DNA of 64,000 nt, from the IMG/VR virus record IMGVR_UViG_3300033405_000003. One strand, given 5' to 3'. The stretch comes from a virus. Its lineage: Duplodnaviria > Caudoviricetes. A model generated the notes under the pieces. The model was not told the origin of the DNA. It worked only from the letters and a program-made list of their open reading frames with translations, and searched no databases. Below, piece by piece: positions 1 to 64,000 of this stretch (positions are counted from its first letter, which is position 1; each line of letters begins with the position of its first letter). The translations under genes were made by a program, and so were the position numbers.

Positions 1-1161
1 TGGGCGCACCGGGACGTCCTGCGCCTCGCGCACCCGACGCCCAAGACCCCCGAGCACGCGGCGATCATGCGCTACGTGACCGTCGGTATGGCCGGCATGT
101 CGGAGAAGCGCGAGAAGCACGCGCGCGACAAGGCGCACGACAAGGACAAGCTCCCGGCGATCATCGCCGCGTTCGAGGAGATCCACTCGGCCGGCGTCAC
201 GCCCGGCCGCGCGGCGCGCCTCATCTCGGAGTTCAGGCTCCCCCACGAGTGCGTCCCGAACGAGATGAAGAACGAGAAGATCGTGTGGGAGGCGCTCCTC
301 GAGCACATCGGCCCGACTGCGCTCATCAGGAACCTCGGCAAGCTCTCGAGCCTCGGAATGACGAAGCCGATGGGCGAGCATACGAAGCTCATCGCCGAGA
401 AGCTCGCCGACAAGGCCGCGCTCAAGAAGGGACGCGTTCATCCGATGACCGTCCTCTACGCGATGAAGACCTACGCGGGAGGGCACGGCCTGAAGGGCTC
501 GCTCTCGTGGACGCCGGAGCGCGCCGTCGTGGACGCGCTCGACGACGCCTTCTACGCGAGCTTCGACGTGATCGAGCCGACGGGCAAGGCGACGTTCCTC
601 GCGCTCGACGTGTCGGGCTCGATGGGCACGCCCATAGGCGGCACCTCGCTCACGTGCCGCGAGGCCAGCGCAGCGATGGCGATGGTCACCGCGCGCGCCG
701 AGAAGAACTGGGCGTGCGTCGGGTTCACGTCCGGCGGGCGCGGCTACGGCGGGATGCACGGCGGCGACCCGTCCGGCGTCACCGAGCTGAAGGTCAGCCC
801 GCGCCAGAGGCTCGACGACGTCGTCAAGGCGATCTCGGGCCTGCCGTTCGGAGGGACGGACTGCGCCCTGCCGATGCTCCACGCGACCAAGCACAACCTC
901 GCCGTCGACGTCTTCCACGTCTACACGGACAACGAGACGTGGGCCGGGGCAGTCCACCCGTTCCAGGCGCTCGAGCAGTACCGGCAGAAGTCGGGTCGGG
1001 ACGCCAAGATCTGTGTCGTCGGGATGACGGCGACCGAGTACACCATCGCCCAGCCCGGTTCGGAATGGATGAAGGACGTCGGCAAGAACCCGAGGTCGCT
1101 CAACGTGATCGGGTTCGACACGACGGCGCCGAGCATCATGGCGGAGTTCGCGCGGGGGTGA
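1..1161 (+). CDS. rsr: Ro60/TROVE-vWA RNA-binding protein (5' truncated by window)
   Basis: Frame open from base 1 (WAHRDVLRLAHP); ALIRNLGKL, RVHPM, vWA MIDAS DVSGSM, GGTDCALPM, YTDNETWAG. Confidence 0.95.
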   Translation, partial: WAHRDVLRLAHPTPKTPEHAAIMRYVTVGMAGMSEKREKHARDKAHDKDKLPAIIAAFEEIHSAGVTPGRAARLISEFRLPHECVPNEMKNEKIVWEALLEHIGPTALIRNLGKLSSLGMTKPMGEHTKLIAEKLADKAALKKGRVHPMTVLYAMKTYAGGHGLKGSLSWTPERAVVDALDDAFYASFDVIEPTGKATFLALDVSGSMGTPIGGTSLTCREASAAMAMVTARAEKNWACVGFTSGGRGYGGMHGGDPSGVTELKVSPRQRLDDVVKAISGLPFGGTDCALPMLHATKHNLAVDVFHVYTDNETWAGAVHPFQALEQYRQKSGRDAKICVVGMTATEYTIAQPGSEWMKDVGKNPRSLNVIGFDTTAPSIMAEFARG

Positions 1162-1173
1162 TATAGGAAGATC

Positions 1174-1238
1174 GTTCGGGTCGTAGCGGTTGCGTTACCT
1201 GGCAAATGTAACCCGCAGCCGCGATTCTTCATCCGAAC
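1174..1238 (+). ncRNA. Y RNA 1 (short, no tRNA-like domain)
   Basis: Terminal stem GTTCGG/CCGAAC enclosing GGGTCG...CTTCATCC motif shared with the other units; directly after Ro60. Confidence 0.8.
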
Positions 1239-1249
1239 ATAGATTGTTG

Positions 1250-1380
1250 GTTCTGGGTCGCAGTCATTCGCTAATCAAACAGCACGTCGCGGGTTCGAGT
1301 CCCGCCTCGGCCGAAAGGCTCGAGTAGCTCAGTTGGCAGAGCAGCCGTCAAAACGCGAGAGACGATTCTTCATCCAGAAC
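1250..1380 (+). ncRNA. Y RNA 2, YrlA-like with permuted tRNA-like domain
   Basis: GTTCTGG/CCAGAAC stem; T-arm GCGGG-TTCGAGT-CCCGC, closed acceptor-like hairpin, then D-arm TAGCTCAGTTGGCAGAGC. Confidence 0.88.
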
Positions 1381-1420
1381 AGTTTTTCCAAAAAGGGAGA
1401 AAAGAAAGAGCAAGAGTTCA

Positions 1421-1553
1421 CTGTCGGGTCGTTGAAATTCGGTTACCGCCTAACATGCGGGTAACGCTGGTTCGAATCCAGCCGGCACCCTAAAAAGCGC
1501 TGTCGTCTAGTGGTCAGGACACCTAACCCCGAGCTTCGCCCTTCATCCGACAG
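1421..1553 (+). ncRNA. Y RNA 3, YrlA-like
   Basis: CTGTCGG/CCGACAG stem; T-arm GCTGG-TTCGAAT-CCAGC; D-arm GTCTAGTGGTCAGGAC. Confidence 0.85.
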
Positions 1554-1574
1554 GATTTTTCAGAAAGAAAAACG

Positions 1575-1710
1575 CCGCTGGGTCGGCCGTGTTCGATTAC
1601 CCATTAGGAGGCGGAGGATGCCTGGTTTGAATCCGGGTCAGACCGACAATCGGTCTGTAGCTCAGGGATAGAGCGCCGAAAATCTTCGAGCGCACCTCTT
1701 CATCCAGCGG
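1575..1710 (+). ncRNA. Y RNA 4, YrlA-like
   Basis: CCGCTGG/CCAGCGG stem; T-arm CCTGG-TTTGAAT-CCGGG; CAGACCGA/TCGGTCTG hairpin; D-arm TAGCTCAGGGATAGAGC. Confidence 0.85.
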
Positions 1711-2079
1711 AGCGGCTTTGCCTAATGAATCGGATCCCGACCCAAATAGCTGGGCATCAGCACGAATCGTTGGGCAACGTCGTCGCCGATCAGTGCAGAA
1801 CGATCGCGCCGATGAAGGCCGCGAGGGCCGCCGCAGGATGCTTCTTGTTGGCCTTCGTCGCCGGGATCTTCACTTTCACGAGCGGGAAGGTCAGCTCGAG
1901 ATTCTCGCGCGTAGGCCAGGCAGAGCCTGCCAGGAACATGTTGTTCATTGCTAACTCCGGTGAATGACGTGGACGTGAGCGCGCTAACGCTCACTGGCCT
2001 GGCAGACTCTGCCTGACCTGCCTTCAGACTAACACGTGGACGTGAGGCCGCCCACCCGTTCAGTCTCGCCGTGAACTGG

Positions 2080-2316
2080 TCACTCTCGGCGTTTAGGCGT
2101 TTCGATAAGGTCGCCGAGCGGCACATCAAGCGCATTCGCGAGCTTGACGAGCGTGTGAACCGTCGGACTTCGTGTGCCTCTTTCGAGCTGCGAGATCCAC
2201 TGCGGTGTCGCCCGGATCTTCTGCGCCAGATCGCCCTGCGATAATTGCTTCGCGACGCGTAGCTCGGCGATCCTCTTTCCGAGCTGTTTGACGACGCGAT
2301 CGGGGTCGTAGCGCAC
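2080..2316 (-). CDS. XRE-family HTH regulator
   Basis: LGKRIAELRVAKQLSQGDLA...ISQLERGTRSPTVHTLVKLANALDV. Confidence 0.9.
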   Translation of the reverse strand: MRYDPDRVVKQLGKRIAELRVAKQLSQGDLAQKIRATPQWISQLERGTRSPTVHTLVKLANALDVPLGDLIETPKRRE

Positions 2317-2410
2317 GAACGTACGCTTTCAGGCGAAGCCCAGCGCAGGTAGAAAGCAGTTGCTTCACAAAGCAGTTGCTTTGCATGCGCATGGAACGAC
2401 GATGGCCACC

Positions 2411-2665
2411 ATGAGGAAGCTCATTCAGGCAGTATGCTTCGGGTTACTCGTCGTCGCCGCGGCAGCATGTTCGTCGCCCAATCCGAACACGTGCGCCCAG
2501 GTTGGTGATTCCTGTAACGGCGGCAACGACTGCTGCAGCGGCAGTTGCGGCGGCGGAACATGCCAGTGCACCAATTCTGGCTCGTGTGACTCTGATGGCG
2601 ACTGCTGTGGGAGCGGCACCTGTAGCAACAACGGCAACACTTCGTCGCTTGGGAGTTGCCACTGA
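2411..2665 (+). CDS. Small Cys-rich lipoprotein
   Basis: Signal peptide with lipobox AAAC; repeated C-x-x-x-x-x-CC motifs. Confidence 0.75.
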   Translation: MRKLIQAVCFGLLVVAAAACSSPNPNTCAQVGDSCNGGNDCCSGSCGGGTCQCTNSGSCDSDGDCCGSGTCSNNGNTSSLGSCH

Positions 2666-3228
2666 TGATGCGCACGTCGGTGGTGGGCCTTCTCGTCGTC
2701 GCATCCGCGGCCTTTGGCTGCAACTCCTCCAGCGGCGGAGCCGACGCCGGTGCCACCCTAGGCAACAATGCGAACGTCCCGTCCGCGTGCCAGATGTGTC
2801 TGAGCCAAGCGTCGGGCAACGACTGCGCGACGCAGGCTAAGAACTGCGAGGGCGACTCCGTTTGCACCTCGCTCAACAAGTGCGTCGACCAATGCGCCAA
2901 CTTCACGAACTGTCCCTCCAACTGCGAGAGCAGCGCGTCGTCGAACGCAACGAGCGAATGGGTGAGTTGGTGGACGTGCGCCTGTTCGGACTGCGCGGTC
3001 CAGTGCGGGACGACGTTCTGCCCGACCGCTGCGAACAACGACGCGGGCAACGACGCAGGTTCGTGTCTCGCCGACAACATCGCGTGCACGACCAGCAACC
3101 AGTGTTGCTCCGCAGTATGCGCGGGCGACAACTTCTGCGGGTGCACCCAAGCGGGAAGCCCATCGCAGGAATCCGATTGCTCAGACTGTTGCAGCGGCAA
3201 CTGCGACGGGCAGGGCAACTGCTTGTAG
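2665..3228 (+). CDS. Cys-rich lipoprotein (myxobacterial type)
   Basis: Lipobox AFGC, DAG linkers, many Cys; start overlaps upstream stop. Confidence 0.8.
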   Translation: MMRTSVVGLLVVASAAFGCNSSSGGADAGATLGNNANVPSACQMCLSQASGNDCATQAKNCEGDSVCTSLNKCVDQCANFTNCPSNCESSASSNATSEWVSWWTCACSDCAVQCGTTFCPTAANNDAGNDAGSCLADNIACTTSNQCCSAVCAGDNFCGCTQAGSPSQESDCSDCCSGNCDGQGNCL

Positions 3229-3298
3229 GATCGCTGATGGGCAGCCAAAGCAAGCCGCAGGGACAGGATGATAACCTCGAGAGACCAGACGTGACCCA

Positions 3299-3574
3299 TC
3301 ACGTTTGCTCCGTGTGATGCCCGCAGTGCGGACAGGTACCGGGCGTGGGGAAGCGACCGGCGAGGACGTCGTCCACGCCAACCGACGCGAAACGCGCGAT
3401 GCGGACGGCCAGGCTCGCGCTGGCCACCTTGCGCGAGCATGCGATCTGTCCGAGCGTCGTCGCCTTGAAGTGCAAAGCCTTTGCAACTGGCTCCCACCCG
3501 CCGCAACGCGCCCGCAGGTAGCGGAGCGCGGTGCGGACGTTGGTCTGCTCGGCAGGCGTGAGGTCGGCGCTCAT
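3299..3574 (-). CDS. Small Cro/HTH-like protein with C-terminal CPHC
   Basis: ATGA overlap with transposase stop; VAKALHFKATTLGQI helix-turn-helix-like. Confidence 0.65.
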   Translation of the reverse strand: MSADLTPAEQTNVRTALRYLRARCGGWEPVAKALHFKATTLGQIACSRKVASASLAVRIARFASVGVDDVLAGRFPTPGTCPHCGHHTEQT

Positions 3575-4815
3575 TGTGACGCTCCGTTCGCGACAGGCGG
3601 GAGCCAGAACTTCGGCTCGATGTTGAACTCGTAGATCGAATGGACGAGCGTGGAGAGGTTGAAGCAGAGGCACTTCAGGAGCACCTCGTTCACCTGCGCT
3701 ACGGGCAGCTTGCTCCGAAGCGCGGCACCGAACTTCTTCTTCATCGCGCCGAACGTGCTCTCGACGTTGGAGCGCTTGTGGTAGTGCGCGAGGAAGTCTT
3801 CCTTGTTGAGGGAGTAGTAGTGAAACATCCGCTCCCACGCCGGGCTGCCCATGCTCTTCGAGTTGAGCTTGAACGGCACGAACGGCGTCGCGCCGACGCC
3901 CTCGACGATGGCGAGGTTCGCGTGGCTCAGGTAACCCTTGTCCGCGCTGATCTCCTTCATGTCGTAGCCGTGCGCAGCGGTGCGCTCGACGAGCGTCTTG
4001 AACATCGGTGAGTCGTGCACGGTGCTGTCGGTGACCGCGACGGACGTGATGATGTTGGTGACGGTGCCGATCATGGCATGGCACTTCACCCACTTCTGGA
4101 CGCGGCGATCTTCGCCGTGCTTGTAGTCGAACCATCGCACGTACGTCGGCGTTGCGAAGCCAGTCGCGTCGGCCGCGAAGTCGTGCTCGATGGCCTTGAG
4201 CGGCGTCGCGGCAAGCTCGACGAGGCTCGTCAGCACGGGCGTCAGCTCGGGCTTCTGGCAGTAGTTGAAGATCGAGTTGTAGTGCGGCTGCCGCGTCATG
4301 AGGCCTGCGGCCTTGCACGCCTTGATGTCCGTGGTCGCGCGTCGCCCGCTGACGGTCGTGTAGACCTTGGTCGCCATGCCGTACACCGCGTCCGCGAGCG
4401 GGATGGGCTTGGGACCGCGTCCGGGGTGTGGAGGCGTCACGATCGTGTCGCAGAGCGAGCGGAGGAGGACCTGGGAGACCTCCTTCTCGGTGCACTGCGC
4501 CGCGTTGTACGCGCGCCAGTCTTGGGAGTACGAGATGCGTTCTACGGTTTCGGTCACGACAGTCGTCCCGTCGGGCATCTGCACTTCGTGGCGGAAGTAC
4601 CGGAGTGCCCAGAGGTGCTTGCAGAGATCGCGATGCGTCTCGTAGTCCGGGCACGTACACTCGCTCTTGACCGCGTCGACGACGTAGCCGCTTCCCGAGT
4701 TTGTGGCCGACGGCACGAGAAACATGTCGCCAGAGATTTGCCGGAACAGCTTGGCGCGCCCCTTCGCGAGAGCGAGCCCCCGTTCCTGCCGAGGACTGAT
4801 GACTGCCGTATCCAT
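3571..4815 (-). CDS. SWIM-zinc-finger DDE transposase (IS4/IS5-like)
   Basis: SWIM CTCPD...CKH; DATGF, ADKGY, YHKRSNVESTF. Confidence 0.9.
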   Translation of the reverse strand: MDTAVISPRQERGLALAKGRAKLFRQISGDMFLVPSATNSGSGYVVDAVKSECTCPDYETHRDLCKHLWALRYFRHEVQMPDGTTVVTETVERISYSQDWRAYNAAQCTEKEVSQVLLRSLCDTIVTPPHPGRGPKPIPLADAVYGMATKVYTTVSGRRATTDIKACKAAGLMTRQPHYNSIFNYCQKPELTPVLTSLVELAATPLKAIEHDFAADATGFATPTYVRWFDYKHGEDRRVQKWVKCHAMIGTVTNIITSVAVTDSTVHDSPMFKTLVERTAAHGYDMKEISADKGYLSHANLAIVEGVGATPFVPFKLNSKSMGSPAWERMFHYYSLNKEDFLAHYHKRSNVESTFGAMKKKFGAALRSKLPVAQVNEVLLKCLCFNLSTLVHSIYEFNIEPKFWLPPVANGASQ

Positions 4816-4822
4816 ACCTAGA

Positions 4823-4882
4823 GTGTAGCCACGTTAGGGCTACAGTCCAGCCCTTGACGGGCGGGACCTAACGTGGCTACAC
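4823..4882. promoter_or_regulatory. Perfect 16-bp inverted repeat over divergent promoters
   Basis: GTGTAGCCACGTTAGG (4823-4838) and CCTAACGTGGCTACAC (4867-4882); TTGACG at 4854. Confidence 0.7.
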
Positions 4883-4888
4883 GTAGTT

Positions 4889-5071
4889 ATGGCGAGCAGA
4901 AAGAAGCGAAAGGACGTCATCAAGGACATCAGCATCCACATCAGGGTCACGGAGGACCAAAAGGCGGCGCTGGCCGAGGCGGCGGAATCGCTGGGTATCG
5001 GATTGTCGGCCTGGCTACTCTCCACCGCCATCCGCGAGGCACAGCGGTTAAAGAGCAAGCAGTCCGGCTAG
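4889..5071 (+). CDS. Ribbon-helix-helix (CopG/DUF1778-like) regulator
   Basis: ISIHIRVTEDQKAALAEAAESLGIGLSAWL. Confidence 0.8.
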   Translation: MASRKKRKDVIKDISIHIRVTEDQKAALAEAAESLGIGLSAWLLSTAIREAQRLKSKQSG

Positions 5072-5617
5072 GCGGCGGCGAGGGCTTCCGCGACCCACCA
5101 CCATCGCAGACGGATGATGAGCGGGCACACGAAGGCCTCGAACGGGCGGAACGGGTCCATGTGGACTCCTTTCGGCAAAAGAACAAAACTCAGCCCTTGC
5201 GCCGCGACATCCGACGATGGATACTCCCATCGTCCTCCTCGTCGAGGCGCACAACCTTCCCGTGCGAACTAGAGAGCCGTGTCGCGCCGCTAGCGCTTCA
5301 CGGCTCGTCACATTTCGGAGGGTGCTCGCGCGACCTCTCCGAAACGGCGACGGTTACTCGGTAGTCATTGGGTCCATCCTCTCGATCCGAACACATGCAC
5401 CCACAGCTCTGCTTTCGGGTGCGATCCGAACCACGAGAAGAGGTCACCTATTACCCCTGCGCGCAGTCACACGTGACGAGCATGGACCTACATTTTGTCC
5501 GACGAGGGCGCAAAGACTTTCTGTGAAATGATGGGCAGCGTACCGAACTGCTACTCAATCATTGGGCGCGCGGTCATCGTTGGGCAAAGCCCAGCGGATC
5601 TTTCCTCAAGAATACAG

Positions 5618-5687
5618 GTTCGGGCCGGAAGCGCGTGGGTTATCTACCTAAGATGAAGACCCCCACGCGCGCCCACTTCGTCCGGAC
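5618..5687 (+). ncRNA. Y RNA 5 (short)
   Basis: GTTCGG/CCGGAC stem, GGGCCG...CTTCGTCC variant motif, GCGCGTGGG/CCCACGCGC stem, T-run after. Confidence 0.7.
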
Positions 5688-5739
5688 TTTTTATTTTCGT
5701 GCCGTTGATTTGACGGCAGCTCGTGCATAGGATGGTACG

Positions 5740-6513
5740 ATGCAGGGCGTCGCCATGGCCGATCTAGGTGCGCCCGCCGACCTTTACCGCGAGATCAAGA
5801 CCGGGGGCCGGTGGGCGCGTCGCTCGGTCGCCGTCGGCGACCGCGTTGGCCAATCGATCGTCGTTCGAGACATCGGTCTGGTCGGCAAGTGCCGGCGCTT
5901 CGAGATCACGTGCCAGTTCTGCGGGGTCATTCAGATCCGCAGCGCGGGGCAGATCAACGCGGCGCTCCGCTACGAGCGTTCGATCACGTGCCCCCGGTGC
6001 CTGAGCGAAGGGCGTCTGGCCAAATGCCTCGACATCCAGGACAAGCGCCTCGAGCGCGTGCTCGGCGGTGGCCCGGTGTACACGCTCTACGAAGAGGACG
6101 CCATCTGCGACGGCGTCTTGAGCGACCTCGAAGCGGAGTTCGGACCGTTGACCCACGACGACATGCCGATCTCGGAGATGACCATCGCTGCTGGATGGCC
6201 GTACAGCGCGAACGTCCCCGCGAAGGACGCCGTCGCCGAGTACATCGGGGAGACCGAAGCCGAACGCGCCTGGCGCCACGAGATGAACAGCATCCTCTTC
6301 GCCAAGCGCGACCTCGAGTACCGCGCGGCCCTCCGCCGCGCGTACGAGCGCGACCAGGATAAGTTCACGGAGCGCGCTCACGAAGCAGCGAAGGCGCTCG
6401 AGTCGTTCGTTCTGGCGGGCGGGCAACTGAGCGTCACCCAGCCTCGCGATCCGTGCCCATGCAGCAGCGGGCTCGCGTTCGCCGACTGCCACGGTTCCGA
6501 CGACCAGTCTTAG
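5740..6513 (+). CDS. Hypothetical protein with CxxC pairs and C-terminal SEC-C motif
   Basis: RDPCPCSSGLAFADCHG; TTGATT-17-TAGGAT promoter upstream. Confidence 0.75.
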   Translation: MQGVAMADLGAPADLYREIKTGGRWARRSVAVGDRVGQSIVVRDIGLVGKCRRFEITCQFCGVIQIRSAGQINAALRYERSITCPRCLSEGRLAKCLDIQDKRLERVLGGGPVYTLYEEDAICDGVLSDLEAEFGPLTHDDMPISEMTIAAGWPYSANVPAKDAVAEYIGETEAERAWRHEMNSILFAKRDLEYRAALRRAYERDQDKFTERAHEAAKALESFVLAGGQLSVTQPRDPCPCSSGLAFADCHGSDDQS

Positions 6514-6697
6514 GCGTCAGCGCAGGCCGTGGCCCAAAGGCACGCGTCCCTTGCCGCCGCAGACCGAGCAACGCGGCGGCGGCACCGGGAAGTGCACGTC
6601 GCTGTCGTCGTCGTCGCCCGCGAACCTCGGGCCCGTGTCTTCGGTGCCGGATCCGCGGCACGCCTCGCAGAGCTTCGTCGCGCCGCGATCTTCGGTC

Positions 6698-7030
6698 ATG
6701 GCAAGATACGTAGGGCCCGAGCGCCGGAAGGTGAAGACCTGCGCGCGATGCGGTAAGCTCCGAGCGATGGCGGACAAGAAGACGTGCAGCCAGTGCGGGC
6801 AGCAGCACGGCGAGTGCTTCATCTGCGAGTCGGTCTGCTTCGCCGATGGGTCCGTGGAGCGCGCACTCTTCGTCGGGTTCTGCGCGTCGCTCGGCGTGCA
6901 GCTCACGTCGGGCACCGGTCCCCATGCAGTCGTGCAGCTCATGCTCGGCAAACTCTGCAAGGAGCACCGAGAACTTTGGAACAAGGTCTCGAACCGGACG
7001 GTCTCGCGCATGCAGGCGGGTCGCTCGTGA
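6698..7030 (+). CDS. Hypothetical Cys-rich protein
   Basis: Three CxxC pairs; coupled to downstream ORFs. Confidence 0.5.
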   Translation: MARYVGPERRKVKTCARCGKLRAMADKKTCSQCGQQHGECFICESVCFADGSVERALFVGFCASLGVQLTSGTGPHAVVQLMLGKLCKEHRELWNKVSNRTVSRMQAGRS

Positions 7031-7263
7031 ATGGAGATCGCTCGGGCGAGGTCCCTTTCGCCGGCGTCGCCTGCGAGCACTGCAACAAACCCGGCGCCTC
7101 GCGCGAGGAAGAGGCTACCCACAACACCGGCGAGTGCCGGTGCGAGGGCTCGAGGAAGCTCTGCTGGCGCGCGTGGCTCGGCACCCGCTGCGACTGGCCC
7201 GAGGACGGTAACCCCTTCTACGTGATGAAGCCCGGCGAAATCACGTTCCACTGGGAGGACTGA
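7027..7263 (+). CDS. Hypothetical protein
   Basis: GTGA overlap with upstream stop; Cys-rich. Confidence 0.5.
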   Translation: MNGDRSGEVPFAGVACEHCNKPGASREEEATHNTGECRCEGSRKLCWRAWLGTRCDWPEDGNPFYVMKPGEITFHWED

Positions 7264-7575
7264 ATGGATCTCAGGAAGCTGCAAGAAGAAGTGAACGGCC
7301 GCTGGGAAAGGCAGGACCATAACCCCTGCCACGGCTCTGACCCGAAGCACGCGCTTGTCCACATGATGAAGGCGCTCGGCAAGCTGGCGTCGGCCCTGAA
7401 CGACGCCGAACACGAGGGCAGGGCGCTCTCGTGGAGTCAGATCCACAACCCGCTCGCCGACGTCGTCATCTGCGCCGCGCGCTTCGCGGGCGACGACTGC
7501 GACCTCGACGCGGCGTGCGTGGACCGCCTCCGCGAGAAGTTCCCGATCGAGACCAGCGCACGGGCGACGGAGTGA
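7264..7575 (+). CDS. MazG-like all-alpha protein
   Basis: MDLRKLQ...HALVHMMKALGKLA...LADVVIC...DLDAACVDRLREK pattern. Confidence 0.55.
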   Translation: MDLRKLQEEVNGRWERQDHNPCHGSDPKHALVHMMKALGKLASALNDAEHEGRALSWSQIHNPLADVVICAARFAGDDCDLDAACVDRLREKFPIETSARATE

Positions 7576-7961
7576 GCCGCCTCTTCCCGAGAGCCCCGCC
7601 GCGAACGCCGCTCCCGCGCGCCGATCTGGCGAGGGCCCAGCCGCGGAGACCGCCCACGCCACGCCCGAAGAGCTTCTCCCCGAGACCGACGTCGCCGGCG
7701 CCGCTACGGGCCACCATCGAATGGCGAAACCCCCACGGCGACTACTGGCGCACCGAGCGCGTCGCCGGGCGCTTCGAAGCTATGGCCGTGAGAGGCCGCG
7801 AAGGAGGGACGCACTGGAACACGTTCTCGTACGTCGTCTTCGACTACGAGGACAAGGAGTGCTCCTGCAAGGTGATCCGCAAGTCGAAGGGGGGATCGAT
7901 CGAGAGCGCGAAGCTCGACGCCGAGCGCGAGATCAGGATCAGGATGGCGGGGCTTCTCTGA
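7572..7961 (+). CDS. Hypothetical protein
   Basis: GTGA overlap; protein-like C-terminal half. Confidence 0.5.
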   Translation: MSRLFPRAPPRTPLPRADLARAQPRRPPTPRPKSFSPRPTSPAPLRATIEWRNPHGDYWRTERVAGRFEAMAVRGREGGTHWNTFSYVVFDYEDKECSCKVIRKSKGGSIESAKLDAEREIRIRMAGLL

Positions 7962-8213
7962 TCACTGCAGGACGAGGGGTTTGATCGGCTCCTCGTAGAC
8001 GCGAACGTAGATGTGCGGCGGCGACTGCGGCTTCTCGGCGCGGACTTCTCCGACGTGGGCGTCGCACCGGATGAACGCTTGGATCGGGTGCTCGAGGCTC
8101 GGGCTCGCCATGTCCTCGAAAGACCAGACAATGAGGATCGTCGCCGGGGCGCCGCATTTCTGGCAACCCTTACGCACTTGAACCTCGACCGCCCGCCGCT
8201 GTTTGTTGTTCAC
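7962..8213 (-). CDS. Hypothetical protein
   Basis: CQKC motif; follows infC. Confidence 0.5.
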   Translation of the reverse strand: MNNKQRRAVEVQVRKGCQKCGAPATILIVWSFEDMASPSLEHPIQAFIRCDAHVGEVRAEKPQSPPHIYVRVYEEPIKPLVLQ

Positions 8214-8220
8214 GCGGCCG

Positions 8221-8772
8221 TCATCCTCGCAGAGGTTTCGGTCCGACGAGCAAGTACATCGCGCGCTGCTCCATCGAGGCGCCCTGCTCCACGATCGCGA
8301 GGTCCGCGATCTGCGCGAGCACGAGGTCGAGCTGTTCGCGCGCCTTCTCGGGGTGCGTGATCTCGCGCCCCCGGAACCGGACCGTGAACTTCACCTTGTG
8401 CCGCTCGCCGAGAAAGGTGCGGGCGCGCGCCACCATGTGGGCGATGTCGTGGTCGCCGGTCTTCGGGCGGAGCTTGATCTCCTTCGTCTCGACGACGACC
8501 TGCGAGGCGCGTCTGCGCGCGTCCTCCTTCTTCTTGTCGTACTTCAGCTTGCCGAAATCGCAGACCCGACAGACGGGCGGCTGCGCGCGCGGGTCCACCT
8601 CGACGAGGTCGAGCCCCGCGGCCTTGGCCTGCGCCACGGCCTCGTGCGTCTTCATGACACCGATCATCTTGCCGTCCGCACCGATGACGCGGACCTCGGG
8701 GACGCGGATGCGGTGGTTTGCTCTCTGCTCGGGTTCCCTGCGCGTGTCTCTCTTGTCCAACGCCCCGAACAT
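8221..8772 (-). CDS. infC: Translation initiation factor IF-3
   Basis: NHRIRVPEVRVIG, GLDLVEV...PPVCRVCDFGKLKY, KEIKLRPKTGDHD, KVKFTVRFRGRE. Confidence 0.95.
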   Translation of the reverse strand: MFGALDKRDTRREPEQRANHRIRVPEVRVIGADGKMIGVMKTHEAVAQAKAAGLDLVEVDPRAQPPVCRVCDFGKLKYDKKKEDARRRASQVVVETKEIKLRPKTGDHDIAHMVARARTFLGERHKVKFTVRFRGREITHPEKAREQLDLVLAQIADLAIVEQGASMEQRAMYLLVGPKPLRG

Positions 8773-8842
8773 AGCAGATCGTCACCTCGTACCAGAAATG
8801 CTCCTTTTTGGCCGGCTGCGCAGCGGATGGTAATCTCGAGGC

Positions 8843-9301
8843 ATGGCAGCCCGTCCTTTGTCGCCGTTCGTGCTCGAGAAGATCCGGCAGCGCCGCGCGG
8901 AGGCGGAGCCCGAGGAGACCGAGGAGACCGAGGAGCCCGCCGAGGAGCAAGCCGAGGCCGAGGAGGCCGAAGAGGAAGAGCACGCGGGCGAGCCCGAGAA
9001 GCACGAGCCCCGGGCCCGCGGTCCGCGCCGCGGCGGGTCGCTCACCGACCGCGCGAGCAAGTTCTTCAAGCGGCTCGGCCCGACCGAGACCTGGGTCCTC
9101 GTCATCGGCGGCGGCCTCGTCGTGCAGCACCTGATGGTGCCGCGCGGGACGAGCGTGCTCACGAAGTTCCTGAACGCGGTCGCGCCCGCGCCGCCCCCGG
9201 CGCGTCGCCTCCCCGCGGCGAGCTACTACGCCGGCAACCGGAGCTTCACGCCCCGCGGTCCATGGGAAACGTCGGCGCCGCCGCCGCAAGTATGGTGGTG
9301 A
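8843..9301 (+). CDS. Acidic membrane protein
   Basis: Glu-rich stretch and one hydrophobic segment. Confidence 0.6.
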   Translation: MAARPLSPFVLEKIRQRRAEAEPEETEETEEPAEEQAEAEEAEEEEHAGEPEKHEPRARGPRRGGSLTDRASKFFKRLGPTETWVLVIGGGLVVQHLMVPRGTSVLTKFLNAVAPAPPPARRLPAASYYAGNRSFTPRGPWETSAPPPQVWW

Positions 9302-9302
9302 G

Positions 9303-9860
9303 ATGAGTCGAACGCAGCCGGACTGGATGGATGACGTGATCGCGGGACGCGCCGGACCCCTACCTTCAGCTATCCTTGGCGCGGTCGCTGCGGGCGCGGG
9401 CGCGCTGGTGTTCGAGAAGAGCCGTCCGCATGCCTTGCTCCTCGCGGGATGCGGAGCAGCCCTCGGAGCGCTTCATGCCACGCTCAAGAAGAAGGACGAT
9501 GGGGAGCGCCACATCATCTCCAGGGCAGCACCGAGCAAGACCGTTGGGCCGAGAGGCTGCGGCGCTGATCCCCGACAGACCGCGACGTACGCTCGATGGC
9601 GCTCGTGCGTCGAGACTGGCGCGCAAAACTGCGGCCCCAATCCAGGCTCCAACGAAGCCTACATGGACTGGCTCATGTGCCGCTGGCAGACCCAAGATCC
9701 CACGCTCGTGGCCTCGACCCAGCATAGCCTTGGCGTCGCGGCCGACGGCGTCATTGGCCGCGCGACGCGCGCTGCGCTCGCGCATCGCCAAGCTACCTGG
9801 GGATTGCCTGCGACGGGCGTGATGGACCGCGCGACGATGGAGAACTTCATCCTCGGTTAG
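9303..9860 (+). CDS. Membrane protein with peptidoglycan-binding domain
   Basis: Two TM segments; LGVAADGVIGRATRAAL...GLPATGVMDRAT. Confidence 0.75.
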   Translation: MSRTQPDWMDDVIAGRAGPLPSAILGAVAAGAGALVFEKSRPHALLLAGCGAALGALHATLKKKDDGERHIISRAAPSKTVGPRGCGADPRQTATYARWRSCVETGAQNCGPNPGSNEAYMDWLMCRWQTQDPTLVASTQHSLGVAADGVIGRATRAALAHRQATWGLPATGVMDRATMENFILG

Positions 9861-10258
9861 GGTTCGCCGCGCCAGAGGATGATCTTCCTCCGCGCCTCCT
9901 CGATCATCTCCGCGAGGTCGTCGCAAAGCTCGAGCGGGACGTAAGCCCGCGGGCTCCTGTCGTCCCACCACTGACCCTTGCCGGGCTTGAAGCTCACCGA
10001 CATCGTGAACCCGTTCGGGGGAGGACGCGTGTGGGTGATCACGCGGGTGCCGTCCCCTCGGATCGTCTCGACGGAGGTGCCGGGATCCTGCCAGTCGGGG
10101 TACAGGCCGATCGACAAGAGGGGGAAACGGCGACCCTTGGGCCTGTAGAGCCGGTGCGGCAGACGGTGCGGGTGGTCCTCCTCGCCCTCGTCCTCGAGAT
10201 CATTCGAGTCGACGTAGAACTGTCGATCGGTGACGCGCGTCCAGCCGGGGAACGTCAT
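9857..10258 (-). CDS. Hypothetical protein
   Basis: ATGA coupling with upstream ORF. Confidence 0.55.
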   Translation of the reverse strand: MTFPGWTRVTDRQFYVDSNDLEDEGEEDHPHRLPHRLYRPKGRRFPLLSIGLYPDWQDPGTSVETIRGDGTRVITHTRPPPNGFTMSVSFKPGKGQWWDDRSPRAYVPLELCDDLAEMIEEARRKIILWRGEP

Positions 10259-10596
10259 GGTTGACGGGACGCGATGACCGGCCACGTGTGAGGCAGCAGA
10301 GGTAGCTCGTCGTGCTTGCCGAGCTGTGTATGCCACTTGCCCCCGCTCCACGTCATGATCTCGGTTTGAATGACGCCGAGTCTTCGACCTTCCCGATCGT
10401 GCCAGGATCGCAGCACGCGGAACGGTATGCCGTCAGGGCTAACTTGGATGCGCGAGGTGCCTGCGAGGATCATCGCCGTGAGCCCGGAAAGAAGATCTCG
10501 CCGAGCTTCGCCCTCATCGAGGAATGACGGCCGCTCCGCGGGACGCGGAGCCGGCGATTGCCCCGCAGCCCGCAGAGGGTTAAGGGCCGCAATCAA
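10255..10596 (-). CDS. Hypothetical protein
   Basis: ORF track. Confidence 0.45.
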   Translation of the reverse strand: MIAALNPLRAAGQSPAPRPAERPSFLDEGEARRDLLSGLTAMILAGTSRIQVSPDGIPFRVLRSWHDREGRRLGVIQTEIMTWSGGKWHTQLGKHDELPLLPHTWPVIASRQP

Positions 10597-10748
10597 GATG
10601 TACGGGAGGACGATCGCGCCGTCAATACGCCGTCGTGCGTCTCGCGTCAGATTTCGCGCGTGCTACCGTCAGGACAAGCGACATGCTCACCCACCGTTCA
10701 CACGTCGAGAGGAGGTCCAGTGACAAATCTTTAGAGGTGTGAACGACC

Positions 10749-11585
10749 ATGTCCACGAAAAATCTCGCGCGCTCCATCATCGAAGGCGGGCGCTGCGGCC
10801 ACTACAAATCCGAAGTGAGCGAGCGGATCCGCGAGGAGCGGACAGCGAGGCGCGCGTACCTGCGCGCCGCCATCATCGACCCCGAGTGCGTCGACGACGA
10901 GCCCGCGCCGGTGAGGCGCCCGGTCTACCCGTGCTTCGACGACAAGCTCGGCCCGATCTACAGCTTCCTCGACTCGCGCGTCGGGCGCCGCTGGGACGCC
11001 GTGCGCTCGGAGCTTTTCCAGAAGTTCGACACGCGCACGACGCCCGGCCGGCACGTGATCTTCGACCACCTGCTCAAGGACGTCCGCGAGAGCCAGGAGC
11101 CGATCGACAAGCCGTACGCGGAGTACTTCGTCGACGAGGAGGGCCGGCTCGCGAAGAAGACCCGCGCGCGGCGCCGGGCCCGCCCTTGGGAGGGGCAGGC
11201 GCCCCGCCCGAAGAAGGAGCCCACCCTCCAGGAGGTCGCCACGTGGCTCGGGCCCCGCAAGGTCGGCAAGCTCGGCGCGACGCTCCAGTGGTTCGTCTCT
11301 GCGTGGGGCCGAGGGGGCATCCGCGCGTACGCCGGCCGAGAGGCGTACTGGAAGATCATCTACGTCCAGGTCGACGCGTCCGGCGAGCCGATCCGCGACC
11401 CGATCCTCCCGACCGCGAACATCACGTGGCCGTGGTGGTCCCCGAAGGACAGGCTCCGCGTCGTGCACGAGAGCCACCCCTTCCGCCAGTCCGGCACGCT
11501 CGGACCGAGGGACCACGCGTTCTTCCTCTCGCTCCCCGCGCACGTGCAGGAGATGCTGCTCGAGATGGCGCCCGTCAGGATGTGA
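10749..11585 (+). CDS. Hypothetical protein
   Basis: GAGGTG SD upstream; strong GC3 bias. Confidence 0.75.
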   Translation: MSTKNLARSIIEGGRCGHYKSEVSERIREERTARRAYLRAAIIDPECVDDEPAPVRRPVYPCFDDKLGPIYSFLDSRVGRRWDAVRSELFQKFDTRTTPGRHVIFDHLLKDVRESQEPIDKPYAEYFVDEEGRLAKKTRARRRARPWEGQAPRPKKEPTLQEVATWLGPRKVGKLGATLQWFVSAWGRGGIRAYAGREAYWKIIYVQVDASGEPIRDPILPTANITWPWWSPKDRLRVVHESHPFRQSGTLGPRDHAFFLSLPAHVQEMLLEMAPVRM

Positions 11586-11614
11586 CGACGGGTTCCATTG
11601 TGCTAACGCTCGCG

Positions 11615-11929
11615 ATGATGGTGATGACCCTCCACATCAACCGGCCGCGGCCGAAGACGAACCGACCACCGCTCGTCGCGACCCTCAAGGTCACGGGCCC
11701 CTACCGCGCCGAGCACCGCAAGAAGAAGACCTTCGGCATGTGGCGCGAGAACATCGAGGACGCCTTCCGCGACGCCAAGCGCCTCGGCAGCGGCGCCGCC
11801 GTCGTCTCGAGCGAGCGCGTGCTCCTCGCGAAGTTCGAGAACGCGGCGAAGTTCCTGCCGGAGGAGAGCCGGAAGGAGGCGCTGCCGCGCCGCCACAAGC
11901 GAATCACCCAGGAGGACGACGAAGATTGA
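11615..11929 (+). CDS. Hypothetical basic protein
   Basis: GC3-biased frame; start uncertain. Confidence 0.55.
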   Translation: MMVMTLHINRPRPKTNRPPLVATLKVTGPYRAEHRKKKTFGMWRENIEDAFRDAKRLGSGAAVVSSERVLLAKFENAAKFLPEESRKEALPRRHKRITQEDDED

Positions 11930-12143
11930 GCGCGAGGTTCTTCCTCCGCTCCCTCCGCTCGCGCGAGAGGCGGGCCGACCGCTCCGCCTTCGTCTCCGTG
12001 GGCGGACACTCGGTGCAGTAGCAATGCTCGGAGACGTTCGAGATGCTCCGCCTGACGACGTGCCCGCACGCGAGTACGCACTCCGACCTCTTGCCGCCCT
12101 TGTCCCTCTTGCGGCTGACGACGCGCTTCAAGACACCTCTCAT
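11904..12143 (-). CDS. Small Zn-binding protein
   Basis: LACGH...CTEC; AAGGAG SD. Confidence 0.55.
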   Translation of the reverse strand: MRGVLKRVVSRKRDKGGKRSECVLACGHVVRRSISNVSEHCYCTECPPTETKAERSARLSRERRERRKNLALNLRRPPG

Positions 12144-12262
12144 CCGGTGGCTCCTTGGTTGGGACCGGCGACCATAATGCCGCGGCCGGGGTGGGCCAAC
12201 TTTTCTGCGACGAATTTTGGCGGAGATTGACACCGGGGCTTCGCCCGCGCGAGGCTCGTGCC

Positions 12263-12454
12263 ATGGCGAGCAGGGTCGACGTCGTCGTTCCGCTATCTTG
12301 GACCAACGGGGACAGGGAACCGCTCGAAAAGTTCTGCCTCGCGATCGCCCCGACCATCAAGGCGAGGCCGGGCAAGGAGGGGCGGTTCTCCAAGGACTAC
12401 TCCTACTCCGTCGTCCGCGATCTCTTCGAGAAGTGGGTGAACGAGAACTTGTGA
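12263..12454 (+). CDS. Hypothetical protein
   Basis: GAGG SD, GC3 bias. Confidence 0.5.
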   Translation: MASRVDVVVPLSWTNGDREPLEKFCLAIAPTIKARPGKEGRFSKDYSYSVVRDLFEKWVNENL

Positions 12455-12459
12455 GGGGG

Positions 12460-12487
12460 TTGACGGCGAGAGGCCCATGGCTACACT
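12460..12487 (+). promoter_or_regulatory. Sigma70-like promoter for the Pth2/tRNA-like cluster
   Basis: TTGACG-16-TACACT. Confidence 0.6.
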
Positions 12488-12561
12488 CGAGCCCATGACC
12501 TGCTCGCTCCTACAGTGAATCGGCGGAACGCCGAACCGTTGCGAATCCCCTGACCCACTTC

Positions 12562-12855
12562 GTGATCGTCAGGGGAGACCTCCCGAGAGGCCTGCAGGGC
12601 GCCATGTTGGTGCACGCGGCCGGGGAGTCGAGCCCAGGAAACCTGCCGGAGAACACGCACGCCATCGTGCTCGCGGTGCCGGACGAGCCCTCGCTCGCGG
12701 CCGTCGCAGGGCGGCTCGCGAAGGCTTCCGTCCCGCACGTGACGATCCGTGAACCCGACGCGCCGTGGTGCGGCGCGCTCATGGCCATCGGCGTCGTGCC
12801 GGGGAGAAAGGAGGACCTCAGGCGACACCTCTCGTCGCTCCCCTTGCTCAAATAA
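12562..12855 (+). CDS. Peptidyl-tRNA hydrolase type 2 (Pth2-like); true start probably upstream
   Basis: (HF)VIVRGDLPRGLQGAMLVHAAGES, IVLAV, IREPD, LMAIGVVP, LSSLPLL. Confidence 0.8.
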   Translation: MIVRGDLPRGLQGAMLVHAAGESSPGNLPENTHAIVLAVPDEPSLAAVAGRLAKASVPHVTIREPDAPWCGALMAIGVVPGRKEDLRRHLSSLPLLK

Positions 12856-12871
12856 CGAGAAACGCAGTCAC

Positions 12872-12947
12872 GCCCTCTTAGCTCAGTGTTAGAGCACTCA
12901 TTTATCTAAATGAGAGGTCCGCCGTTCGACTCGGTGAGAGGGCTCCA
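12872..12947 (+). tRNA. tRNA-like gene with 8-nt anticodon loop (identity unassignable)
   Basis: GCCCTCT/AGAGGGC acceptor + TCCA; normal D and T arms; CTCAT-TTATCTAA-ATGAG. Confidence 0.8.
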
Positions 12948-12948
12948 T

Positions 12949-13002
12949 GGGGACGCCTTGCAGGTAAGCTGCAGCGCTGGTGTGAGTCCAGCCGTCCCCG
13001 CC
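12949..13002 (+). ncRNA. Minimal tRNA-like RNA lacking one arm
   Basis: GGGGACG/CGTCCCC acceptor, TGCAG-GTAAG-CTGCA hairpin, GCTGG-TGTGAGT-CCAGC T-like arm. Confidence 0.6.
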
Positions 13003-13003
13003 T

Positions 13004-13084
13004 GCGCGAATAGCTCAGTGGTAGAGCATCATCCTGCATCTTGGTGTAGGGTGAGGGTCGGTGGTTCAAGCCCATCTTCGCGCA
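13004..13084 (+). tRNA. tRNA-like gene with 11-bp anticodon stem
   Basis: GCGCGAA/TTCGCGC acceptor; TAGCTCAGTGGTAGAGC; TCATCCTGCAT-CTTG-GTGTAGGGTGA; GGTGG-TTCAAGC-CCATC. Confidence 0.8.
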
Positions 13085-13118
13085 CTGAATTAGCATTACT
13101 CATAATCCGATAAAACTA

Positions 13119-13193
13119 GGACCCTTAGCTCAGTAGGCAGAGCAGCGAGACTGTAGAACTCGCAGGTCGCCGGTTCGAGCCCGGCCGGGTCCG
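13119..13193 (+). tRNA. Atypical tRNA-Tyr(GTA)-like gene
   Basis: GCGAG-ACTGTAGAA-CTCGC (9-nt loop), short variable arm, GCCGG-TTCGAGC-CCGGC. Confidence 0.75.
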
Positions 13194-13214
13194 CCCAAAT
13201 ATCAGAATTTGGAA

Positions 13215-13589
13215 TTAGCGAATACGAACGAGCGTGCTGCCGATCGGCTGAGGATAGACTTCCCAGCGCGCGTACCGCTTCTTCACGAGGCGGATCCAAA
13301 GCGCCTGCTGCTGCTGGTAGGTGTCCTTCCGAACCTCTGATTCGTGGAGCGGGAGCCTGTCAAGGTAGCGCTTCTCCCCCGGCGTGAGCGGCGCGCACCA
13401 GACGGGCTTGGCATCCTCGGGAAGGTCCTCGAATTCGATGATGCCCATGCGGTGCTTCTTGCTGCACTTGACGCAGATGCGCCTGCCGCAGCGGCTGCAC
13501 ACGCGGCGCGTGTGGCCCCAGCACGCCTCGCACGCGGTCTCCTCGATCCTCTCCGGCGACCCCGGATCCATTCCTTCTTCGATAACCAT
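13215..13589 (-). CDS. Hypothetical Zn-finger protein
   Basis: Three CxxC pairs. Confidence 0.6.
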   Translation of the reverse strand: MVIEEGMDPGSPERIEETACEACWGHTRRVCSRCGRRICVKCSKKHRMGIIEFEDLPEDAKPVWCAPLTPGEKRYLDRLPLHESEVRKDTYQQQQALWIRLVKKRYARWEVYPQPIGSTLVRIR

Positions 13590-13640
13590 CCCTTATACAG
13601 ACGCCCGGAGCCGGCGATCCGATAAGCCCGTCGAGACGAT

Positions 13641-14369
13641 TCACGCGATGAGGCCGAGGTTCTTGAGCGCCGTGTAGACGGCCTGGAGCATCGCCTGCTC
13701 GTTGCCGGTGTACGCCGGCCCCGCGATCCCCGTCCCGCCACCTGCTTGCTGGGCGACACATGCCGCGCCGAAGAAGCCCACGAGCGCGGCGGCGCCACCG
13801 ACCGCGATGTCATTGTCGTTCGGGGCGTTGCCCCCGCCGATCGAGACGGAGTTCAGCCCGGCAGCGACGCCGCCGTTACCCCCGACGACGGCAGAGTTCT
13901 GCCCGCTCGCGACGCCGTTCGTCCCCCCGACGATGGCGCACCACGTGCCCGATGCGGTTCCGCCCGCGCTGCCGATGCACGCGCTGCCGAGCCCGCTCGC
14001 CGTAGAGCCGTTCGACGCGGCGCACACCGACGTCGTGCCGCTGCTCGTGCACAAGAACGAGGAGTAGACGCCGGCGCTCGAGCCGCTCGCCGTGTTGAGG
14101 AACCCGCCGAGGCACACCGTACCGCCATTACTGCAGGTGTTCGACGAGCCCCCGAGGCAGACGGAGACTTCCGCGAGCGGGGTCACCGTCTGGTTCACAC
14201 CGCTCTGAACGGTGGCGTTCGGGTCGGTCGTCACGATCGGCTGCCCGGGTCCTTGCTGCGTCCAGAGGAAACCGCTCGGCGGGGGCAGAACGGGCACGGG
14301 CGGCCAGACGTCCTGGGCCGGGACGACGCCCTGCTCGGAGATGGTGAGGTTCGGGACGATGTTGCTCAT
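13641..14369 (-). CDS. Gly-rich fibre/adhesin-like protein
   Basis: Repeating S-x-x-x-GG-x-x-x-x-ASG units; N-terminus shared with 53367-54236. Confidence 0.75.
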   Translation of the reverse strand: MSNIVPNLTISEQGVVPAQDVWPPVPVLPPPSGFLWTQQGPGQPIVTTDPNATVQSGVNQTVTPLAEVSVCLGGSSNTCSNGGTVCLGGFLNTASGSSAGVYSSFLCTSSGTTSVCAASNGSTASGLGSACIGSAGGTASGTWCAIVGGTNGVASGQNSAVVGGNGGVAAGLNSVSIGGGNAPNDNDIAVGGAAALVGFFGAACVAQQAGGGTGIAGPAYTGNEQAMLQAVYTALKNLGLIA

Positions 14370-14498
14370 GATCCGAGAGTCTCATCACTCCCGCGCGGGC
14401 CCAAATTCCCGCAATTTTTGGGAGCGGGACTCTGCGGGGGAGCCCCATTGAATTCGCACTTTTTGGGCCGCTCGAAAGCTCCCCGTATCATCGCGTGT

Positions 14499-14972
14499 AT
14501 GACCGATTACGCTGCGGCACCCATCCAGCCCATCCTCCAAGGGCTCGTGTCGATCGACCAGAACGGCAACCCTCAGTTCTTCGGCAAAGGCGCCTCCGCG
14601 GTCGCGCGCGTCACGGGCCAAGCTGCGGGGGTTTTCCAGCTCACGCTCGATCAGGGTCTGCCCGGGAACGCCGGCGCCATCGAGCCGCTCCCCACGAACT
14701 CGCCCTTCACGCCGCCGTTCCCGGACGACCCGGACCCGCGGACGACGATCACGATCCGCGGCACAGGCACGGTTCCCGGCACCACCATCTCCGAGGTCGT
14801 CGTGTCGTACGGCCCGGGGACGCCGGCGCCGGCGCCCGGCGTCGGCGACAACACCATCTTCGTTTCATTCGCGACCTCCGCGGGCGTCTTCACCGATCCC
14901 CCGGCGGGTTTCGAGATCATCACCTGGCTCGGCATCGGCAGCTCGCAGCTCCTGCCCGTCACATTCGCCTGA
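14499..14972 (+). CDS. Beta-rich hypothetical protein (paralog of next gene)
   Basis: MTDYAAAPIQPILQG; LTLDQGLPG. Confidence 0.7.
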   Translation: MTDYAAAPIQPILQGLVSIDQNGNPQFFGKGASAVARVTGQAAGVFQLTLDQGLPGNAGAIEPLPTNSPFTPPFPDDPDPRTTITIRGTGTVPGTTISEVVVSYGPGTPAPAPGVGDNTIFVSFATSAGVFTDPPAGFEIITWLGIGSSQLLPVTFA

Positions 14973-14981
14973 GGGGAGCCC

Positions 14982-15500
14982 ATGACCGACTACGCCGTTG
15001 CTGCCCTTCAGCCCATCGCCCAGGGCGTCATGACGATCTTCCAGCCCGAGATCGAGGTCGAAACGGCGGCGCGCCCGGCGCCGAAGCTCGAGAGCCCCAA
15101 GGGCCTCAAGACCCTCACGCGCATCCGGAGCCGCGCGGCGGCCGGCGACCCGACGCTCGAGTTCTACGGCCTCGGCGTCTCGGCGCTTGGGCTCGACGTC
15201 AACGACAACGTCCTTCTCACCCTCGACCCCGGCCTCCCCGGCGACGTCGCGCTCGACCCGAACTACGCGCGTACCCTCGTCCGAATCCGTACAACCGGGA
15301 CCTCGACGCCAACCACCATCATCGACGAGATCTCGGTGAGCTATCCAAGCCCGAACGTCATCGCGATCATGTTCGCGAGCGAAGGCTTCGTCGTCTTCCC
15401 GTTCCAGTTCGAGGTGATCGTCTTCCGGGGCAACGCGACGCCGGCGACCTACCAGGCGACCATGGTCGGGCCGCTCTTCCAGCCAATCACGACGGAGTGA
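14982..15500 (+). CDS. Beta-rich hypothetical protein (paralog of previous gene)
   Basis: MTDYAVAALQPIAQG; LTLDPGLPG; GAGGGGAG SD. Confidence 0.75.
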   Translation: MTDYAVAALQPIAQGVMTIFQPEIEVETAARPAPKLESPKGLKTLTRIRSRAAAGDPTLEFYGLGVSALGLDVNDNVLLTLDPGLPGDVALDPNYARTLVRIRTTGTSTPTTIIDEISVSYPSPNVIAIMFASEGFVVFPFQFEVIVFRGNATPATYQATMVGPLFQPITTE

Positions 15501-15540
15501 TCGACTCCACCAGCTCGACGCGCCGGGCAGCCGCCCGTTC

Positions 15541-15924
15541 TCAACTCCAGTTCGAGCAGAGCCACCATTTGCACTTCTTGGGCTTGAACGGGATCCCGAT
15601 GAACCCGCAGAGCGCCTCGATGGCCGCGAGGTCGGCTTCGATCTGCGCCTTCGTGAGCGCGAGCTTCTTGGGATCCACCGCGACGGGGTAGCCGCGGTTG
15701 GCGGTCATGGCGCGCGTGCCGACGATGTACATCGTGCACTCCGCCGAGCAGTGGAAGATGACTTCGGCGCCCGTCTTTTTCTCGGCTTCCGACAATCGGT
15801 CGTAGCCTGAGGTTCCGCCCTCGTCGTCGTCCTCCTCCATGATCGCGTCGATCTTCTCCGAGTCCTCCGACTCACCCTCGATCTCCATCCCGAAGACCAA
15901 GATCGCGTCCGTTGAGACTCCCAT
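15541..15924 (-). CDS. Phage-type hypothetical protein
   Basis: MGVSTDAILVFG start; GC3 bias. Confidence 0.7.
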   Translation of the reverse strand: MGVSTDAILVFGMEIEGESEDSEKIDAIMEEDDDEGGTSGYDRLSEAEKKTGAEVIFHCSAECTMYIVGTRAMTANRGYPVAVDPKKLALTKAQIEADLAAIEALCGFIGIPFKPKKCKWWLCSNWS

Positions 15925-15947
15925 CCGTCACCAGCCCTTTCGCGTCT

Positions 15948-16103
15948 TCAGCTCCCGCGGACGTCCTCGTCGAGGTCGTCGCGGTACTCGGCGAGCTTCG
16001 ACCCGTGCTCGTGCGCGCACGGCTCGCACACGATGAACCCCTCGCACTCGAACAGCTCCTCGGGCTCGGCGCCGCAGAGTTCGCACGACGACTCTTCGTT
16101 CAT
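15948..16103 (-). CDS. Small Cys-rich protein
   Basis: ATGA coupling; CELC...CEPC. Confidence 0.5.
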   Translation of the reverse strand: MNEESSCELCGAEPEELFECEGFIVCEPCAHEHGSKLAEYRDDLDEDVRGS

Positions 16104-16294
16104 CCGTCGCCCCTCGCAGCCTTTCTGCACCTGACCGGCATGTCGCTCTTGTGAAGCTCGACCGCGACGTGGGTCATCCCCGCCGCGGCAAGCTCCTCGG
16201 CGCGCGCCGCCACGCACTCGGGGTGCCGGCAGCGCGGCGGAAGCTCGCGCTTCGTCGTCTTTCGGTCCTGGTCGTGAGTCTGGTTCGTCTTCAT
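16100..16294 (-). CDS. Hypothetical protein
   Basis: Tightly packed in minus-strand run. Confidence 0.5.
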   Translation of the reverse strand: MKTNQTHDQDRKTTKRELPPRCRHPECVAARAEELAAAGMTHVAVELHKSDMPVRCRKAARGDG

Positions 16295-16296
16295 GG

Positions 16297-16629
16297 CTAA
16301 CCGTTCCTGAATGACGCGAGAACGATGCGCTCCCGCGCGACGCCGGCCTCGCCGATAGCCTCGCAGCGAGTCTTCTTCGGGTCGAGCCAGCGCGAGGCGC
16401 GTTCGTCGGGCTCACCGGCCGCGACGGCCCTCGCCGCCGCGATGTCGCGCGCATGGCGCTCGCCGGGCGCGACGATCACGAAGCCCGTGTGGGCGTCGCA
16501 GCCGACCTCCTTCCAGATCCCGAGGCGCGCGGCGCGCGCCCGCTGGTTCGTCAATTCCCCGGACTTCTCGAGGGACTTGATCTCCTGGAGCTTGTGGAGA
16601 GCCTCGAGCACGAGCCTGTAAATCTTCAT
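16297..16629 (-). CDS. Hypothetical protein
   Basis: GAGGAG SD; GFVIVA...IVLASF. Confidence 0.6.
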   Translation of the reverse strand: MKIYRLVLEALHKLQEIKSLEKSGELTNQRARAARLGIWKEVGCDAHTGFVIVAPGERHARDIAAARAVAAGEPDERASRWLDPKKTRCEAIGEAGVARERIVLASFRNG

Positions 16630-16643
16630 CGTCTTCACTCTCC

Positions 16644-17003
16644 TCAGTACGACGACTGCCAGTCGCGGAGACGGCAACTCGTGCTGGAGGACGCGTCGTC
16701 GATGGGCGTGACGCGGACCTCGATCATCCCGTCCTCGGTCCTCGTGTCGAGCGAGAAGCTCATCACGGCGTCGGTCGTCCGGCCGCCGCTCTTGTCCTGG
16801 TAGGCGAGCCAGCCCTTCCAGGCGCTCTTGCCGTGGGCCGCGTCGTGGCCCTTCTTGTAGGAGATGCTGACGAACTCCGCGCCCGGGTGGAAGCACTGGA
16901 GGATGGTGTCGCCGAAGCCGCCGCTGCTCGCGCGGGCGGTGTCTGGGGTCAAGTTCGCTGCGAACGCGAGGAGCGTGATGGAGAGGGATTTGAGGGTGTT
17001 CAT
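16644..17003 (-). CDS. Secreted hypothetical protein
   Basis: N-terminal signal peptide. Confidence 0.65.
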   Translation of the reverse strand: MNTLKSLSITLLAFAANLTPDTARASSGGFGDTILQCFHPGAEFVSISYKKGHDAAHGKSAWKGWLAYQDKSGGRTTDAVMSFSLDTRTEDGMIEVRVTPIDDASSSTSCRLRDWQSSY

Positions 17004-17013
17004 GGTGGTGGCA

Positions 17014-17424
17014 TCACTCGACTCCCGCGGAGAGGATCGCCTCGAGCTTCTCGATCTCGGCGTCGATGATCATGCGATCCGCCTTGAGCGCGTCGAGCCG
17101 GAGCCGCGCGAGCGCGAGGCGATCGTCGTGGGTGTACTCGACCTTGGCCGCGAGCCGGCCGGTCATGTCTCCGTGGGGCTCGGAGAACGCGCTCACGACG
17201 ACGTGGGGACCCGCCCACATGCGCTCGTCGTGGAAGAAAGTCACCTGGAGGGTCCAGCTCCCGAAGTCCTCGTCGAAGAGTATGTTCATGTTCCCGTCGC
17301 CCGGCGGGTGCTTCTTCCGCGCGAGGACGATCCCCTTCTCGAGGGCCGCGCGCATCTTGTCGCGGATGACCTCGGGCACGTTCTCGAGCCGCTCGACGGC
17401 GTACTCCCTCGTCGCGGTCGCCAT
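17014..17424 (-). CDS. Hypothetical protein
   Basis: Coupled to Ku stop. Confidence 0.65.
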   Translation of the reverse strand: MATATREYAVERLENVPEVIRDKMRAALEKGIVLARKKHPPGDGNMNILFDEDFGSWTLQVTFFHDERMWAGPHVVVSAFSEPHGDMTGRLAAKVEYTHDDRLALARLRLDALKADRMIIDAEIEKLEAILSAGVE

Positions 17425-18191
17425 CAGCTCGCCGTCAAGCTGCGCTTGAGCGCCTCGAAGAGGTCCGTGATGATGGCCTTGGGCGCCTCCTCGGCGAACG
17501 AGACCTCGAGCCCCGCGATCTTCTGGTCGACGGCCGCGCGGACGCGGTCCTGGTACTCGTCGCGGTACCTCTCCGCCTTGAACTCGGGCGAGCTGAGCTG
17601 CGCGATGAGCTTGAGCGCCATCTCCATCTCTAGGTCCTTGAACGCGGCCTTGGCGGGCGCGATCTCGTCGTAGCTCCGCACCTCGCCCGCGTAGTAGATG
17701 TACTGGAGGACGAGGCCGTTCTTGTACGGCCGGATGAAGACGACCTGCTGCCGGCCGCGGGTCCAGTAGCGGCCGACGGCGACCCGGCCGGCGCCCTCCA
17801 TGGCCTGCGCGAGGAGCTGGAACGCCTTGTCGCCGCCCTTGTCCGGCCCGATGTAGAAGCTCTTCTCGACGTGGATGGGGTCCACGGTCTCCTCGGGGAC
17901 GAACTCGGTGATCTCGAGCGAGTCGATCTTCGCGGACTCGAGCTTCTTCAGCTCCTCCTCCGTGAACTGGACGTACTGGTCCTTGGCGAACTCGAAGCCC
18001 TTGACCATGTCGGTGCGCTCGACGACGACGTTATCGACGGGGCAGAGATATTGCTGCTTCATCCGGCCGCCGCACTTCTTGTGGAGCAGGTTGAAGGAGA
18101 GGTTCTGCGAGGAGGCCGCCGTGTAGACCTTGAAGGGGATCGAGACGAGGCCGAAAGAGATGGTACCGGAACCGATTGCGCGGGCTGTCAT
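17424..18191 (-). CDS. ku: Ku DNA end-binding protein
   Basis: RAIGSGTISFGLVSIPFKVYTA, VKGFE, YYAGEVR, YRDEY, DLFEALKRSL. Confidence 0.95.
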   Translation of the reverse strand: MTARAIGSGTISFGLVSIPFKVYTAASSQNLSFNLLHKKCGGRMKQQYLCPVDNVVVERTDMVKGFEFAKDQYVQFTEEELKKLESAKIDSLEITEFVPEETVDPIHVEKSFYIGPDKGGDKAFQLLAQAMEGAGRVAVGRYWTRGRQQVVFIRPYKNGLVLQYIYYAGEVRSYDEIAPAKAAFKDLEMEMALKLIAQLSSPEFKAERYRDEYQDRVRAAVDQKIAGLEVSFAEEAPKAIITDLFEALKRSLTAS

Positions 18192-18215
18192 GGGGAGCAA
18201 GGTAACGATCCTGGG

Positions 18216-18267
18216 CTGGGAGTCAAGTGACGTTGTCTGGGAGTCAAGTGACATTGTTTGGGAGTTA
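18216..18267. repeat. 21-bp tandem repeats in divergent promoter region
   Basis: CTGGGAGTCAAGTGACRTTGT x2 plus partial third copy. Confidence 0.85.
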
Positions 18268-18311
18268 TCTAACCCTTGCGTTTCCGCAGCGGCATCGCTA
18301 CCTTGGCGGCC

Positions 18312-18500
18312 ATGAGGAAAGCCGACGAAGGCATCAGCACGGTCCAACTGTCCATCCGCGTCCCGAAGGACTGGCCGGCGCGCGCCGAGAGGATCGCGGA
18401 GAAGCTCTCCGTGCCCGGCATCACGTGCACGCGGATGGACGCGCTGCGCGCCGCACTCGAGATCGGGTTCAAGAGCCTCGAGAAGAGGAAGAAGAGGTAG
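18312..18500 (+). CDS. Ribbon-helix-helix-like regulator
   Basis: VQLSIRVPKDWPARAERIA...TRMDALRAAL. Confidence 0.7.
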   Translation: MRKADEGISTVQLSIRVPKDWPARAERIAEKLSVPGITCTRMDALRAALEIGFKSLEKRKKR

Positions 18501-18504
18501 CGAC

Positions 18505-18861
18505 ATGGGGAGCCATTCGACGATCGAAGAGAGAGACGGGCAGGTCGTTCTTTTCCACCGCGTTTACGCCCACGAAGGATTCGAGGAGAGCGCGCGCGCC
18601 ATTTTCCGGGTCATCCAAGTCGCGTTGAAAGCCCAGCCAGGCAAGAAGCGGATCTTCTTCTTGCTCATCGATGGGCACCGGAACGCGGCGGGCGGTTTCG
18701 ACGCGGAGATGCTCGAGCTTCAGGGCGAATTTATGTTCAAGCACGTGATGCCGTTCCTCACGGAGATCCATATCCCGCTCGGCGCCTACCGGAACAGCAA
18801 GCCGCAGCGGGACGACGCCCCAGAGGGGGTGACCTTCGCGAGCGAAGCCGAAAAATTCTGA
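18505..18861 (+). CDS. Hypothetical protein
   Basis: GAGG SD. Confidence 0.65.
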   Translation: MGSHSTIEERDGQVVLFHRVYAHEGFEESARAIFRVIQVALKAQPGKKRIFFLLIDGHRNAAGGFDAEMLELQGEFMFKHVMPFLTEIHIPLGAYRNSKPQRDDAPEGVTFASEAEKF

Positions 18862-19064
18862 TGCCGAAGTGCCCGAAGTGCCACGGGACGGGACGCATCA
18901 AGGCCGAGCCCCTCACATATGCCGAGCGAGTGTTGCGCGTCCGGTACCCCTCGTGCGGCGCCCGCGCCCGCCAACTATGCCGCGGCTCGCAGAAACCGCG
19001 CGTCAAGACCCCGCACGTCGACCGCGTGGACGAGGCGAAGCGCCAGGGATGGGTGTCGCGGTGA
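18861..19064 (+). CDS. Small Zn-finger protein
   Basis: CPKCHGTG; coupled start. Confidence 0.55.
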   Translation: MPKCPKCHGTGRIKAEPLTYAERVLRVRYPSCGARARQLCRGSQKPRVKTPHVDRVDEAKRQGWVSR

Positions 19065-19143
19065 GCGACCCTTGACGGGCGGTTCGATCGATTTAGCTTG
19101 CAGGCGGTCCTCGAGCACTGTAGTCCCTTAGTCCTCTAGCACC

Positions 19144-19338
19144 ATGAGTAAACGGAAGAAGACGACGAACGGGGCCAGCCGGCGGCGACGCCCCGAGGGC
19201 GGCAAGAGGCTCGCGGTCCACCTCCCGCACGACACCGTGAGGCGCCTGCGCCTCCAGTGCGTCGAGGAGGACTGCTCCGTCTCCGACGCCGTCACGCGGG
19301 CGGTCGAGGGCTGGCTCGGCGAAAGGATCGGCAAATGA
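19144..19338 (+). CDS. Ribbon-helix-helix-like regulator
   Basis: RLAVHLPHDTVRRLRLQC...SVSDAVTRAV. Confidence 0.7.
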   Translation: MSKRKKTTNGASRRRRPEGGKRLAVHLPHDTVRRLRLQCVEEDCSVSDAVTRAVEGWLGERIGK

Positions 19339-19997
19339 CGGACGCAGCGAAGAGGACGTCGGTGTTCGGGTTCCTGAAGAACATCGTCGCCGAGGAAGTC
19401 CCCGACAAGCCCGCGCGGAACACCCCGCTCCCGGCCGAGATGCACCGCGCGCAGCAAGAGGCGCACGACGTCCTCCGCCAGGCCGGGGCCGCCCAGCCCG
19501 ACGCGCAGGCCCTCGCCAAGCTCGAGACCAGGCTCCAGGCCGCGTGTCCCGCGCCGTACGCCGCGTTCATGGAGCAGTACGAGCTTCTCAAGGAGGACAT
19601 CTCCGACGAGCGCACGCGTTTCAAGGTCGCCCTCAAGACCACGCACACGACGCCCGCCGACGTGACGGGCGCGCTCGACCAGCTCCTCTCGGTGATGCAG
19701 AAGGCGAAGGACGAGTTCCAGCACTCGTTCAACGAGGCCCGGGACAAGAAGATCGGCGCGGCCCAGGAAGCCATCACCGCGAGCGAGCAGCTTATCGCGT
19801 CGAGCGAGGAGCAGATCAAGGCTATCCAGGAGAAGATCGCATCGCTCAAGACGAAGCGCGAGACCGACATCCAGAACATGCAGGACGAGGCCCACCGGCT
19901 CGACGCCGTGCTCGGTGGGTTCAACGCCGCCCACGCGCAGGTTGTCTCGCGACTCGAAGACCAGAAGCGCCGCATCGACGCGATGCCGAAAGCATGA
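19335..19997 (+). CDS. Coiled-coil protein of ABC/OmpA cluster
   Basis: ATGA coupling; heptad-rich C-terminal half. Confidence 0.8.
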   Translation: MTDAAKRTSVFGFLKNIVAEEVPDKPARNTPLPAEMHRAQQEAHDVLRQAGAAQPDAQALAKLETRLQAACPAPYAAFMEQYELLKEDISDERTRFKVALKTTHTTPADVTGALDQLLSVMQKAKDEFQHSFNEARDKKIGAAQEAITASEQLIASSEEQIKAIQEKIASLKTKRETDIQNMQDEAHRLDAVLGGFNAAHAQVVSRLEDQKRRIDAMPKA

Positions 19998-21043
19998 CCA
20001 TGACCGAATCGAACAAGATGTCGGATCTCCTCAAGTCCCGCGAGGCGTGGGGCCGGAACCTCGTGACCCTCCTCCTCGTCGGCGCGATTGCCGCGACCGG
20101 GATCTACTACTGGGGCCTCATCGTCCCGTTCCTGCTCGAGATGGCGACGAACACCCTCAAGCTCGCGGGCGCATGCGCAGCGCTCGGCGCCATGCTCTGG
20201 GTGGTGCTCGACCCGAAGATGCGCACGCTCGCGCTCTACGGGTACCGGTCGCTCACGCGCTGGCTCACGCGGCAGTTCATCGACATCGACCCGATCGGGA
20301 TCCTCAACACGTACGTCGCGCGCCTCAAGGAGCGCCTCTCGGAGATGGAGGAGGCCATCGGGAGCCTCCAGGGGCAGCGCGACCAGCTCGCGTCCTTCAT
20401 CTCGAAGAACGAGGAGGAGCGCGTCCACGAGCTTCAGCGCGCCGCGCAGGCCAAGAAGATCATGGAGCAGGGCGGCGACAACGCCGCCGACATGCGCGGC
20501 CAGATGCAGCTCTCGGGCAGGCAGGCCGGTCGTCTCGAGGCCTCGAACAAGACGCTCTCGGCGCTCCTCGTCCGGATGGACAACCTCCTCAAGGCGCTCA
20601 AGAAGATGCGCGACACCTCGTCGATGCTCATGCAGGACATCCAGGCGGACGTGAAGCTCCGGACCGAGGAGTACAAGATGGTCACGAAGGGCTTCTCCGC
20701 TTTCCAGCGCGCGCAGAAGATGATGGCGTCGGGCGGGGCCGAGAAGGAACTCTACGACCAGACGCTCGACAAGCTCGCCGAGGACTACTCCGAGAAGATG
20801 GGACAGATCGAGTACTTCATGGAGGTCTCGAAGAGCATGATCAACGGCGCCGACCTCGATAACCTCGCGTACGAGGACAGCGCGCTCGCCCAGCTCGAGA
20901 AGTGGGAGAAGGAGGGCAAGAACCCGAACGTGCGCGTCTCGACCGACGCAACGTCGACGGTGAAGAACGTGCGCGTCGGCGAGGAGGAGGTCTCGCCCGA
21001 CAGCTTCTCGGAACTGTTCGAGAACAAGGACGCGAAGCGATGA
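19994..21043 (+). CDS. Two-TM coiled-coil protein (PspA-like C-terminal region)
   Basis: TM hairpin, IDPIGIL, long helical region. Confidence 0.8.
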   Translation: MTMTESNKMSDLLKSREAWGRNLVTLLLVGAIAATGIYYWGLIVPFLLEMATNTLKLAGACAALGAMLWVVLDPKMRTLALYGYRSLTRWLTRQFIDIDPIGILNTYVARLKERLSEMEEAIGSLQGQRDQLASFISKNEEERVHELQRAAQAKKIMEQGGDNAADMRGQMQLSGRQAGRLEASNKTLSALLVRMDNLLKALKKMRDTSSMLMQDIQADVKLRTEEYKMVTKGFSAFQRAQKMMASGGAEKELYDQTLDKLAEDYSEKMGQIEYFMEVSKSMINGADLDNLAYEDSALAQLEKWEKEGKNPNVRVSTDATSTVKNVRVGEEEVSPDSFSELFENKDAKR

Positions 21044-21306
21044 GGTCCCCCAAGACCAAGAAATTATGCAACGCCAAGATTCCGGCCATGACTGTCCGGT
21101 GTTGCTTGGCGAAGCATCACGGAGGGCTCCACGTCGTCCCCACCTGGGATCGGCTGCAGGTTCGATGCGGCGATCCGAAATGCGACTGCCAAGAGGCTGT
21201 CCCAAGGCCTCGCCAAGGCATGAGCTGCGGCGGAATCTCCACCGTCTGAATCCGTTGCTCGGATCGCGCCCAGGAAACGCGGCCGGGAAAAAGAAAGAGA
21301 AGGAAC

Positions 21307-23088
21307 ATGGCGATCAGAATCAAGCGTGGGCCCGTCGTCCTCATCGCGATCCTCGGTGCAGTGGGACTCTTCTTCGGCATCCGGGCCGTCGTCGGCAAGA
21401 TGCCCGGACATGAGGCCGAGGTCCCGAAGACGGCGGAGCTGCCGACGCTGAAAGAGAACACCGTGCAGAGCGCGTCGGTCCCGAAGACGCCGCTCCCGGG
21501 CACCGTCGCTACTGGCAAGGGTACGGACGTGCGCGCGATGGTGTGGGCGTGGAACGCGCAGATGGGCCTGCTCTACGCGAACGGCGGCGCCGACACGACG
21601 CAGGGCTCGCTCATGGCTGCACGCAACGTGAACCTCCACTTCACCCGCGAGGACGACACCAGCAAGATGGCCGCTCAGCTCATGGCCCTCGCGAAGAACG
21701 TCGCCAAGAACATCGAGGGGACGGACGGCGTGCACTTCATCACGCTCATGGGCGACGGCACTCCGAGCTGGTTCGCTGGGCTCAACGCGGACCTGAAGAA
21801 GATCTGCGCCGACTGCACCGCCGAGACCGTCGGCGTCCTCGGCTACTCGCGCGGCGAGGACAAGTTCATGGGCCCCGCCGAGTGGAAGGACAGCCCGAAG
21901 AAGGCCCAGGGCGCGCTCATCGCCGGCGTGATCCGCGACGGCGACTGGAACGTCGCCATGAAATGGGCCGGCGACAACGGCATCCTCAATAACCCCGACG
22001 AGACGACGTACGACCCCGACGCGCTCAACTGGGTGAACGTCGACAACTTTCTCGAGGCCCCGAAGAAGTACATCCTCGGCGTCTGCGAGGACCGTCCCGT
22101 CGTGCACCAGGGGCGCCGCACGGGCCAGACCAAGAACGTGTGCGTGAACGCCGTCGTCACGTGGACGCCCGGCGACGTCAACGTCGCGCAGCAGAAGGGC
22201 GGCCTCCAGTCGATCGTCTCGACCAAGGAGTACCGGAGCCAGATGCCGTGCGCGCTCATCGGCATCAAGAAGTGGGATCGGCTCCACCGCGACGTCGTCG
22301 AGGGCATCCTCCAGGCGTCCTTCGACGCGGCCGACCAGGTCCGCGCGTACCCCGACGCGCTCGCGCGCGCCGGCGAGATCAGCGCCGCCGTCTACAAGGA
22401 ATCCGACGGCCCGTATTGGGTTCGCTACTTCAAGGGCGAGACCGAGAAAGACAAGCAGGGGCTCATGGTGCCGCTCGGCGGCTCGTCGGTCTCGGACCTC
22501 GCCGACAACGCGCAGGTCTTCGGCCTCGCGCCCGGGTCCGTGAACCTCTTCGCCGCCACGTACACGACCTTCGGCGACATCGCCGTCCAGCAGTACCCGA
22601 AGATCGTGGGGAGCTACCCGCCCGTCTCGGACGTGCTCGACACGTCCTACGTCGAGGACCTCCTGAAGAAGGCTCCCGTCGCGACCACGTCCGCGGACGT
22701 CGCCACGTTCAAGAGCGGCGCTGCCATCACGAGCGTCGTCTCGAAGAAGAGCTGGAGCATCACGTTCCAGACCGGCAGCGCCGCGTTCTCCCCCGACGCG
22801 CAGAAGACCCTCGACGCGCTCGAGAAGGACCTCGTCATCACCGACCTCGTCATCGAGATCGACGGCCACACCGACAACACGGGCGACGCGTCCGGCAACA
22901 AGGCGCTCTCGCAGAGCCGCGCGAACGCGGTCAAGGACTGGCTCATGAAGCAGTCGACGACGAACTTCCCCGCCGACCGCTTCACCGTCAAGGCGTTCGG
23001 GCAGGACAAGCCCGTCGCGACGAACGACACGGAAGCCGGGCGCAGCAAGAACCGCCGCGTCGACGTCATCATGGGCACGGCGGAGTGA
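21307..23088 (+). CDS. Substrate-binding protein fused to OmpA-like domain
   Basis: N-terminal anchor; [26 protein letters not shown]. Confidence 0.9.
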
Positions 23089-23091
23089 TAC

Positions 23092-23697
23092 ATGGGCTAC
23101 ACGACAAATTTCTCAGGCGAGTTCAAGATCGACAAGCCGCTCAAGCCGGAGCACACACAGTATCTCCGAGCGTTCGGAGAGACGCGGCGAATGGAGCGCT
23201 TGACCCAAGAAGACATGGACGCAGGTCGCCTTGAGAAGATCAAGCGGAACGCTTACCGAGCGGGAGCCGGAGATGGGTGGAGCCCATGCAACAGCATGCC
23301 GGACCCGGCACGCGTTGCCACTGGTCTTCCCATCGGGCCGAGCGGGGCGTACTTCGTCGGCGGCGCCGGCTTCGGTGGTCAGAGCAAAGACGATTCGATC
23401 ATCAACTACAACGAACCGCCCGAGGGACAGCCGGGGCTCTGGTGCCAATGGGTACCGAATGAGGAGGGCACTGCGATCGAGTGGGATGGTGGTGAGAAGT
23501 TCTACAACTACGTCGAATGGCTCCAGTACCTGATCCATCACTTCTTGGCGAAATGGGGTTACGTGCTCAACGGCGAAGTCGAGTGGGTCGGAGAAGACCG
23601 AAGCGACACCGGCAAGATCGTCGTCGAGAACAACGAGGTCACGACGAAACGAGGTCGCGTTGTCTACGATGACGACGACGAGGACGACGGAGGCTGA
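23092..23697 (+). CDS. Phage-type hypothetical protein
   Basis: MGYTTNFSG...WCQW...WDGGEKFYNYVEWL. Confidence 0.75.
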   Translation: MGYTTNFSGEFKIDKPLKPEHTQYLRAFGETRRMERLTQEDMDAGRLEKIKRNAYRAGAGDGWSPCNSMPDPARVATGLPIGPSGAYFVGGAGFGGQSKDDSIINYNEPPEGQPGLWCQWVPNEEGTAIEWDGGEKFYNYVEWLQYLIHHFLAKWGYVLNGEVEWVGEDRSDTGKIVVENNEVTTKRGRVVYDDDDEDDGG

Positions 23698-23848
23698 AAT
23701 GGGAATGACCCTTGGCGCCGAGAGCGTAGCGCTCCCTCAATAGAGCTAAGAGCTATTGCGTCAAGCATCGTAACGACTATCGACTTGCTAGGTGCGGATA
23801 GGTAACCGCCACACAAGAATCATCACAAGAGAAAGGAATTATAAAATC

Positions 23849-24688
23849 ATGCGTTCATCAAACAAGTCCATCAATCTGAAGCTGCCCTCCATCGAGGCAC
23901 ATAGTGCCTGCTACGCGCTCATCGGTACCGGTCCGATGCTGGTCCACGCATTCGGCCAGAAATCGTTCACCGAGATGCTCGAAAAGATGGTCGGCTGTCG
24001 CCAGGACGGTACGCCTCTCGACTCTGAACGCGAACCCAAGGATCTCGAGCGCGAGTTCGTGGACGCCCACGCATTCAACGAGCGGGGCGAGGAGGTGATC
24101 CCTTGTCGATGGATCAAGGCCGGTATGCTCACGGCCGTCGCCGCGAGTCGAAAGCAACTCAACGCTTCGGCGATGCGGCGCGCGGTTCGCGTGACGGGCT
24201 TCACCTCTCCCATCCTCGACCCAAAGGGTCGCAAGGCCGCCACAGCCGAACTTCAGCACGACGTCGTCCGCGTCGGCTCTTGGTCGAACCGCACTCCCGA
24301 CGTCCGCGCACGGCCGCGCTACGATGAGTGGATGATCGAAATCGTCGTCAAGGTGATCGTCGATCAGGTTCCCATGGAACACGTGGCCTGGGCGCTCTCC
24401 GCCATGGGCGAGCTGGTCGGTCTCGGCGACTGGCGAACGGAAAAGAACGGTGAGTACGGCTTTTTCAAGATCAAGGGCCTTCACGTAAACGAAACCGATC
24501 GCATCATGAAGGCTTGCTCTTCACCCGAGCGTAGGCTCGTCATCCCGCCCGCACTCATGACGGCAATGAAGACCAAGGGCATTACCCAAGCTCAGGTGCA
24601 CGAAGAGATGGAGCGCATCAAGGGTGGTGGCAAGAACAAAAGCAAGAGCCGCTCGAACGGTGCTCAGTCCCACGGCGAAGTGTCATGA
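23849..24688 (+). CDS. Stand-alone RAMP/Cas7-like RNA-binding protein
   Basis: GAAAGGA SD; LIGTGPMLVH, IPCRWIKAGM, RARPRYDEW, Gly-rich loop GELVGLGDWRTEKNGEYGFF. Confidence 0.8.
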   Translation: MRSSNKSINLKLPSIEAHSACYALIGTGPMLVHAFGQKSFTEMLEKMVGCRQDGTPLDSEREPKDLEREFVDAHAFNERGEEVIPCRWIKAGMLTAVAASRKQLNASAMRRAVRVTGFTSPILDPKGRKAATAELQHDVVRVGSWSNRTPDVRARPRYDEWMIEIVVKVIVDQVPMEHVAWALSAMGELVGLGDWRTEKNGEYGFFKIKGLHVNETDRIMKACSSPERRLVIPPALMTAMKTKGITQAQVHEEMERIKGGGKNKSKSRSNGAQSHGEVS

Positions 24689-25275
24689 CGTCGACAAAGA
24701 AAGGGGCTCGCGTCAACAAAGTGCGGGCCCCTAGGATCACTGCGAGGGGCAAATACACGGTCGAAGAGATCCGTGAGGCCTGGATCATCTTCACCGAGAT
24801 GACTGGCGGCGGAGATTGGCGAAACTCGCTCACACCCGAGTTTGTGCTCGAACAGGTGCTCGCCGACAAGTCACACCCGTTGAGGCGTTACCTCGAACGT
24901 GACGTCGAGAAGGCTGCTCATCAACATTGGATCAGCCAAATCGGCCATCTGATGAATGAGGTCCGCATCTCAGTCATCGTCACTCAAGAACCTGGCAAGG
25001 TCATCCGCGTGCAGACGCGTTCGCTCGTGCACATGCCGAGGACCGCGACTCGCGACGCGGGGCGCCGCCCTCTCCGGCAGATTCGCAAAACGAAAGAGGA
25101 TCGTGACGCTCTGGCAAGGATTCGCGCGCAGTATCTACGATCCTGGGTCGGAGCGACCGAGGCACAGCTCGCCGCCATCGATGCCAACCAGTCAGCGCTT
25201 GTGGCGTTGCTTTCAGATGTGAAGCGAGCGCTCAGGCGCTTCGACGACTCTCTCAACATCGATGCTGCTGAATAA
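24685..25275 (+). CDS. Partner protein of the RAMP locus
   Basis: ATGA coupling to RAMP gene; LTPEFVLE...HPLRRYLERDVEKAAHQHW. Confidence 0.75.
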   Translation: MTSTKKGARVNKVRAPRITARGKYTVEEIREAWIIFTEMTGGGDWRNSLTPEFVLEQVLADKSHPLRRYLERDVEKAAHQHWISQIGHLMNEVRISVIVTQEPGKVIRVQTRSLVHMPRTATRDAGRRPLRQIRKTKEDRDALARIRAQYLRSWVGATEAQLAAIDANQSALVALLSDVKRALRRFDDSLNIDAAE

Positions 25276-25282
25276 CGTAAGA

Positions 25283-26030
25283 ATGGACTGTAATAGGGGA
25301 AAGGAAGGGACAGGACTGGACGGTATAGGAGTGGAACGGCCGGTAACGGAGCCGACAGGAGAGTAATGGATCGACAGGAGAGTAATGGATCGGCCGGTAA
25401 ATGGAACTGATTGGAAGCGAGCGGAACGGACGTGGCGGGATCGGTGTGGAGCGGATCGGCCGGTAATGGATTGGACGGGACATGAACGTATTGGAGTCGA
25501 AGTGACAGGACTGGCCGGAAAAACGGAATGTATCGTAGGGGAACCGAACGGAACAGAATCGAACGGACCGGCCGGAAATGGAATCGATGGGAATGGAGTG
25601 ACGAGGAAAGGATCGTAAGGGATAGGACAGGACCGGAACGAGAATTGGTCGGAAAATGGATAGGAGCGAGCGGAGGCGTGAGGGAACGAAGCGGCCGGTC
25701 AAAAGGGAGCGGATGGAGAGGAATGGAGAGGAAAGTACAGGAACGGTTGATAATGGAACGAAGACGACCGGACTGGCCGGAAAAGCGGAATGTATCTGGA
25801 GAGGATAGGATAGGAAAGAAGGGAACAGGATCGGCCGGATAGCGGAATCGAGAGGACAGGCCAGTACAGGGAACGGACCCGATAGGAGGCGAGTCGACTG
25901 GAGTGGAAACGGAAGGGCCGGAAGAGGAATGAAATGAATGGACTGGAGCGGCCGGAGAACAGGAACGGAATCGATCGGATAGGAAGCGATCGTATCGGAC
26001 GGGAGTGGAAAGGCCGGACAGTGGAAAGAA
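25283..26030 (+). repeat. Non-coding NN-GGA pentamer array with GGCCGG punctuation (putative guide-RNA array)
   Basis: 5-nt periodicity; exact GGCCGG at 25338, 25392, 25458, 25513, 25570, 25693, 25775, 25833, 25916, 25950, 26012 and GGTCGG at 25647. Confidence 0.9.
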
Positions 26031-26067
26031 GCGAGATCACTTCTCTACGAAGGATGGAAACCTGAGC

Positions 26068-26220
26068 ATGAGCAAAACGGCAAGAATCGAATACGACGAC
26101 GACGTGCTCAACATCATCGTCGCTGTCAACGAGATCCTGAAGGATCGCAAGCTAGAGGTCATCTTCGATGGAGAAGAGCACGATGGGTTCGAGATCATCT
26201 TGTTAAAGGACCTTTCCTAA
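26068..26220 (+). CDS. Small acidic protein
   Basis: Coupled to permease start. Confidence 0.55.
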   Translation: MSKTARIEYDDDVLNIIVAVNEILKDRKLEVIFDGEEHDGFEIILLKDLS

Positions 26221-26999
26221 TGGCCTTCCGCGACGCCTGGATCCCCAACGGTCGCGTCTCGAAGCGCGTGCACTTCATTCTCGGTGCTGGCACCGTTGCG
26301 CTCTTCTTCATCGCGTGGGGCCTGCGACCGACGTTCATGCCCGGACCTATGGACGTTCTTCGCGCGTACCCGCGGCTCGCGGACCAGGGACTCGCTCAGC
26401 AGCTCTTCGTGAGCCTCACGACAAATTTCCAGGCCATCGGTCTTTCGTGTCTGCTCACGATTCCGCTCGCGTACCTCACGGTGCTCCCAGCCGCGAGGCC
26501 CTTCGTGCGCACGCTCTCGAAGATGCGTTTTTTGGGACTCACGGGCCTCACGGTCGCCTTCACGCTCGCCTTTGGCGGCGGCCACGCGCTCAAGGTCGCG
26601 CTCCTCGTGTTCGGCATGGGCGTCTTTCTCGTGACGAGCCTCTACGACGTCGTCGAGGCCATCCCGAAGGAAGAGTTCGACCACGCGCGCACGCTCCGCA
26701 TGTCGCCGTGGGGCGCCGTCGTCGAGATCGTCGTGCTCGGCCATCTCGACGCGGTGCTCGACGCCGTCAGGCAGAACGCGGCGATGGGCTGGGTGATGCT
26801 CACGCTCGTCGAGGGTCTCGTCCGCTTCGAGGGCGGCCTCGGCTCGATGATGCTCGCCGAGGACAAACACGTCGCGCTCGATGCCGTCTTCGCGATCCAG
26901 CTCCTTGTCCTCGTCGTCGGCGTGCTCCAGGATCTCGCGCTCTCGTGGCTTCGGCGCATCCTCTGCCCGTATGCGAGCCTCACGCTGGAGCGACAATGA
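26220..26999 (+). CDS. ABC transporter permease (NitT/TauT-like)
   Basis: Multiple TM; EAA-like EEFDHARTLRMS. Confidence 0.9.
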   Translation: MAFRDAWIPNGRVSKRVHFILGAGTVALFFIAWGLRPTFMPGPMDVLRAYPRLADQGLAQQLFVSLTTNFQAIGLSCLLTIPLAYLTVLPAARPFVRTLSKMRFLGLTGLTVAFTLAFGGGHALKVALLVFGMGVFLVTSLYDVVEAIPKEEFDHARTLRMSPWGAVVEIVVLGHLDAVLDAVRQNAAMGWVMLTLVEGLVRFEGGLGSMMLAEDKHVALDAVFAIQLLVLVVGVLQDLALSWLRRILCPYASLTLERQ

Positions 27000-27220
27000 C
27001 GGAACCGTCGAAAAAGACACACGGCGCTGACGCACTCGACTCGATGCTCCCGACTGAACTACTCACAATCGCCGGGTGGCTGGAGGCTCGCGTGAAAGAG
27101 ATGAGACCCGACCGCTCTTCCATCCAAGAAGAATACGGCTGCGATCTCGTCATGCTTCTCGACAATCTCGCCAAATCCATCCTCCTTGACCGGGCAGAGA
27201 AGAAGGCGAAGTCCAGATGA
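26996..27220 (+). CDS. Hypothetical protein
   Basis: ATGA coupling on both sides. Confidence 0.55.
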   Translation: MTEPSKKTHGADALDSMLPTELLTIAGWLEARVKEMRPDRSSIQEEYGCDLVMLLDNLAKSILLDRAEKKAKSR

Positions 27221-27624
27221 ATCCCAAGCAGCTCAACGACGCCATCGACCAGTACTTCACACTCGAGAAAGCCATCAAAGAGGCTCTCGGGTGGGTCGAC
27301 AGTTGGAAAGTGATCCCGCTCGAGGATGAGCGCGATTCCTACTGGATGGTTGCCGGTGGTGACAAGCTCACTGGCAGGGGCTCCTCGATTGTTCGTTCGC
27401 CGAAACCCATCACGTCGGCCATGGCCGAGGAAGGTAAGGAGATCTACAGCGGCCACGTCTACACCCAGCGCGACCACGACTGCTGGATCCTGAGAGCCGG
27501 GAACGACGTGCTCGTCCCAGTCGACACGCAGACCGACGGCAACATTTTCCTCTACCTGCTCGACGCCGCGAAGGAGATTCACGACGTGGATGCCGAACAG
27601 AATTATCTCGAGTGCTGGGGTTGA
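27217..27624 (+). CDS. Hypothetical protein
   Basis: ATGA coupling. Confidence 0.65.
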   Translation: MNPKQLNDAIDQYFTLEKAIKEALGWVDSWKVIPLEDERDSYWMVAGGDKLTGRGSSIVRSPKPITSAMAEEGKEIYSGHVYTQRDHDCWILRAGNDVLVPVDTQTDGNIFLYLLDAAKEIHDVDAEQNYLECWG

Positions 27625-27651
27625 GAATCACGAAAGAGAAGGAGAGAGAAC

Positions 27652-28026
27652 ATGATCAAGGGTCAAGTCCATTCGAAGTTCAAGGTGTTCATCTCAGAAG
27701 CCGGGATGCCGTACGGAGATGCGATGCACAAGATCGCCACCGAGGTCGAGAAATTCTCTTGTACCGGTACTACGGCGATCAAGAGTGTGGGTGTCGAGTA
27801 CCTCGAAAGCTCGAAGCAGCTCGTGCTGTCACTCGGTTATCGCGACGGCGAGACGGGTTATCCCGTCAAGCTCACGACTGTTTTGCTCGGTTCTCTCGAT
27901 CTCGATCCCGAGGAGATCGAGGAGATGATGAGCAAGACAGCGGACACTGTCGAGAACGTCATCTGCCACGAGTTCTTCGTCACGGGCGACGGTCAGTTCG
28001 TGATGGTGCTCCTCTCGCACGGATGA
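27652..28026 (+). CDS. Hypothetical protein
   Basis: AAGGAG SD. Confidence 0.7.
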   Translation: MIKGQVHSKFKVFISEAGMPYGDAMHKIATEVEKFSCTGTTAIKSVGVEYLESSKQLVLSLGYRDGETGYPVKLTTVLLGSLDLDPEEIEEMMSKTADTVENVICHEFFVTGDGQFVMVLLSHG

Positions 28027-28029
28027 CAA

Positions 28030-28896
28030 GTGCAAATCGAGGCTTTTCATCCGATCGGGCAGAACGGTGCTCGCGTCTCCTACGAGTTGAAGGACGTTCT
28101 CGTCAGCATCAAGGACATCGGACTCGCGTACGGTGGCAGGCCCATCCTCGCGAACCTCTCGGCGGAGGTTCGCGACATCGTTCGACCGGGTTGCGTGACG
28201 GGGCAGGTCGTCGGCATCCTCGGACCGTCGGGTGTTGGCAAGACGCAGCTCTCGCGCATCATGACGGGCTTGCAGGAGCCGACGTCTGGCGAGATCCGCG
28301 TCGGAGCCGGTGACAAGAGCGAGAGAGTGCACGCGGGGCTCGTCGGCTACGTCGCGCAAAAATATCCGCTCCTTCGACACCGCACGGTGCTCGGCAATCT
28401 CGTCACAGCATCGAGACGCGCGGGCGCAAGTGCGGCGGAGGCGAAGGACAAGTCGATGGACTTCCTCAAGCGCTTCGACCTCTCGGACAAATGGGATAGC
28501 TACCCGGCGGAGCTTTCTGGCGGCCAGCAGCAGCGCGTCGCCATCGCGCAGCAGCTCCTCTGCTCGGAGCACTTCCTCATCCTCGACGAGCCGACGACGG
28601 GGCTCGACCCGCTCATGAAGGACAAGGTCTGCGCCCTCGTCCGGCAGGTTGCTTCGATCTCGGAGGAGAACACGATCTTCGTCGTGACGCACGACATCGC
28701 GGCCATCCTCACGATCGCCGATCATCTGTGGCTCCTCGGGCGCGACCGCGACGCCCAAGGCGCTTCGCTCGGCGCTCGCATCCAGCACCACTACGACCTC
28801 ATCGAGCGCGGGCTCGCATGGCGCGACGACCCGCAGGCGCTGCCGGCGTTCGCGGAGACGATGCGCGAGGTCCGCGCGAGGTTTCAGGAGCTATGA
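28030..28896 (+). CDS. ABC transporter ATP-binding protein
   Basis: GPSGVGKT, LSGGQQQRVAIA, LILDEP, VTHD. Confidence 0.95.
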   Translation: MQIEAFHPIGQNGARVSYELKDVLVSIKDIGLAYGGRPILANLSAEVRDIVRPGCVTGQVVGILGPSGVGKTQLSRIMTGLQEPTSGEIRVGAGDKSERVHAGLVGYVAQKYPLLRHRTVLGNLVTASRRAGASAAEAKDKSMDFLKRFDLSDKWDSYPAELSGGQQQRVAIAQQLLCSEHFLILDEPTTGLDPLMKDKVCALVRQVASISEENTIFVVTHDIAAILTIADHLWLLGRDRDAQGASLGARIQHHYDLIERGLAWRDDPQALPAFAETMREVRARFQEL

Positions 28897-29327
28897 GCGA
28901 GCGCACGCAGACCCTCGAGAACGCCGCGTCGCGCGCGCTCCTCGACTTCGTCAAGGATCCGACCGAGGCCAAGGCCAACGCAGCCGACAACGTCGTCTGG
29001 CGCATCGCCGAGGCCGTGGTCGCCAAGGTCGCCGAGAACCTGACGAGCGAGATCGAGGCCGTACGGCGCGTCGCGTGCGCCGAGCCCACCGAGACGATGA
29101 CGAACGCCGTCAAGCGCCTCGCCCGCGAGCGGGACGCCATCCACAAGAAGTACAGGAAGGCCCAGGAGGCCTGGGAGGAGGAGCGGCAGAAGACGGAGGT
29201 CGTCATCGAGGCCGCGTACGAGTTCGCGGACTCCCTTTCGGACGAGCACTCCTGCAAGCGCGACGGGGACGAGTGCCCGAGGTGCCGGCTCGTCTACGCG
29301 CTCGGCGATCTCGAGGAGGAACCATGA
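28893..29327 (+). CDS. Hypothetical coiled-coil protein
   Basis: ATGA coupling. Confidence 0.6.
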   Translation: MSERTQTLENAASRALLDFVKDPTEAKANAADNVVWRIAEAVVAKVAENLTSEIEAVRRVACAEPTETMTNAVKRLARERDAIHKKYRKAQEAWEEERQKTEVVIEAAYEFADSLSDEHSCKRDGDECPRCRLVYALGDLEEEP

Positions 29328-29578
29328 CTGAACGCGGAGCTACGAGCGGCGTCAACCTCCATGAGTGGGAACGGATCGAGGACGTGGAGAACGTCCCCTT
29401 CACCGCGCCAGACGCGCCCGACATGATCGCGTCGTGGCGGTGCAAGAAATGCAACTGGACGGTCCACCAGCCCGTCGAGATTGGCGAGCCCCCACCGCCG
29501 GACAAGAGGCTCTACCGCAAGCTCCCGGGCCGACCCGAGGAGTGGTACAGTTGTGACGAAATTCGAGGATTGAAATGA
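29324..29578 (+). CDS. Hypothetical protein
   Basis: GAGGAGG SD. Confidence 0.55.
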   Translation: MTERGATSGVNLHEWERIEDVENVPFTAPDAPDMIASWRCKKCNWTVHQPVEIGEPPPPDKRLYRKLPGRPEEWYSCDEIRGLK

Positions 29579-29769
29579 GTGCGCGGAGGGAGCAGCAGCT
29601 CGTCGACATCTGCTTCACGTGCGTCCTCACGGTCCTCGACCCGGAGTACGTCGAGGGGTTCGCCAAGATGACGCAGGAAGAGAAGGCCGCCTGGGTCGCG
29701 AGACAGCTCCGCTCGTGCGGGTTCGACACCGAGCCCGTCGGGGCGTCCTGGGGAGTTCTCAAATCGTGA
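29575..29769 (+). CDS. Phage-type hypothetical protein
   Basis: AWVARQLRSCGFDTEPVGASWGVL. Confidence 0.65.
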   Translation: MSARREQQLVDICFTCVLTVLDPEYVEGFAKMTQEEKAAWVARQLRSCGFDTEPVGASWGVLKS

Positions 29770-29791
29770 TGATCGCCCTACGTCGAGGACC

Positions 29792-30123
29792 ATGCTGAGC
29801 GACCTCAAGGCCGTCGAGGCCGTGCTCGCGCGCGCCGCGTGCCCCGAGGACGTGTTCGGGCAGCTCGCCGGCGACAAGCTCGCGGCCCTCAGGAAGGCCT
29901 ACCACCGCATCGCGCTCATCGTGCACCCGGACAAGTACGACGGGGAGGCCGAGGCGGCGGCTCTCGCCGCAGAGGTCTTCGGCAAGCTCTCCGACTGGCG
30001 GGCGAAGGCCGAGTCGAAGATCAACGGGAAGACTTACGGCGACAACAAGCCGCACGACCCGCCGCCCGCGCGGCCCAGGATGGCCCCGCAGGTCATCCAG
30101 ACCCCGAAGCGCAAGTACGTCGT
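29792..30123 (+). pseudogene. J-domain protein truncated at rearrangement junction
   Basis: LRKAYHRIALIVHPDKY (HPD); codon bias lost after ~30123. Confidence 0.75.
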
Positions 30124-30459
30124 GTCATCCGCCGAGAGGTTGTCCCACTCCCAGCCATCGGTCGGCATCGGACCCGCCCCGTGGCGCGTGCAGTACGACC
30201 TGAGGACGCCGAGCCGCTCGGCGCGGCGCCTGTACCCCGCGGAGGTAAGAAGCTTCTCCGCGTTCTCGAACGTGCACGTGCTCCAGGTCGTGTGGGGGTG
30301 GAAGCCCCACCACTCGTCCAGGAGGACCCCCTGCGCGCCCTCGAAGACGACGTGGCCGCTCCCCGCAAGCTCGCGCGCGAGGAAGGTCTCGTCGACGATG
30401 TTCGCCCGCGCCGCGAAGTCCTCGTAGGCGGCGATGACGTCATCCACGACCGAGTGGTC
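30124..30459 (-). pseudogene. purA: Inverted middle fragment of adenylosuccinate synthetase-like gene
   Basis: VVFEGAQGVLLDEWWGFHPHTTWS, RSYCTRHGAGPMPT on minus strand. Confidence 0.85.
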
Positions 30460-30861
30460 CACAACAAGACCGGCCCGTGGCAGGAGAACTTCCGCTCGGG
30501 CCCGCTGGACCTCGTGCTCGCCCGCTACGCACTCGGCGTCATCGGCTGGTGCGACGGGCTTGCGGTCACGCACGTCGACAAGTTCGTCTCGAGGGGCGTG
30601 ATGCCTGTGTGCTGGGAGTACCGGCACGGGGGCCGCGTCTTGAAGGACCTCGAGAGGACGATCCCGAACGACCTTCGCGCCCAGGAGGCGCTCGGGCGCA
30701 TACTGTGGGAAGTCGAGCCCATCCTCGAGATGACGAAGGCCGGCGTGCGCGCCGAGCACGCGCTCGTGATCGGCGAGGCCCTCGGGACCCCCGTCGCGCT
30801 CACGTCGGGCGGCAAGACCGCGTCGTCGAAGACGGAAGTGCGGCGCCTGGTAGAATCATAG
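30460..30861 (+). pseudogene. purA: C-terminal fragment of adenylosuccinate synthetase-like gene
   Basis: HNKTGPWQENFRSGPLD...LAVTHVD...LGTPVALTSGG. Confidence 0.8.
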
Positions 30862-30864
30862 GCG

Positions 30865-31458
30865 ATGAGCCGGCTCGGCCTCACCCACCACGCCATCGAG
30901 CAGTTCGCCTCCCGCTGGCGCTCGGGGGTGCCGGAGGCCGAGGTCGAGGCCGAGCTTCAGGCCGTCGTCCAGGGCGCGGCTGCCACCCGCCGGCGGACGC
31001 TGAGCGGCGACGCCCGCATCTACGTGGCGTCCACCGCGCGCGGCGAGGAGATCGACCTCGTCGTCCGCGACACCGCCGTCATCACGGTCCTCTCGAGCGA
31101 CCACAAGAAAAGAGGGATCGCGGACCGCGCGATCGACTCGATCGATCTCGAGATCTACGAGGAGCACTTGGCCGATCTCCGCGCCACCCAGGCCATGACG
31201 AGCGATGGGCAGAAAGGACGCGAAGAGAAGAACGCCGACTCCCGGGCGCCCGGACAAAAAATCGCCAGGAAGCAGCGCACCCTGTCGAGCACCTGGGAGA
31301 ACCGGAAGAACCAGGCGAGGAAGGTCATCTCCGATTGGAGGAGCGGGCACAAGTTCACGAACAAAGCGCTCAAGAAGGCCCACGAGGTGCTCGATCTCGA
31401 GTTCGGGCCGGAAGGGAGGACGGACCATGGGGACGCGGACCGCGAGGATCAGTCGTAG
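30865..31458 (+). CDS. Hypothetical protein
   Basis: LTHHAIEQFASR...VITVL. Confidence 0.65.
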   Translation: MSRLGLTHHAIEQFASRWRSGVPEAEVEAELQAVVQGAAATRRRTLSGDARIYVASTARGEEIDLVVRDTAVITVLSSDHKKRGIADRAIDSIDLEIYEEHLADLRATQAMTSDGQKGREEKNADSRAPGQKIARKQRTLSSTWENRKNQARKVISDWRSGHKFTNKALKKAHEVLDLEFGPEGRTDHGDADREDQS

Positions 31459-31570
31459 GCTCTTCTGGAGGATCGCGGCGCTGCCGAGCCGGCTCGTGCT
31501 CGGCCCGATCTGGCGCAAGCTCATCACGTCGTGATTGCGTGCCGTCAGTCCGACGGTGTACGCTTCGCGC

Positions 31571-31840
31571 ATGTCCCTCCAGCCCGACACGTGCGCGTAC
31601 TGCGCGTCGACCATGACGATGACCCAGCAGGCGTTCGAGAAGAAGCTCCCGCCGCCCGAGGCGATCCGGAACGGCCTGCTCCTCGGGGTCGTCCTCGGCG
31701 AGCACGGCGGCGAGAACCCGGCATGCGACTACTGCCGCGAGTTCCTCGAGAGCGTCCGCAACCAGGCGGCGCAGTTCCAGGCGATGCAGGAGGCCGAGGA
31801 GGCGGGGGACGCGGCCCAGGAGCCCGCCCCGCAGACATGA
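31571..31840 (+). CDS. Hypothetical protein
   Basis: CAYC...CDYC. Confidence 0.55.
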   Translation: MSLQPDTCAYCASTMTMTQQAFEKKLPPPEAIRNGLLLGVVLGEHGGENPACDYCREFLESVRNQAAQFQAMQEAEEAGDAAQEPAPQT

Positions 31841-31867
31841 CGCCGCGCAAGGGTTAAGCTGGGAGCC

Positions 31868-32098
31868 ATGTCGAACTTCGGACCTCCCCAGATCTTCCCG
31901 CCCGTGCCCATCAACGAGCCGGGCGCCCCCGGCAGCATCGCCGCGCCCGCGACCGAGGACGGCCTCCCCGTCTTCGTCCCCCAGGACATCGCGCCCGCGC
32001 TCGCCTCGAAGACGACCGTACCACTCGGGCCGCCGTCGCCCGCCGACCCGGTGTTCGCGCCGCCGATCGTGCTCGAGGTCGACCCGGAGACGCTCTGA
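31868..32098 (+). CDS. Small Pro-rich protein
   Basis: GC3 bias; -10-like TAAGCT 7 nt upstream. Confidence 0.55.
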   Translation: MSNFGPPQIFPPVPINEPGAPGSIAAPATEDGLPVFVPQDIAPALASKTTVPLGPPSPADPVFAPPIVLEVDPETL

Positions 32099-32163
32099 TG
32101 CCCGGGTCGATCAACGGCAGGCTTGTCGCCCAGTTCCCGACGAACGGCAAGAAAGAGGAAGAG

Positions 32164-32720
32164 ATGACCATCGGTCGCGACCCCTACAGGACTGCTCCCC
32201 CGAGGCCCGTCGGCGTCGAGGACATATCGGTGCCGCCGAGCGCGCTCGAGCCGGTCAAGACCATGAGCGAGGAGGCCAAGCGCGCCTCCGTCCTCGACAT
32301 CGACGACGACTGGCCCGCGAGCGTCTCGCGCGACACGCCCGACAAGCTCTCGGCCGAGACGAGGGCGCACACGTTCTTCGTCCGGACCAAGAGGCCCGGT
32401 CTCATGGCGAACATCGACGTGCTCGGGTTCATCGCCAAGTGCCCCGACGTCGGCGACGGGCAGGGCGTCACCGTGCACCGCGACGTGATCCAGTCGCTCG
32501 CGTACTCGCGTACCACCTGCTCGACAAGGTCCACGAGCTGGAGGAGCTTCGCGCGAAGAAGGCCGGGGAGGCGGGCAAAGCCGAGCCGCGCTACGACGAG
32601 AGGCTCTCGAGGGCGCTCGACCAGCTCGGCGACAGGGACGCGGAGATCAAGGAGCTGCGCGCCGCGCTCGGCGAGTCGGCCGTCAAGATCCGGCGACTCG
32701 AGAGCAAGCTCTACAAGTGA
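32164..32720 (+). pseudogene. Hypothetical gene frameshifted by 8-bp duplication
   Basis: CTCGCGTA x2 at 32497-32512; removing one copy gives QSLAYHLLDKVHEL... Confidence 0.7.
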
Positions 32721-32727
32721 CCCGCGG

Positions 32728-33024
32728 TCAGCGCCGCTGCCAGGGCAGGTAACCCGCGAGGCGGTCGCCGAACTGGTTCATCGCGCGCTGGCGCGCCTCG
32801 CACGGCGTGCACGGCTGGATGCCGACGGCCTTCGTCACGCGCGCGACCGCGTCCCCGAGCGGGAGGCGGCTCCGGAACTGGGCCTGGTACTGCCGCGTGA
32901 GGCCGAGCGCGTCCTCGGGCGAAAGCTCGAGCCGCGCGCCGTGCTCGTCCACGGCGTAGGCCGGCGCCGTCGCCATCCCGTACCCGTCGTCGAGGATACT
33001 CCCGTCGGGAGCGACGTAGAGCAT
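32728..33024 (-). CDS. Hypothetical protein
   Basis: LGDAVARVTKAVGIQPCTPCEARQRAMN. Confidence 0.65.
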   Translation of the reverse strand: MLYVAPDGSILDDGYGMATAPAYAVDEHGARLELSPEDALGLTRQYQAQFRSRLPLGDAVARVTKAVGIQPCTPCEARQRAMNQFGDRLAGYLPWQRR

Positions 33025-33038
33025 TTCTCAAAATCCCT

Positions 33039-33611
33039 TCATGATGGCGTCACCTCGACCCTCTTGACCTTCCTCACGAGCAGGTACCCGACGACGCCGA
33101 GCCCGGCGAGCAGGGAGGCCGCGACCACGGCCCCGCCGACCTTCGAGGCCGTGGAGCGGAACGCGAAGAGTTCCTTGAGCGTGCTCTCGCCCGTGTCGAG
33201 CATCCCCTTGCCGATGGGGAAGAGCTTGTCCGCGTAGTGCTGGAGGCTCGCCGCCGGCGTCTTGCTGCAGATGGTGCAGCCCCAAGGCGAGCCCGCGACG
33301 GCGCGGAGCGTCTCGTCGGGCGGCGCGCTGCGCTTGAGGGCTGCCGTGATGGCGCTCATGTTCGACTGCGCGAGCGTCCTCGCGGTCGCCTCGATCCCCT
33401 GGTCCCAGCTCGAGTATGCCTGCACGCCGACCGGCGTCACGGGGTGGCTGCCGGGGAGCTTCAGCGTCGTGTTGATGGGGTTGTAGGCGGCGGCGTTCGC
33501 CATGTGCCCGCCCTCGTTCGCCTGGAACGCGACGAGCGCGGCCACGTTATTCGCGCTCTCCGGGAGCCCGAGCCGCGCGAGGACCGCGTGCGCGAAGTCG
33601 GACGGGGTCAC
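33039..33611 (-). CDS. Lysozyme-like protein with C-terminal TM
   Basis: QANEGG...YNPINTT...VQAYSSWDQGIEATARTL...SPW. Confidence 0.6.
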   Translation of the reverse strand: MTPSDFAHAVLARLGLPESANNVAALVAFQANEGGHMANAAAYNPINTTLKLPGSHPVTPVGVQAYSSWDQGIEATARTLAQSNMSAITAALKRSAPPDETLRAVAGSPWGCTICSKTPAASLQHYADKLFPIGKGMLDTGESTLKELFAFRSTASKVGGAVVAASLLAGLGVVGYLLVRKVKRVEVTPS

Positions 33612-33612
33612 G

Positions 33613-34113
33613 TCACACCCCCGCGGCGTGGGCGGCCTGCGCCGTAATCGCGCCGCGCTCGCGGGCGGGGCCGATGAGCGCGAGGGCCTTGTTGTACTCG
33701 CGGTTCGTGAGCGCCGGCCCGAACGGCGAGCGCCGCCGCTGCTGCACGACCCGCGTCGCAGTCCTGCCGTCGCAGCCGGTCATGCGCGCGAAGGTGAGCG
33801 CCGCGACGAAGCCGGATCGGTTCCGGCCCTGCATGCACGTGACGAGCACGCCCTTGTGCCTCCGGAGCGCGGTCGTGAGAGCCTCGGAGGCCGCGATCGA
33901 TCGCGCGATCTGCGCGTGGGTGAGCGGCGAGCCGTCGTCGATGAGCGGCACCCGGACGACGTACATCCCGGGGAACGCCTCGTGCGGCGGTTGGTGCTCC
34001 TCCGCGCAGAGCGCGAGCACGGAGAACCCGGTGCTGGCGAGCGTGTGGCCGGTGGGCGGGGCGCTCCCCACCCAGAGGCCGTCGCAGATGAAGCTGGCGT
34101 CGATGGTCCGCAT
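33613..34113 (-). CDS. Dual-specificity/tyrosine phosphatase
   Basis: VLVTCMQGRNRSG (CX5R), LWVGS, PLIDD. Confidence 0.85.
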   Translation of the reverse strand: MRTIDASFICDGLWVGSAPPTGHTLASTGFSVLALCAEEHQPPHEAFPGMYVVRVPLIDDGSPLTHAQIARSIAASEALTTALRRHKGVLVTCMQGRNRSGFVAALTFARMTGCDGRTATRVVQQRRRSPFGPALTNREYNKALALIGPARERGAITAQAAHAAGV

Positions 34114-34116
34114 CGC

Positions 34117-34311
34117 TCAGACCACCTTGTCGACCTTGTCGGCGGCCGATTCGAGGATCTTCGCGATCTTCTCCCAGGGGCGGCCCGCGCCCGGGTCCTG
34201 CCAGGCGCTCTCCAGCTCGCTCGCCGCCTCGTAGTAGGTCGCAGCCGCGTTGCGGAGGATCCGCGCCACCTTGTCCGGGTGGTCGACGTCGAGGTCGAGG
34301 TCCCTCGGCAT
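34117..34311 (-). CDS. Hypothetical protein
   Basis: Coupled in operon. Confidence 0.6.
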   Translation of the reverse strand: MPRDLDLDVDHPDKVARILRNAAATYYEAASELESAWQDPGAGRPWEKIAKILESAADKVDKVV

Positions 34312-34460
34312 CAGCGGCTCCGGCGGTGCTTAGCCTTGCGCTTGTGGCCGCCGCTGGCGCGCCTGAGCGCCTCGCCGGCGCGGTGGTACTCGCGTTTGGC
34401 TGCCGTGTAGGCCGCGCGGAGCGAGCCGTGGTGGCGACGGGTCTTGCGTTTCTTTGCCAT
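34311..34460 (-). CDS. Small highly basic protein
   Basis: AAGGAG SD; 49-aa Arg/Lys/His-rich ORF below ORF-track cut-off. Confidence 0.6.
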   Translation of the reverse strand: MAKKRKTRRHHGSLRAAYTAAKREYHRAGEALRRASGGHKRKAKHRRSR

Positions 34461-34491
34461 GATCTTCTTCTCCTTCTTCATGCGCGCGGCG

Positions 34492-35382
34492 TCAAGACGT
34501 CGCGTTCTTCGTGGCCCCGTTCGGGGCCGAGACGTTCACGGCCGGCTGCGGCTGCGACTGCTGCATCACTTGCGTCGCGGTCTCGGGCGCGGCCTGGACC
34601 ACTGGCGCCTGCGACGGCGGCGGGACGTACGCGCCGGGCGGGACGCCGTACGCAGCCTGGGCCGGAGCTGCGCCCGGCACGTACGGGGGGACGTACGCGC
34701 CGCCTTGCTGCGGCTGCTGCATCGGTTGGTTCGGCTGGTTCGACATAGGACCGAGCGGCATGGGCTGCGCCCGAAGGAGCGCTGCTGCGGCCTGCTTCGG
34801 GTCGCGGTAGTCGACGGGGCCTTGCGGCATCTCGGGCAGTGGTTGCTGCTGCTGCGGCTGCGCATACTGCCCTCCTCGCTGCTGCTCGGCGGGGCCCGGC
34901 CCGTAGGCTCCGCCTCCGGGCTGCGGGTAGGAGCCCTGCTGCGGGTATCCCGGCTGCTGCGGGTATTGGCCCGGTTGCTGCGGGTACTGCTGCTGCGGGT
35001 AGCCCGGCCCGAGCTGCGGCGGCGGGCGGCGCATCGGAGCCCTCGGTCCGCGGCCCATGAGGAACCGCTTCAGCTCGTCCTGCCAGTCAAGCTCGCCCTT
35101 CATGATGTTCTCGAGGTTCTGCTTCTTGGCCTCCCCCTTCGCGAAGAGGATGGCGAGGTGCTCGCCCATGGCGGGAGGGAGCTGCTCGCCCTCGAACGCC
35201 AGCGCGAGGTCGCCGAGGCCCGCGTCGAGCTTCATGAGCGCCTCCTGCTGGAACATGTAGCGCCTCTCGCTCTGGCCGATGAGCGCCATGAGCAGGCGCG
35301 GCGGGGCGTAGGCGCCCATGTCTTGGCGGCCGAGGCGCGCGTCCATGGGGCGGGGCGGGGGCGGCGGAAAGTTTCGGTTCAT
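34492..35382 (-). CDS. Pro/Gln-rich protein
   Basis: ATGA coupling to radA; YPQQPG repeats. Confidence 0.7.
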   Translation of the reverse strand: MNRNFPPPPPRPMDARLGRQDMGAYAPPRLLMALIGQSERRYMFQQEALMKLDAGLGDLALAFEGEQLPPAMGEHLAILFAKGEAKKQNLENIMKGELDWQDELKRFLMGRGPRAPMRRPPPQLGPGYPQQQYPQQPGQYPQQPGYPQQGSYPQPGGGAYGPGPAEQQRGGQYAQPQQQQPLPEMPQGPVDYRDPKQAAAALLRAQPMPLGPMSNQPNQPMQQPQQGGAYVPPYVPGAAPAQAAYGVPPGAYVPPPSQAPVVQAAPETATQVMQQSQPQPAVNVSAPNGATKNATS

Positions 35383-36935
35383 TGGATCTCGCTCTCGTTC
35401 TCTTCGGCCTCGCGGAGGGGGCTCTTGCGTTTGTCTTTCTTGATTTTCGATTGCTTGGGCTCGGGCGGCACGATCACGAAGCCCTCGAGCAGGTCGAACG
35501 CCTCCTCGAGCGACGTGACGGGATAATACCTCTCGTTGAGGTTCACCTCCTCGTCCGAGAGCGGCATCGCCAGTGCTTGTGACGCCTCGGGCCCGAAGTC
35601 GTAGGACGGGCGCCTGGGGCCCACGATCATGTCGAAGTGCATCGACATCGCGGTCTTGATGCGAGCGTCGATGTACGTGACCGGGCGGACTTCGCCCGCG
35701 AGGCCGACCTCGCCGAAGGCGACAAAGGACGGGGGCAAGGCAGTGCCGAGCGCGAACGACGCGAGGGCGAGCGCTAGCGGCAGATCGAGCGCCGGGTCCT
35801 TCACGTCGTCGAGGCCTCCAGGCAGGTTCACGAAGACCTCGCGGTTCAAGTCCAGGCCGAGCCGCCGCTGGAGGATCGCGATGATCTGCGTCGCGCGCTG
35901 GCTCGAGAGGCCCGTGATCACGCGCTTGTGCTGCGCGCTCGACGCCCCGTTCGAGGAGGACGGGCCGAGGAGCGTCTGGAACTCGACCGCGTACGGGCGC
36001 GGGCCCGTCGCGACGAGGCCAATGCACACGCCCTCCTTGCCGTCCTTGTGGTGCTGCAGGAGCAGCTCGCTCGGGTTCTCGATCGAGCGCAGGCCCTCGC
36101 GGGTCATCCGGAAGAGGGCCATCTCCTCCGTCGAGCCGAAGCGGTTCTTGTTCGCGCGGATGGAGCGGATGTCTCCGAGCCCCTCCTTGTGGAACTCGAG
36201 CGTCGCGTCGACGAGGTGCTCGAGGACCTTCGGGCCCGCGATGGTCCCGTCCTTCGTCACGTGGGCCACGAAGAAACAGCCGATGCCGCGCCGCTTGCAG
36301 AGGTCGCGGAGGTAGAGCGCGCACTCCCGCACCTGCGTCACGGTGCCGGCGGCCCCGTCGACGCCCGGCATCACCATGGTCTGGATGCTGTCCACGATGA
36401 GGATGTCCGGGTCAAGCTCGGCGATCTGCTTGCCGACCTCCGTGACGTCGGACTCGTTGTGGAGGTAGAGCTTCTTCGACTCCCTCGAGAGGCGGACCGC
36501 GCGGCCCTTGATCTGCGAGGTCGTCTCCTCGGCCGAAACGTAGAGGATGACGAGGTCGTCGATCCGCTCGCCCGTCTGGTCGTCCGTCATCGGGGCCACC
36601 GAGAGGTCGATGCAGACCTGGAGGAGCAGCGTGCTCTTGCCGATGCCCGGGTCGCCCGCGATCAGCACCGTCGAGCCCGTGACGATGCCCCCGCCGAGCA
36701 CGCGGTCGAACTCGCGCGTCCCGGTCGAGATGCGCTCGTAGTCGGCCTCCGGCACGTCCGCGAGGAGCTGCGGCTTCTGGCCCGCGCCGATCCAGCGGTT
36801 GCCGGTTGAGGTCACGTCGCCGACCGCGATCGTGCCGGACGCGCCGCAGTGCGGGCAGGACGGGACCCAGTCCGGGCCGACGCCGCGCATGCAGGCCGTG
36901 CAGTGGTGGCCGATGGGTTTGCTCCGGTCGATCAT
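35379..36935 (-). CDS. radA: DNA repair protein RadA/Sms
   Basis: CxxC-CxxC, GDPGIGKST, VDSIQT, KNRFG, GEVGLAGEVRPV. Confidence 0.95.
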   Translation of the reverse strand: MIDRSKPIGHHCTACMRGVGPDWVPSCPHCGASGTIAVGDVTSTGNRWIGAGQKPQLLADVPEADYERISTGTREFDRVLGGGIVTGSTVLIAGDPGIGKSTLLLQVCIDLSVAPMTDDQTGERIDDLVILYVSAEETTSQIKGRAVRLSRESKKLYLHNESDVTEVGKQIAELDPDILIVDSIQTMVMPGVDGAAGTVTQVRECALYLRDLCKRRGIGCFFVAHVTKDGTIAGPKVLEHLVDATLEFHKEGLGDIRSIRANKNRFGSTEEMALFRMTREGLRSIENPSELLLQHHKDGKEGVCIGLVATGPRPYAVEFQTLLGPSSSNGASSAQHKRVITGLSSQRATQIIAILQRRLGLDLNREVFVNLPGGLDDVKDPALDLPLALALASFALGTALPPSFVAFGEVGLAGEVRPVTYIDARIKTAMSMHFDMIVGPRRPSYDFGPEASQALAMPLSDEEVNLNERYYPVTSLEEAFDLLEGFVIVPPEPKQSKIKKDKRKSPLREAEENESEIQ

Positions 36936-36942
36936 GGCGTCG

Positions 36943-37506
36943 TTACTTAACCATCGAATACAGGAGCGCAGTTCCCCCGAGGACGCCGAGCCCCACGAGG
37001 ACGTACTTCGCGATCTTCACCGTCTCCTCGTGCTCCTTCGCGGTCCGGTCGACCTGGTCGAGCGTGCGCGTGGCCCTGTCGCGCACGGCCGCGATGGATC
37101 TCCGCGCCTCCGCCGCCGCCAGCGTCGCCTCGTCGGCGGCCGTGGACGCTTTCTGCGTCACCTCGCCGAACGGCTTGAAGCTCGGCAAGCCGCTCGAGAC
37201 TCCCTGGCTCAAGTTCTTCCACGCGCCCTCCGCCGCGGTTCCGAGCGTCCCGAGCTTCTCCCCGAATTTCTCGGCCCACTCCCGGCCGTATTGCGGCAAG
37301 GAGCCGAGGTCGAGGCCGGCGAACTCCGGCCCGTGGGGCCAGGCGTAGTCGGCGCTCCACCCGGGGTGCTCCGGGCCGTTCCACCACTCGAGCGGCGGTG
37401 GGCCGTCGTGGAGGACGTACCGCTGGGGATCGTACGGGTGCCCGAACGCCCACCCCCACTCGTCAGGGGGCGCGTAGCAGGGATAGGCATAGGGTCCGTA
37501 CATCAT
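36943..37506 (-). CDS. Protein with C-terminal TM
   Basis: YVLVGLGVLGGTALLY. Confidence 0.65.
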   Translation of the reverse strand: MMYGPYAYPCYAPPDEWGWAFGHPYDPQRYVLHDGPPPLEWWNGPEHPGWSADYAWPHGPEFAGLDLGSLPQYGREWAEKFGEKLGTLGTAAEGAWKNLSQGVSSGLPSFKPFGEVTQKASTAADEATLAAAEARRSIAAVRDRATRTLDQVDRTAKEHEETVKIAKYVLVGLGVLGGTALLYSMVK

Positions 37507-37512
37507 GCGCTG

Positions 37513-37824
37513 TTACCAGCGGCGGAAGTGCTCGCGCTCGCGGCCCTCGTGGCCCCAGCCCTCGTGCTCGTGCTCGTGGCCCCAGCCGCGGCCCCAGCCG
37601 CCGTGCTCCCAGCCCGTGAACTCGCCCTTCGCGGCCAGCATCCCGATGGGCCTGCCGGTCTCGGCCATCGCGTACCCGGCCACCATCGTGGCGCCGCCGC
37701 CCACGGCCGCGTACTTGAGGATCTTGCCCCAGTCGAGGCCGCGCGCGCGCTTGCGTCCGAAGATAAAGCTCGCGACCGTCCCGATGCCCGCGCCCACGAG
37801 GGCTGCCTTCTTGTAATCGACCAT
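37513..37824 (-). CDS. Small two-TM protein, His/Gly/Trp-rich tail
   Basis: AAGGAG SD. Confidence 0.7.
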   Translation of the reverse strand: MVDYKKAALVGAGIGTVASFIFGRKRARGLDWGKILKYAAVGGGATMVAGYAMAETGRPIGMLAAKGEFTGWEHGGWGRGWGHEHEHEGWGHEGREREHFRRW

Positions 37825-37863
37825 GATGAGTTCTCCTTGTTCTTGATTTGAGAATTGTTTCGT

Positions 37864-38277
37864 CTACCACCAGCGGCGCTCGTGGTGGCGTTCCCACGGG
37901 CGCTCGCGCCACTCCTCGCGACGCTCCCACGGTTCCCAGCCCGCCCTCGGCGCGGGCAGGGGGCGCGGCCCTTCGAGGCGGTCCAGCATGGACAGGGACT
38001 TCTCGGGGTTCTTCGTGCCCATCACCGTGAGCGCGAGCCACCCGAGGCCGAGCGCGCCTCCCCAGAAAGGGCTCCGCTTGTAGACGCCGTACACGATGAG
38101 CCCCGCGCCGAGGTCAGCCGTGAGCGCGCCGCCGGTCGTCCACGACTGGAACTCGGCCTTGTGGGCTTCGCTCGGCGTCGCCGCGACGGCCTGCGAGGAG
38201 CGCCTCTCGATCATGCTGCCGGCGATGCTGAGCGCGATGCCTGTCTTGATGAACGGGAAGTCTTTTTCTTCGAGCAT
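37864..38277 (-). CDS. Membrane protein
   Basis: GAGGAG SD; hydrophobic segments. Confidence 0.65.
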   Translation of the reverse strand: MLEEKDFPFIKTGIALSIAGSMIERRSSQAVAATPSEAHKAEFQSWTTGGALTADLGAGLIVYGVYKRSPFWGGALGLGWLALTVMGTKNPEKSLSMLDRLEGPRPLPAPRAGWEPWERREEWRERPWERHHERRWW

Positions 38278-38288
38278 GTTCTTTCTCC

Positions 38289-38567
38289 TCAACGCGTGCG
38301 TGTGTGGTGCGCGTGACGCATGCGGCGGCGGCGCCTCGCGAGAGAGGTCCTCGAGAGCGGGCCGTGGTGGTGCTTGAGGCCGCGCACGTTGAGCGCGAAC
38401 TGGGCCATGTGCCCGACGTGGCCGCCCTTGTGGACCTCCTTCTCGAGTTCGCGCGTCGGGATGTGCTCGCCGGGGGCGTAGCCCATCGCACGGTGGAGCG
38501 CTCCCTTGTGCTTCTTGACGCCGGTCGGCCCGATCCACTTGTACGGGCGCTTCTTCTTCCTCGCCAT
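38289..38567 (-). CDS. Basic His/Arg-rich protein
   Basis: KWI...KHKGALHRAMG...AQFALNVR. Confidence 0.65.
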   Translation of the reverse strand: MARKKKRPYKWIGPTGVKKHKGALHRAMGYAPGEHIPTRELEKEVHKGGHVGHMAQFALNVRGLKHHHGPLSRTSLARRRRRMRHAHHTRTR

Positions 38568-38569
38568 CG

Positions 38570-39166
38570 TCATGCTCCTGTCTGCGCTGCCTGCGCGGCC
38601 ACGGCGCCCATGTGCGCGCGATCCTGCGCGTTGATGCACCCGATCGAGTACCGGACGAGCAGCGCCGTCCGGCCGTCCATCCTGCCCGTCGCCGGCTCGC
38701 CGAAGCGCGCCTGCAGGCTCCTCACAGCCGCGCGCGTCTCTGGGCCCGGGACGCCGTCCTCCGCGAGCGGCGGCTGCGCGCCGAGGACGTTCAGGTCCTT
38801 CTGCGCGGAGAGCACGTCGAGCGGCGCCGAGAGCACGCGGAATGCCTGCACGACCTCCGCCGGCGCCTGCATGAGCGAGACGATGTCGGCGGCGAGGGCC
38901 TGGGGCTTGTACGTGTCGAGGATCTGCGCGGCGACCGTCGCTTCGTGGAGGTGCTGGAGGTAGTCGGCCGTCGTCGCGGGCGCCGGGCGCCGCGGGAGAA
39001 GAAGACGCTCGCGCGCGGGCGGGCGCGGAAAGGGATAATGGGCGCCCGTGACCGGCCCCGCGGGCCCCGTCATCTGCCGCTCGCGCGCGATCCGCGCCTC
39101 GGCGTGGCGCTGGGCGAGGATCCAGATCAGGAAGCCGCCGGGGAGGAGCCAGAAGAGGAGCGGCAT
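38570..39166 (-). CDS. TM protein with peptidoglycan-binding domain
   Basis: LAEDGVPGPETRAAVRSLQARFGEPATGRMDGRT. Confidence 0.8.
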   Translation of the reverse strand: MPLLFWLLPGGFLIWILAQRHAEARIARERQMTGPAGPVTGAHYPFPRPPARERLLLPRRPAPATTADYLQHLHEATVAAQILDTYKPQALAADIVSLMQAPAEVVQAFRVLSAPLDVLSAQKDLNVLGAQPPLAEDGVPGPETRAAVRSLQARFGEPATGRMDGRTALLVRYSIGCINAQDRAHMGAVAAQAAQTGA

Positions 39167-39167
39167 G

Positions 39168-39689
39168 TCAGGTGCTCCCCGCCACGGCCGCGGCGAGCGC
39201 GGCGTTGGTCCTCGGGTCGATGATCCCGTCGATGTCGAGATCGTGGAGCGACTGGAAGCGCTTCACCGCGAGGGTCGTCGCGTCGTCCTGTACGCCCGTG
39301 AGCGGCACCGCGTAGCCGAGCTGCCGGAGCATCCTCTGGGCGTGCCACACCATGGCCGAGTGCCCGAAGGCTTGCCCGACGTGGTGCGGCGAGTTCGCCC
39401 GCGAGACTTCGGCGGCGCGCTTGCCCACCGTCGCGGCGGTCTGGTCGAACCCCGCGGCGGCGAGCTTGGCCCCGAGCACCGAGAGGACCGCGGGGTCGTG
39501 CTCGCCCGCGAGCGCGGTCAGCACGGCCGAGCGCGTCGGAGCGTCAAGCTCCGGGTCGAGCGAGTGGGCGAGCGCGGAGCCGTTGTGGTCTTTGTAGCGC
39601 CTCCGCGACGAGAAAATGAGCAGACCCATGCCGATGGCGGCGCCCGCCACCACGGCTTTCTTCGCTGGGGTCCACTCGATCATCGACAT
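39168..39689 (-). CDS. TM protein with peptidoglycan-binding domain
   Basis: AQRMLRQLGY...AVKRFQSLHDLDIDGIIDPRT. Confidence 0.85.
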   Translation of the reverse strand: MSMIEWTPAKKAVVAGAAIGMGLLIFSSRRRYKDHNGSALAHSLDPELDAPTRSAVLTALAGEHDPAVLSVLGAKLAAAGFDQTAATVGKRAAEVSRANSPHHVGQAFGHSAMVWHAQRMLRQLGYAVPLTGVQDDATTLAVKRFQSLHDLDIDGIIDPRTNAALAAAVAGST

Positions 39690-39690
39690 C

Positions 39691-40221
39691 TCAGAGCTGC
39701 GGCGGCTGTTGCGGCGGCGGTTGCTGGTTTGGGAACATGGCGACCATCACTCCCTTGCTCCCGTCGCCGAACGGCATCCCGTGCTGCGGAGGCGGCGCTT
39801 GGTTCGGGTACTGCTGCACGGCGCCCCCGCCCCCGGCGTAGGCTTGCTGGCTCGGCTGGCCCTGGCCCGGCTGGTTCGGGTACTGCTGGACCATCACGCC
39901 CTGGCTCCCCGGCTGGTGCTGGATCGGGGCCTGGACTCCCACCCCGACCTGGTTCTGCGGCATCAGCGCGAGCGTCGAGCCATCGTTGCACACGAACGTC
40001 GCGCGGAGCGTGCCCATCGCGGCGCACTGCCCGAGGCACTCGCGGATGAGGATGAAGGCGGTCGGGTTCGCCGAGCGCGTGTCCGAGCGGCTCGCGAGCC
40101 CGCCGAGCACCGTGGGCAGAAGGCTGAAGAAGACCTGGAGGTCCGTCGGCCGCGGGTCCTGGAACTTCACGCCGGGGAGCACGTCCGAGGCGGTGACTGC
40201 GGTCTTGTCTTTCTCGTCCAT
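39691..40221 (-). CDS. Gln/Pro-rich protein
   Basis: VQQYPNQ repeats. Confidence 0.7.
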   Translation of the reverse strand: MDEKDKTAVTASDVLPGVKFQDPRPTDLQVFFSLLPTVLGGLASRSDTRSANPTAFILIRECLGQCAAMGTLRATFVCNDGSTLALMPQNQVGVGVQAPIQHQPGSQGVMVQQYPNQPGQGQPSQQAYAGGGGAVQQYPNQAPPPQHGMPFGDGSKGVMVAMFPNQQPPPQQPPQL

Positions 40222-40257
40222 GGTCGGGTCCTCTTTCTCTTTCCTCGCAATTTGAGA

Positions 40258-40446
40258 TTATCGGTAGTCGTCGTAGTAGCCGGCGGCCTGGTGGTCGCTG
40301 TAGCCGCGCTGCGCCTCGGCTGGGGCGTCCTCGTGGTACTGCGCGTCGGCGTCCCCGTATTGCGCGTCCGCGGTCGCGGCGCCGCCGCCCGGGAGGTGCC
40401 GGTAGAACTTCACGAGCCACTGGGCCTCTTGGAGCGTGAATCCCAT
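40258..40446 (-). CDS. Small hypothetical protein
   Basis: Packed in operon. Confidence 0.5.
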   Translation of the reverse strand: MGFTLQEAQWLVKFYRHLPGGGAATADAQYGDADAQYHEDAPAEAQRGYSDHQAAGYYDDYR

Positions 40447-40447
40447 G

Positions 40448-42085
40448 TCAGAGCCCGTGTCCCCAGCCGCCGAAGCTCCCCCAGCTCCCGTAGCCGCCGA
40501 GCCCACCGAGGCCGCCCTCGCCGATGTAGCCGTAGCCGCCGTAGTCGCCGGTGGGCTGCATCGGGTAGTAGGCGCTGCCGCCCGACGGCTCGTGCGGCGG
40601 GTAGTACGCGCCCCCCTGGAGCCCTTGCTGCGGGAAGTACGAATACTCGTCTCCTGGCGCGGGCCACCAACCTTGCGCGACTTCGGTGCCTGCTTGCGCT
40701 CCGGCGTCCGTGGCGGCATCGGTCCCCGCGGCGCCCGGTAGCGCTGTCGCCGCCATCGCGCCCCCACCGCCGATGGGTATCCCGACGGGCGTCTGCGCTT
40801 CCATTGACTGGTCGTCTTGGTCCATCGGCGGCTGCGGCTGCTGCATCGGCTGCTGCATCGGGTGCCGATGATGGTGGCGGCGGTGGTGGTGTCGCATCAT
40901 CTCGGCCTGCTGTTGCTCAGCGAGCTGCTCCGGCGTCAGGTGACGCCGGTGATGGCGACGGTGCATGGGAGGCATCTCCTCCTCCATCTCGCCCGGGAAA
41001 CCCTGCTGCGGCATCATCCCGCGACCACGGCCGAAATGTTCGTGCTCGCGTCCGCGGCCAAAATGTTCGTGCTCACGCCCACGACCGAATTGTGGGTGGC
41101 CGTGGCCGAATTGCTCGTGCCCGCGTCCACCGTGGCCGAACTGCTCGTGTCCGCGGCCAAACTGTTCGTGCCCGCGCCCGTGCTCGTGGCCGTTCCAGCC
41201 CGTAGCGATGGGTCCCCAGCCTGCGGCTTCAGGCACGACGACTTCCTCGACGACGGGCGGGTGCCAGTGGTGGTGATGGTGGTGGCGCCAGCGTCCGAAC
41301 TCGTCCCAGTAACCGACAACCTCGGGCACGACGACTTCATCGACGACGGGCGGGTGCCAGTGGTGGTGATGATGATGGCGCCAGCGTCCGAACTCGTCCC
41401 AGTAGCCGACCACGTGGGGCGCCGCGCCTTGGCCGAGCGCCTCCATGCGGAGCGCCTTCGCGGTCTCCTGGTCGAGCATCCCCGACGTCGGCAGGTGCAC
41501 CTCGGCCTGGAAGATGGTGATGAGGTGCGCGGTCTCCGCGTCGAGCACGTTGGTGATGGGGAGCGGCAGCGGGACGCCCTCGACGTGGAGGTGCCCCTGG
41601 CGCGTCGCGAGCACGTTGAGGAGCACCTGCGCCTCGCACGGCGTCATGGGCGAGTCGATCGGGACAGCGCCTGCCGGCGGTGCGGCGGCTGCGACCCCTT
41701 CGATCTGCTTCTTGTGGAGGTCGACGTCGCTGGCTCCGGTCGCCATCGCCTCGCCGACGGCGTTCGCCTTCGCGGCGAGCGCGAGCGCGCTGTTCTCGTT
41801 GCCGAGCGCGCTCTGCGCGACCGCGTGCGCCGCGATCTTCTTCGGGTCCGTCTCGGTCGTGAGCAGGGTGTTCACCTGCTTGACCTGGTCGGTCGACATG
41901 TGCGGGTCGAGCGCCACCGTGGGACTCGGTGTCGGCACGCTCGTCACCTTGACCTTCTCGAGCGCGACGACCTTGTCGGCCGGCGTCGCGAGGAGGCGGG
42001 CGAAGGGCGACCACGCCGGGTTCTTGTCCTTCTCGTAGAGGTAGAAGACGACGCCGCCGAGGATCAGGATCGGGATCGGTCCCAT
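40448..42085 (-). CDS. TM + peptidoglycan-binding protein with His-rich repeats
   Basis: GGAGG SD; FQAEVHLPTSGMLDQET; tandem repeats. Confidence 0.8.
   Translation of the reverse strand: MGPIPILILGGVVFYLYEKDKNPAWSPFARLLATPADKVVALEKVKVTSVPTPSPTVALDPHMSTDQVKQVNTLLTTETDPKKIAAHAVAQSALGNENSALALAAKANAVGEAMATGASDVDLHKKQIEGVAAAAPPAGAVPIDSPMTPCEAQVLLNVLATRQGHLHVEGVPLPLPITNVLDAETAHLITIFQAEVHLPTSGMLDQETAKALRMEALGQGAAPHVVGYWDEFGRWRHHHHHHWHPPVVDEVVVPEVVGYWDEFGRWRHHHHHHWHPPVVEEVVVPEAAGWGPIATGWNGHEHGRGHEQFGRGHEQFGHGGRGHEQFGHGHPQFGRGREHEHFGRGREHEHFGRGRGMMPQQGFPGEMEEEMPPMHRRHHRRHLTPEQLAEQQQAEMMRHHHRRHHHRHPMQQPMQQPQPPMDQDDQSMEAQTPVGIPIGGGGAMAATALPGAAGTDAATDAGAQAGTEVAQGWWPAPGDEYSYFPQQGLQGGAYYPPHEPSGGSAYYPMQPTGDYGGYGYIGEGGLGGLGGYGSWGSFGGWGHGL
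41228..41413 (-). repeat. 93-bp intragenic tandem duplication
   Basis: VVGYWDEFGRWRHHHHHHWHPPVV(D/E)EVVVPE x2. Confidence 0.9.
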
Positions 42086-42087
42086 GT

Positions 42088-42609
42088 TCACCTCCGCCGT
42101 CCGCCGTGGGGCCCGCCGAAGTGCGGGTGCGGCTGGTACTGCGGCGGCATGAAAGGCTGCTGCCCACCGTCGCCGCCGAAGCCCCCGCCACCGCCCTCGT
42201 CGCCGAACTGCTGCTGGTAGTGGTGGTGCGGGTGGAAATGCCCCCCGCCTCCCCCGCGACCGACGGCCATGTAGCCGGCGTACGGCGGGTGGACCGCGCC
42301 CGGGACGTTGCACGGGCACTTGTAGACAGGGAGCGTCGGGTCGAGCGGGTCGAGGCTCATCGGGCAGAGGCAGTTGCGTGGGTCCGGTGGCGGCGGGGGC
42401 GTCCTGCCGTCTCCCACGTAACCGTAGTGCCCGACGATCGCGGGGCCCGACTGGACGCCGGCGAAGTAACCCGTCGCGTGCGCCTCGCGAAGGTTCTTCG
42501 ACTCGCGGCGCTTCCAGCGCTCGCCTTTGTCGTCCTCGAGCCAACGGTACACCGCGTAGCCGCCGATGCCGACGGCCGCGATGGTGAGGATTGTTCCGAG
42601 ATCGCTCAT
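42088..42609 (-). CDS. N-terminal TM protein
   Basis: ILTIAAVGIGGYAVY; GVQSGPAIVG. Confidence 0.75.
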   Translation of the reverse strand: MSDLGTILTIAAVGIGGYAVYRWLEDDKGERWKRRESKNLREAHATGYFAGVQSGPAIVGHYGYVGDGRTPPPPPDPRNCLCPMSLDPLDPTLPVYKCPCNVPGAVHPPYAGYMAVGRGGGGGHFHPHHHYQQQFGDEGGGGGFGGDGGQQPFMPPQYQPHPHFGGPHGGRRR

Positions 42610-42625
42610 GTCTGGTCTCTTTCTT

Positions 42626-43081
42626 TCATCCGCGGAGCTGTTCGTAGGTGACGTGCTGCGGCATCCCGAGGATGGCCGAAGGGTCCTCGATCTGCTCGTG
42701 GATGCGCACTTGGATGTGGTAGACGGTCATCGGCGGCTCGAGGCCGCGCGGGTCTGGGTGGTAGGTCACCTTGATGTGCGGGTAGACGTCGTCGAAGCCC
42801 TGGTGGCGCAATTCCGCGATTCTCCAACAGGCAAAATCCTTGCAATCTCCGCTACCTAGCGCGATTGTTTGAGGTATATCCTGCCATGAGTCCAGACCGG
42901 ACGGTCGAACCTTGAGGACGTACTGCGGCGCGAATTCGTAGAGCGACGGCAGCCCCGGGTTCTCGATGATGTAGTTCCAGTCCGCGACGATCAGGAACTC
43001 GAGCGCCGCGCGCAGGACGATCTGCTTTCGCTGCACGGGCAGCGACGAGAACGAGAGGAGTTCGAACTTCGGCGTGTACAT
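42626..43081 (-). CDS. Transglutaminase-like Cys-His-Asp protein
   Basis: GDCKDFACWRIAEL...YHIQVR...IEDPS. Confidence 0.65.
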   Translation of the reverse strand: MYTPKFELLSFSSLPVQRKQIVLRAALEFLIVADWNYIIENPGLPSLYEFAPQYVLKVRPSGLDSWQDIPQTIALGSGDCKDFACWRIAELRHQGFDDVYPHIKVTYHPDPRGLEPPMTVYHIQVRIHEQIEDPSAILGMPQHVTYEQLRG

Positions 43082-43084
43082 CGC

Positions 43085-43933
43085 CTACTTCGTCCCCTCG
43101 GCGGCCTTCTCGATCGCCTCGATGCGCGCGCGGGTCTCCTCCTCGTACTTCTTCTGGAGGACGGCGAACTCCTCCTCGACGTTCACGAGGACGATCCCGC
43201 CGCCAATCTCCACCGCCTCGGCGGAGCGGTTCGAGAGGCTCACCGTCATGATGATCCCCGGGACGATCATGTCCGGGACCTCGAATGCGCCGGGCACCAT
43301 GGCGACGGCCATCGGGACGGGCGTGCTCGACAGGAAGAACGAGTCCTTGCCGAGGCGGAAGTCGTTGATGAAGAGAGCGTCCTTGTCCCCGATGATCTCG
43401 GCGGCGAAGCGCTTGAAGCGGCTCGCGACCTCGGGCTGCCATTGGACAATGACCGTCGAGTTGGGCGGGACGGCGAGCGCGGTCGGGACCTGCTCTCGCG
43501 CCACGTGCGCCCCCATGGGGAGCTTCCACTGGAGCCGCATCATGCCCGCCCGCTCGCCCTCGACCTGCGCGAGCACGCCGCAGGTGATCTCCGTGGTCGT
43601 CGCCATGATCCTCCTCGCGACGTGCTCGGGGATCTCAAGGCGCGCCCATTGGCCGGGCAGCACGATCTCGGGCTCGACTTGGAACGTCTCGCCGGCGACG
43701 TAGAAGCCGGTCACCCTGCAGGGGAGCTGGGGCATCGTCTCGACGAAGAGCCGTGCGTCTTCGCGTTCGTTGTCGCGCGTCGCGAACGGCAGGGCGTATT
43801 CACCCTTCGGCTTGCGCGCGCTCCCGAGCACGGCGCTCGAACGCACCGAGCTGCACTTTGGTCCCCTGGGGGCGTCCGGGGACATGTCGCTCGGGTGGTT
43901 CGGGTACTGCGCCACCATTTTGCCGGCACTCAT
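43085..43933 (-). CDS. Beta-rich protein, C-terminal half paralogous to 44164-44838
   Basis: INDFRLGKDS...PGIIMTVSLSN versus INDIRVGKDS...PGIIITISVSN. Confidence 0.75.
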   Translation of the reverse strand: MSAGKMVAQYPNHPSDMSPDAPRGPKCSSVRSSAVLGSARKPKGEYALPFATRDNEREDARLFVETMPQLPCRVTGFYVAGETFQVEPEIVLPGQWARLEIPEHVARRIMATTTEITCGVLAQVEGERAGMMRLQWKLPMGAHVAREQVPTALAVPPNSTVIVQWQPEVASRFKRFAAEIIGDKDALFINDFRLGKDSFFLSSTPVPMAVAMVPGAFEVPDMIVPGIIMTVSLSNRSAEAVEIGGGIVLVNVEEEFAVLQKKYEEETRARIEAIEKAAEGTK

Positions 43934-43988
43934 GGAGACCTCGCTGCGTTCGGACCGTGGAAGAAAATCAAAGCTCTAAAACCGAGGA

Positions 43989-44032
43989 CGCCCGCCTCCT
44001 CATCCCGCGATGAGGGGGAGAGGAGGCGGGCG
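43989..44032. other. Strong intergenic hairpin
   Basis: CGCCCGCCTCCTC / GAGGAGGCGGGCG 13-bp perfect inverted repeat. Confidence 0.6.
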
Positions 44033-44163
44033 TTCGGGCCAGATATCCGGACCCCCTGGCCGGGGCTAGGTAGGCAGAAAGAGTGTAACGGCCTAACCGG
44101 ATTCCTTGCTCGATGCGCGAGCAATGGCGCACTCCTCGGAATCCGAGGAATGCGCCCGCCCTT

Positions 44164-44838
44164 TCACTGCATCGAGGTTCCGATGAGCGCCGCCGAGAAC
44201 GTCTGCTGCGCAGCCGTCGTGTTCGAGACGCTGATCGTGATGATGATGCCCGGGGTCGCGGTGTCGAGGCCGAGGTTGACTCCGACGGCCAACTCGCTGA
44301 ACGCCGCCGCGGGGATCGGGTTCGCAGACACGGCCTGCGAGTCCTTGCCGACGCGGATGTCGTTGATCGAGAAGTTGTTCGCGAGCGCGCTCGGGACGAT
44401 GAGTCGCGATCCGCGGAAGATGAGCTGCGGCTGCGCCTGGAAGATCGCAGTCGAGTTCGCGAGGATGACCGTCGGGCCGAAGCCGATGACGAACTCGCGG
44501 ACCTGCGTCGGGGGCGTGTTGACCACGTGCGGGTACCCGCTGTACGGGTACGGCGTCGACGCGGCGTAGCCGTACGGGCCGTAGCCGATCGGCGACCAGG
44601 GGAAGCCGGGGGGCGCCCACGGGTGGCGACCGCGGTGGTGAGCCGGGTGGCCGGGGGGCGGGCCTGCCATGGGGCCGCCGGGACCGGGGCCCATCATCGG
44701 GCCTGCGCCCGCGGGTCCTGCGCCGACGATGGCGGGGCCCGACTGCACTCCCACGAGCTGCGGGCCGAAGCCCACGCGATCGTAGCCGCCCGGCGCTGCG
44801 CCGTAGCCGACTCGATCCAGATTTGCGAATTCGTACAT
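44164..44838 (-). CDS. Candidate jelly-roll capsid-like protein
   Basis: AAGGAAG SD; disordered N-terminus plus ~115-aa alternating beta-strand domain; fold is inference. Confidence 0.5.
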   Translation of the reverse strand: MYEFANLDRVGYGAAPGGYDRVGFGPQLVGVQSGPAIVGAGPAGAGPMMGPGPGGPMAGPPPGHPAHHRGRHPWAPPGFPWSPIGYGPYGYAASTPYPYSGYPHVVNTPPTQVREFVIGFGPTVILANSTAIFQAQPQLIFRGSRLIVPSALANNFSINDIRVGKDSQAVSANPIPAAAFSELAVGVNLGLDTATPGIIITISVSNTTAAQQTFSAALIGTSMQ

Positions 44839-45008
44839 GATGACCGCGCTTCCTTCTTCTCAGGGCGCGGAACCACGATGGATCCGCGCCTGAAATTTTG
44901 GAAAGCTTGAAGCGGCACCTATTCCGACTCGCGCCTTCTCTAGTTTTTCGACTCTTTCGTTATCGTCTTTGGATCTTCACCGGTGGTGGGTTGTGGTTCG
45001 GGCGGGGA

Positions 45009-45482
45009 TCAGGCGGCCCACGGGTAGCTTCCCGCGGTCTGCTGCTGGGGCTGGGCTGCATACGGCGACGCCGGGGGTGCGAACGCGCCGCGGACGACGC
45101 CGCCGGCGAGCGCTTGGTCCTTCGCGTCGCGCGCGGCGCTGCCCCACATCGTGCCCATGCGGCACGCGTAGGCGCAGAGGAACCCGGAGCCGATGTTGTT
45201 CACGTGGCTGGCTTGCGAGCCGAAGTACCCCGTGAAGGTCGCGAGCCCCGAGAAGAGCAAGCCGAGCGCCAGGTCAGCGGGAACTCCGGCGACCTCGTAG
45301 GCCCGGCGGCCGGCGGCGGCGTGCCGTGAGTTCATGTAGCTCATCGTGCCGGCGACGCCGACGACCTCGATGGCCTGCAGGACGGCCCCGAACGTCTTCT
45401 CGCCCCCTGCGCCCTCGACGATATGGGACATGCGCGGGAAGCGCTCGTGCCAGTCGCGGATGGTGTTGTCGGACAGGATCAT
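45009..45482 (-). CDS. Membrane protein
   Basis: GGAG SD; hydrophobic segments. Confidence 0.7.
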   Translation of the reverse strand: MILSDNTIRDWHERFPRMSHIVEGAGGEKTFGAVLQAIEVVGVAGTMSYMNSRHAAAGRRAYEVAGVPADLALGLLFSGLATFTGYFGSQASHVNNIGSGFLCAYACRMGTMWGSAARDAKDQALAGGVVRGAFAPPASPYAAQPQQQTAGSYPWAA

Positions 45483-45651
45483 CTGCTGTTCTCCACGAAT
45501 CTATCACACGCGAAACTTGCAACAAATTTCGTGAAATCCTGGACCGCTCGGTGGGATCCGGGCCGAAATAGCCTGGTTTTTCGGCCAGCGCCGTGACCGG
45601 ATTGTGGAGTTCGAACTCGCATATTGCCGTTGATATGCCGTTATGGTGCCG

Positions 45652-47340
45652 TCAATAATAACACCACTGGGGATAAGGCAGGACCCACGCGCCGTAGCTG
45701 TCGGTGTAGTGGCTCTCGGGCCAGTACATCGACGTCGACTGGATGCCAGCGCGGACGTCGCCAGTGTCGTCGCCGTGGCCGAAGAGGCTCGCCCAGATGC
45801 CCCCGTCGGGCCTCTTGCCTTCGGCGACCGCCGCGAGCGCCTCCTCGCCGCCCGGCGGCCACGCCGGCGGGGTCCTCGCGAGGAGCCAGCGCGTGGCCGC
45901 GTCCGGCTTGCCGCTCGTCGGGAGCTGCTGCTGGCGCTGGAACTCCGTGAGGTAGCGCGTCGTCTCCGGCCCGATGACGCCGTCCTCCGCGACGACCTTC
46001 GTGTGCCAGTACGCGTTGAGCAGGCGCTGGATGTCCTTGACGTCCGCGCTGCCTCCGCCCCCCGTGGGCTGGACGTAGCTCGCCTGGGCGAACCCGTTCT
46101 TCTTCGGCGCCATCATCTTCGTCGTGAAGTCCTTCACGCCCCCGGGTCTCTGCGTCGCCTTCGGCGCGGCCTTCTGGGCCGGCGGCCTCGGCTGCGGCAT
46201 CGGGTACGGTTGGTAGGTGACCGGCTGCGGCATCGGCTGCGGGCGGTACGTCACCGGGGGCTGCTGCGTAGTTTGGTATCCTTGATCAGCATATTGCCCA
46301 TATTGACCATATTGGTCGTACGCCGCTTGTTGATCATATGAGCTAGTGCCGTATTGCCCGTATTGACCATATTGCGCGTACGGGATCGCCTGGCGGCGCG
46401 GCCCAATGCTGATCTGCGGCACGTTGATCTGCACGCGCGGGAGCTGGAAGGGGCGGGCCTCGAACCTCGGCGCGCTCCTCCGACCGTAGGACGGCCTGCG
46501 CGAGCCGAAGATCGACGCTCCGAGGTCCTCGGCGCCCTCCTTCAGGATGTCGACGAGGTCCTCCCCGACGAAGCTCCCCGACGTCGTGGTCTTCGGGCCG
46601 CCCATCATGTTCTGGACGACGCCGGCCTTGCCGCCGGGGTGCTCCGGCTCCGCCATCCCGTACTTCTTCGCGAGGTGGCTAAGCAGGATGTTGAGCGTCA
46701 CGTCGGGCGTCGCGTGGCTGACGCGCTTCACGGGCGGCTTCTTCGCGGGCGGCTGCGGTTGCGTGGTTGGTGCTTGCGGCTGCGCCGCTGGGATTTGCTG
46801 CTGCGCCGCTGGGGCTTGCTGCTGCGTTGCCGGGGCTTGCTGCTGCGCGGGGTGCTGCTGCGTTGCCTGCGAGATCGCCTGCGTCGCCGCCGGGACCGCG
46901 ACTTTCGCGACCTGGCCGAAGATGTTGCCGAGCGTGGAGCCGAGATCGCTGCTCCCGCCGCCTCCCGGCGCGGCGCCACCGCTCCCCCCGCCGAACGCGC
47001 TGCCGAACGAGCTTGCGAGCGAGCTGAAGTCGAATCCGCCTCCGCCGCCTCCCCCTCCTCCGCCTCCTCCGCCGCCGCCACCGCTCCCGCCGAACGCGCT
47101 GCCGAGCGCGCTCCCGATCGAGCCCATGGCGCTGCCGAAGTCGCTGCCGAAATCACCGACGTAGTAGTCGCCGGCGTAGTGGCCCGGGTAGCCGCGGAAG
47201 TGTCCGGGGTAGGCTCCAGGGTATCCGCCGAAGCGTCCCGTCACTTCTTCGTTGATCGCTTCGACCGGATCGTAGCCGACGGCCGGTCCGTCGCCCTCGT
47301 CGTCGTTCAGCGTGCCGTCGTGACCGATCCAGATCGTCAT
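45652..47340 (-). CDS. Gly/Gln-rich protein with peptidoglycan-binding domain
   Basis: DVKDIQRLLN...EDGVIGPETTRYLTEFQRQQQLPTSGKPDAAT. Confidence 0.8.
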   Translation of the reverse strand: MTIWIGHDGTLNDDEGDGPAVGYDPVEAINEEVTGRFGGYPGAYPGHFRGYPGHYAGDYYVGDFGSDFGSAMGSIGSALGSAFGGSGGGGGGGGGGGGGGGGFDFSSLASSFGSAFGGGSGGAAPGGGGSSDLGSTLGNIFGQVAKVAVPAATQAISQATQQHPAQQQAPATQQQAPAAQQQIPAAQPQAPTTQPQPPAKKPPVKRVSHATPDVTLNILLSHLAKKYGMAEPEHPGGKAGVVQNMMGGPKTTTSGSFVGEDLVDILKEGAEDLGASIFGSRRPSYGRRSAPRFEARPFQLPRVQINVPQISIGPRRQAIPYAQYGQYGQYGTSSYDQQAAYDQYGQYGQYADQGYQTTQQPPVTYRPQPMPQPVTYQPYPMPQPRPPAQKAAPKATQRPGGVKDFTTKMMAPKKNGFAQASYVQPTGGGGSADVKDIQRLLNAYWHTKVVAEDGVIGPETTRYLTEFQRQQQLPTSGKPDAATRWLLARTPPAWPPGGEEALAAVAEGKRPDGGIWASLFGHGDDTGDVRAGIQSTSMYWPESHYTDSYGAWVLPYPQWCYY

Positions 47341-47385
47341 GGGAGTCCTCTCGTCACAAGTTACTACGGGCCTGGGCGATCTGCG

Positions 47386-47649
47386 TCATCGGCCCAATTT
47401 CTTGCGCACCCTCAGCCCGGGGATCTGTTGCGGCTTGGTGGGCGCGGGCTGCGGGGCCGGGCGCGGCGCCCCTCTGCCGAACCTCTTGAGCGTGTCCGTC
47501 GAGGGTTCGCCGGTCTTCGCGGTCGGCGCCGCCGGCGTGTGTCCTTCTTTCTCGGGGTGGCCTTTCGGCTTGCCGCACACCATCGGCATCTCGGTGCCGC
47601 CGATGACCATCTTCCCGAGCACTGCCCCGCAGATGTTTGCTGTTCCCAT
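47386..47649 (-). CDS. Small hypothetical protein
   Basis: GGAGG SD; CGA...CGKPKGH...H. Confidence 0.55.
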   Translation of the reverse strand: MGTANICGAVLGKMVIGGTEMPMVCGKPKGHPEKEGHTPAAPTAKTGEPSTDTLKRFGRGAPRPAPQPAPTKPQQIPGLRVRKKLGR

Positions 47650-47665
47650 CTTCCGTCCTCCTTCG

Positions 47666-50125
47666 TCACTGCACGACGAGTCGCATCTTGAAGTATCCGC
47701 CATCACCGGTGCCACCCGCGCCACCGTTGTCGGTCAAGCCCGAGCCACCCGCGCCTCCGCCGGCACCCGCGCCCGAGTTCGGGTTCGCGTTCCCGCCCGG
47801 GCTCCCTGGCGAACCTGCGGGGTTCGCGTTGCCCCCGGCCCCCGCTAAGCCGAGCGGGCCTGCGCCGCCTCCGCCGCCACCGCCACCCTCGCCCGCCGCG
47901 CTCGCGCCGCCAACGCCTCCCGCGAAGCGACCCGTCGGCAGCGGCGCTGGGCCTGATTGGAAATACGATCCTTGGCCGGCGGTGCCGCTTGTGGCTTGAA
48001 GGCCCCCGAGGCCTCCACCGGCTGGGAATCCAGACCCATAGGGCGCTGCGATGTCGGTCAATTTCGGGATGAACACGCCGGGACCGTAGTTCGCGCCGCC
48101 GTGGTTCGCGCCCGTCGCGCCAGTGCCTCCGCCGGCGCTCGAGCCCGTGAACGTGCCTACGATGATCCCTGCGGTCGTGTCCTCCGCGAACGCGGGCGAG
48201 CCGTCGACGCCGTTGCCGCCTGCCCCGGCTGGTGCGACGCCGGCCGATCCTCCTGCGCCCCCCGCCGGGACCGTGATGCTCAGGGCGTGCGAGAGGTTGA
48301 AGTCGAAGCTCCCGAACTGGTAGAGCGCGCCGCCTGAACCGCCGCCCCCGGATCCCGGGGCGGCCCCGCCGGCCGCGCCGCCTCCGCCACCACCCGTCGA
48401 GCCGTAGCCCTCGCAGTCGATCCGGATGGTGCCCGTCGTCGGGATCGTGCCGGCTGCCTGGAGCGCACCGAGCACGTTCAGCGTGGTGCCGGGCGTGTTG
48501 AACACGAGTTCGATCGAGAGTGGTTGGACCACGGCCGGCGAGGCGCCGTTCGCCTGCACGACGTCCGCAGGCCGGAGGCCCGCGATGGTGGCGCTCGTGC
48601 TCGCGCCGTCGAGGGTGATCGTGCCCGTGCAGTTCACGTTGTTCCAGTCGAGCACGGCCTCGACGACCGCGGGCGTCGGTGCCCCCCAGAGCAAGTGCAC
48701 GAGCGTTCGGTTCGTGTTCGCGCCGACGGCCGTGTTCTGCGCGATCCATGTCGTGGAATTCGTCGCCGCGGCGCTCGGCGCGGCCTGCACAGTCACCGTG
48801 CCGCCGAAGAACTGTGTGCCGCCGATCGTGATCAACAGGTTCACGCCCTGCGCGGTCAAGCCGCCGTAGATGGTGCAGTTGTCGAACGTCCAATCGTCGT
48901 TGCCACCCGTGCCGGCACCCATGATGGTGATGCCGCCGTTGAGGTCGCAGTCGAAGAACGTCCCCTGGACGTGCTGGTTCGCGCTCGCCGAGTAGTTGAG
49001 CGTCTGGGCGTTCCCGACGACGAGGTGGCTCATCCAGAACGTCGCGAAGCCCGACGTCGCCCATGACGGATCAAAGCCGATCGAGTTCACCGCCGCCGTG
49101 ATCTCGACGACGCCCTCGAACTCGGAGGTGTTCGCTCCCCCGGTGATCGCCACCCACGGTTTGACGTTGAAGGCTCCCGGGTACTCGCCTGGGGCGACGT
49201 GGACGATGTACCGCTTCGCGGATGACGCGTCCGTGATCGAGGAGAGCGCCTTCTGGATCGTCGCGAACGGCCACGCCTCGGTGCCGTTGCCTGCCGTGTC
49301 GCTGCCGTTCTGGTTGACGTAGAGGTCCTGGATGGCGAAGAACGCGGTGTTGAACCTGTCGGGGAACCCGTCGACCGCGCCGAGGATTTCCGATCCGGCG
49401 TTCGTGAAGGCGACGCCGGGGGCGAGGACGGGCCCTCCCGCGGCCTGATTCGTGTAGCCTGCAGTCCCAGCGTCGTACGAGAGTTCGAACCGGCCCGGTC
49501 CTTGGACCCAGGTGGGCGGGATCACGCCGGTCGCCGTCTCGAAGACACTGTCTCTCGCGGAGACGATCATGATGGCCCCGGCGGAGAGGCTGAAGAGTGC
49601 CGAGGCGGACTGAATGAAGACCTCGGCGAAGTTCTCCATGAACATGTTGAGCTGCTGGCCCGCGGGGACGACGCAGGCGGGCGTGGTCGCCGTCGTCGCG
49701 GTGCCGATGGCGGCGTTGTCCTCGACGAAGAGGATCGGGATGGCGTTGTCGCCGAAGGCCCCCACCGAGTAGTCGAAGTCGAGCGAGGGGACGGCGCCCG
49801 TGGGGTTGCACTGGAGGAAGATCGTCCCCGAGAGCTTGTAGAGGCCCTTGAGCGTCGCACCCGGGTCGATGGTGAGCGTCGAGAAGTTCGCGCCGTCCTG
49901 CCTGCGCGGGCGGATCTCAACGCGCCCCTGGCAGTCCGTCACGCCGGTCGACGCCGGGACGTTGCACGGCGCGATGCTGTCGTCGACGTACACGATGACC
50001 GCGCTGTCGCGCGCGGCGATGAACTTCTGGACCTGCGCCCAGGACGTGACGACGAGGTCGCTCGCCACGCCGCCGGCCTGGAAGATGATCGACGGTGACC
50101 GTGCGAGGATGGAATCGTGGCTCAT
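47666..50125 (-). CDS. Gly-rich fibre/spike-like protein
   Basis: GGAG SD; MSHDSILARSP; YVN..GSD..GNG....PFATIQKAL; Gly-rich C-terminus. Confidence 0.8.
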   Translation of the reverse strand: MSHDSILARSPSIIFQAGGVASDLVVTSWAQVQKFIAARDSAVIVYVDDSIAPCNVPASTGVTDCQGRVEIRPRRQDGANFSTLTIDPGATLKGLYKLSGTIFLQCNPTGAVPSLDFDYSVGAFGDNAIPILFVEDNAAIGTATTATTPACVVPAGQQLNMFMENFAEVFIQSASALFSLSAGAIMIVSARDSVFETATGVIPPTWVQGPGRFELSYDAGTAGYTNQAAGGPVLAPGVAFTNAGSEILGAVDGFPDRFNTAFFAIQDLYVNQNGSDTAGNGTEAWPFATIQKALSSITDASSAKRYIVHVAPGEYPGAFNVKPWVAITGGANTSEFEGVVEITAAVNSIGFDPSWATSGFATFWMSHLVVGNAQTLNYSASANQHVQGTFFDCDLNGGITIMGAGTGGNDDWTFDNCTIYGGLTAQGVNLLITIGGTQFFGGTVTVQAAPSAAATNSTTWIAQNTAVGANTNRTLVHLLWGAPTPAVVEAVLDWNNVNCTGTITLDGASTSATIAGLRPADVVQANGASPAVVQPLSIELVFNTPGTTLNVLGALQAAGTIPTTGTIRIDCEGYGSTGGGGGGAAGGAAPGSGGGGSGGALYQFGSFDFNLSHALSITVPAGGAGGSAGVAPAGAGGNGVDGSPAFAEDTTAGIIVGTFTGSSAGGGTGATGANHGGANYGPGVFIPKLTDIAAPYGSGFPAGGGLGGLQATSGTAGQGSYFQSGPAPLPTGRFAGGVGGASAAGEGGGGGGGGAGPLGLAGAGGNANPAGSPGSPGGNANPNSGAGAGGGAGGSGLTDNGGAGGTGDGGYFKMRLVVQ

Positions 50126-50147
50126 CGTTGGTTCTCCGTATTCCTGC

Positions 50148-53100
50148 TCACTGGACGACGATCGTGAGCTTGCCCAGGCCTGACCCGCCGCTCCCGCCCG
50201 GGCCGCCGTTGTTCGTGCCGGTGTTGGCGCCGGCTCCACCACCCCCGCCCGCGCCCGTGTTCGCCGCGGGCGTGGCGCCTGCCCCGCCGTCCGTCGCGGT
50301 CGAGTTGCCTCCCGCGCCGCCCGTCCCGAACGGGCCCGGGCCTCCGCCGCCTCCAGGCGCGCCGTTGCCCGCGACCGGGGTGCCGCCTGCACCGCCCGCC
50401 CACATCACGCCGCCGCCCGTGACGCCGAACGAGACGAGGCCGAACTGTCCCTGGAAACCCGGCACCCCTCCGCCCGCCGCGGCTTGACCGCCTGATGCCG
50501 GGAAGCCGCTCGAGAAGGGCAGCCCTCCTGAGTGTTGCGGGACGAGCGCAGGGTTCGGGCTCGGCGCCGCGTAGAGAGCTTGCCCGGGGTAGCTCGCGCC
50601 GCCGCGCCCGCCGGCGGCCTGGTCAAAGTACCCGCCGCTCGCCGCGTGGAGCGAAGCGAGCACGGTGTTCGTCGTGAAGTCTAGCGCGTAGGTTGGCCCC
50701 CCGTCGTTGCCGATCGTCCCGTTCGGCGTTGCGGGCGTGCCGCCCGTTCCGCCGGTCCCGCCCGGACCGACGACGACGTCGAGGCGGTCCGCGAGGTTGT
50801 GATCGAACCCGAGGTTATGGTAGAGCGCCCCACCGCCGCCACCAGCACCGTTGCCGGCCGCGAGGCCTTGGCCCCCTCCTCCGCCGCCGCCCCCGCCGCA
50901 GCCGTCGAGCGTCATCCTCATCGTGCCCGTCGTCGGGATCGTGCCGGCGGCCTGAAGCGACGAGAGGACGTTCGTCGCTGTCGTGAGGAACGTCATCTCG
51001 ATCAGGAGCGGTTGCACGACCGCTGGCGACGCGCCGTTCGACTGGATGACGCTCGCGGGCCTCAGGCCCGCGATCTTCGCCTGCGCGCTCGCGCCGTCGA
51101 GATTGATCTGTCCGACGCAGTTCGAGTTGCACCAGTCGAGCGCCGAGAGGTGAACTGCGGGCGTCGGCGCGGCCCAGAGCACGTGCACGTTCGTGGGCGA
51201 GAAGGCTGCGCCGACGGCCGTGTTCTGCGCGAGCCACGTCGTCGATTGCGTCGCGCCGGCTGACGGCGCCGCTTGGATCGTGACGGTGCCGCCCAAGAAC
51301 TGCGTGCCGCCGATCGTGAAGAGGAACTGCACGCCCTGCGCGAGCCCGCCACCGTAGACGAGGCAGTCGTCGAGCGTCCAGTTGTCGACGCCTCCCGTGC
51401 CGGCTCCGATGAACTGGAAGCCGCTGTTAAAGTTGCAGTCGAAGAAGGTGCCTTGGATCAGTTGGTTGGCGAGGGCCGAGTAGTTGAGCGTGAGCTGGTT
51501 CGAGAAGACGAGGTGGCTCATCCAGAAGACCGAGTACCCGCTCGTCGCGAACGACGGGTCGAGGCCGACCGCCCCGGCCGCCGCCGTGATCTCGGTCGTG
51601 CCCTCGAAGCCGGAGCTGTTCGGCATGCCGGTGATGGCGACCCATGGCTTGACGTTGAACGCTCCCGCGTACTCGCCTGGGGCCACGGCTACGATGTACT
51701 TCTTCGCGGATGACGCGTCCGTGATGGCGCCGAGGGCCTTCTGGATCGAAGCGAACGGGAAGTTCTGCGAGCCGTTGCCGTTGACGTCGCTGCCGCCGCT
51801 CGCATTGACGTAGACGGTCTGGACCGTCACGTTCGTTCCTGGGTAATTGTCCGGGAAGCCGTCACCGGCGAAGAGGATCTCCGTGCCGGCGTTCGTGAAG
51901 GCCACGCCCGGTGCGAGGACGGCGCCGGACGCGTTGGCGTTCGAGAATTGCGCGGTCGAGGCGTCGAAGTTCATCTCGAACCGGCCCGTTCCCTGGACCC
52001 ACGTGGACGGGATGCCGCCCAGCGCGCTCTCGAAGATGCCCGACCGCGCGAAGACTTCGAGGGTCGACGACGCTGCGGCGAGCTGGAACACGGCCGAAGT
52101 CGACTCGGCGATGATCGTACCGAAGTCTTTCATGAGCACGTCGAGCTGGTTGCCCGCGGGCACGACACACATCGGCTGCGTCGCCGTCGCGGCCGTTCCA
52201 AGGACCGCTTGGTCTTCGATGATGAGCGTGGGAAATGGCGTTCCCACGACGTTCGCGGTGTAGTCGAAATCGATCGACGGGACCGCCGTGGTAGGGTTGC
52301 CGATGACCCCGATCGTACCGGAGAGCTTGGCGATGCCCTTGAGCGTCGCGCCCGCGTCGATCTGGAGCTGCGAGAAGTTCTGCGCGTCCGGCCGGTACGG
52401 CCGGATCTCGAGACGCCCGAACCCGTCGGTCACGCCGCTCGACGCGGGGACGTGGGCTGGCGCGGTCCCGTCGTCCACGTAGAGGACGAATTTGCCGGTC
52501 GTCCCTTGGGCGGAGTTCGCCGCGATACCGTTGTACGCCTTGATGAGGGCCGCCACCTCGGGCCACGTCGCCACGAAGTCCCCCGACGACGGCGCGCCCG
52601 GCCGGTAGATGATGGAGCCCACGGTCTGCGGGTTCGAGCCGAAGGGGAAGAGCTGCGTCGTGCCGGTGAAGGCCGGCTGCGCCGGGAACACGAACGGTTG
52701 CTGAAGCTCGTTCGCCGTCGTGTTGTCGTAGACGACGTTCAGAATCCCTACTCCCGACACGAACCCGCTCGGGATGTCGCTGTTCGCGTACGCGTTGATG
52801 TTGAGCGTGGACGTCGCGGTCGGCAGGCTGACGAGCGGCACTGCGGGCGCGTTGAGTTCGATGAAGAATCCCGTCGCCGCGAAGAACCCCCACGTCCCGC
52901 CGAGGGGCACGACGACGGCCGGTTGCGTTGCGGTCGCCGCGTTCGAGAGGATGGCCTCGTTCTCGAACTCGAGGAACGGGCCGTTCGCGGTCGCCGTCCA
53001 GTCGAGCGAGGGCGTCGCGCTCTGGCAGTTCGAGCGCAGCTCCATGCCGTTCACTGTCATGAGGTTGCGGAGCGTCGCGCCGTCCTCGATTTGCAGGACC

Positions 53101-53348
53101 GTATAGTTGATGGAGTCGGAAGCGAACGGCCGAAGCTCGACGCGTCCCTCGCAGTCCGTGATCCCGCTAGCGCCCGGGACGAGCGCCGGCGACGTGATGC
53201 TGTCGTCGACGTAGACGATCACCGTTCCCTGCCGCGCCGCGATGAACTTCTGGACCTGCGCCCACGTCGTGACGACGAGGCCGCCCGCGGTGCCGCCGGG
53301 TTGGTAGATGACGTACGGCGATCGCGCGAGGATGGATTCGAAGCTCAT
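50148..53348 (-). CDS. Gly-rich fibre/spike-like protein (paralog)
   Basis: MSFESILARSP; two copies of IYxPG module. Confidence 0.85.
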   Translation of the reverse strand: MSFESILARSPYVIYQPGGTAGGLVVTTWAQVQKFIAARQGTVIVYVDDSITSPALVPGASGITDCEGRVELRPFASDSINYTVLQIEDGATLRNLMTVNGMELRSNCQSATPSLDWTATANGPFLEFENEAILSNAATATQPAVVVPLGGTWGFFAATGFFIELNAPAVPLVSLPTATSTLNINAYANSDIPSGFVSGVGILNVVYDNTTANELQQPFVFPAQPAFTGTTQLFPFGSNPQTVGSIIYRPGAPSSGDFVATWPEVAALIKAYNGIAANSAQGTTGKFVLYVDDGTAPAHVPASSGVTDGFGRLEIRPYRPDAQNFSQLQIDAGATLKGIAKLSGTIGVIGNPTTAVPSIDFDYTANVVGTPFPTLIIEDQAVLGTAATATQPMCVVPAGNQLDVLMKDFGTIIAESTSAVFQLAAASSTLEVFARSGIFESALGGIPSTWVQGTGRFEMNFDASTAQFSNANASGAVLAPGVAFTNAGTEILFAGDGFPDNYPGTNVTVQTVYVNASGGSDVNGNGSQNFPFASIQKALGAITDASSAKKYIVAVAPGEYAGAFNVKPWVAITGMPNSSGFEGTTEITAAAGAVGLDPSFATSGYSVFWMSHLVFSNQLTLNYSALANQLIQGTFFDCNFNSGFQFIGAGTGGVDNWTLDDCLVYGGGLAQGVQFLFTIGGTQFLGGTVTIQAAPSAGATQSTTWLAQNTAVGAAFSPTNVHVLWAAPTPAVHLSALDWCNSNCVGQINLDGASAQAKIAGLRPASVIQSNGASPAVVQPLLIEMTFLTTATNVLSSLQAAGTIPTTGTMRMTLDGCGGGGGGGGGQGLAAGNGAGGGGGALYHNLGFDHNLADRLDVVVGPGGTGGTGGTPATPNGTIGNDGGPTYALDFTTNTVLASLHAASGGYFDQAAGGRGGASYPGQALYAAPSPNPALVPQHSGGLPFSSGFPASGGQAAAGGGVPGFQGQFGLVSFGVTGGGVMWAGGAGGTPVAGNGAPGGGGGPGPFGTGGAGGNSTATDGGAGATPAANTGAGGGGGAGANTGTNNGGPGGSGGSGLGKLTIVVQ

Positions 53349-53366
53349 GTTCTTCCTTTCAATGCC

Positions 53367-54236
53367 TTACGGGATCGGCCCGATCTTCGCCGCGATGCGG
53401 TCGAGCGCGTTCGCCACGCTCATCGGTGCGACGCCGGACCAATTCGCGAGGTTCGCGGGCTCGTACGACGCGTTGCCCGCGTCCGAGCACGGTGACTGGA
53501 CCAACGTGCCCGTGAAGAGCGCGCTCGCGAGCGGCGGGACCGTGTCGTCGTTCTCCCAGAAGACCCTCGAGCCCGGGCCGCCGCCGATCTCGTTGCCCGT
53601 GACGAGGAACGTGAAGTTTGGCGCGGCCGAGTGCGGGTAGATGGTGGTCGTCGCGCCGGCGTCGGTCGCGATAACCGGGACCGTGGGCGCGTTCGAGTTG
53701 TCGAGCGCCCCGAGGAGCGAGAAGAGCGCGAAGCTCTGGTCGGCGGCCGTGATCCTGATCGCCGGGACGAGCGCGCCTGCGGCGAGGCTGATCGAGGCGA
53801 AGTTGAGGAGCAGGAACGAGCTGAACTCGTCGAAGGAGAACGCCTGCGTCGTCGCGCACTGGCAGACGGCCGTGAGGTTCTGCATCTCGGCGAAGTCGTG
53901 CAGGGTGGATCCATCCAGGATGGTGAAGACGAACCCGGCCCCCGCGTTGAAGGGGTAGAGGCTCGCGCACCCAAAGCCGTTCCAGTCGACGTCCACGTTC
54001 GCGGGGGCGATAGACGGGTCGATGAAGATGTTGACGGCCCCCTGCGCCGCGTTGAGAACGTCGCGCACGGCGGCGGCCGTCGTCACGACGTTGCCGCGCG
54101 CGACCCCGCCGGGGCGCCAGATCAGGTTCGCGACGATCGCGGCCTGGGGCAAACCAGGGACCGTGGGCCAGTAGTCCTGGCCCGGCACGACTCCTTGCTC
54201 GATGATGGGTGGCGGGGGGAAGATGTTGTTCGTCAC
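53367..54236 (-). CDS. Fibre-family protein
   Basis: GTG start; EQGVVPGQDYWP; Y.PA..ANW...P..VA.ALD.IA motif shared with 57028-58836. Confidence 0.75.
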   Translation of the reverse strand: MTNNIFPPPPIIEQGVVPGQDYWPTVPGLPQAAIVANLIWRPGGVARGNVVTTAAAVRDVLNAAQGAVNIFIDPSIAPANVDVDWNGFGCASLYPFNAGAGFVFTILDGSTLHDFAEMQNLTAVCQCATTQAFSFDEFSSFLLLNFASISLAAGALVPAIRITAADQSFALFSLLGALDNSNAPTVPVIATDAGATTTIYPHSAAPNFTFLVTGNEIGGGPGSRVFWENDDTVPPLASALFTGTLVQSPCSDAGNASYEPANLANWSGVAPMSVANALDRIAAKIGPIP

Positions 54237-54247
54237 GATAGCTCTCG

Positions 54248-55201
54248 TCAGTTGTTCTGCTGGTAGGCGTACTCGGCGATGTCGATCTGGCCGATGGTCG
54301 TCGCCCCGTTGCCAACCGCGTACGCGCACCACATCGCGAGGAACGCATTGTTCGCCGGGAAGTTCGCGTTCACCACTTGCGTGACGCTCGCGCCGGTGGA
54401 GAGATTCGTGAGGACCACGTTGATGCTCGCGCCGTTTGGGACCGCGGTGAGATCGAGCTGCCAGAGACTCGTCGTGTCGAGAGCCATCGTCGGGCCGAGG
54501 TCGAGCACCGTGGGCGGCGTAGCGCCGTTGCCGGTGGAGTGAATGAGCTGCCAGTTGCCGGCGAACACGCCGGGCGCCGCGGGCGTCTGCGTGAACCCGA
54601 CGCCGATGGACGCGATCGTGAGCTGCGTGGTCCAATCCTGCGCGGCGCCTACGCCGCTCTGGGCGATGAGGCCCGCGAGCATGCGGACGAGTGTGTTTGC
54701 CGGGGCAGCCTCGAACCCGAACTTGAGGCGCATGTTGAACCCGCCGAGCCCCGCCGCATTGCCGCGCCACACGGTCAAGAACCCTGTCCCGTCGAAGACG
54801 CCGTTCGTCGTCGCGCCTGAGCCGATCGCGTTGCGGAACTTCATGCTCTTGGTCGACGTGAGCAGCGATCCTGCCGACGGGCCCGTGGCGACCACGCTGC
54901 CCGATTGGTCGAGGGTGCAGTTGCACATCCCCTCGATGAGCGTCGCGCCGTTCGTCGTGCCGCCCCAGTACTCGAAGCGGCCGAGCGTCTTCACCGGCGA
55001 CGCGGCGAAGTTCGAGAGCGACTCGAGCGTGACGAAGTCGTTCAGGCCGGCTGGGTCTGCGCCGCGCACGTTGACGAAGGCGCTGTTCGTGGAGTTCTTC
55101 CCCTCGAGCGCCCCGGCGTTGTCGTTCCAGCCGGAGCCGCTCGGCCCTCCGATCTGGAAGAACGATGTGACGACGCCGGCTATGCGCGAGAAGAGGCTCA
55201 T
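54248..55201 (-). CDS. Structural paralog family protein
   Basis: MSLFSRIAG...FFQIGGP. Confidence 0.8.
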   Translation of the reverse strand: MSLFSRIAGVVTSFFQIGGPSGSGWNDNAGALEGKNSTNSAFVNVRGADPAGLNDFVTLESLSNFAASPVKTLGRFEYWGGTTNGATLIEGMCNCTLDQSGSVVATGPSAGSLLTSTKSMKFRNAIGSGATTNGVFDGTGFLTVWRGNAAGLGGFNMRLKFGFEAAPANTLVRMLAGLIAQSGVGAAQDWTTQLTIASIGVGFTQTPAAPGVFAGNWQLIHSTGNGATPPTVLDLGPTMALDTTSLWQLDLTAVPNGASINVVLTNLSTGASVTQVVNANFPANNAFLAMWCAYAVGNGATTIGQIDIAEYAYQQNN

Positions 55202-55205
55202 GGTT

Positions 55206-56168
55206 TCATCCGTCGAAGAGTTCGACGTAGAGGTTCGAGACTTCCCACTGCGTCGTGCCGCTCGTGCCCGCGGTGTCCGAGGCCGCGTGGATCGCCGGGA
55301 CCATCAGCGTCGCCGCGGCGGGCTCGTCGACCGTGACGGTCCCGGAGGCCGTTGTGCCGAGCGTCAAGTCGTTCAGCGTCCACGTGATGTTCGCGCCGGC
55401 GCCCGCGCAGTAAAGGATCAGCTCCATGTAGTCGTTGAGGTTGACCGGCATCCCCGTGTTCGTGAGGTTGTTCGCGGCGCCGTTGCACGCCGAGATGAGC
55501 CAGTTCGTCCCCGCCGGGACGCCGCCCGCGGCTGTCGCGGTGAAGCTCTGCACCGCCATGACGCGCGAGACGGTGGCGTCGACCGTGTAGTCGACGAAGC
55601 CGGGCGACCCGGCGAAGTTCCCCGCGCCGACGTGGAAGAAGATGGTCGCGCCGCTGATGAGGGACGTGAGCGCGAAGCGCAGGACGCATTTGAATCCGCC
55701 GACCCCGGGGGCGTTGCCGCGCCACATGTAGAAAGCGGTCGACCCTTCCCAGACGCCGAGCTGCGAGGTGTTGCCGGAGCTGACGGAGGTCCGGAGCCGG
55801 CGCGTCGCCGCGAGCTTGGTCGTCCCCGCGGGATTCGGCAGGGTCTCCGTTCCCGCGACCGATATCGTGCCGAAACCGGAGGCGGCGCCGGGCGCCGACG
55901 TCACGCCCGATCCGTTGAAGAAGATGACCTTGTGGTTCTGGAAGTTCGCGTAGGCGAGGCCCGCGACGAGCGGCTGGTTCTGCAGGTACTCGAGCGTGAC
56001 GACGTCGTTCGCCCCCACGGGGTCGGCCGCACGGAGGATCGCGAAGGCGCTGTTCGTCGAGTTCTTCGCCTCGAGCGCCCCTCCGTTGTTATTGATGCCG
56101 GCGCCGCCAGGCCCTCCGAATTGAAAGAAGGACGCGACGGCGCCGGCGATGCGCGAGAACAAGCTCAT
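55206..56168 (-). CDS. Structural paralog family protein
   Basis: MSLFSRIAG...FFQFGGP; shares WRGNA.G.GGF with previous gene. Confidence 0.8.
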   Translation of the reverse strand: MSLFSRIAGAVASFFQFGGPGGAGINNNGGALEAKNSTNSAFAILRAADPVGANDVVTLEYLQNQPLVAGLAYANFQNHKVIFFNGSGVTSAPGAASGFGTISVAGTETLPNPAGTTKLAATRRLRTSVSSGNTSQLGVWEGSTAFYMWRGNAPGVGGFKCVLRFALTSLISGATIFFHVGAGNFAGSPGFVDYTVDATVSRVMAVQSFTATAAGGVPAGTNWLISACNGAANNLTNTGMPVNLNDYMELILYCAGAGANITWTLNDLTLGTTASGTVTVDEPAAATLMVPAIHAASDTAGTSGTTQWEVSNLYVELFDG

Positions 56169-56190
56169 CGTCTGGCCGGTGGCTCCATCG

Positions 56191-57006
56191 TCACGGGTTC
56201 GGGGTCGCGACGTACTGGACCGTCACGGTGGCGGTGCCCGCCACCGGGGCCCCCGCGATCGTGACCTGCACGACGCTCGTGGCGTTGTTGTTCGTCACCT
56301 GCGGCGCGTCATACGTGGCGACGACCTGCGGATCGTTGTCCGTCGCCGACATCATGAGGTTCGGGATCGTGGTCGATCCGATCTGGATCGTGGCGCCCGG
56401 CGAGTAGGCCGTCGTCACGTTGAGCGTGGCGCGCAGGATGGTAGCTCCGACAGGGATGCTCGTCACCGAGTCGGTGGTGGCAGCGGTCGCAACCCCGAAC
56501 TGGATCACCTGCACCGCACCGGGCGTCGCCGTTGCGGGATTCACCCATGCGGTGCCGTTCCAGATGTAGTTCTGGAACGCAGTGAACGAGATGGTCCCGC
56601 CCGAGAAGTTCGCGTTCGGGACGATTTCTCCGCCCGACGGTGCCGGGATCACCGTGGCAGTGCCCACTCCCGTACCGTTGTCCCAGACGAGGTCTCCGAT
56701 CGACGCGGTCGCGCCCGTGGTCGTCACGACGTAAAAGTGCTCGGCGGCGCTGTTGGCCGGGAGGGCGGTCCCGCCGTTGAACTGCGCTGAGACGATGATC
56801 GGCGTGAAGTTCGTGTCGACGTACTGCTTGGTCGTGAGATCCTTCGGCACGACTGGCGCGGCGCCGCGCACGTTGACGTCCGTGGTGTTCGTCGGGTCCT
56901 TGGCTTCGATGGCCGTGGCACCGACGTCGGCCCAGCCCGCTCCGCCGGGACCCCCGATCTGGAAGAACTGCGACATCGTGCCGGCGAGGCGTGAGAAGAG
57001 GCCCAT
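56191..57006 (-). CDS. Structural paralog family protein
   Basis: MGLFSRLAG...FFQIGGP; DLTTKQYVD. Confidence 0.8.
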   Translation of the reverse strand: MGLFSRLAGTMSQFFQIGGPGGAGWADVGATAIEAKDPTNTTDVNVRGAAPVVPKDLTTKQYVDTNFTPIIVSAQFNGGTALPANSAAEHFYVVTTTGATASIGDLVWDNGTGVGTATVIPAPSGGEIVPNANFSGGTISFTAFQNYIWNGTAWVNPATATPGAVQVIQFGVATAATTDSVTSIPVGATILRATLNVTTAYSPGATIQIGSTTIPNLMMSATDNDPQVVATYDAPQVTNNNATSVVQVTIAGAPVAGTATVTVQYVATPNP

Positions 57007-57027
57007 GATTTTTCTCTTTTCTTGAGG

Positions 57028-58836
57028 TTAGGTGGTTCTGATTTCGTAGTAGAGGACCCCGGTGCCCTGCGTGGACGCCCCGGGGCTGATCGTGATCTGG
57101 AGCTTGTCGTTGGCCGGGATGGTCACCATGTCCGGCTTGTCGTAGGTGTTCGCCGCGGCCGGATCCGAGTCCCCGGCGCCCATGATGAGATTCGGGGTCG
57201 CCGATGTGCCGAAGAGCACCGTCGCGGCCGGGTCGTTGAACGGAGTCGCGATCTGGATCTGCGCCCGCGTGACGATCGACCCGGTGTTGACCGGGATGAG
57301 GATGAGCGGCGAGGCCGTGTTGAACGCGAAGCCGACCGACAAGGCGATCGTCGTGAGGCCGTTGCGTTCGGTCGTGTACGTGCCGGTCAGCGCCGGGAGC
57401 GACGGGGGCGTCGCCGTGGGGAAGAAGAAGTCCGCCGACGAGTCGTCGTACTCGAAGAGGACGTCTCCCGCTCCCTCGGCGTAGTTCGGGAAGACGTCGG
57501 AGTTGTTGTAGGCGGCGACCTGAAAGTTGCCGCCGGCCGCGACAGTGACGGGCGGAACGGTGATGTCGTTGAATCCCTGACCTGCGATGATCGCGCCGTT
57601 GTCGCACTGGATGAGGACGGTCTGGCCCGCCGCGACTTGGATGCCTGGTTGCGTTGCTGTCGTCGCCTGCGAGAGGTAACCAAACTGCCAGAGCATGAGG
57701 AATCCGCCGTTCGGCGTCCCCGTCCACGAGAGGGATTTGGTCGCGCTCTGGCAGTTCATGCGCAGCTCGAGGTCGGTCACCTGGTAGAGGTTCGAGAGGG
57801 TCGCGCCATCCTCGATCTCGAGCACGGAGAAATTGATCGCGTCGATCTTGAACGGCCTCAGCTCGACGCGCCCGAAGCACTCCGTGACCCCCGATGCGCC
57901 GGGAACGAGCGCGGGCGACACGATGCTGTCGTCGACGTAGACGATGCACTTGCCGTGGGCCCGGGCAATGAAGCTCTGCACCTCGGCCCAAGTCGCCACC
58001 GTGTCCCCGGACGAAACGCCGCCCGGTTGGTAAATGATCGCTCCTAAGATCAGGACGGAGCCCGACGCCAGCTCGTCAAGGGCCTGCGCAACTTGGGTGG
58101 GCGGCACGGCCCAGTTCGCGGGGACTGCTGGCGCGTATTCGACGAAGGGGGCCTCGTCGAGCGCGAAGTTCGTCGTCGAGCCCGCAAAGCCGGGGTTTGT
58201 GGGGACCGCGCCGATCGATGCGTCGTATTGGAAAATCGCGCTGGTGCCCGCGATGCCGGTGACGACGTTGTCCCCGGTGTACCCGCCTCCCGTGACGGAA
58301 TAGAGGACGGCTTGCGCACCGGCCGCGGGCATGTCCACGAGCGGTCCCGCGCCCGCGCCCGTGTTCGAGAACGTGCTGTTCTCGCAGAGCATGATGACGA
58401 GGAATCCGCCTGCGCCGAGGCGGCAAACGGGTTGCGTTCCCGTGTTCTCGATGACGGCCCCGTCGTGGCATGTCAACACGCGGTCGTTCGTGAACTGCAA
58501 GTTCGGCTGCGTCGTTCCCTGCGTCTTGACGGTCAGGAGCCCGTCGATCCGCCGCACGTCTTTGAGAATCGCGCCGTCGGGCAGCACGAGCGTGCATGTC
58601 GACGGCTTCTCGTGCTGGAACGCGCTCGTGAACGTGACACGGCTCTCGCAGTCGGTGGTGCCGACGTCGGCCGTGGCCGGGGCGATCGAGTCGTCCACGA
58701 GGACGGTGACCGCGCCCTGTCTCGCCGCAATGAACTTTTGGACCGCCGACCACTTCGTGACGATGAGCCCGCTGGGCGTACCGCCGGGCTGGTAGATGAT
58801 CGAGGGAGAGCGCGCGAGGATCGCATCGAAGCTCAC
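57028..58836 (-). CDS. Fibre-family protein
   Basis: MSFDAILARSP; two IIYQPGG modules. Confidence 0.8.
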   Translation of the reverse strand: MSFDAILARSPSIIYQPGGTPSGLIVTKWSAVQKFIAARQGAVTVLVDDSIAPATADVGTTDCESRVTFTSAFQHEKPSTCTLVLPDGAILKDVRRIDGLLTVKTQGTTQPNLQFTNDRVLTCHDGAVIENTGTQPVCRLGAGGFLVIMLCENSTFSNTGAGAGPLVDMPAAGAQAVLYSVTGGGYTGDNVVTGIAGTSAIFQYDASIGAVPTNPGFAGSTTNFALDEAPFVEYAPAVPANWAVPPTQVAQALDELASGSVLILGAIIYQPGGVSSGDTVATWAEVQSFIARAHGKCIVYVDDSIVSPALVPGASGVTECFGRVELRPFKIDAINFSVLEIEDGATLSNLYQVTDLELRMNCQSATKSLSWTGTPNGGFLMLWQFGYLSQATTATQPGIQVAAGQTVLIQCDNGAIIAGQGFNDITVPPVTVAAGGNFQVAAYNNSDVFPNYAEGAGDVLFEYDDSSADFFFPTATPPSLPALTGTYTTERNGLTTIALSVGFAFNTASPLILIPVNTGSIVTRAQIQIATPFNDPAATVLFGTSATPNLIMGAGDSDPAAANTYDKPDMVTIPANDKLQITISPGASTQGTGVLYYEIRTT

Positions 58837-58839
58837 GGG

Positions 58840-60522
58840 CTACACCACCGCCCACTCGTTGTTCGCGTCGAAGTTCTTCTCGAAGGTGATCGAGCCCTTC
58901 GGCCCTGGCGTCGCGAGGTTCATGATGAAGCTCGGGGCGCCGTCGATGGTCTTTCCCGTCGACCCGGTGACGATGAAGTCGAAGCTCGCGAGCGAGCCAT
59001 CCTCGTCCTTGACCGTGACCTTCGCGCCGGGCGGGAACGTGTCCTGGAGCTGCACGGGGATGTCGCCCTTCGCGCCCGAGATCCCGACGTACCACTCGCC
59101 CGCGGCGATGGGTGTGAACTGGGGTGCCGTGACGGGCGTGTTGACCGACTCTATGCCGAAGTCCTCGACGTGGTTCGCGTTCGACGGGCCGTTGGCGTTG
59201 CCCGCGAGCGTGATGACGAGCGAGCCCGCCGGCGTCGCGACCCAGTGGTTTGGCGCGTTCGCCGTGAAGACGGGGACCGATCCGATCGCTGGCGCGCTCA
59301 TCGAGGCGGGGTCGAGCGGCACGCCTTCCCAGGCCACGACCTTGGTGAGCCCGGCGTCCGTGATGGTCACGTCGCCGGTGAACGGGAGCGCGGACCACTT
59401 GTTGGTTCCGATGTTGTAGATCGGGATCGTCGCGTCCGCGGGCGCGACGAAGTTGCCGGGGCCGGCCTGCGTGAGCGGCACGTGGGACCACGCGACGACG
59501 TCGTTGGCGTTCGACGGGCCGGTGACGTCGCCGTTCAGCGTGATGATTGCGCCCGGCGTGAGCGTCGTGACGCCCGCGTCATTCATCGTGATGGCGCCGG
59601 AGAGCGCGAACGTCCGCCACTCGTTCAGCCCGGCGTCGTAGATCGGGATCGCCGCGTCGACCGGCGCGCCGAAGCCCGGCGCCGCGCCGAGCAGGAGCGG
59701 GACGTTGTCCCATTTGATGACGGTGTTCGCGTTCGACGGCCCGATGACGTCGCCGTTCAGCACCACGACGCCGCCCGCCGTCACTGCCACCGAGTACGTG
59801 ATCGCGGTGAGCGTCGTCGAGATCCCGCCCTTGGTGTTGTTCGTGACACTCACGAAATAGCGGGTCGCAGCCGGGAGCTGGATCCCGCGGAACACGGACG
59901 CGATGTCCTCGTCCTGGCCCGTCATGTTCACGGAGACGACGACGGCCTGCACGCTGCCGGGGCCGCAGTCTGCGACGACCTCCACCGTGACGGGGGGCAA
60001 GTTCGTTTGGTCGATCGCGACGTCCATGAACTGCGCGTAGCCGTTGAAGAGCGGCAGCGTGCCCGTCGCGCCGCCGGCGAGCCCGAACGTCATCCCGAAG
60101 TTCTGGTCCGCCACCGTGTCGAACTTGTTGACCGCCGCGATCGTCGCTGTGACCGGGTTGCGCGGCGACGTCGCGAAGCTCCCCGAGAGGTCGATGACCG
60201 TGAGGGTGTACGCCGTGCCGCCGGCATCGATCTGCTCCGTCTGCCCCGCCCCGCCGCTCCCGCCCGACAGGGGTCCGAGGCCCGTGTCGAAGTCGATGAT
60301 GGACGGCGTATCCGAGCCCAGGATCTTCTTCTGCGCCACGCGCGTCCGGAACCCGCCGACGGTCGCGTAGAGCGCGAACTCGAGCGGGCCTCCCGCGCCG
60401 CCCGTGCCTCCCTCTACGTAGACCGTGAGGATGTCCAGGGGCGACCCCGGCGCGATCGCGACGACGTCCTGCTCGGCTCCGGCGACCGGAGTGACTGTTC
60501 CCGTGTTGAAAGTGACCGCCAT
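58840..60522 (-). CDS. Fibre-like protein with internal repeats
   Basis: LNGDVxGPSNANxV x3; TVKDEDG...TIDG. Confidence 0.8.
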   Translation of the reverse strand: MAVTFNTGTVTPVAGAEQDVVAIAPGSPLDILTVYVEGGTGGAGGPLEFALYATVGGFRTRVAQKKILGSDTPSIIDFDTGLGPLSGGSGGAGQTEQIDAGGTAYTLTVIDLSGSFATSPRNPVTATIAAVNKFDTVADQNFGMTFGLAGGATGTLPLFNGYAQFMDVAIDQTNLPPVTVEVVADCGPGSVQAVVVSVNMTGQDEDIASVFRGIQLPAATRYFVSVTNNTKGGISTTLTAITYSVAVTAGGVVVLNGDVIGPSNANTVIKWDNVPLLLGAAPGFGAPVDAAIPIYDAGLNEWRTFALSGAITMNDAGVTTLTPGAIITLNGDVTGPSNANDVVAWSHVPLTQAGPGNFVAPADATIPIYNIGTNKWSALPFTGDVTITDAGLTKVVAWEGVPLDPASMSAPAIGSVPVFTANAPNHWVATPAGSLVITLAGNANGPSNANHVEDFGIESVNTPVTAPQFTPIAAGEWYVGISGAKGDIPVQLQDTFPPGAKVTVKDEDGSLASFDFIVTGSTGKTIDGAPSFIMNLATPGPKGSITFEKNFDANNEWAVV

Positions 60523-60713
60523 GGTGAGCTATCTCCGTTCGAGAAACGGCGGGGGCGCTCGCGCGCGTCCCGCGGACTTCGGAAGGAGACGCGCTGCACC
60601 TATTCAGCCCGTCTTCGTCGCTGCTGGTGACTCGTCGTCACGCCATCAAAAACACCTCGCAGTGAGGATACCATCCTCGGCGTCGTCGCTCGACTTCGCC
60701 GAATTCTTTTCCG

Positions 60714-62942
60714 TCACGGCGGGTCGAAGTACCGCTCGACGTGGAACCCGAGCTGCCACGCCCCGGGCATGTGCGTGAGGCCCTCTGCGGCTCTCTTCGC
60801 GGTTTCCCACCCGAGGGACGGGTCGAGGTCGAGGCCCGTGTGGGGCGGCGGCGGGGGCGGGCGTGGGAGCGGGTAGTGGCCGCCAGGCAGCGGCGTCGCG
60901 TATTTGCACACGTTGTCGATCGGGTCCCAGTAGTACCCTTGCGGGCAGCCGCGCGATAGCGGCCCGTAGTCGGGGTGGGGATCGACGGGCGGCGCGGCTT
61001 GGCCGACGTGGACGTCGGGAACCTGCGGGAAGCACCAGTTCTTCGGCGAGCCTCGGACGTGTCCCATCCCCTGCGGGCACGGCGGGAAGTCCCAGTCCGT
61101 ACACACGAACGTCCCAAGCTCGCTCGTGAAACCCGCGAGGCACGCGGATTTTCTCCTGTACGCGCAGGCGATCTGGTGATCGGTTGCAACGAGATCGTAC
61201 CCCTCTGGGCAGGAGAGGCCTGTGAGGTGGGCTCCGTGGCCAGTCCCGAGACCGTAGCGCGGCGCGAGGAAGAGGTGCACGAACGCGGCGAGGTCGGAGT
61301 GCGGGTCGCCGCGTGTGATGATCTGCCCGACGGCGTCGTCCCATGCCCCGTGCGTCGCGACGGGGCCTGCCGCGGGCGCGGCTGCGGGCTTGGCGCTCGC
61401 GGGCGGGGCGTTCGGCACCGTCCCGGCCTGCGTGCCGGAGATGTGCCCGATCCCCATGCCGAGGAGCGCGATGTTGATGATCCGCGGGTCCGCGAACTGC
61501 GCGTACGCCGAGAGGATCTTCGCGAGGCCCGCGAGCGAGGGCATGTCGAGGAACTTGCCCGCGAGGTAGCCCTGGGTGAAGACGTGGCCCGCGGTCCCGC
61601 TCTGCCCGCCCGGGCCGCCGAGCACGACGCCGATGGCCTGCGCCTCGGCGTCGCCGATCTTGCCGAAGCTCTGGGCCTTCTTCGCCACCTCCGACCAGAT
61701 CTGCCCGAAGTCGAGCTTCTTCTGTTGGCCGGCGATGACGCTCTTGGCGATGCTGCTCACGGTGCCGCCGAGCGCCTGCATCGCGCCCTGCGGGATGTTG
61801 ATCCCCGCCGCGCCCATGCCCTTGCTCGCGGCGCTCACCGAGGCCTGGATGAGCGCGGGGCCGAGGTTCGCGAGCGCCGCGCCGAAGTCGCCGGCGTGGA
61901 GGGCCGTGTCCGTCGCGTTGATGGCCGCGACGATGAACGGCGTCGCGATCCCGAGCGGCACGCCGACGATCGCGCCGATGCCCGTCGCGTCGAGCACCGC
62001 CGAGATCACGGCGAGGATGGCGCCCGTGATGGAGCCGATCACGCCGGTGCCGGCGACGTCCTTGTCCCACGTGAACTGCTCGTTGCCCCAGTCGCCCGCG
62101 CTCCCCGAGTCCATGTCGGAGATCCACGGATATTGAGATTTGAGCGCTTGCTTCTTCTGCTTCGTCGTCCACCCTGGGTGTTCGCGCTCGACCTTGATCT
62201 TCTTCGGGTCGTCCGCCTCGCGCGTGTGGACGTCGTCGAGCCCGGCGGCCTTGCCGGCGTCGCTCTGGTCGCCCTGCCCCCAGGCCCACCAGCGCACGTT
62301 GTTCGGGTTCAGCGCCGCGGGGATACTCATCCCCGGGTACGTGATCCGCTTCATCTTGTCGTTGTCGTAGTAGTAGATGACGACCGGGTTGGTGTCGTAC
62401 GACGAGCGCGGGAGCGGGCCGAGCTTCGTCCGGTGCGCGATGGCCTGCTGCACGGCCTTGTTCATCTCGGCCCATGACATCCCGGTGCCGTGGCAGCTCC
62501 AGACTTTGTCCTTCCGGTTCTCGTAGGCCGCGATGAGGTGGAGCGGGTCGTGGTCCTCTTTGGTCTTCACGCCGAAGCAGCGCTTGACCGCCTCGTTGTC
62601 CGACCAATAGCGCAGCGGGTCGTCGTGGTAGTAGTCGTAGAGGACCATGCGCGCCTGGTCGCGCTTGCTGGCCTTCGGGTCGAAGCTCACGACGACGTCG
62701 GCCGGCCGCGGCGGCTGGGCCCAGCCGGCGAGCGTCCCGGACTGGAAGACCAGGGCGATCGGGCGCGGCGGCTCGGGGCGGGCGTGGCGGCAGACGAACT
62801 CGTGCGCGATCGCCTCCACCATGTCGAAGAGCTGCTCGAGCGTGCAACTGAGGATGTGCTCGTGCAGGTGCCAGGGGAATTCCCCCGAGGGCTGGGCGCC
62901 CTCGTAGAACTCACCGAGCGGGTGGCCGTAGTAACCGTACAT
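60714..62942 (-). CDS. Large hypothetical protein with hydrophobic hairpin and Cys-rich tail
   Basis: Long GC3-biased ORF; DATGIGAIVGVPL; CPEGY/CPQGY repeats. Confidence 0.75.
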   Translation of the reverse strand: MYGYYGHPLGEFYEGAQPSGEFPWHLHEHILSCTLEQLFDMVEAIAHEFVCRHARPEPPRPIALVFQSGTLAGWAQPPRPADVVVSFDPKASKRDQARMVLYDYYHDDPLRYWSDNEAVKRCFGVKTKEDHDPLHLIAAYENRKDKVWSCHGTGMSWAEMNKAVQQAIAHRTKLGPLPRSSYDTNPVVIYYYDNDKMKRITYPGMSIPAALNPNNVRWWAWGQGDQSDAGKAAGLDDVHTREADDPKKIKVEREHPGWTTKQKKQALKSQYPWISDMDSGSAGDWGNEQFTWDKDVAGTGVIGSITGAILAVISAVLDATGIGAIVGVPLGIATPFIVAAINATDTALHAGDFGAALANLGPALIQASVSAASKGMGAAGINIPQGAMQALGGTVSSIAKSVIAGQQKKLDFGQIWSEVAKKAQSFGKIGDAEAQAIGVVLGGPGGQSGTAGHVFTQGYLAGKFLDMPSLAGLAKILSAYAQFADPRIINIALLGMGIGHISGTQAGTVPNAPPASAKPAAAPAAGPVATHGAWDDAVGQIITRGDPHSDLAAFVHLFLAPRYGLGTGHGAHLTGLSCPEGYDLVATDHQIACAYRRKSACLAGFTSELGTFVCTDWDFPPCPQGMGHVRGSPKNWCFPQVPDVHVGQAAPPVDPHPDYGPLSRGCPQGYYWDPIDNVCKYATPLPGGHYPLPRPPPPPPHTGLDLDPSLGWETAKRAAEGLTHMPGAWQLGFHVERYFDPP

Positions 62943-62948
62943 GCTCGA

Positions 62949-63857
62949 TCACCAGGGACCGAACGTGTAGGGGTCCGCCCACGAGCCGTACCAACCGAAG
63001 AACGGGTCGGGGAAATACCCGGGACCGCCCGTCGTCGCGGTCGCGCCGCTCTTCGGGGCTGTCGCCGCCGCGGCCTGCGGGAACCCGGCAGCCTTGAGGG
63101 CCCTCGAGAGGCCCGTGAGCGTCCTCGGGTCGTTCTCCGAGATCGCCCTGTCGATCACCGCCTGCGCGGCCTGCCCGAGCTTGATCGTCTCGGTCGCCCA
63201 GCCGGGGGAGCCTGCCCCCGTCGCGTGGTCGCCGGCGTGGCCAAACCATGACCCGATGTCGTGGAGCAGGGAACCGCTCTCGCTCGTCAGCCGGACGAGC
63301 ATGTCGTGCGTCTTGTCGTCCATCTTGCCGGTCGTGGGCAGGCCGAGCGCCTGCTGGAATTCCGTGATGGCGCCGATGGTCTTCGGACCCATGATCCCGT
63401 CCTCGTCGAGGATGTGGCCCTTGAAGTACGCGTTGAGGAGCTGCTGCGCCTTCTTCACGCCCTCGTCGGGGCCCGTCGACGCGGTCGACGCTGGACCTCC
63501 GAACGTCTTCGAGATCATGTTCGCGGCGTCGGCGATGACAGTCGGCTTCGCGGCGGGCTTCGTCTGCCCGCCGGGGTGCGCGCGCCCGGCGCGCGCGAAG
63601 AGCGTCCCCAGCGCGGAGATGAGCCGCGCGTCCGGGTAGCCCGTCGCCGGGAGGCCGGCCTGCTGCTGCACCTGTTTAACGATCTGCTGCATCTCCGGGC
63701 TGATGATCCCGTCGGCGCGGAGACTGGTACCGAACACTGCGTTGATCTGCCGCGCGGCCTCGCGCACCATCTCCGGCGTCACGGTGAGCGGCGGCGCGAC
63801 AGGGCCGCCGCGGGGCAGGATCGGGCGACGCGGGATCTGCGCGGTCATGCTTGGCAC
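62949..63857 (-). CDS. Protein with two peptidoglycan-binding domains
   Basis: LRADGII...GLPATGYPD; LDEDGIMGPKT...GLPTTGKMDDKT. Confidence 0.85.
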   Translation of the reverse strand: MPSMTAQIPRRPILPRGGPVAPPLTVTPEMVREAARQINAVFGTSLRADGIISPEMQQIVKQVQQQAGLPATGYPDARLISALGTLFARAGRAHPGGQTKPAAKPTVIADAANMISKTFGGPASTASTGPDEGVKKAQQLLNAYFKGHILDEDGIMGPKTIGAITEFQQALGLPTTGKMDDKTHDMLVRLTSESGSLLHDIGSWFGHAGDHATGAGSPGWATETIKLGQAAQAVIDRAISENDPRTLTGLSRALKAAGFPQAAAATAPKSGATATTGGPGYFPDPFFGWYGSWADPYTFGPW

Positions 63858-64000
63858 CTGCGTGGGCCTCCTCGGGCCGAGCGTCGGGGGAGGCTGCGGG
63901 ACGCGGCGCGCGGGCGGCGCGGCCCGCCTGTCCTCGTGCGCCTCCGGCGTCGTCCTTTCGGGGAGCGCCGGCGCCTCCTCGTCTCCCCTCGACGTGAGCT

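Follow-up and report, generated by a model that had tools for sequence, protein, structure and literature searches.

The window, by which we mean the whole 64-kb stretch of DNA analysed here, very probably contains a VIPR system that would silence rival mobile elements or related viruses through vrRNAs reading an NNx code. This reading is carried by the homology and fold of its Vipr protein, the contact residues, the anatomy of the array, a synteny in which the NN dinucleotides are hypervariable, and one skip-rule guide in a relative. VIPR (Viral Interference Programmable Repeat) is a CRISPR-related form of RNA-guided DNA silencing that was first described in 2026, and the published vrRNAs carry 9-16 pentamers per RNA with the constant trinucleotide GGY (bioRxiv 10.64898/2026.04.26.720920,.720927). 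The kind of system and its logic are already in print, so that the novelty implied by the first-pass annotation fails, as alternative consensus repeats are mentioned there too. The local differences are an A after GG and short GGCCGG delimiters without a structured tail. For comparison with the type II system of Escherichia phage SUSP1, we used bioRxiv 10.64898/2026.04.26.720920,.720927 and 10.64898/2026.10.15.759431, together with PDB 36pp.

The vipr gene (23849..24688, + strand) encodes a minimal RAMP (Cas7-like) protein of 279 aa, to which a helical region of ~65 aa is added at the C terminus, together with a basic tail. Its product has a fold of the Cas7/Csm3 type with a single RRM core, a G-loop and a thumb, and belongs to the same PHROG as the characterised Vipr of SUSP1, to which it is homologous (profile E 4.6e-7, ~24% identity). 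These findings bore out the earlier assignment as a RAMP/Cas7-like gene. As in the SUSP1 type II system (Vipr, vap1 and vrRNAs), the same residues contact G1 and G2: SUSP1 H17, R138, D177, W178 and R179, the G1/G2 readers, align with H33, R155, D194, W195 and R196. In the family alignment, the Arg, D/E and (W/Y/F/M)-R positions were kept in all 18 members and the His in 15 of 18, and the position of W195 was a Y in some relatives. Judged from this alignment, the present Vipr preserves the residues by which G1 and G2 are recognised in every repeat. Unlike SUSP1 Vipr, the protein has a longer thumb and the C-terminal extension, whose ~65 residues are missing from both the SUSP1 and the Gordonia-phage proteins. 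The closest relatives in cultured phages were found in the Gordonia phages Ecliptus, ODay, UmaThurman and Pipp (tblastn E 8e-11 to 1e-9), where the homologues are annotated as hypothetical proteins; they also lack the clade-specific Trp88. At the pyrimidine pocket, HMMER paired SUSP1 M72 with Met93, whereas MAFFT paired SUSP1 E71/M72 with Trp88/Ile89, and because the two programs place the pocket residues differently, the role of Trp88 is offered as a hypothesis. Identical Vipr proteins were found on contigs up to 219 kb. A search of GTDB genomes for host or prophage copies of the clade returned none, and a search of IMG/VR returned one distant relative, on an IMG/VR contig.

The second gene is a vap-type accessory gene (24685..25275, + strand), the start of which overlaps the vipr stop by 4 nt. 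It encodes a mostly helical protein of 196 aa that matched phrog_15946 (E 3.9e-5). As in Ecliptus, the accessory gene thus belongs to the same PHROG: the Ecliptus gene that follows vipr and a GGY array matched phrog_15946 at E 3.9e-49, and the partner gene in L005 had a match to this PHROG too. A partner gene adjoining vipr is conserved in L001, L002, L003 and L005. In contrast, SUSP1 vap1 belongs to phrog_5926, and kinship of Vap with it was ruled out (hhalign probability 0.15). The predicted model of Vap had a pLDDT of 74; comparison with PDB folds by Foldseek gave no match below E 0.8, and a search of Pfam gave nothing.

Downstream of the two translationally coupled genes lies ~720 bp of 5-nt-periodic DNA, the vrRNA array (25296..26017, + strand), which holds ~140 NN-GGA pentamers in ~14 guide units and was delineated by lag-5 autocorrelation, per-position information, a Viterbi parse and a junction logo. 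In 25276-26040, the same-base autocorrelation was 0.475 at lag 5 and 0.43, 0.43 and 0.40 at lags 10, 15 and 20, against 0.307 expected from composition alone; lags 2-3 gave 0.19-0.21. A sliding-window scan indicated that this was the single 5-nt-periodic run in the whole 64-kb window (25251-26076). Tandem Repeats Finder reported only a perfect 19-nt duplication (25353-25392), leaving the array uncalled because the NN vary. Information content was 0.01-0.12 bits at the NN positions and 0.7-2.0 bits at the GGA positions (0.7, 1.2 and 1.5 in the in-phase units). Among the triplets of in-phase units, 30 of 54 were GGA, and the final A was retained in CGA, TGA, GTA and GAA. After GG, the next base was A in 80% of cases; C and T together made up 17%, mostly in terminal GGC. 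These results confirmed what the first-pass annotation had described, namely two coupled genes followed by a periodic array (the example quoted for 25401-25460 reads letter for letter as given, and the proposed lag-5 check was positive), and the likeness to VIPR that it pointed out was right, as a constant trinucleotide alternating with a variable dinucleotide is the vrRNA design. Such an array following a two-gene operon is also the arrangement in SUSP1; the context here is probably viral.

The ~14 blocks contain 5-13 pentamers each, most of them 9-13, and the packed units have a pitch of ~50-65 nt. Eleven blocks end in GGCCGG and an A-rich linker, with 11 copies of GGCCGG between 25338 and 26017, which upheld the segmentation reported earlier (~12 segments at that time). 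At the unit ends, GGCCGG and 2-5 A-rich bases were the only invariant feature (junction logo, 46 junctions, 4 loci), so that the GGA-based, GGCCGG-delimited form holds. At the DNA level, the core of the delimiter (CGGCCG) is palindromic. All units lie on the + strand. The Viterbi parse placed unit 1 at 25296..25343 (9 pentamers, terminal GGCCGG), and it is followed by unit 2 (25344..25397; 10 pentamers, containing the 19-nt duplication), unit 3 (25398..25463; 12 pentamers), unit 4 (25464..25518; 10 pentamers) and unit 5 (25519..25575; 10 pentamers). Degenerate delimiters divide three long segments: GGTCGG at 25647-25652 with AAAA separates units 6a and 6b (25576..25698), GGTTGA at 25745-25750 separates units 7a and 7b (25699..25780), and GGCCAG at 25859-25864 separates units 9a and 9b (25839..25921). 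The remaining units are unit 8 (25781..25838; 10 pentamers, one 6-nt step), the short unit 10 (25922..25955; 5 pentamers) and unit 11 (25956..26017; 11 pentamers, closed by the final GGCCGG). Steps of 4 or 6 nt occur in several units, and some guides may therefore be decayed.

Compared with SUSP1, the array differs in its third repeat base: A predominates here (80%), T or C in SUSP1 (93%); A after GG amounts to 0-3% in SUSP1 and Ecliptus. The GGY triplet is therefore not the constant element of this array. GGA is nevertheless compatible with the wider VIPR family, because the preprint also admits "a related consensus" and has NNNGG among its repeats (bioRxiv 10.64898/2026.04.26.720920,.720927). 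It describes staggered and ribozyme-separated arrays as other VIPR architectures, and an invariant structured 3' tail capping each vrRNA for type II. In SUSP1, this tail is ~35 nt long and includes a hairpin or pseudoknot, on three vrRNAs of ~100 nt, whereas the present locus has ~14 short units with GGCCGG and 2-5 A-rich bases. A structured 3' tail of the SUSP1 kind was absent, single units folding like shuffles (z -0.8 to +0.9). Rfam detected only tRNAs in the window and no hammerhead ribozyme, and a scan for sigma-70-like promoters and terminators around the locus gave nothing usable, although the sigma-70 model may not be the promoter type of the host. As here, the Ecliptus array adjoins vipr, but it consists of GGC/GGT (95% pyrimidine), lies between vipr and vap and lacks GGCCGG delimiters. 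Non-canonical VIPR-like arrays found with a genomic language model (bioRxiv 10.64898/2026.10.21.760802) likewise have period 5, a non-GGY triplet and an adjoining Vipr-like fold; their motifs are GAC, CAC, WGT and TGH, and GGA does not occur in the main text.

Unlike systems built on the class 1 CRISPR-Cas backbone (Csm3, Cmr4, Cas7, Cas7-11), the locus has no repeat-spacer array, its period is 5 nt rather than 6, and two of five guide bases would pair, with dsDNA as the target and a gapped reading. The proteins scanned included no cas1, cas2, cas5, cas6 or cas10 product and thus no class 1 effector module, and no Cas domain beyond the RAMP fold of the first gene was detected in the ten ORFs scanned (nine large ORFs and P0012). 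The earlier statement that the window is free of cas genes holds for these ten ORFs; its other half stood, as no CRISPR-like repeat array was found in the window. The locus is accordingly minimal, with vipr and one coupled vap gene. The window further contains a tRNA cluster, a Ku-like gene, a RecA/DnaB-like ATPase and an endolysin-like protein with PHROG hits; capsid, portal or terminase genes were not identified in it. A PADLOC match to NsnC (E 2.6e-4) was too weak for use. The VIPR system probably sits on a large, viral contig. The homologue check proposed in the first-pass annotation was positive: arrays of the same kind and on the same strand adjoin vipr in all six relatives with readable downstream DNA (Vipr identity down to <=38%). 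The dinucleotides differ in all six, and no guide is common to any two loci.

We then considered guide targets. The vrRNA at 8065-8120 of L001, the closest relative, matched a site in the window (3348..3376, - strand) at 19 of 20 positions with a 1-nt skip, and none of 3000 shuffles scored above 17. Every skipped base is a codon wobble position, and the match fits skip 1 only. A 1-nt-skip, wobble-phased match is also a property of SUSP1, here seen in one guide of a relative. The site lies in the 91-aa gene P0012 (3299..3574, - strand), the start of which overlaps the stop of a DDE transposase gene (3571-4815, - strand). Homologues of P0012 occur in L009-L011, and the L001 guide matched that of L010 at 17/20. 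The match is sense to the coding strand; the guide's pairing partner would therefore be the template strand of the DNA rather than the mRNA. If the L001 virus itself carried the same gene, the 19/20 match would be a self-match.

The guides of the window itself gave no match above shuffled guides in the window and L001-L003 (skips 0-3) or in L005 and L009-L011 (skip 1), and exact full-length NNx patterns of units 3, 4, 5, 6a and 11 had no match in IMG/VR. Trimmed unit 11 had two IMG/VR matches of identical sequence (21/22) on the AT-rich contigs L020 and L021, which were taken as chance because they are out of codon phase with stops nearby. Trimmed unit 3 (20 specified bases) was searched against 596 Gb of GTDB genomes and gave four matches, three of them independent. 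Three lie antisense to the ATE/DRRVALKV strand of Hanks-type Ser/Thr kinase genes, two in Myxococcota MAGs and one in an Acidimicrobiales MAG; the fourth comes from a Planctomycetota MAG, where the motif is spelled out in a 22-codon ORF, at most a candidate kinase. In the Myxococcota MAGs, it is the central 10 dinucleotides of unit 3 that match, antisense, the ATERRVALKV-coding strand, and the two myxobacterial kinase orthologues differ within the site only at skipped bases. Because a search space of 596 Gb should give ~1 match by chance, and GC-rich genomes with many kinases should give more, the matches were kept only as a lead and not as above chance. They give a weak hint at the host. No kinase gene was found in the window.

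For the window's own guides, we infer transcription, processing, filament assembly, silencing and targeting as follows. The vipr gene, the vap gene and the array would be read from the + strand, and cleavage of the array RNA in or beside the GGCCGG/A-rich junctions would release vrRNAs of ~35-70 nt with 5-13 pentamers each. One Vipr protomer would cover each pentamer: the conserved His33, Arg155 and Asp194-Trp195-Arg196 would grip the two guanines, and the third base (adenine in this array) would lie in a pocket between neighbouring protomers. In SUSP1, cryo-EM showed each subunit holding the triplet of one pentamer and presenting its NN (bioRxiv 10.64898/2026.04.26.720920,.720927), the arrangement that the first-pass annotation proposed; here the conserved contact residues suggest it. 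The exposed dinucleotides would pair with dsDNA in the pattern NNxNNx..., and since every third base is skipped, the guides would track codon positions 1-2 of target genes. Binding, with the help of Vap, would silence transcription of rival mobile elements or related viruses. Several points speak against this explanation. GGY>GGA is listed among the GGY-motif perturbations that abolish silencing in SUSP1 (bioRxiv 10.64898/2026.04.26.720920,.720927), and GGA is the form found here; in addition, no sigma-70-like promoter or terminator and no folded tail were found, some guides may be decayed, and no target of the locus's own guides turned up in the window, the related loci or IMG/VR.

A genuine VIPR-type RNP might instead have another output, such as RNA targeting or the recruitment of a nuclease or effector, with Vap or the C-terminal domain of Vipr as the coupling part. 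The Vap family, which differs from SUSP1 vap1 and has no recognisable fold, the ~65 extra Vipr residues missing in SUSP1 and the Gordonia phages, and the nucleases or helicases carried by some VIPR types according to the preprint (bioRxiv 10.64898/2026.04.26.720920,.720927) are in line with this. However, searches of Vipr, Vap and the flanking genes revealed no domain of a nuclease or helicase, and the guide of the sole convincing match would pair with template DNA and not with mRNA, so that we regard such an output as improbable.

Still less probable, with only a slight chance, is that the tract is a satellite or a DNA-level element (iterons, a packaging or replication site, or a protein-binding array) that yields no guide RNA. 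Although the delimiter has its palindromic core and no promoter, terminator or RNA structure was detected, the tract adjoins vipr-vap on the same strand in 6/6 readable relatives (down to <=38% identity) while the NN change completely; the 5-nt unit and the 5-13 units per block, most 9-13, largely fit the published vrRNAs; and the L001 unit matches coding sequence at 19/20 under the vrRNA code. A repetitive protein encoded by the tract is the least credible reading and can practically be dismissed. ORFs of 77-149 aa do occur on both strands (25253-25702 and 25699-26040, -; 25385-25618 and 25528-25842, +), and a gene caller placed a 358-aa ORF across the L003 array, but the 5-nt period is not a multiple of 3 and any frame therefore rotates through the repeat. 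Across codon positions, GC is flat in 25253-25702 (0.51/0.53/0.61), whereas the neighbouring genes reach 0.85-0.95 at position 3. No array ORF is conserved from locus to locus, and because the linkers vary in length, the frame shifts at each junction.

Beyond the VIPR assignment itself, we tentatively propose, as a rather doubtful extension, a purine-reading VIPR lineage in which Trp88 admits adenine, GGCCGG replaces the folded tail, and Myxococcota viruses of ~200 kb target each other. In this joint reading, Trp88 opens helix 1 and takes the place of SUSP1 Glu71/Met72, which restrict the pocket to pyrimidines; GGCCGG, with its CGGCCG palindrome, would be a signal for processing or 3'-end pairing; and the targets would include the small gene coupled to the DDE transposase. 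If such a lineage is real, a few residues of the pocket would suffice to recode the constant triplet of VIPR guides, and multiplex arrays of guides could be very compact.

VIPR was reported only in 2026, with one type studied in depth, and the present locus is a well-delimited example on a GC-rich contig of ~219 kb. Because GGY>GGA is among the listed substitutions that abolish silencing in SUSP1, comparison of the Vipr proteins should reveal the pocket residues that set triplet specificity. An array in which ~14 guides occupy 720 bp, with delimiters of 6 nt and without folded tails, bears on vrRNA processing and on the compactness of multiplex arrays. With the wobble-phased 19/20 match, the skip rule is no longer confined to phages of enterobacteria and Pseudomonas; as a sequence match, it supports the idea that VIPR may serve in conflicts between closely related viruses or their resident mobile elements.

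The two genes in front of the array lie on the + strand and overlap by 4 nt: gene 1 (vipr; 23849-24688, 279 aa) and gene 2 (vap; 24685-25275, 196 aa). Pfam returned no match for either gene. The PHROGs search assigned gene 1 to phrog_4652 over almost its whole length (E 3.3e-13) and gene 2 to phrog_15946 (E 3.9e-5). As a single sequence against the PDB, gene 1 matched 36pp_D, the "SUSP1 Vipr protein" (E 0.0045), and a profile built from eight gene 1 homologues matched the same chain at E 4.6e-7 over 125 residues covering the thumb and the G-loop. Among isolated phages, tblastn of gene 1 matched Gordonia phages more strongly than phiSUSP1 and its relatives, which it also recovered; phrog_4652 was also assigned to the SUSP1 protein (E 1.4e-96) and the Gordonia proteins (E ~1e-50). 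According to the cryo-EM preprint, the two guanines are held in SUSP1 Vipr by H17, R138, D177, W178, and R179, which aligned with H33, R155, D194, W195, and R196 of the window protein. All 18 family members sampled retained the Arg, acidic and aromatic-Arg contact positions, and 15 of the 18 retained the His. The window protein differs from SUSP1 Vipr by a longer thumb and by a C-terminal extension of about 65 residues. The gene 2 product was mostly helical, with no fold match found, and was unrelated to SUSP1 vap1. In the Gordonia phage Ecliptus, the gene that follows vipr and the array belongs to phrog_15946, as does gene 2; thus we read gene 2, from its family assignment, as the putative vap of this VIPR type.

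A purine-rich tract (array, 25296-26017) follows directly 3' of the two genes, and the first-pass annotation, which described it as NN-GGA pentamers in segments that end in GGCCGG, agreed with the sequence as read. The 5-nt period that it noted was borne out by same-base autocorrelation over 25276-26040, which peaked at lag 5 (0.475) and stayed at 0.43, 0.43, and 0.40 at lags 10, 15, and 20, against a composition baseline of 0.307 and about 0.2 at lags 2-3. A sliding scan indicated that 25251-26076 was the sole 5-nt-periodic run in the 64-kb window. The tract contains 11 GGCCGG motifs, and segments were parsed backwards from each of them, giving a register of 2-5 mostly A/T linker bases, NN-GGA pentamers, a terminal NN-GGC, and CGG. 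Three long segments hold degenerate delimiters (GGTCGG at 25647, GGTTGA at 25745, and GGCCAG at 25859), so the array comprises about 14 units of 5-13 pentamers each. In the in-phase units, pentamer positions 1-2 carried 0.01-0.12 bits and positions 3, 4, and 5 carried 0.68, 1.18, and 1.47 bits, with the final A being the most constant base (91%).

No structured tail was detected; single units folded no better than shuffles, and Rfam found no ribozyme. Being self-complementary, the CGGCCG core of adjacent delimiters (CCGGCCGG in some units) would allow them to pair within a precursor RNA and loop out one guide; for neighbouring delimiters in 25380-25480, the predicted MFE was -28.9 kcal/mol (z -1.66). 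Such pairing could mark processing sites or join two RNAs by their 3' ends. It is not general, because the delimiter of L005, a related locus on an IMG/VR contig, is non-palindromic (GCAGGTCA). A 19-nt perfect repeat was observed inside the window array (25353-25392), and runs of seven shared dinucleotides occurred in the related loci L001 (7768-7819 versus 7981-8064) and L002 (1851-1921 versus 1987-2037). Local duplication, with the NN positions diverging afterwards, may be how such arrays expand.

Near homologues of the window Vipr were rare, forming eight 90%-identity clusters from metagenomes or short NCBI contigs; the wider family was large (3059 representatives, E<=1e-3). Every relative with readable downstream DNA carried an array after both genes and on the same strand: L001 (Vipr identity 85-89% in two alignments), L003 (57%), L002 (53%), L005 (38%), and the more distant L015. 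GGCCGG with its A-rich linker was invariant over 46 junctions in four loci and recurred in L015. No guide was common to two loci, and the only repeats were within-locus duplications. Such hypervariable NN positions in a constant frame are what guides would be expected to show. The L003 array (1639-2861) is about 1.2 kb with about 20 units; its constant triplet is far more degenerate, with A following GG in only 56% and many 4-/6-nt steps, and a gene caller drew a 358-aa ORF across it. The Vipr homologues in cultured Gordonia phages are annotated as hypothetical proteins. Ecliptus (OP820472.1; locus L007) has a GGC/GGT-NN array of about 220 nt at L007 3130-3350, between gp19 and gp20 in the tail-gene region, and the UmaThurman homologue, gp39 (L008), adjoins integrase and repressor genes.

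The first-pass annotation had likened the locus to VIPR, and the literature search confirmed that such a system exists. Published VIPR combines Vipr (a minimal RAMP protein) with an accessory gene, vap, and with vrRNAs made up of 9-16 YNNGG repeats; through their NN dinucleotides these read double-stranded DNA at a 1-nt skip. The systems are mostly from phages, and their effect is to silence rival mobile elements (bioRxiv 10.64898/2026.04.26.720920,.720927). The share of pentamers with A after GG was 80-85% for the window, L001 and L002, 56-60% for L003 and L005, 3% for Ecliptus and 0% for SUSP1; L015 was mixed (57% C, 35% A). For SUSP1, GGY>GGA is one of the GGY-motif substitutions that the VIPR preprint names as tested, and GGY-motif perturbation is reported there to have abolished silencing; the structure paper describes a narrow pocket that excludes purines. 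MAFFT placed Trp (Trp88) at the SUSP1 E71 pocket position only in the A-rich clade; Ecliptus and P0020, the Vipr of L015, have Ala there. HMMER placed the pocket helix one turn differently, so a link between Trp88 and adenine acceptance is offered as a hypothesis based on few, related sequences. In the Methods of the VIPR preprint, NNNGG, YNNNG, and NNNNG are named as alternative repeats and some arrays are called "staggered"; a second preprint (bioRxiv 10.64898/2026.10.21.760802) gives further non-canonical triplets.

Units were decoded to NN.NN.NN patterns and compared, at skips of 0-3, with the window and the related loci, with shuffled guides as the null. The guide at 8065-8120 of L001, the closest relative, matched window 3348-3376 (-) at 19/20 positions with the 1-nt skip only; skips of 0, 2, and 3 gave 15-16 positions, and the best of 3000 shuffles gave 17. 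The site falls within a 91-aa gene (3299-3574, -), and the skipped bases were codon third positions throughout (V-D-D-V-L-A-G-R-F-P). The same guide matched the homologous gene in L010 at 17/20, and this homologue fits it at the single codon mismatched in the window (Thr instead of Ala). This match, of a relative's guide and not of one from the window, is the main functional evidence that the published code would apply in the clade. The start of the 91-aa gene overlaps the last 4 nt of a DDE transposase gene (3571-4815, -), so the target may be part of a transposable element that this virus carries. The transposase (DDE_Tnp_1, E 5e-20) has an N-terminal SWIM zinc finger and is translationally coupled to the 91-aa gene, whose product belongs to no known family and has CPHCGHH at its C-terminus. 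Immediately upstream of the transposase gene is a perfect 16-nt hairpin (4823-4882). Together, the two genes may form an insertion element.

Searched against the window and the related loci, the window's own guides scored no better than the shuffled null, in line with an avoidance of self-targeting, and five exact full-length patterns had no match in IMG/VR. A trimmed unit-11 pattern matched one AT-rich phage sequence off codon phase, which was taken as chance. A trimmed unit-3 pattern matched four GTDB contigs, three of them within Ser/Thr kinase genes, at the ATE/DRRVALKV strand; of these, two were orthologues in Myxococcota MAGs differing only at skipped bases, and the fourth, in a Planctomycetota MAG, was a 22-codon ORF spelling the motif, not confirmed as a kinase. 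Since about one match was expected by chance and such genomes are very rich in kinases, these matches are recorded as a lead only. Collection scans with the window guides thus yielded no convincing target.

The window has a G+C content of 66.6%. Third-position G+C was 0.73 in vipr and 0.69 in vap versus 0.85-0.95 in neighbours, and the gene before vipr was also low (0.69-0.74 for the genes in 23092-25275). This composition fits acquisition from elsewhere and suggests that vipr, vap and the preceding gene are a cassette from a less GC-rich source. A tRNA cluster at 11643-13195 carries Ser(tga) on the - strand, then Met(cat) and Tyr(gta), and a tRNA with a 4-base anticodon (atct; 12872-12947) called by ARAGORN and also by Rfam as a tRNA. 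Genes for a Ku-like DNA-end-binding protein (17424-18506, -; E 2e-43), a RecA/KaiC/DnaB-like ATPase (35379-36935, -; phrog_26214, E 7e-87) and an endolysin-like protein with a peptidoglycan-binding domain (45652-47340, -) are compatible with a large phage. A 593-aa protein with an OmpA/MotB-like C-terminal domain (21307-23088, +) upstream of the cassette, and a putative permease (26220-26999) and an ABC-type ATPase (28030-28896, +) downstream, are not what a phage usually carries. Genes for capsid, portal or terminase were not seen in the window, and identical Vipr proteins occurred on contigs of up to 219 kb. The window is likely viral in origin.

A protein-coding reading of the tract fails because of the 5-nt period and of the change of frame at each junction. 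A purely DNA-level repeat, without guide RNA, does not explain why strand and synteny with the Vipr gene are conserved, nor the skip-rule match, and we consider it extremely improbable. A VIPR-type complex that acts differently downstream, for instance by targeting RNA or recruiting a nuclease, found no positive support and is unlikely. The locus is very probably a VIPR system, which supports the VIPR-like RNA-guided system proposed by the first-pass annotation. This kind of system is already in print; what is noteworthy here, and distinguishes the locus from those of SUSP1 and Ecliptus, is the GGA triplet together with tail-less, GGCCGG-delimited units.

Follow-up and report, generated by a model that had tools for sequence, protein, structure and literature searches.

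This locus raised the question of what a gene-free stretch of short degenerate repeats does in the genome of a large peat virus, and whether the variable bases of the repeats carry information. The DNA analyzed was a stretch of 64,000 nt (referred to here as the window) from IMG/VR record IMGVR_UViG_3300033405_000003 (Duplodnaviria; Caudoviricetes). Approximately 760 nt are free of genes between an upstream stop codon on the plus strand (25275) and the next plus-strand start codon (26068). This stretch had a purine content of 73% and contained 87 GGA motifs. Autocorrelation was 0.48 at a lag of 5 compared to 0.19–0.32 at lags of 1–4. A phase-tracking parse of 139 units gave a pentamer logo of two variable positions followed by G (0.77), G (0.83), and A (0.88). 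An array of pentamers had originally been predicted at 25401–26017. The periodicity was real but the extent was underestimated, with the array starting approximately 120 nt earlier (Table 1). Each GGCCGG delimiter in the array has GGA-NN before it and an A-rich 4-mer after it. The resulting guide units contained approximately 7–12 repeats. Internal segmental duplications were also visible within the array. No second pentamer array of this kind was found elsewhere in the 64-kb window.

Table 1. Features of the locus, with positions counted from the first letter of the window.
Feature	Position	Strand	Description
vipr (P0005)	23849–24688	+	279 aa; Vipr/RAMP (Cas7-like) protein
vap-like accessory gene (P0002)	24685–25275	+	196 aa; overlaps the vipr stop by 4 nt
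Probable vrRNA array	25283–26030	+	approximately 139 NN-GGA pentamers; approximately 12–14 guide units
GGCCGG delimiters (n = 11)	25338, 25392, 25458, 25513, 25570, 25693, 25775, 25833, 25916, 25950, 26012	+	
Degenerate delimiter copies	GGTCGG 25647, GGTTGA 25745, GGCCAG 25859		one in each of the three long segments; identified by reading the sequence
Guide 25401–25457	25401–25457	+	12 NN; decodes as [DE]AT[DE]RRVAL[KN]V[IM]
Guide B	25466–25512	+	10 NN: AT TT CG CA AC TT GT AG CA CT
Guide 25523–25569	25523–25569	+	NN: AC AT TC GG AC AC AC AT AC CC; possible tail-fibre target
Guide A	25960–26011	+	11 NN: CA AC AT TC TA AG TC TC CG GT AA

The variable dinucleotides were near-uniform in composition with independent bases (chi-square 9–12, 9 df). 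No significant RNA structure was found in the array, as folding was no better than that of shuffled sequences (z = −1.5), and neither a structured 3′ tail nor a pseudoknot was found on the array units. An Rfam scan of 24500–26800 returned no match at E ≤ 1. No plus-strand ORF spanned the array. On the minus strand, ORFs of 149 and 113 aa lie over the array, and these are a composition artefact because the pyrimidine-rich strand lacks stop codons. The hallmarks of CRISPR were not found; there were no repeats of 25–40 nt, the array repeats being 5-nt units and 6-nt delimiters only, and no cas genes were located near the array, where the neighbors were an OmpA-domain protein and ABC-transporter genes. 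Six sequencing runs were found to carry the sequence and all six were of peat metagenome DNA, with no RNA run among them.

Two genes precede the array on the same strand. The first, vipr, matched phrog_4652 and had no Pfam hit. Its product had 2227 homologs in an exhaustive profile search. A profile of 137 homologs compared to the PDB matched one sequence, chain D of 36pp, the "SUSP1 Vipr protein" (E = 1.2e-17). With hmmsearch the vipr profile matched the SUSP1 gene in KT454805 with an E-value of 2.6e-22. The AlphaFold model built with the 137-homolog alignment had a pLDDT of 91.7; an earlier model from 7 sequences had a pLDDT of 56 and was too poor for use. The best PDB folds for the model by Foldseek were Csm3/Cas7 RAMPs of types III and VII (E of approximately 1e-6). 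Three other candidates, a TRAP-like 11-mer ring on 11 pentamers, telomere-like repeats, and a centromere or packaging site, were dropped after the Vipr match. The second gene, the vap-like accessory gene, matched phrog_15946, had no Pfam hit, and showed no similarity to SUSP1 vap1 by BLASTP. Searches of IMG/VR with peptide patterns of both gene products did not find close relatives.

VIPR (Viral Interference Programmable Repeat) systems were described in three bioRxiv preprints in 2026 (10.64898/2026.04.26.720920; 10.64898/2026.04.26.720927; 10.64898/2026.10.15.759431). They combine a minimal phage RAMP (Vipr) with an accessory gene (vap) and with vrRNAs, which are runs of 9–16 GGY/NN pentamers ending in a 3′ tail. 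The described systems fall into types I–VII, and a phylogeny of 667 Vipr representatives has been published (10.64898/2026.04.26.720920). According to the preprints one Vipr protomer binds each repeat, with GGY buried and NN exposed. The exposed NN pairs with double-stranded DNA and every third base of the target is skipped. This 1-nt skip rule was established experimentally (10.64898/2026.04.26.720920) and is likewise supported by a cryo-EM study (10.64898/2026.04.26.720927). Most natural targets lie in coding sequence, where the base that is skipped falls on the wobble position and synonymous escape is thereby blocked (10.64898/2026.10.15.759431). Satellites, prophage regulators, and other VIPRs have been reported as targets.

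The stretch in the window was interpreted as the vrRNA guide array of a VIPR system in a large peat virus, with a probability of approximately 0.9. The basis for this at the locus itself is the homology of vipr in sequence and fold, a conserved three-part module, the repeat grammar, and one in-frame guide match that depends on skip length. Filament formation, DNA binding, and silencing would be expected here by analogy with the work on SUSP1 and P. fulva.

The module was examined in relatives. Three relatives of the vipr product, at 89% (L001), 58% (L003), and 54% (L002) identity, came from soil and peat metagenomes. The order of vipr, adjoining gene, and array was common to the window and all three. 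A homolog of the accessory gene followed vipr in L003 (37% identity, E = 3e-41) and in L002 (38% identity, E = 5e-29), and the size of this partner gene across L002 and L003 was 184–206 aa. In L001 vipr was followed by a gene encoding 194 aa, similar in size to the accessory gene. All three arrays contained NN-GGA units and GGCCGG delimiters with a modal spacing of 51–57 nt, and the third fixed base was A in 70–94% of units across the four arrays. NN content was unrelated among the four arrays. Conservation thus applies to the module, and the dinucleotides turn over. The guides of the window and of L001, its 89% identical relative, overlapped no more than expected by chance, which fits the published hypervariability of NN.

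These comparisons bear on two readings in which the array would have no guide function. In one the stretch would be non-functional, either a decaying microsatellite-like expansion of a pentamer or a low-complexity protein gene on the minus strand. The two minus-strand ORFs, a 358-aa gene placed by the gene caller on the minus strand over the L003 array, and the internal duplications are in its favor. However, grammar, orientation, and position have been kept across Viprs that are 54–89% identical while the sequence itself has not, conserved coding cannot be reconciled with a 5-nt period, and minus-strand ORFs are expected wherever the pyrimidine-rich strand is without stop codons. This reading was considered extremely improbable. 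In the other the transcript would be a sponge that sequesters protein, either a GGA sponge of the CsrA/RsmA type or a multi-site RNA like those of TRAP, and NN would be mere spacers. The 87 GGA motifs in 760 nt, the purine-rich and unstructured RNA, and the near-random composition of NN would all suit a sponge. Against this, the adjoining conserved gene is a Vipr/RAMP and not CsrA or TRAP, the strict 5-nt register and delimiter grammar are common to Vipr-linked arrays elsewhere, GGA does not lie in hairpin loops, and there was no match to CsrB or RsmX/Y/Z (Rfam, E ≤ 1). The exact match of guide A described below also depends on skip length. A sponge was judged very improbable, and the VIPR reading was retained.

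The closest point of comparison is SUSP1, a type II VIPR of an Escherichia phage with vap1 and four vrRNAs (PDB 36pp). Like SUSP1 the window encodes a homologous Vipr RAMP on a viral genome, with a small putative accessory gene directly downstream of vipr and guides of 5-nt units in which two variable bases accompany a fixed trinucleotide. The skip rule of SUSP1, including the wobble position, was matched in silico by guide A of the window. The SUSP1 locus in KT454805 (vipr 28474–29061) contains runs of GGT/GGC-NN, and each run has a hairpin tail of approximately 40 nt behind it. In the window the units abut with GGCCGG and approximately 4 A-rich nt between them, whereas SUSP1 vrRNAs carry the hairpin or pseudoknot tail of approximately 40 nt. 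The delimiter GGCCGG itself includes a canonical GGC unit. The window has 12–14 guides in one array compared to 1 + 3 in SUSP1, and unlike in SUSP1 no vrRNA was found upstream of vipr. Units of approximately 7–12 repeats compare to the published 9–16 with a structured tail. The Vipr of the window is longer, at 279 aa compared to 195 aa, with extra residues at the N-terminus and a helical, basic extension at the C-terminus. The accessory protein has no detectable similarity to SUSP1 vap1.

The main difference lies in the fixed trinucleotide, which is GGA in the window and GGY in SUSP1. The third-base pocket of SUSP1 excludes purines (10.64898/2026.04.26.720927), and silencing by SUSP1 is reported in the 2026 VIPR preprints to be abolished by scaffold substitutions that include GGY to GGA, so the mechanism is not simply transferable to the window. 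The locus is placed within VIPR because of its protein homology and architecture, and a third fixed base of A marks it as a variant rather than excluding it. The fixed trinucleotide is given in the literature as GGY or "a related consensus" (10.64898/2026.04.26.720920). Non-canonical repeats named there and in a later preprint are GAC/NN, CAC/NN, WGT/NN, TGH/NN, NNNGG, YNNNG, and NNNNG (10.64898/2026.10.21.760802; methods of 10.64898/2026.04.26.720920). Neither GGA/NN nor CGA/NN is named in the available text of these preprints; both may be listed in the figures or supplementary tables. The non-canonical arrays resemble that of the window in being Vipr-linked with a 5-nt period and a fixed trinucleotide other than GGY. 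The published "staggered" tail-less arrays may also be comparable.

The residues of Vipr that hold the guanines in the published structure, the Asp and Trp of the G-loop and the Arg of the thumb, appear to be conserved in the window judging by alignment. D194-W195-R196 of the G-loop aligned to D177-W178-R179 of SUSP1 and R155 of the thumb aligned to R138. R155 and R196 were invariant in all 137 homologs. The third-base pocket differed, with R87-W88 aligned to E71-M72 of SUSP1. Trp at position 88 was present in 16 of the 137 homologs. Among the loci read, it accompanied a third repeat base of A in the window, L002, and L003 (all GGA) and in L012, a relative with a CGA-NN array and CGCAGTA delimiters, and was absent in the GGY users L014, UmaThurman, ODay, and SUSP1. 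The pocket Trp was therefore present in 4/4 loci with an A-ending repeat against 0/4 loci with GGY, a count that represents only about two independent lineages. From this we infer that A may be recognized by the Arg87-Trp88 pocket.

The Gordonia phages were the closest relatives among cultured phages. Vipr homologs were found in UmaThurman (gp39), Pipp, ODay (gp19), and Ecliptus (phrog_4652) with identities of 22–24% and E-values of 1e-10 to 2e-9. Flanks were read for UmaThurman and ODay, and in both the homolog is likewise followed directly by a pentamer array. Their arrays are canonical GGY-NN, unlike the GGA of the window, and the pocket residues of the Gordonia phages are L-G and V-A compared to R-W. 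Cas7/Csm3 of Class 1 CRISPR shares the RAMP fold with the window protein and would share with it the arrangement of one protomer per short period of RNA and thumb-induced base flipping. The Cas7/Csm3 backbone has a 6-nt period with 5 bases read whereas the period in the window is 5 nt, of which 2 would be read. The window also differs from Class 1 CRISPR in having no repeat-spacer array, cas1/cas2, Cas10, or Cas8, and in having a guide of degenerate pentamers.

The information carried by NN was then considered. It had been claimed from the raw sequence that the dinucleotides, reverse-complemented and read as the first two positions of codons, decode into protein motifs. The decodings of 25960–26011, 25401–25457, and 25466–25512 were re-derived exactly. 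For the segment ending at 25916 the core T[RS]TP[Y]GV was obtained again but the flanks differed from the LV and L that had been given. A decoding into protein motifs applies to one or two guides. NN across the whole array was not protein-like in either reading direction, which is no argument against the VIPR mechanism because the published systems target both strands. The proposal that guides pair specifically with the coding strand is qualified by the published systems, in which double-stranded DNA is bound on either strand.

Guide A decodes as [FL]TR[DE][DE]LY[DE][IM]V[CW]. Its gapped 22-base pattern had 2 matches in the 596 Gb of genome_contigs and 1 further match in metagenome_contigs; IMG/VR contained no exact match. 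As originally suggested, all of the exact matches were in frame on [LF]TREELYEMVW at the N-terminus of one family of uncharacterized proteins, the matched members being approximately 380–400 aa long. When the guide was laid on five genes of the family with a 1-nt skip, 22/22 informative bases agreed in L005, L006, and L008, 21/22 in L044, and 20/22 in L045. Skips of 0, 2, or 3 nt gave only 13–16/22 on the same genes. All five matches were in frame on [LFI]TREELYEMVW and the skipped base was the wobble position in each. Guide A thus obeys the 1-nt skip rule, for one guide and in silico. The central inference made from the raw sequence, that two bases pair and a third is skipped in line with codon position 3, was supported and is the same as the published rule; the concept itself, however, had been in print from April 2026.

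One exact match of guide A each came from a MAG of Bacteroidota, a MAG of Gammaproteobacteria, and a short contig; no identified host is among them. The genes next to the family were ResIII helicases (L006 and L045) and, in L044, a HEPN-Toprim protein and an ImmA/IrrE-type regulator. Two weaker matches of a search with the N-terminal domain of the family were annotated as integrases. Because of these neighbors and annotations a mobile or defence context is suggested for the family. The predicted targeting of host kinases was unsupported. The family was not found in the 64-kb window, and the guides of the L001–L003 arrays did not match it above chance.

Guide B had been predicted to resemble a LAKICRKL motif of the same family. 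It decodes as [SR][CW]LT[KN]V[CW]R[KN][IM]. On the L006 gene it matched 15/20 bases (14/16 in the core), in frame at codon 31 on VWLAKVCRKN. This site is 16 codons downstream of the guide A site and in the same domain. Shuffled guides reached this score in 12/2000 cases at the level of the gene and 25/300 at the level of the locus. No match was found in the other LTREELYEMVW members, so the predicted resemblance held for one member of five. Guide B was also the only guide common above chance to the window and the array of any relative. Its counterpart in the L003 array (2714–2758) was alike in 12/14 bases, a level reached by 1/300 shuffles. Read as codons the two guides differ by L/V, K/Q, and K/R.

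Within a VIPR array the match of guide A could still be a coincidence of searching 596 Gb, in which case the decoded motifs would carry no biological information. Several results point this way. A shuffled 18-base control gave 9 matches in IMG/VR of which 4 were in frame in long ORFs. Guide B fits 1/5 family members and its score was reached by 25/300 shuffles at the locus level, the L001–L003 arrays do not match the family above chance, and the exact matches were in phyla unlikely to be hosts of a peat virus with 65–70% GC. Others speak against chance: every exact 22-base match falls in frame on one conserved N-terminal motif, guide B falls in frame 16 codons downstream in the same domain (gene-level null 12/2000), and guide B is the sole guide retained between distant arrays. 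Published VIPR guides likewise converge on conserved coding motifs of single genes (10.64898/2026.04.26.720920; 10.64898/2026.10.15.759431). Coincidence was regarded as unlikely, though well above the sponge and non-functional readings in weight. The LTREELYEMVW family is probably a true target class, at a level short of near certainty because the shuffled gapped control also gave in-frame matches.

That control concerned guide 25523–25569. A pattern of 9 NN from this guide had 20 exact matches in IMG/VR, of which 12 or 13 were in frame on TISGTTTIT in tail-protein genes (phrog_8763, Collar domain). The support for a tail-fibre target was downgraded because the shuffled-order control of 18 bases gave its 9 matches, and the target is suggestive as a lead only. 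As the control also contained in-frame matches, exact gapped matches in huge databases are weaker evidence than they appear. Within the window the guide had no self-match within 3 mismatches. Guide 25401–25457 had been read as the VALK motif of a kinase. Its full gapped pattern had 0 matches in viral_contigs, as had the gapped patterns of all four guides searched there, those for LTREELYEMVW and the "kinase" included, and the four-residue resemblance was given no weight. The reading of the segment ending at 25916 as the STPxG motif of a terminase rests on 4–5 residues and is unsupported and as weak as the kinase reading. In all there is a clean target class for one guide and a moderate one for one other, and most guides were without a target match.

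The mechanism proposed is a GGA variant of the published one, the concept itself being known. The vipr gene, the vap-like gene, and the array would probably be made as one transcript, and the array may then be cut at or near GGCCGG into units of approximately 50–60 nt. Vipr protomers would polymerize along each unit, one per pentamer, with the fixed GGA buried and the two variable bases exposed. The exposed dinucleotides would pair with one strand of double-stranded DNA and every third base of the target would be flipped out. A guide of 8–12 units would in this way read approximately 24–36 bp, at two positions in three, and in coding targets the unread base would lie on the wobble position. 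Binding would be expected to repress transcription of competing mobile-element genes or of other targets.

A wider reading was considered possible but not favored. In this reading the GGA clade together with the CGA-NN array of L012 would be an undescribed VIPR lineage, with an Arg87-Trp88 pocket that holds a purine, tail-less guides arranged head-to-tail, and at least two guides silencing a gene for an HTH-like protein. If so, guides separated by GGCCGG would imply a different mechanism of processing or filament capping, and VIPR might act here on a host defence or mobile-element regulator and not on a phage satellite. VIPR is a second logic of RNA-guided DNA recognition, is only months old, and has been proposed to be ancestral to CRISPR RAMPs. 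With a natural GGA clade that has an Arg-Trp pocket, the reading of scaffold bases by Vipr can be tested on existing variation, and the clade could provide an orthogonal pair of Vipr and guide for multiplexed tools. No guide architecture so far would be as compact as this array without tails and with 6-nt delimiters, and it raises the question of how the units are defined. In L012 the residue at the position of H33 of the window, which is His in most homologs and may be the counterpart of the G1-contacting H17 of SUSP1, was Asn and the first repeat base was C, a possible second covariation.

Guide segments were duplicated within the pentamer arrays of the window and of two metagenomic relatives with the same module, L001 and L002. 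The window array contained a perfect 19-nt tandem copy. The paired segments of L001 were alike at 14/14 variable dinucleotides (NN) and those of L002 at 13/14. Segmental duplication thus appears to be how these arrays grow.

Two arrays coincided with gene calls. The array of L003, a third metagenomic relative, was longer than 1 kb and had a looser pentamer grammar, yet the GGCCGGA spacing of 51-52 nt was kept. The 358-aa call over this array is most likely spurious because the pyrimidine-rich strand lacks stop codons. In Gordonia phage UmaThurman the GGY-NN run coincided with the gp40 CDS (record 33362-33685), which is annotated as a hypothetical protein. The gp40 call probably mistakes a vrRNA array for a gene.

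P0043, the Vipr homolog of the NN-CGA locus, had Arg-Trp at its third-base pocket. It had Asn at the position of window H33, which is His in most homologs.

Table. Coordinates of the arrays, gene calls and neighboring genes.
Feature	Location	Strand	Detail
Gene call over pentamer array	L003:1675-2751	minus	358 aa
GGY-NN pentamer run, UmaThurman NC_031249	L010:3117-3424 (record about 33354-33661)		directly 3' of Vipr homolog gp39
LTREELYEMVW-family genes and their neighbors	L006:431-4400; L045:1-2810; L044:881-2116 and 11893-13038		
Duplicated guide segments	window 25353-25392; L001 7772-7811 and 7988-8032; L002 1854-1918 and 1990-2034		
NN-CGA pentamer array	L012:3672-4224		550 nt, CGCAGTA delimiters; downstream of P0043
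Genes flanking VIPR locus	window 21307-23088 and 26220-28896		OmpA-domain protein; ABC-transporter genes
50-codon ORF	window 26068-26220		start 38 nt after last GGCCGG

At L006, L045 and L044, LTREELYEMVW-family genes, which are candidate targets of a window guide, had neighbors that encode a HEPN_Toprim_N protein, an ImmA/IrrE-type protein (Peptidase_M78 and HTH) and helicases of the ResIII type with lengths of about 940-1025 aa. Two annotated integrases, P0178 and P0179, were both weaker matches of the search with the family's N-terminal domain. The family genes and their neighbors may constitute a putative defence or mobile-element module.

The window VIPR locus lies inside an apparently very large viral contig. 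It was flanked on one side by an OmpA-domain protein of 593 aa, and ABC-transporter permease-like and ATPase genes were also present as flanking genes. Auxiliary genes of this kind are unusual in viruses. No family match was found for the 50-codon ORF, which has a good Shine-Dalgarno-like GGATGGA.

What the first reader, a model, noticed from the sequence alone, without database searches (positions are those of the whole stretch)
25338..26017. GGCCGG punctuation as probable guide boundary or processing signal
Eleven exact GGCCGG and one GGTCGG occur at 34-83 nt spacing. Each sits in register (GGC replaces the last GGA) and is usually followed by a short A-rich linker that resets the phase. It plays the role of a CRISPR repeat but is only 6 nt, and no Cas6 is present, so the partner protein or a host RNase may process it.
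Basis: partly seen in the sequence, partly recalled or inferred. Interest (0 to 1): 0.7.

Follow-up and report, generated by a model that had tools for sequence, protein, structure and literature searches.

The report
Six-base commas in phage VIPR guide array
The repeated GGCCGG marks are real and conserved: they separate the individual guide RNAs in the array of a phage VIPR system, a CRISPR-related DNA-silencing system first described in 2026, here in a variant with GGA repeats and an unusually short 6-base separator.

Summary
Observation confirmed. There are 11 GGCCGG and 1 GGTCGG on the + strand of a 750-nt G/A-rich tract. Composition-preserving shuffles give about 0.4-0.8.

The tract is the guide array of a VIPR system (bioRxiv 10.64898/2026.04.26.720920). 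The upstream 279-aa protein is a Vipr RAMP: its family profile hits SUSP1 Vipr at E 1.8e-17, and its model has a Csm3/Cas7 fold. A conserved partner gene follows it.

Units are GGA-NN pentamers. Position 3 is A in 111 of 124 units and NN carries no information. Each GGCCGG sits in register, is followed by an A-rich ~5-nt linker, and shifts the lattice by about +1.

Four further independent relatives (Vipr 53-89% identical; five arrays in all) keep GGCCGG while the guide content differs completely. Sister lineages (35-40% identical) use GGY units punctuated by GGCAGG, one base different.

One guide of a sibling phage, bounded by two GGCCGG, matches a window ORF at 9 of 10 dinucleotides by the published 1-nt-skip rule, in codon register. 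No set of 100 shuffles reached this.

The guide-boundary reading is supported. Whether GGCCGG is itself the cleavage signal, and which RNase acts, could not be tested because no RNA data were available.

The scan has found GGA-type VIPR arrays before on other DNA. The GGCCGG separator is the new detail. Verdict: a new variant of a known kind.

The parts
23849..24688 (+). vipr gene (279 aa), a stand-alone RAMP/Cas7-like protein
   Evidence: A family profile of 96 sequences hits the PDB 36pp SUSP1 Vipr chain at E 1.8e-17 over residues 5-194 of 202. AF2 model pLDDT is 91.7. Foldseek finds Csm3/Cmr4/Cas7 at E ~1e-6. The family has 1310 representatives at E<=0.001.
24685..25275 (+). vap-like partner gene (196 aa); its start overlaps the vipr stop
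   Evidence: It is conserved next to vipr in L013, L004, L002 and L009 at 68, 36, 38 and 24% identity. It has no Pfam family. Its Atlas neighbours are unnamed viral clusters.
25285..26017 (+). vrRNA guide array: about 12 modules of GGA-NN pentamers, each ending in a delimiter
   Evidence: There are 85 GGA, with spacings mostly 5, 10 or 15. Unit position 3 is A in 111 of 124 units, and positions 4 and 5 carry 0.03-0.04 bits. There is no Rfam family.
25338..25343 (+). GGCCGG delimiter 1
25392..25397 (+). GGCCGG delimiter 2 (ATCGGCCGGT, self-complementary over 10 nt with G-U pairs)
25458..25463 (+). GGCCGG delimiter 3
25513..25518 (+). GGCCGG delimiter 4
25570..25575 (+). GGCCGG delimiter 5 (CCGGCCGG, an 8-nt palindrome)
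25647..25652 (+). GGTCGG, a one-base variant delimiter followed by AAAAT
25693..25698 (+). GGCCGG delimiter 6
25745..25750 (+). GGTTGA followed by TAAT-GGA: a possible decayed delimiter inside the 82-nt module
   Evidence: Read from the sequence; inference.
25775..25780 (+). GGCCGG delimiter 7
25833..25838 (+). GGCCGG delimiter 8
25859..25864 (+). GGCCAG: a possible decayed delimiter inside the 83-nt module
   Evidence: Read from the sequence; inference.
25916..25921 (+). GGCCGG delimiter 9
25950..25955 (+). GGCCGG delimiter 10
26012..26017 (+). GGCCGG delimiter 11, the last element of the array; no full guide follows it
3348..3376 (-). Site matched by guide L013_6065 of a sibling phage (9 of 10 dinucleotides, 1-nt skip, skip at the codon wobble position)

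Best explanation
GGCCGG is the invariant end-mark of each guide unit in a compact, tail-less guide array of a phage VIPR system.

Proposed mechanism:
1. The array is transcribed on the + strand, probably as a 3' extension of the vipr-vap operon. (Inferred.)
2. Vipr protomers bind one GGA-NN pentamer each and display the NN bases. (Inferred from homology to SUSP1 Vipr.)
3. At the delimiter the lattice is deliberately broken. The last unit carries GGC, a pyrimidine at position 3 where nearly every other unit has A. Only one base instead of two precedes the next GG. An A-rich ~5-nt stretch without GG follows, and the next guide starts in a lattice shifted by about +1. A filament therefore cannot run on in register into the next guide. 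This sets filament length at about 9-12 protomers and leaves an unprotected A-rich linker.
4. The motif so plays the part of the ~40-nt pseudoknot tail of SUSP1-type vrRNAs and of the GGCAGG one-base overlap of staggered arrays.
5. The precursor is then cut or trimmed in the linker by an RNase not yet identified: a host enzyme, Vipr itself, or the partner protein.

Shown here: the motif, its register, its conservation, its co-variation with the Vipr clade, the module sizes, and one target footprint that fills a module.

Inferred: transcription, filament capping, and the site and agent of cleavage.
For: Enrichment and register.

VIPR identity of the locus:
- Vipr profile against SUSP1 Vipr, E 1.8e-17.
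- Model pLDDT 91.7 with a Csm3/Cas7 fold.
- Conserved partner gene.
- Published description of Vipr + vap + pentamer vrRNAs with a 3' tail and 9-16 repeats per guide.

Lattice: position 3 is A in 111 of 124 window units, NN carries about 0 bits, and modules mostly hold 9-12 units.

Conservation: L013/L001 has 17 delimiters, L004 has 6, L002 has 16 and L014 has about 8. All carry GGA-N-Y-GGCCGG-AAAAN-GGA, although Vipr identity falls to 53% and the flanking genes differ. No guide is shared between the window and L013, whose Viprs are 89% identical.

Module period peaks at 51-52 nt; 33 of 49 periods are 5n+1 or 5n+2.

Sister lineages with GGY lattices (L009, L022, L023; 35-40% identity) are punctuated by GGCAGG at periods of 49, 54 and 59 nt. 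The delimiter therefore co-varies with the protein clade.

Arrays start without a delimiter and end with one in the window and in L013, as expected for a 3' element.

Target footprint: guide L013_6065, 10 units lying exactly between two delimiters, matches window 3348-3376(-) at 9 of 10 dinucleotides, in frame with an ORF and with the skip at the wobble position. None of 100 shuffled guide sets reached 0.9. Skip rules of 0, 2 and 3 nt gave at most 0.7.
Against: - No RNA data: transcription, strand and RNA ends are unobserved.
- No target was found for any of the window's own guides.
- The target evidence is a single hit from a sibling array, and the matched 89-aa ORF has no family.
- The window's own modules are less regular than those of relatives. 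Their periods mod 5 are scattered and there are seven 4- or 6-nt units, so some guides may be decayed.
- L002 and L004 begin with a delimiter close to the array start, so assigning the motif to the 3' side of a guide is not certain.
- SUSP1 Vipr excludes purines at position 3, and a GGY>GGA change abolishes its silencing. GGA reading in this clade is therefore inferred from conservation only.
Confidence: 0.7

Rival explanations
1. The delimiters act through base pairing. GGCC, CCGG and CGGCCG are palindromes, so two delimiters (neighbours in the precursor, or the 3' ends of two mature RNAs) form 4-10-bp helices. These helices would cap the filament, as the SUSP1 pseudoknot does, or make a double-stranded RNase site.
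For: In the MFE and centroid folds of the 785-nt tract, delimiters pair with each other; z = -3.9 against 20 shuffles. Self-duplex length is 6-10 bp for 40 of 57 delimiters. Position -1 is C or T in 40 of 57 and A in only 4, against an even background, which extends the palindrome. SUSP1 filaments dimerise at their 3' pseudoknots.
Against: The homologous delimiter of the sister clade, GGCAGG, is not self-complementary. The motif is invariant, so no covariation can support pairing. Seventeen of 57 sites give only 4 bp. Vipr coating of the flanking units would compete with pairing. The -1 bias also fits a longer sequence motif, YGGCCGG.
Confidence: 0.15
2. The motif works mainly at the DNA level, as a short homology or recombination point at which guide cassettes are duplicated, lost or exchanged. 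It would have no role in the RNA.
For: Duplicated segments exist within the arrays: the 19-nt tandem copy at 25353-25392, repeated modules in L004 and L013, and very short modules such as 19 and 34 nt.
Against: Duplication end points do not coincide with delimiters. In L013 one duplicated segment runs across a delimiter and another lies inside modules. The fixed register to the pentamer lattice and the A-rich linker point to a constraint on the RNA or RNP.
Confidence: 0.05
3. The tract is not a guide array but a GGA-rich sponge or scaffold RNA for a CsrA- or TRAP-like protein, and GGCCGG merely separates binding modules.
For: It has 85 GGA motifs, many Shine-Dalgarno-like, with 5-nt phasing as in TRAP sites. 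This was my first reading.
Against: The array always travels with a Vipr RAMP gene and its partner while the flanking genes change. The NN positions are information-free, as in published vrRNAs. One sibling guide follows the 1-nt-skip code. There is no Rfam CsrB/Rsm-type hit.
Confidence: 0.03

Closest known systems
VIPR systems with staggered vrRNA arrays (bioRxiv 10.64898/2026.04.26.720920, text and fig. S18 legend). Seen here in L009, L022 and L023 as GGY lattices punctuated by GGCAGG.
   Same: Both have a Vipr plus a homologous partner gene. Both have tail-less, back-to-back guides of about 10 pentamers. In both, a short invariant boundary begins with an in-register GGC unit followed by a single base and then GG (GGC-N-GG), and this breaks the lattice. 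The two motifs differ by one base.
   Different: Here the constant triplet is GGA, not GGY. The boundary is GGCCGG plus an A-rich ~5-nt linker. The lattice shifts by about +1 (periods 5n+1 or 5n+2) instead of -1 by a 1-nt overlap (periods 5n-1). The motif is palindromic. The published text I could read does not mention this layout, and the figures are not held.
Type II VIPR of Escherichia phage SUSP1 and the Pseudomonas fulva prophage (same preprint; structures in 10.64898/2026.04.26.720927; PDB 36pp)
   Same: Both have a homologous Vipr protein, one protomer per pentamer, 9-16 units per guide, a conserved element at the 3' end of each guide, and the NNx target code with the skip at the wobble position.
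   Different: SUSP1 vrRNAs are about 100 nt and carry a ~40-nt conserved pseudoknot tail that caps the filament and is needed for complex formation. Here only 6 nt plus a linker are conserved. The SUSP1 pocket excludes purines at position 3, and a GGY>GGA change abolishes its silencing, whereas this clade uses A.
CRISPR arrays with Cas6-type processing, and ruler-plus-host-nuclease maturation of type III crRNAs
   Same: An invariant element alternates with variable guide content. A Cas7-like backbone filament probably sets guide length. (The comparison with type III trimming rests on general knowledge.)
   Different: The repeat is 6 nt, not 21-48 nt. There is no cas1, cas2, cas6 or other cas gene. 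The guide is itself a constrained lattice with only 2 of 5 bases free. The target is DNA read with gaps.
Hammerhead-interspersed VIPR arrays (same preprint, fig. S19)
   Same: Several guides on one precursor need a separating device.
   Different: No ribozyme or any other Rfam family is found in the tract, even at E<=10. The spacers are far too short for one.

Membership tests
VIPR system | Vipr protein: a minimal RAMP (RRM core, G-loop, thumb) homologous to SUSP1 Vipr | tested here: met
   phmmer gives E 0.0045. The clade profile gives 4.6e-6. The family profile gives 1.8e-17 over nearly the full length, including the G-loop GxGDWR. AF2 pLDDT is 91.7. The Csm3/Cas7 fold is found at E ~1e-6.
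VIPR system | An accessory vap gene next to vipr | tested here: inconclusive
   A conserved 184-217-aa partner follows vipr in five loci. I could not compare it with the published vap1-6. L014 has two vipr genes with no partner between gene and array.
VIPR system | vrRNA made of tandem pentamers with a conserved GGY and hypervariable NN | tested here: not met
   The pentamer lattice with information-free NN is present, but the constant triplet is GGA (A in 111 of 124 units), not GGY. The preprint allows 'a related consensus' and NNNGG repeats, so this is a variant rather than an exclusion.
VIPR system | 9-16 repeat units per guide | tested here: met
   Units per module are mostly 9-12 in the window, and 8-16 in L001/L013.
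VIPR system | A conserved structured 3' tail (pseudoknot) after each repeat tract | tested here: not met
   Only GGCCGG plus an A-rich 4-7-nt linker separates the tracts. This feature defines type II, not all VIPR types.
VIPR system | DNA targets matching NN by the 1-nt-skip rule, with the skip at the wobble position | tested here: inconclusive
   One sibling guide matches the window at 9 of 10 dinucleotides, in frame. None of 100 shuffle sets reached this, and other skip rules gave at most 0.7. No target was found for the window's own guides.
VIPR system | Encoded by a phage or other mobile element | tested here: met
   Neighbouring genes hit PHROG families. The source contig is 218 kb, and relatives lie on contigs of 63-171 kb. 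No relative was found in 185,579 species genomes.
Staggered VIPR array | Adjacent vrRNAs overlap by 1 nt, so the end of one is the start of the next | tested here: not met
   In the window clade the next GG lattice starts 11 nt after the delimiter begins, with a linker in between. The 1-nt overlap is seen in L009 and L022.
CRISPR array | Direct repeats of 21-48 nt, cas1/cas2 adaptation genes and a Cas6-type processing enzyme | tested here: not met
   The repeat is 6 nt. TRF finds only short local duplications. The neighbours have no Cas families in Pfam.
CsrB/RsmZ-type sponge RNA | GGA motifs in hairpin loops, and a match to known families | tested here: not met
   There is no Rfam hit at gathering score or at E<=10. 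The GGA motifs sit on a strict 5-nt lattice.

The most novel reading that the evidence does not exclude
Six bases are a complete functional substitute for the ~40-nt pseudoknot tail. The single GGC (pyrimidine) unit in GGCCGG would nucleate or cap the Vipr filament, and the RAMP protein itself would cut the precursor at the lattice break. A purine-reading Vipr could then mature a dozen 51-nt guides from one transcript without Cas6, a ribozyme or a host factor.
Probability: 0.2. Interest if true: 0.7.

Novelty: new variant of a known kind. Interest (0 to 1): 0.45.

Why it matters
VIPR is a months-old discovery, and how its multi-guide arrays are divided into single guides is known only for tailed and ribozyme-separated arrays. 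The processing enzyme is not named in the preprints I read.

This clade shows that the boundary can shrink to 6 nt plus a short linker, about 51 nt per guide. It also shows that the boundary motif co-varies with the Vipr lineage (GGCCGG with GGA lattices, GGCAGG with GGY lattices). That pattern points to protein recognition of a lattice break rather than to an RNA fold.

If confirmed, this gives a minimal rule for building dense multiplexed guide arrays. It also offers a natural Vipr that reads a purine at position 3, which SUSP1 Vipr cannot. It does not change the picture of what VIPR is.

Tried and rejected
- Whole genome: none is held for this window. The records behind my loci are not searchable by handle.
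- Close relatives in IMG/VR: none by protein. An array pattern scan gave one coding false positive.
- GTDB species genomes: no Vipr relative of this clade. The array pattern gave 7 hits. The two inspected (L019, L020) lie in ordinary coding or intergenic sequence, and none of the seven has array-like GGA or GGCCGG density.
- Phage GenBank records: no DNA match.
- Exact 1-nt-skip scans of two clean window guides in IMG/VR: none.
- A scan for the sibling guide's target pattern in IMG/VR gave one unrelated intergenic hit.
- First AF2 model from 7 sequences was poor (pLDDT 56), so I replaced it with a 96-sequence alignment.
- Promoter and terminator scan around the array: no promoter-like site, and the terminator-like sites do not exceed shuffles.
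- My own first idea of a CsrA/TRAP-type sponge was dropped once the Vipr link appeared.
- Short contigs for P0009, P0010, P0012 and P0015 gave no array DNA.

Full report
**1. The observation**

The + strand between 25276 and 26045 is a gene-free tract of 770 nt (G 310, A 249, C 116, T 95).
- It holds 85 GGA, and their spacings are mostly 5, 10 or 15 nt.
- Exact GGCCGG lies at eleven + strand positions from 25338 to 26012, and GGTCGG lies at 25647.
- Across the whole window the hexamer is no commoner than its composition predicts (119 sites against 113.6 in shuffles).
- Inside the tract, however, shuffles give 0.4-0.8 sites with a maximum of 5, against 11 observed.

**2. What the tract is**

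- No Rfam family matches it, even at E<=10.
- The neighbouring genes hit phage protein families, and the source contig is 218 kb.
- The gene at 23849-24688 (279 aa) gave a weak phmmer hit to a PDB chain named 'SUSP1 Vipr protein'.
- That name led to three 2026 preprints on VIPR, the Viral Interference Programmable Repeat systems.

As published, VIPR has three parts: a minimal RAMP protein (Vipr), an accessory vap gene, and vrRNAs. Each vrRNA has 9-16 pentamers with a conserved GGY and hypervariable NN, followed by a conserved 3' tail, which is a pseudoknot in SUSP1. The NN bases read double-stranded DNA while skipping every third base, usually the codon wobble position. Arrays can be tailed, 'staggered' with 1-nt overlaps, separated by hammerhead ribozymes, or single.

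Membership of the window protein is solid:
- a profile of 96 family members hits SUSP1 Vipr at E 1.8e-17 over almost its whole length, including the G-loop;
- a model built on that alignment has pLDDT 91.7;
- the model matches Csm3/Cmr4/Cas7 chains at E ~1e-6.

The 196-aa gene at 24685-25275 overlaps the vipr stop codon. It is conserved beside vipr in relatives but has no named family.

**3. Grammar of the array**

I segmented the modules into 5-nt units.
- Position 3 is A in 111 of 124 window units, which makes it the most conserved position.
- Positions 1 and 2 are mostly G.
- Positions 4 and 5 carry 0.03-0.04 bits.
- Modules mostly hold 9-12 units.

The tract therefore has the published vrRNA design, but with GGA where the literature has GGY. 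In SUSP1 the position-3 pocket excludes purines, and a GGY>GGA change abolishes silencing.

**4. The delimiter in relatives**

Homologues of the Vipr protein were traced to their contigs. L013/L001 (89% identical), L014 (62%), L002 (58%) and L004 (54%) all carry a G/A-rich array after the gene pair, although the flanking genes differ. All of these arrays are punctuated by GGCCGG.

Over 57 delimiters from five arrays the consensus is GGA-N-Y-GGCCGG-AAAAN-GGA:
- GGA lies at -5 in 52 of 57;
- position -1 is C in 23, T in 17, G in 13 and A in 4, against an even background;
- A predominates at +6 to +9;
- the next GG lies at +11/+12 in 40-48 of 57.

The GGC is thus in register with the upstream lattice, and the downstream lattice is shifted by +1.

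Delimiter-to-delimiter periods peak at 51-52 nt, and 33 of 49 are 5n+1 or 5n+2. The window's own periods are more scattered, and seven of its units are 4 or 6 nt long, so part of its array may be slipping or decaying.

Guide content is unrelated between the window and L013 despite their 89% identical Viprs.

The window and L013 arrays begin without a delimiter and end with one, followed by non-guide sequence. This fits a 3' element. L002 and L004, however, start with a delimiter close to the array start.

**5. Sister lineages**

Vipr relatives at 35-40% identity (L009, L022, L023) have canonical GGY lattices.
- Their modules end in GGCAG, and the next lattice starts on that last G. This is the 1-nt overlap of the published staggered arrays.
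- GGCAGG recurs at periods of 49, 54 and 59 nt.

The two boundary motifs differ by one base. Both are a GGC unit followed by one base instead of two before the next GG. The delimiter therefore co-varies with the protein clade, much as CRISPR repeats co-vary with their Cas proteins. GGCAGG is not self-complementary.

**6. A target footprint**

I applied the published NNx rule to all guide runs of 8 or more units from the related arrays against the 64-kb window. This gave one outstanding hit.
- Guide L013_6065 has ten units lying exactly between two GGCCGG. It matches 3348-3376 on the minus strand at 9 of 10 dinucleotides.
- The match is in frame with the small ORF 3299-3568(-), with every skipped base at a wobble position.
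- None of 100 shuffled guide sets reached 0.9. The best values were 0.889 once and 0.8 in five sets.
- Skip rules of 0, 2 and 3 nt gave at most 0.7.
- The first matching unit is the A-rich linker unit directly after the upstream delimiter. The last is the unit directly before the downstream delimiter.
- The ORF has no Pfam or PHROG family. Its resemblance to a small helix-turn-helix regulator is my reading by eye only.
- The window's own guides do not match the window (best 0.64). Two of them have no exact target in IMG/VR.

This is a single hit. It supports, but does not prove, both the code and the module boundaries.

**7. Pairing**

- GGCC, CCGG and CGGCCG are palindromes.
- In the predicted fold, delimiters pair with one another (z = -3.9).
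- Forty of 57 sites can form 6-10 bp with a second copy, and the C/T preference at -1 extends the palindrome.
- Against a pairing role: the motif is invariant, so there is no covariation; the sister motif cannot pair with itself; and 17 of 57 sites give only 4 bp.

I keep this as the main rival, not the best reading.

**8. Mechanism and limits**

The best reading is that GGCCGG is a lattice-breaking end-mark. It ends one Vipr filament and exposes an A-rich linker for cleavage or trimming. In this it is functionally equivalent to the pseudoknot tail or the staggered comma.

Transcription, strand, RNA ends and the nuclease are all unobserved.

L014 has two vipr genes, each with a GGCCGG-type array and no partner gene between gene and array. 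This is weak evidence that the partner is not needed in cis.

**9. Novelty**

VIPR itself is published. GGA-type arrays have been noted several times by this scan on other DNA.

The 6-nt GGCCGG plus linker boundary, its +1 shift, and its one-base relation to GGCAGG are not in the text or legends I could read. The figures are not held, so a logo in fig. S17 or S18 might already show them.

I rate the finding as a new variant of a known kind, of moderate interest.

Noticed in passing
window:3299-3568 (-), site 3348-3376: A small 89-aa ORF downstream of a 414-aa gene (3571-4815, -) is the apparent target of a guide from a sibling phage (L013). This suggests the two phages compete. The ORF has no Pfam or PHROG family. 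Its helix-turn-helix look, and the SWIM/transposase look of the 414-aa gene, are by eye only.
   Followed up: partly
L014:594-3214: There are two vipr-like genes (207 aa and 276 aa) on one 3.2-kb contig. Each is followed by its own G/A-rich array with GGCCGG-type delimiters. The second array follows a terminator-like hairpin with a T-run, and no partner gene lies between gene and array. Many delimiters there are degenerate (GTCCGG, GGCTGG).
   Followed up: partly
L009:2270-3100; L022:1-520; L023:4401-4577: Vipr relatives at 35-40% identity carry GGY-NN lattices punctuated by GGCAGG with a 1-nt overlap (periods 49, 54, 59). This is the published 'staggered' layout, and the motif is one base away from GGCCGG.
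   Followed up: yes
P0001 residues 187-196 (window 24407-24436) against P0009-P0016: The G-loop reads GLGD[WY]R in all five GGA-lattice proteins. It reads G[LIF]C[ED][WFM]R in the seven nearest relatives outside the clade (P0016 has H for C), including the three with known GGY arrays. This Gly/Cys switch is a candidate determinant of purine versus pyrimidine reading at unit position 3. It is untested.
   Followed up: no
window:25353-25392: A perfect 19-nt tandem duplication lies inside one module (TRF score 80). Because 19 = 4x5-1, it puts a -1 slip into that guide's lattice.
   Followed up: partly
window:26220-26999 and 28030-28896: An ABC-transporter permease-like gene and an ABC ATPase gene sit directly downstream of the VIPR cassette in what looks like a phage genome. 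An OmpA-domain protein lies upstream at 21307-23088.
   Followed up: no
window:12872-13193: Three tRNA genes are clustered within 320 nt (Rfam). A first-reader note describes odd anticodon arms there.
   Followed up: no
L013:5981-6064 and 5768-5819; L004:1851-1921 and 1987-2037: Long stretches of guide sequence are duplicated between non-adjacent modules of the same array, so guides seem to arise partly by internal duplication.
   Followed up: no
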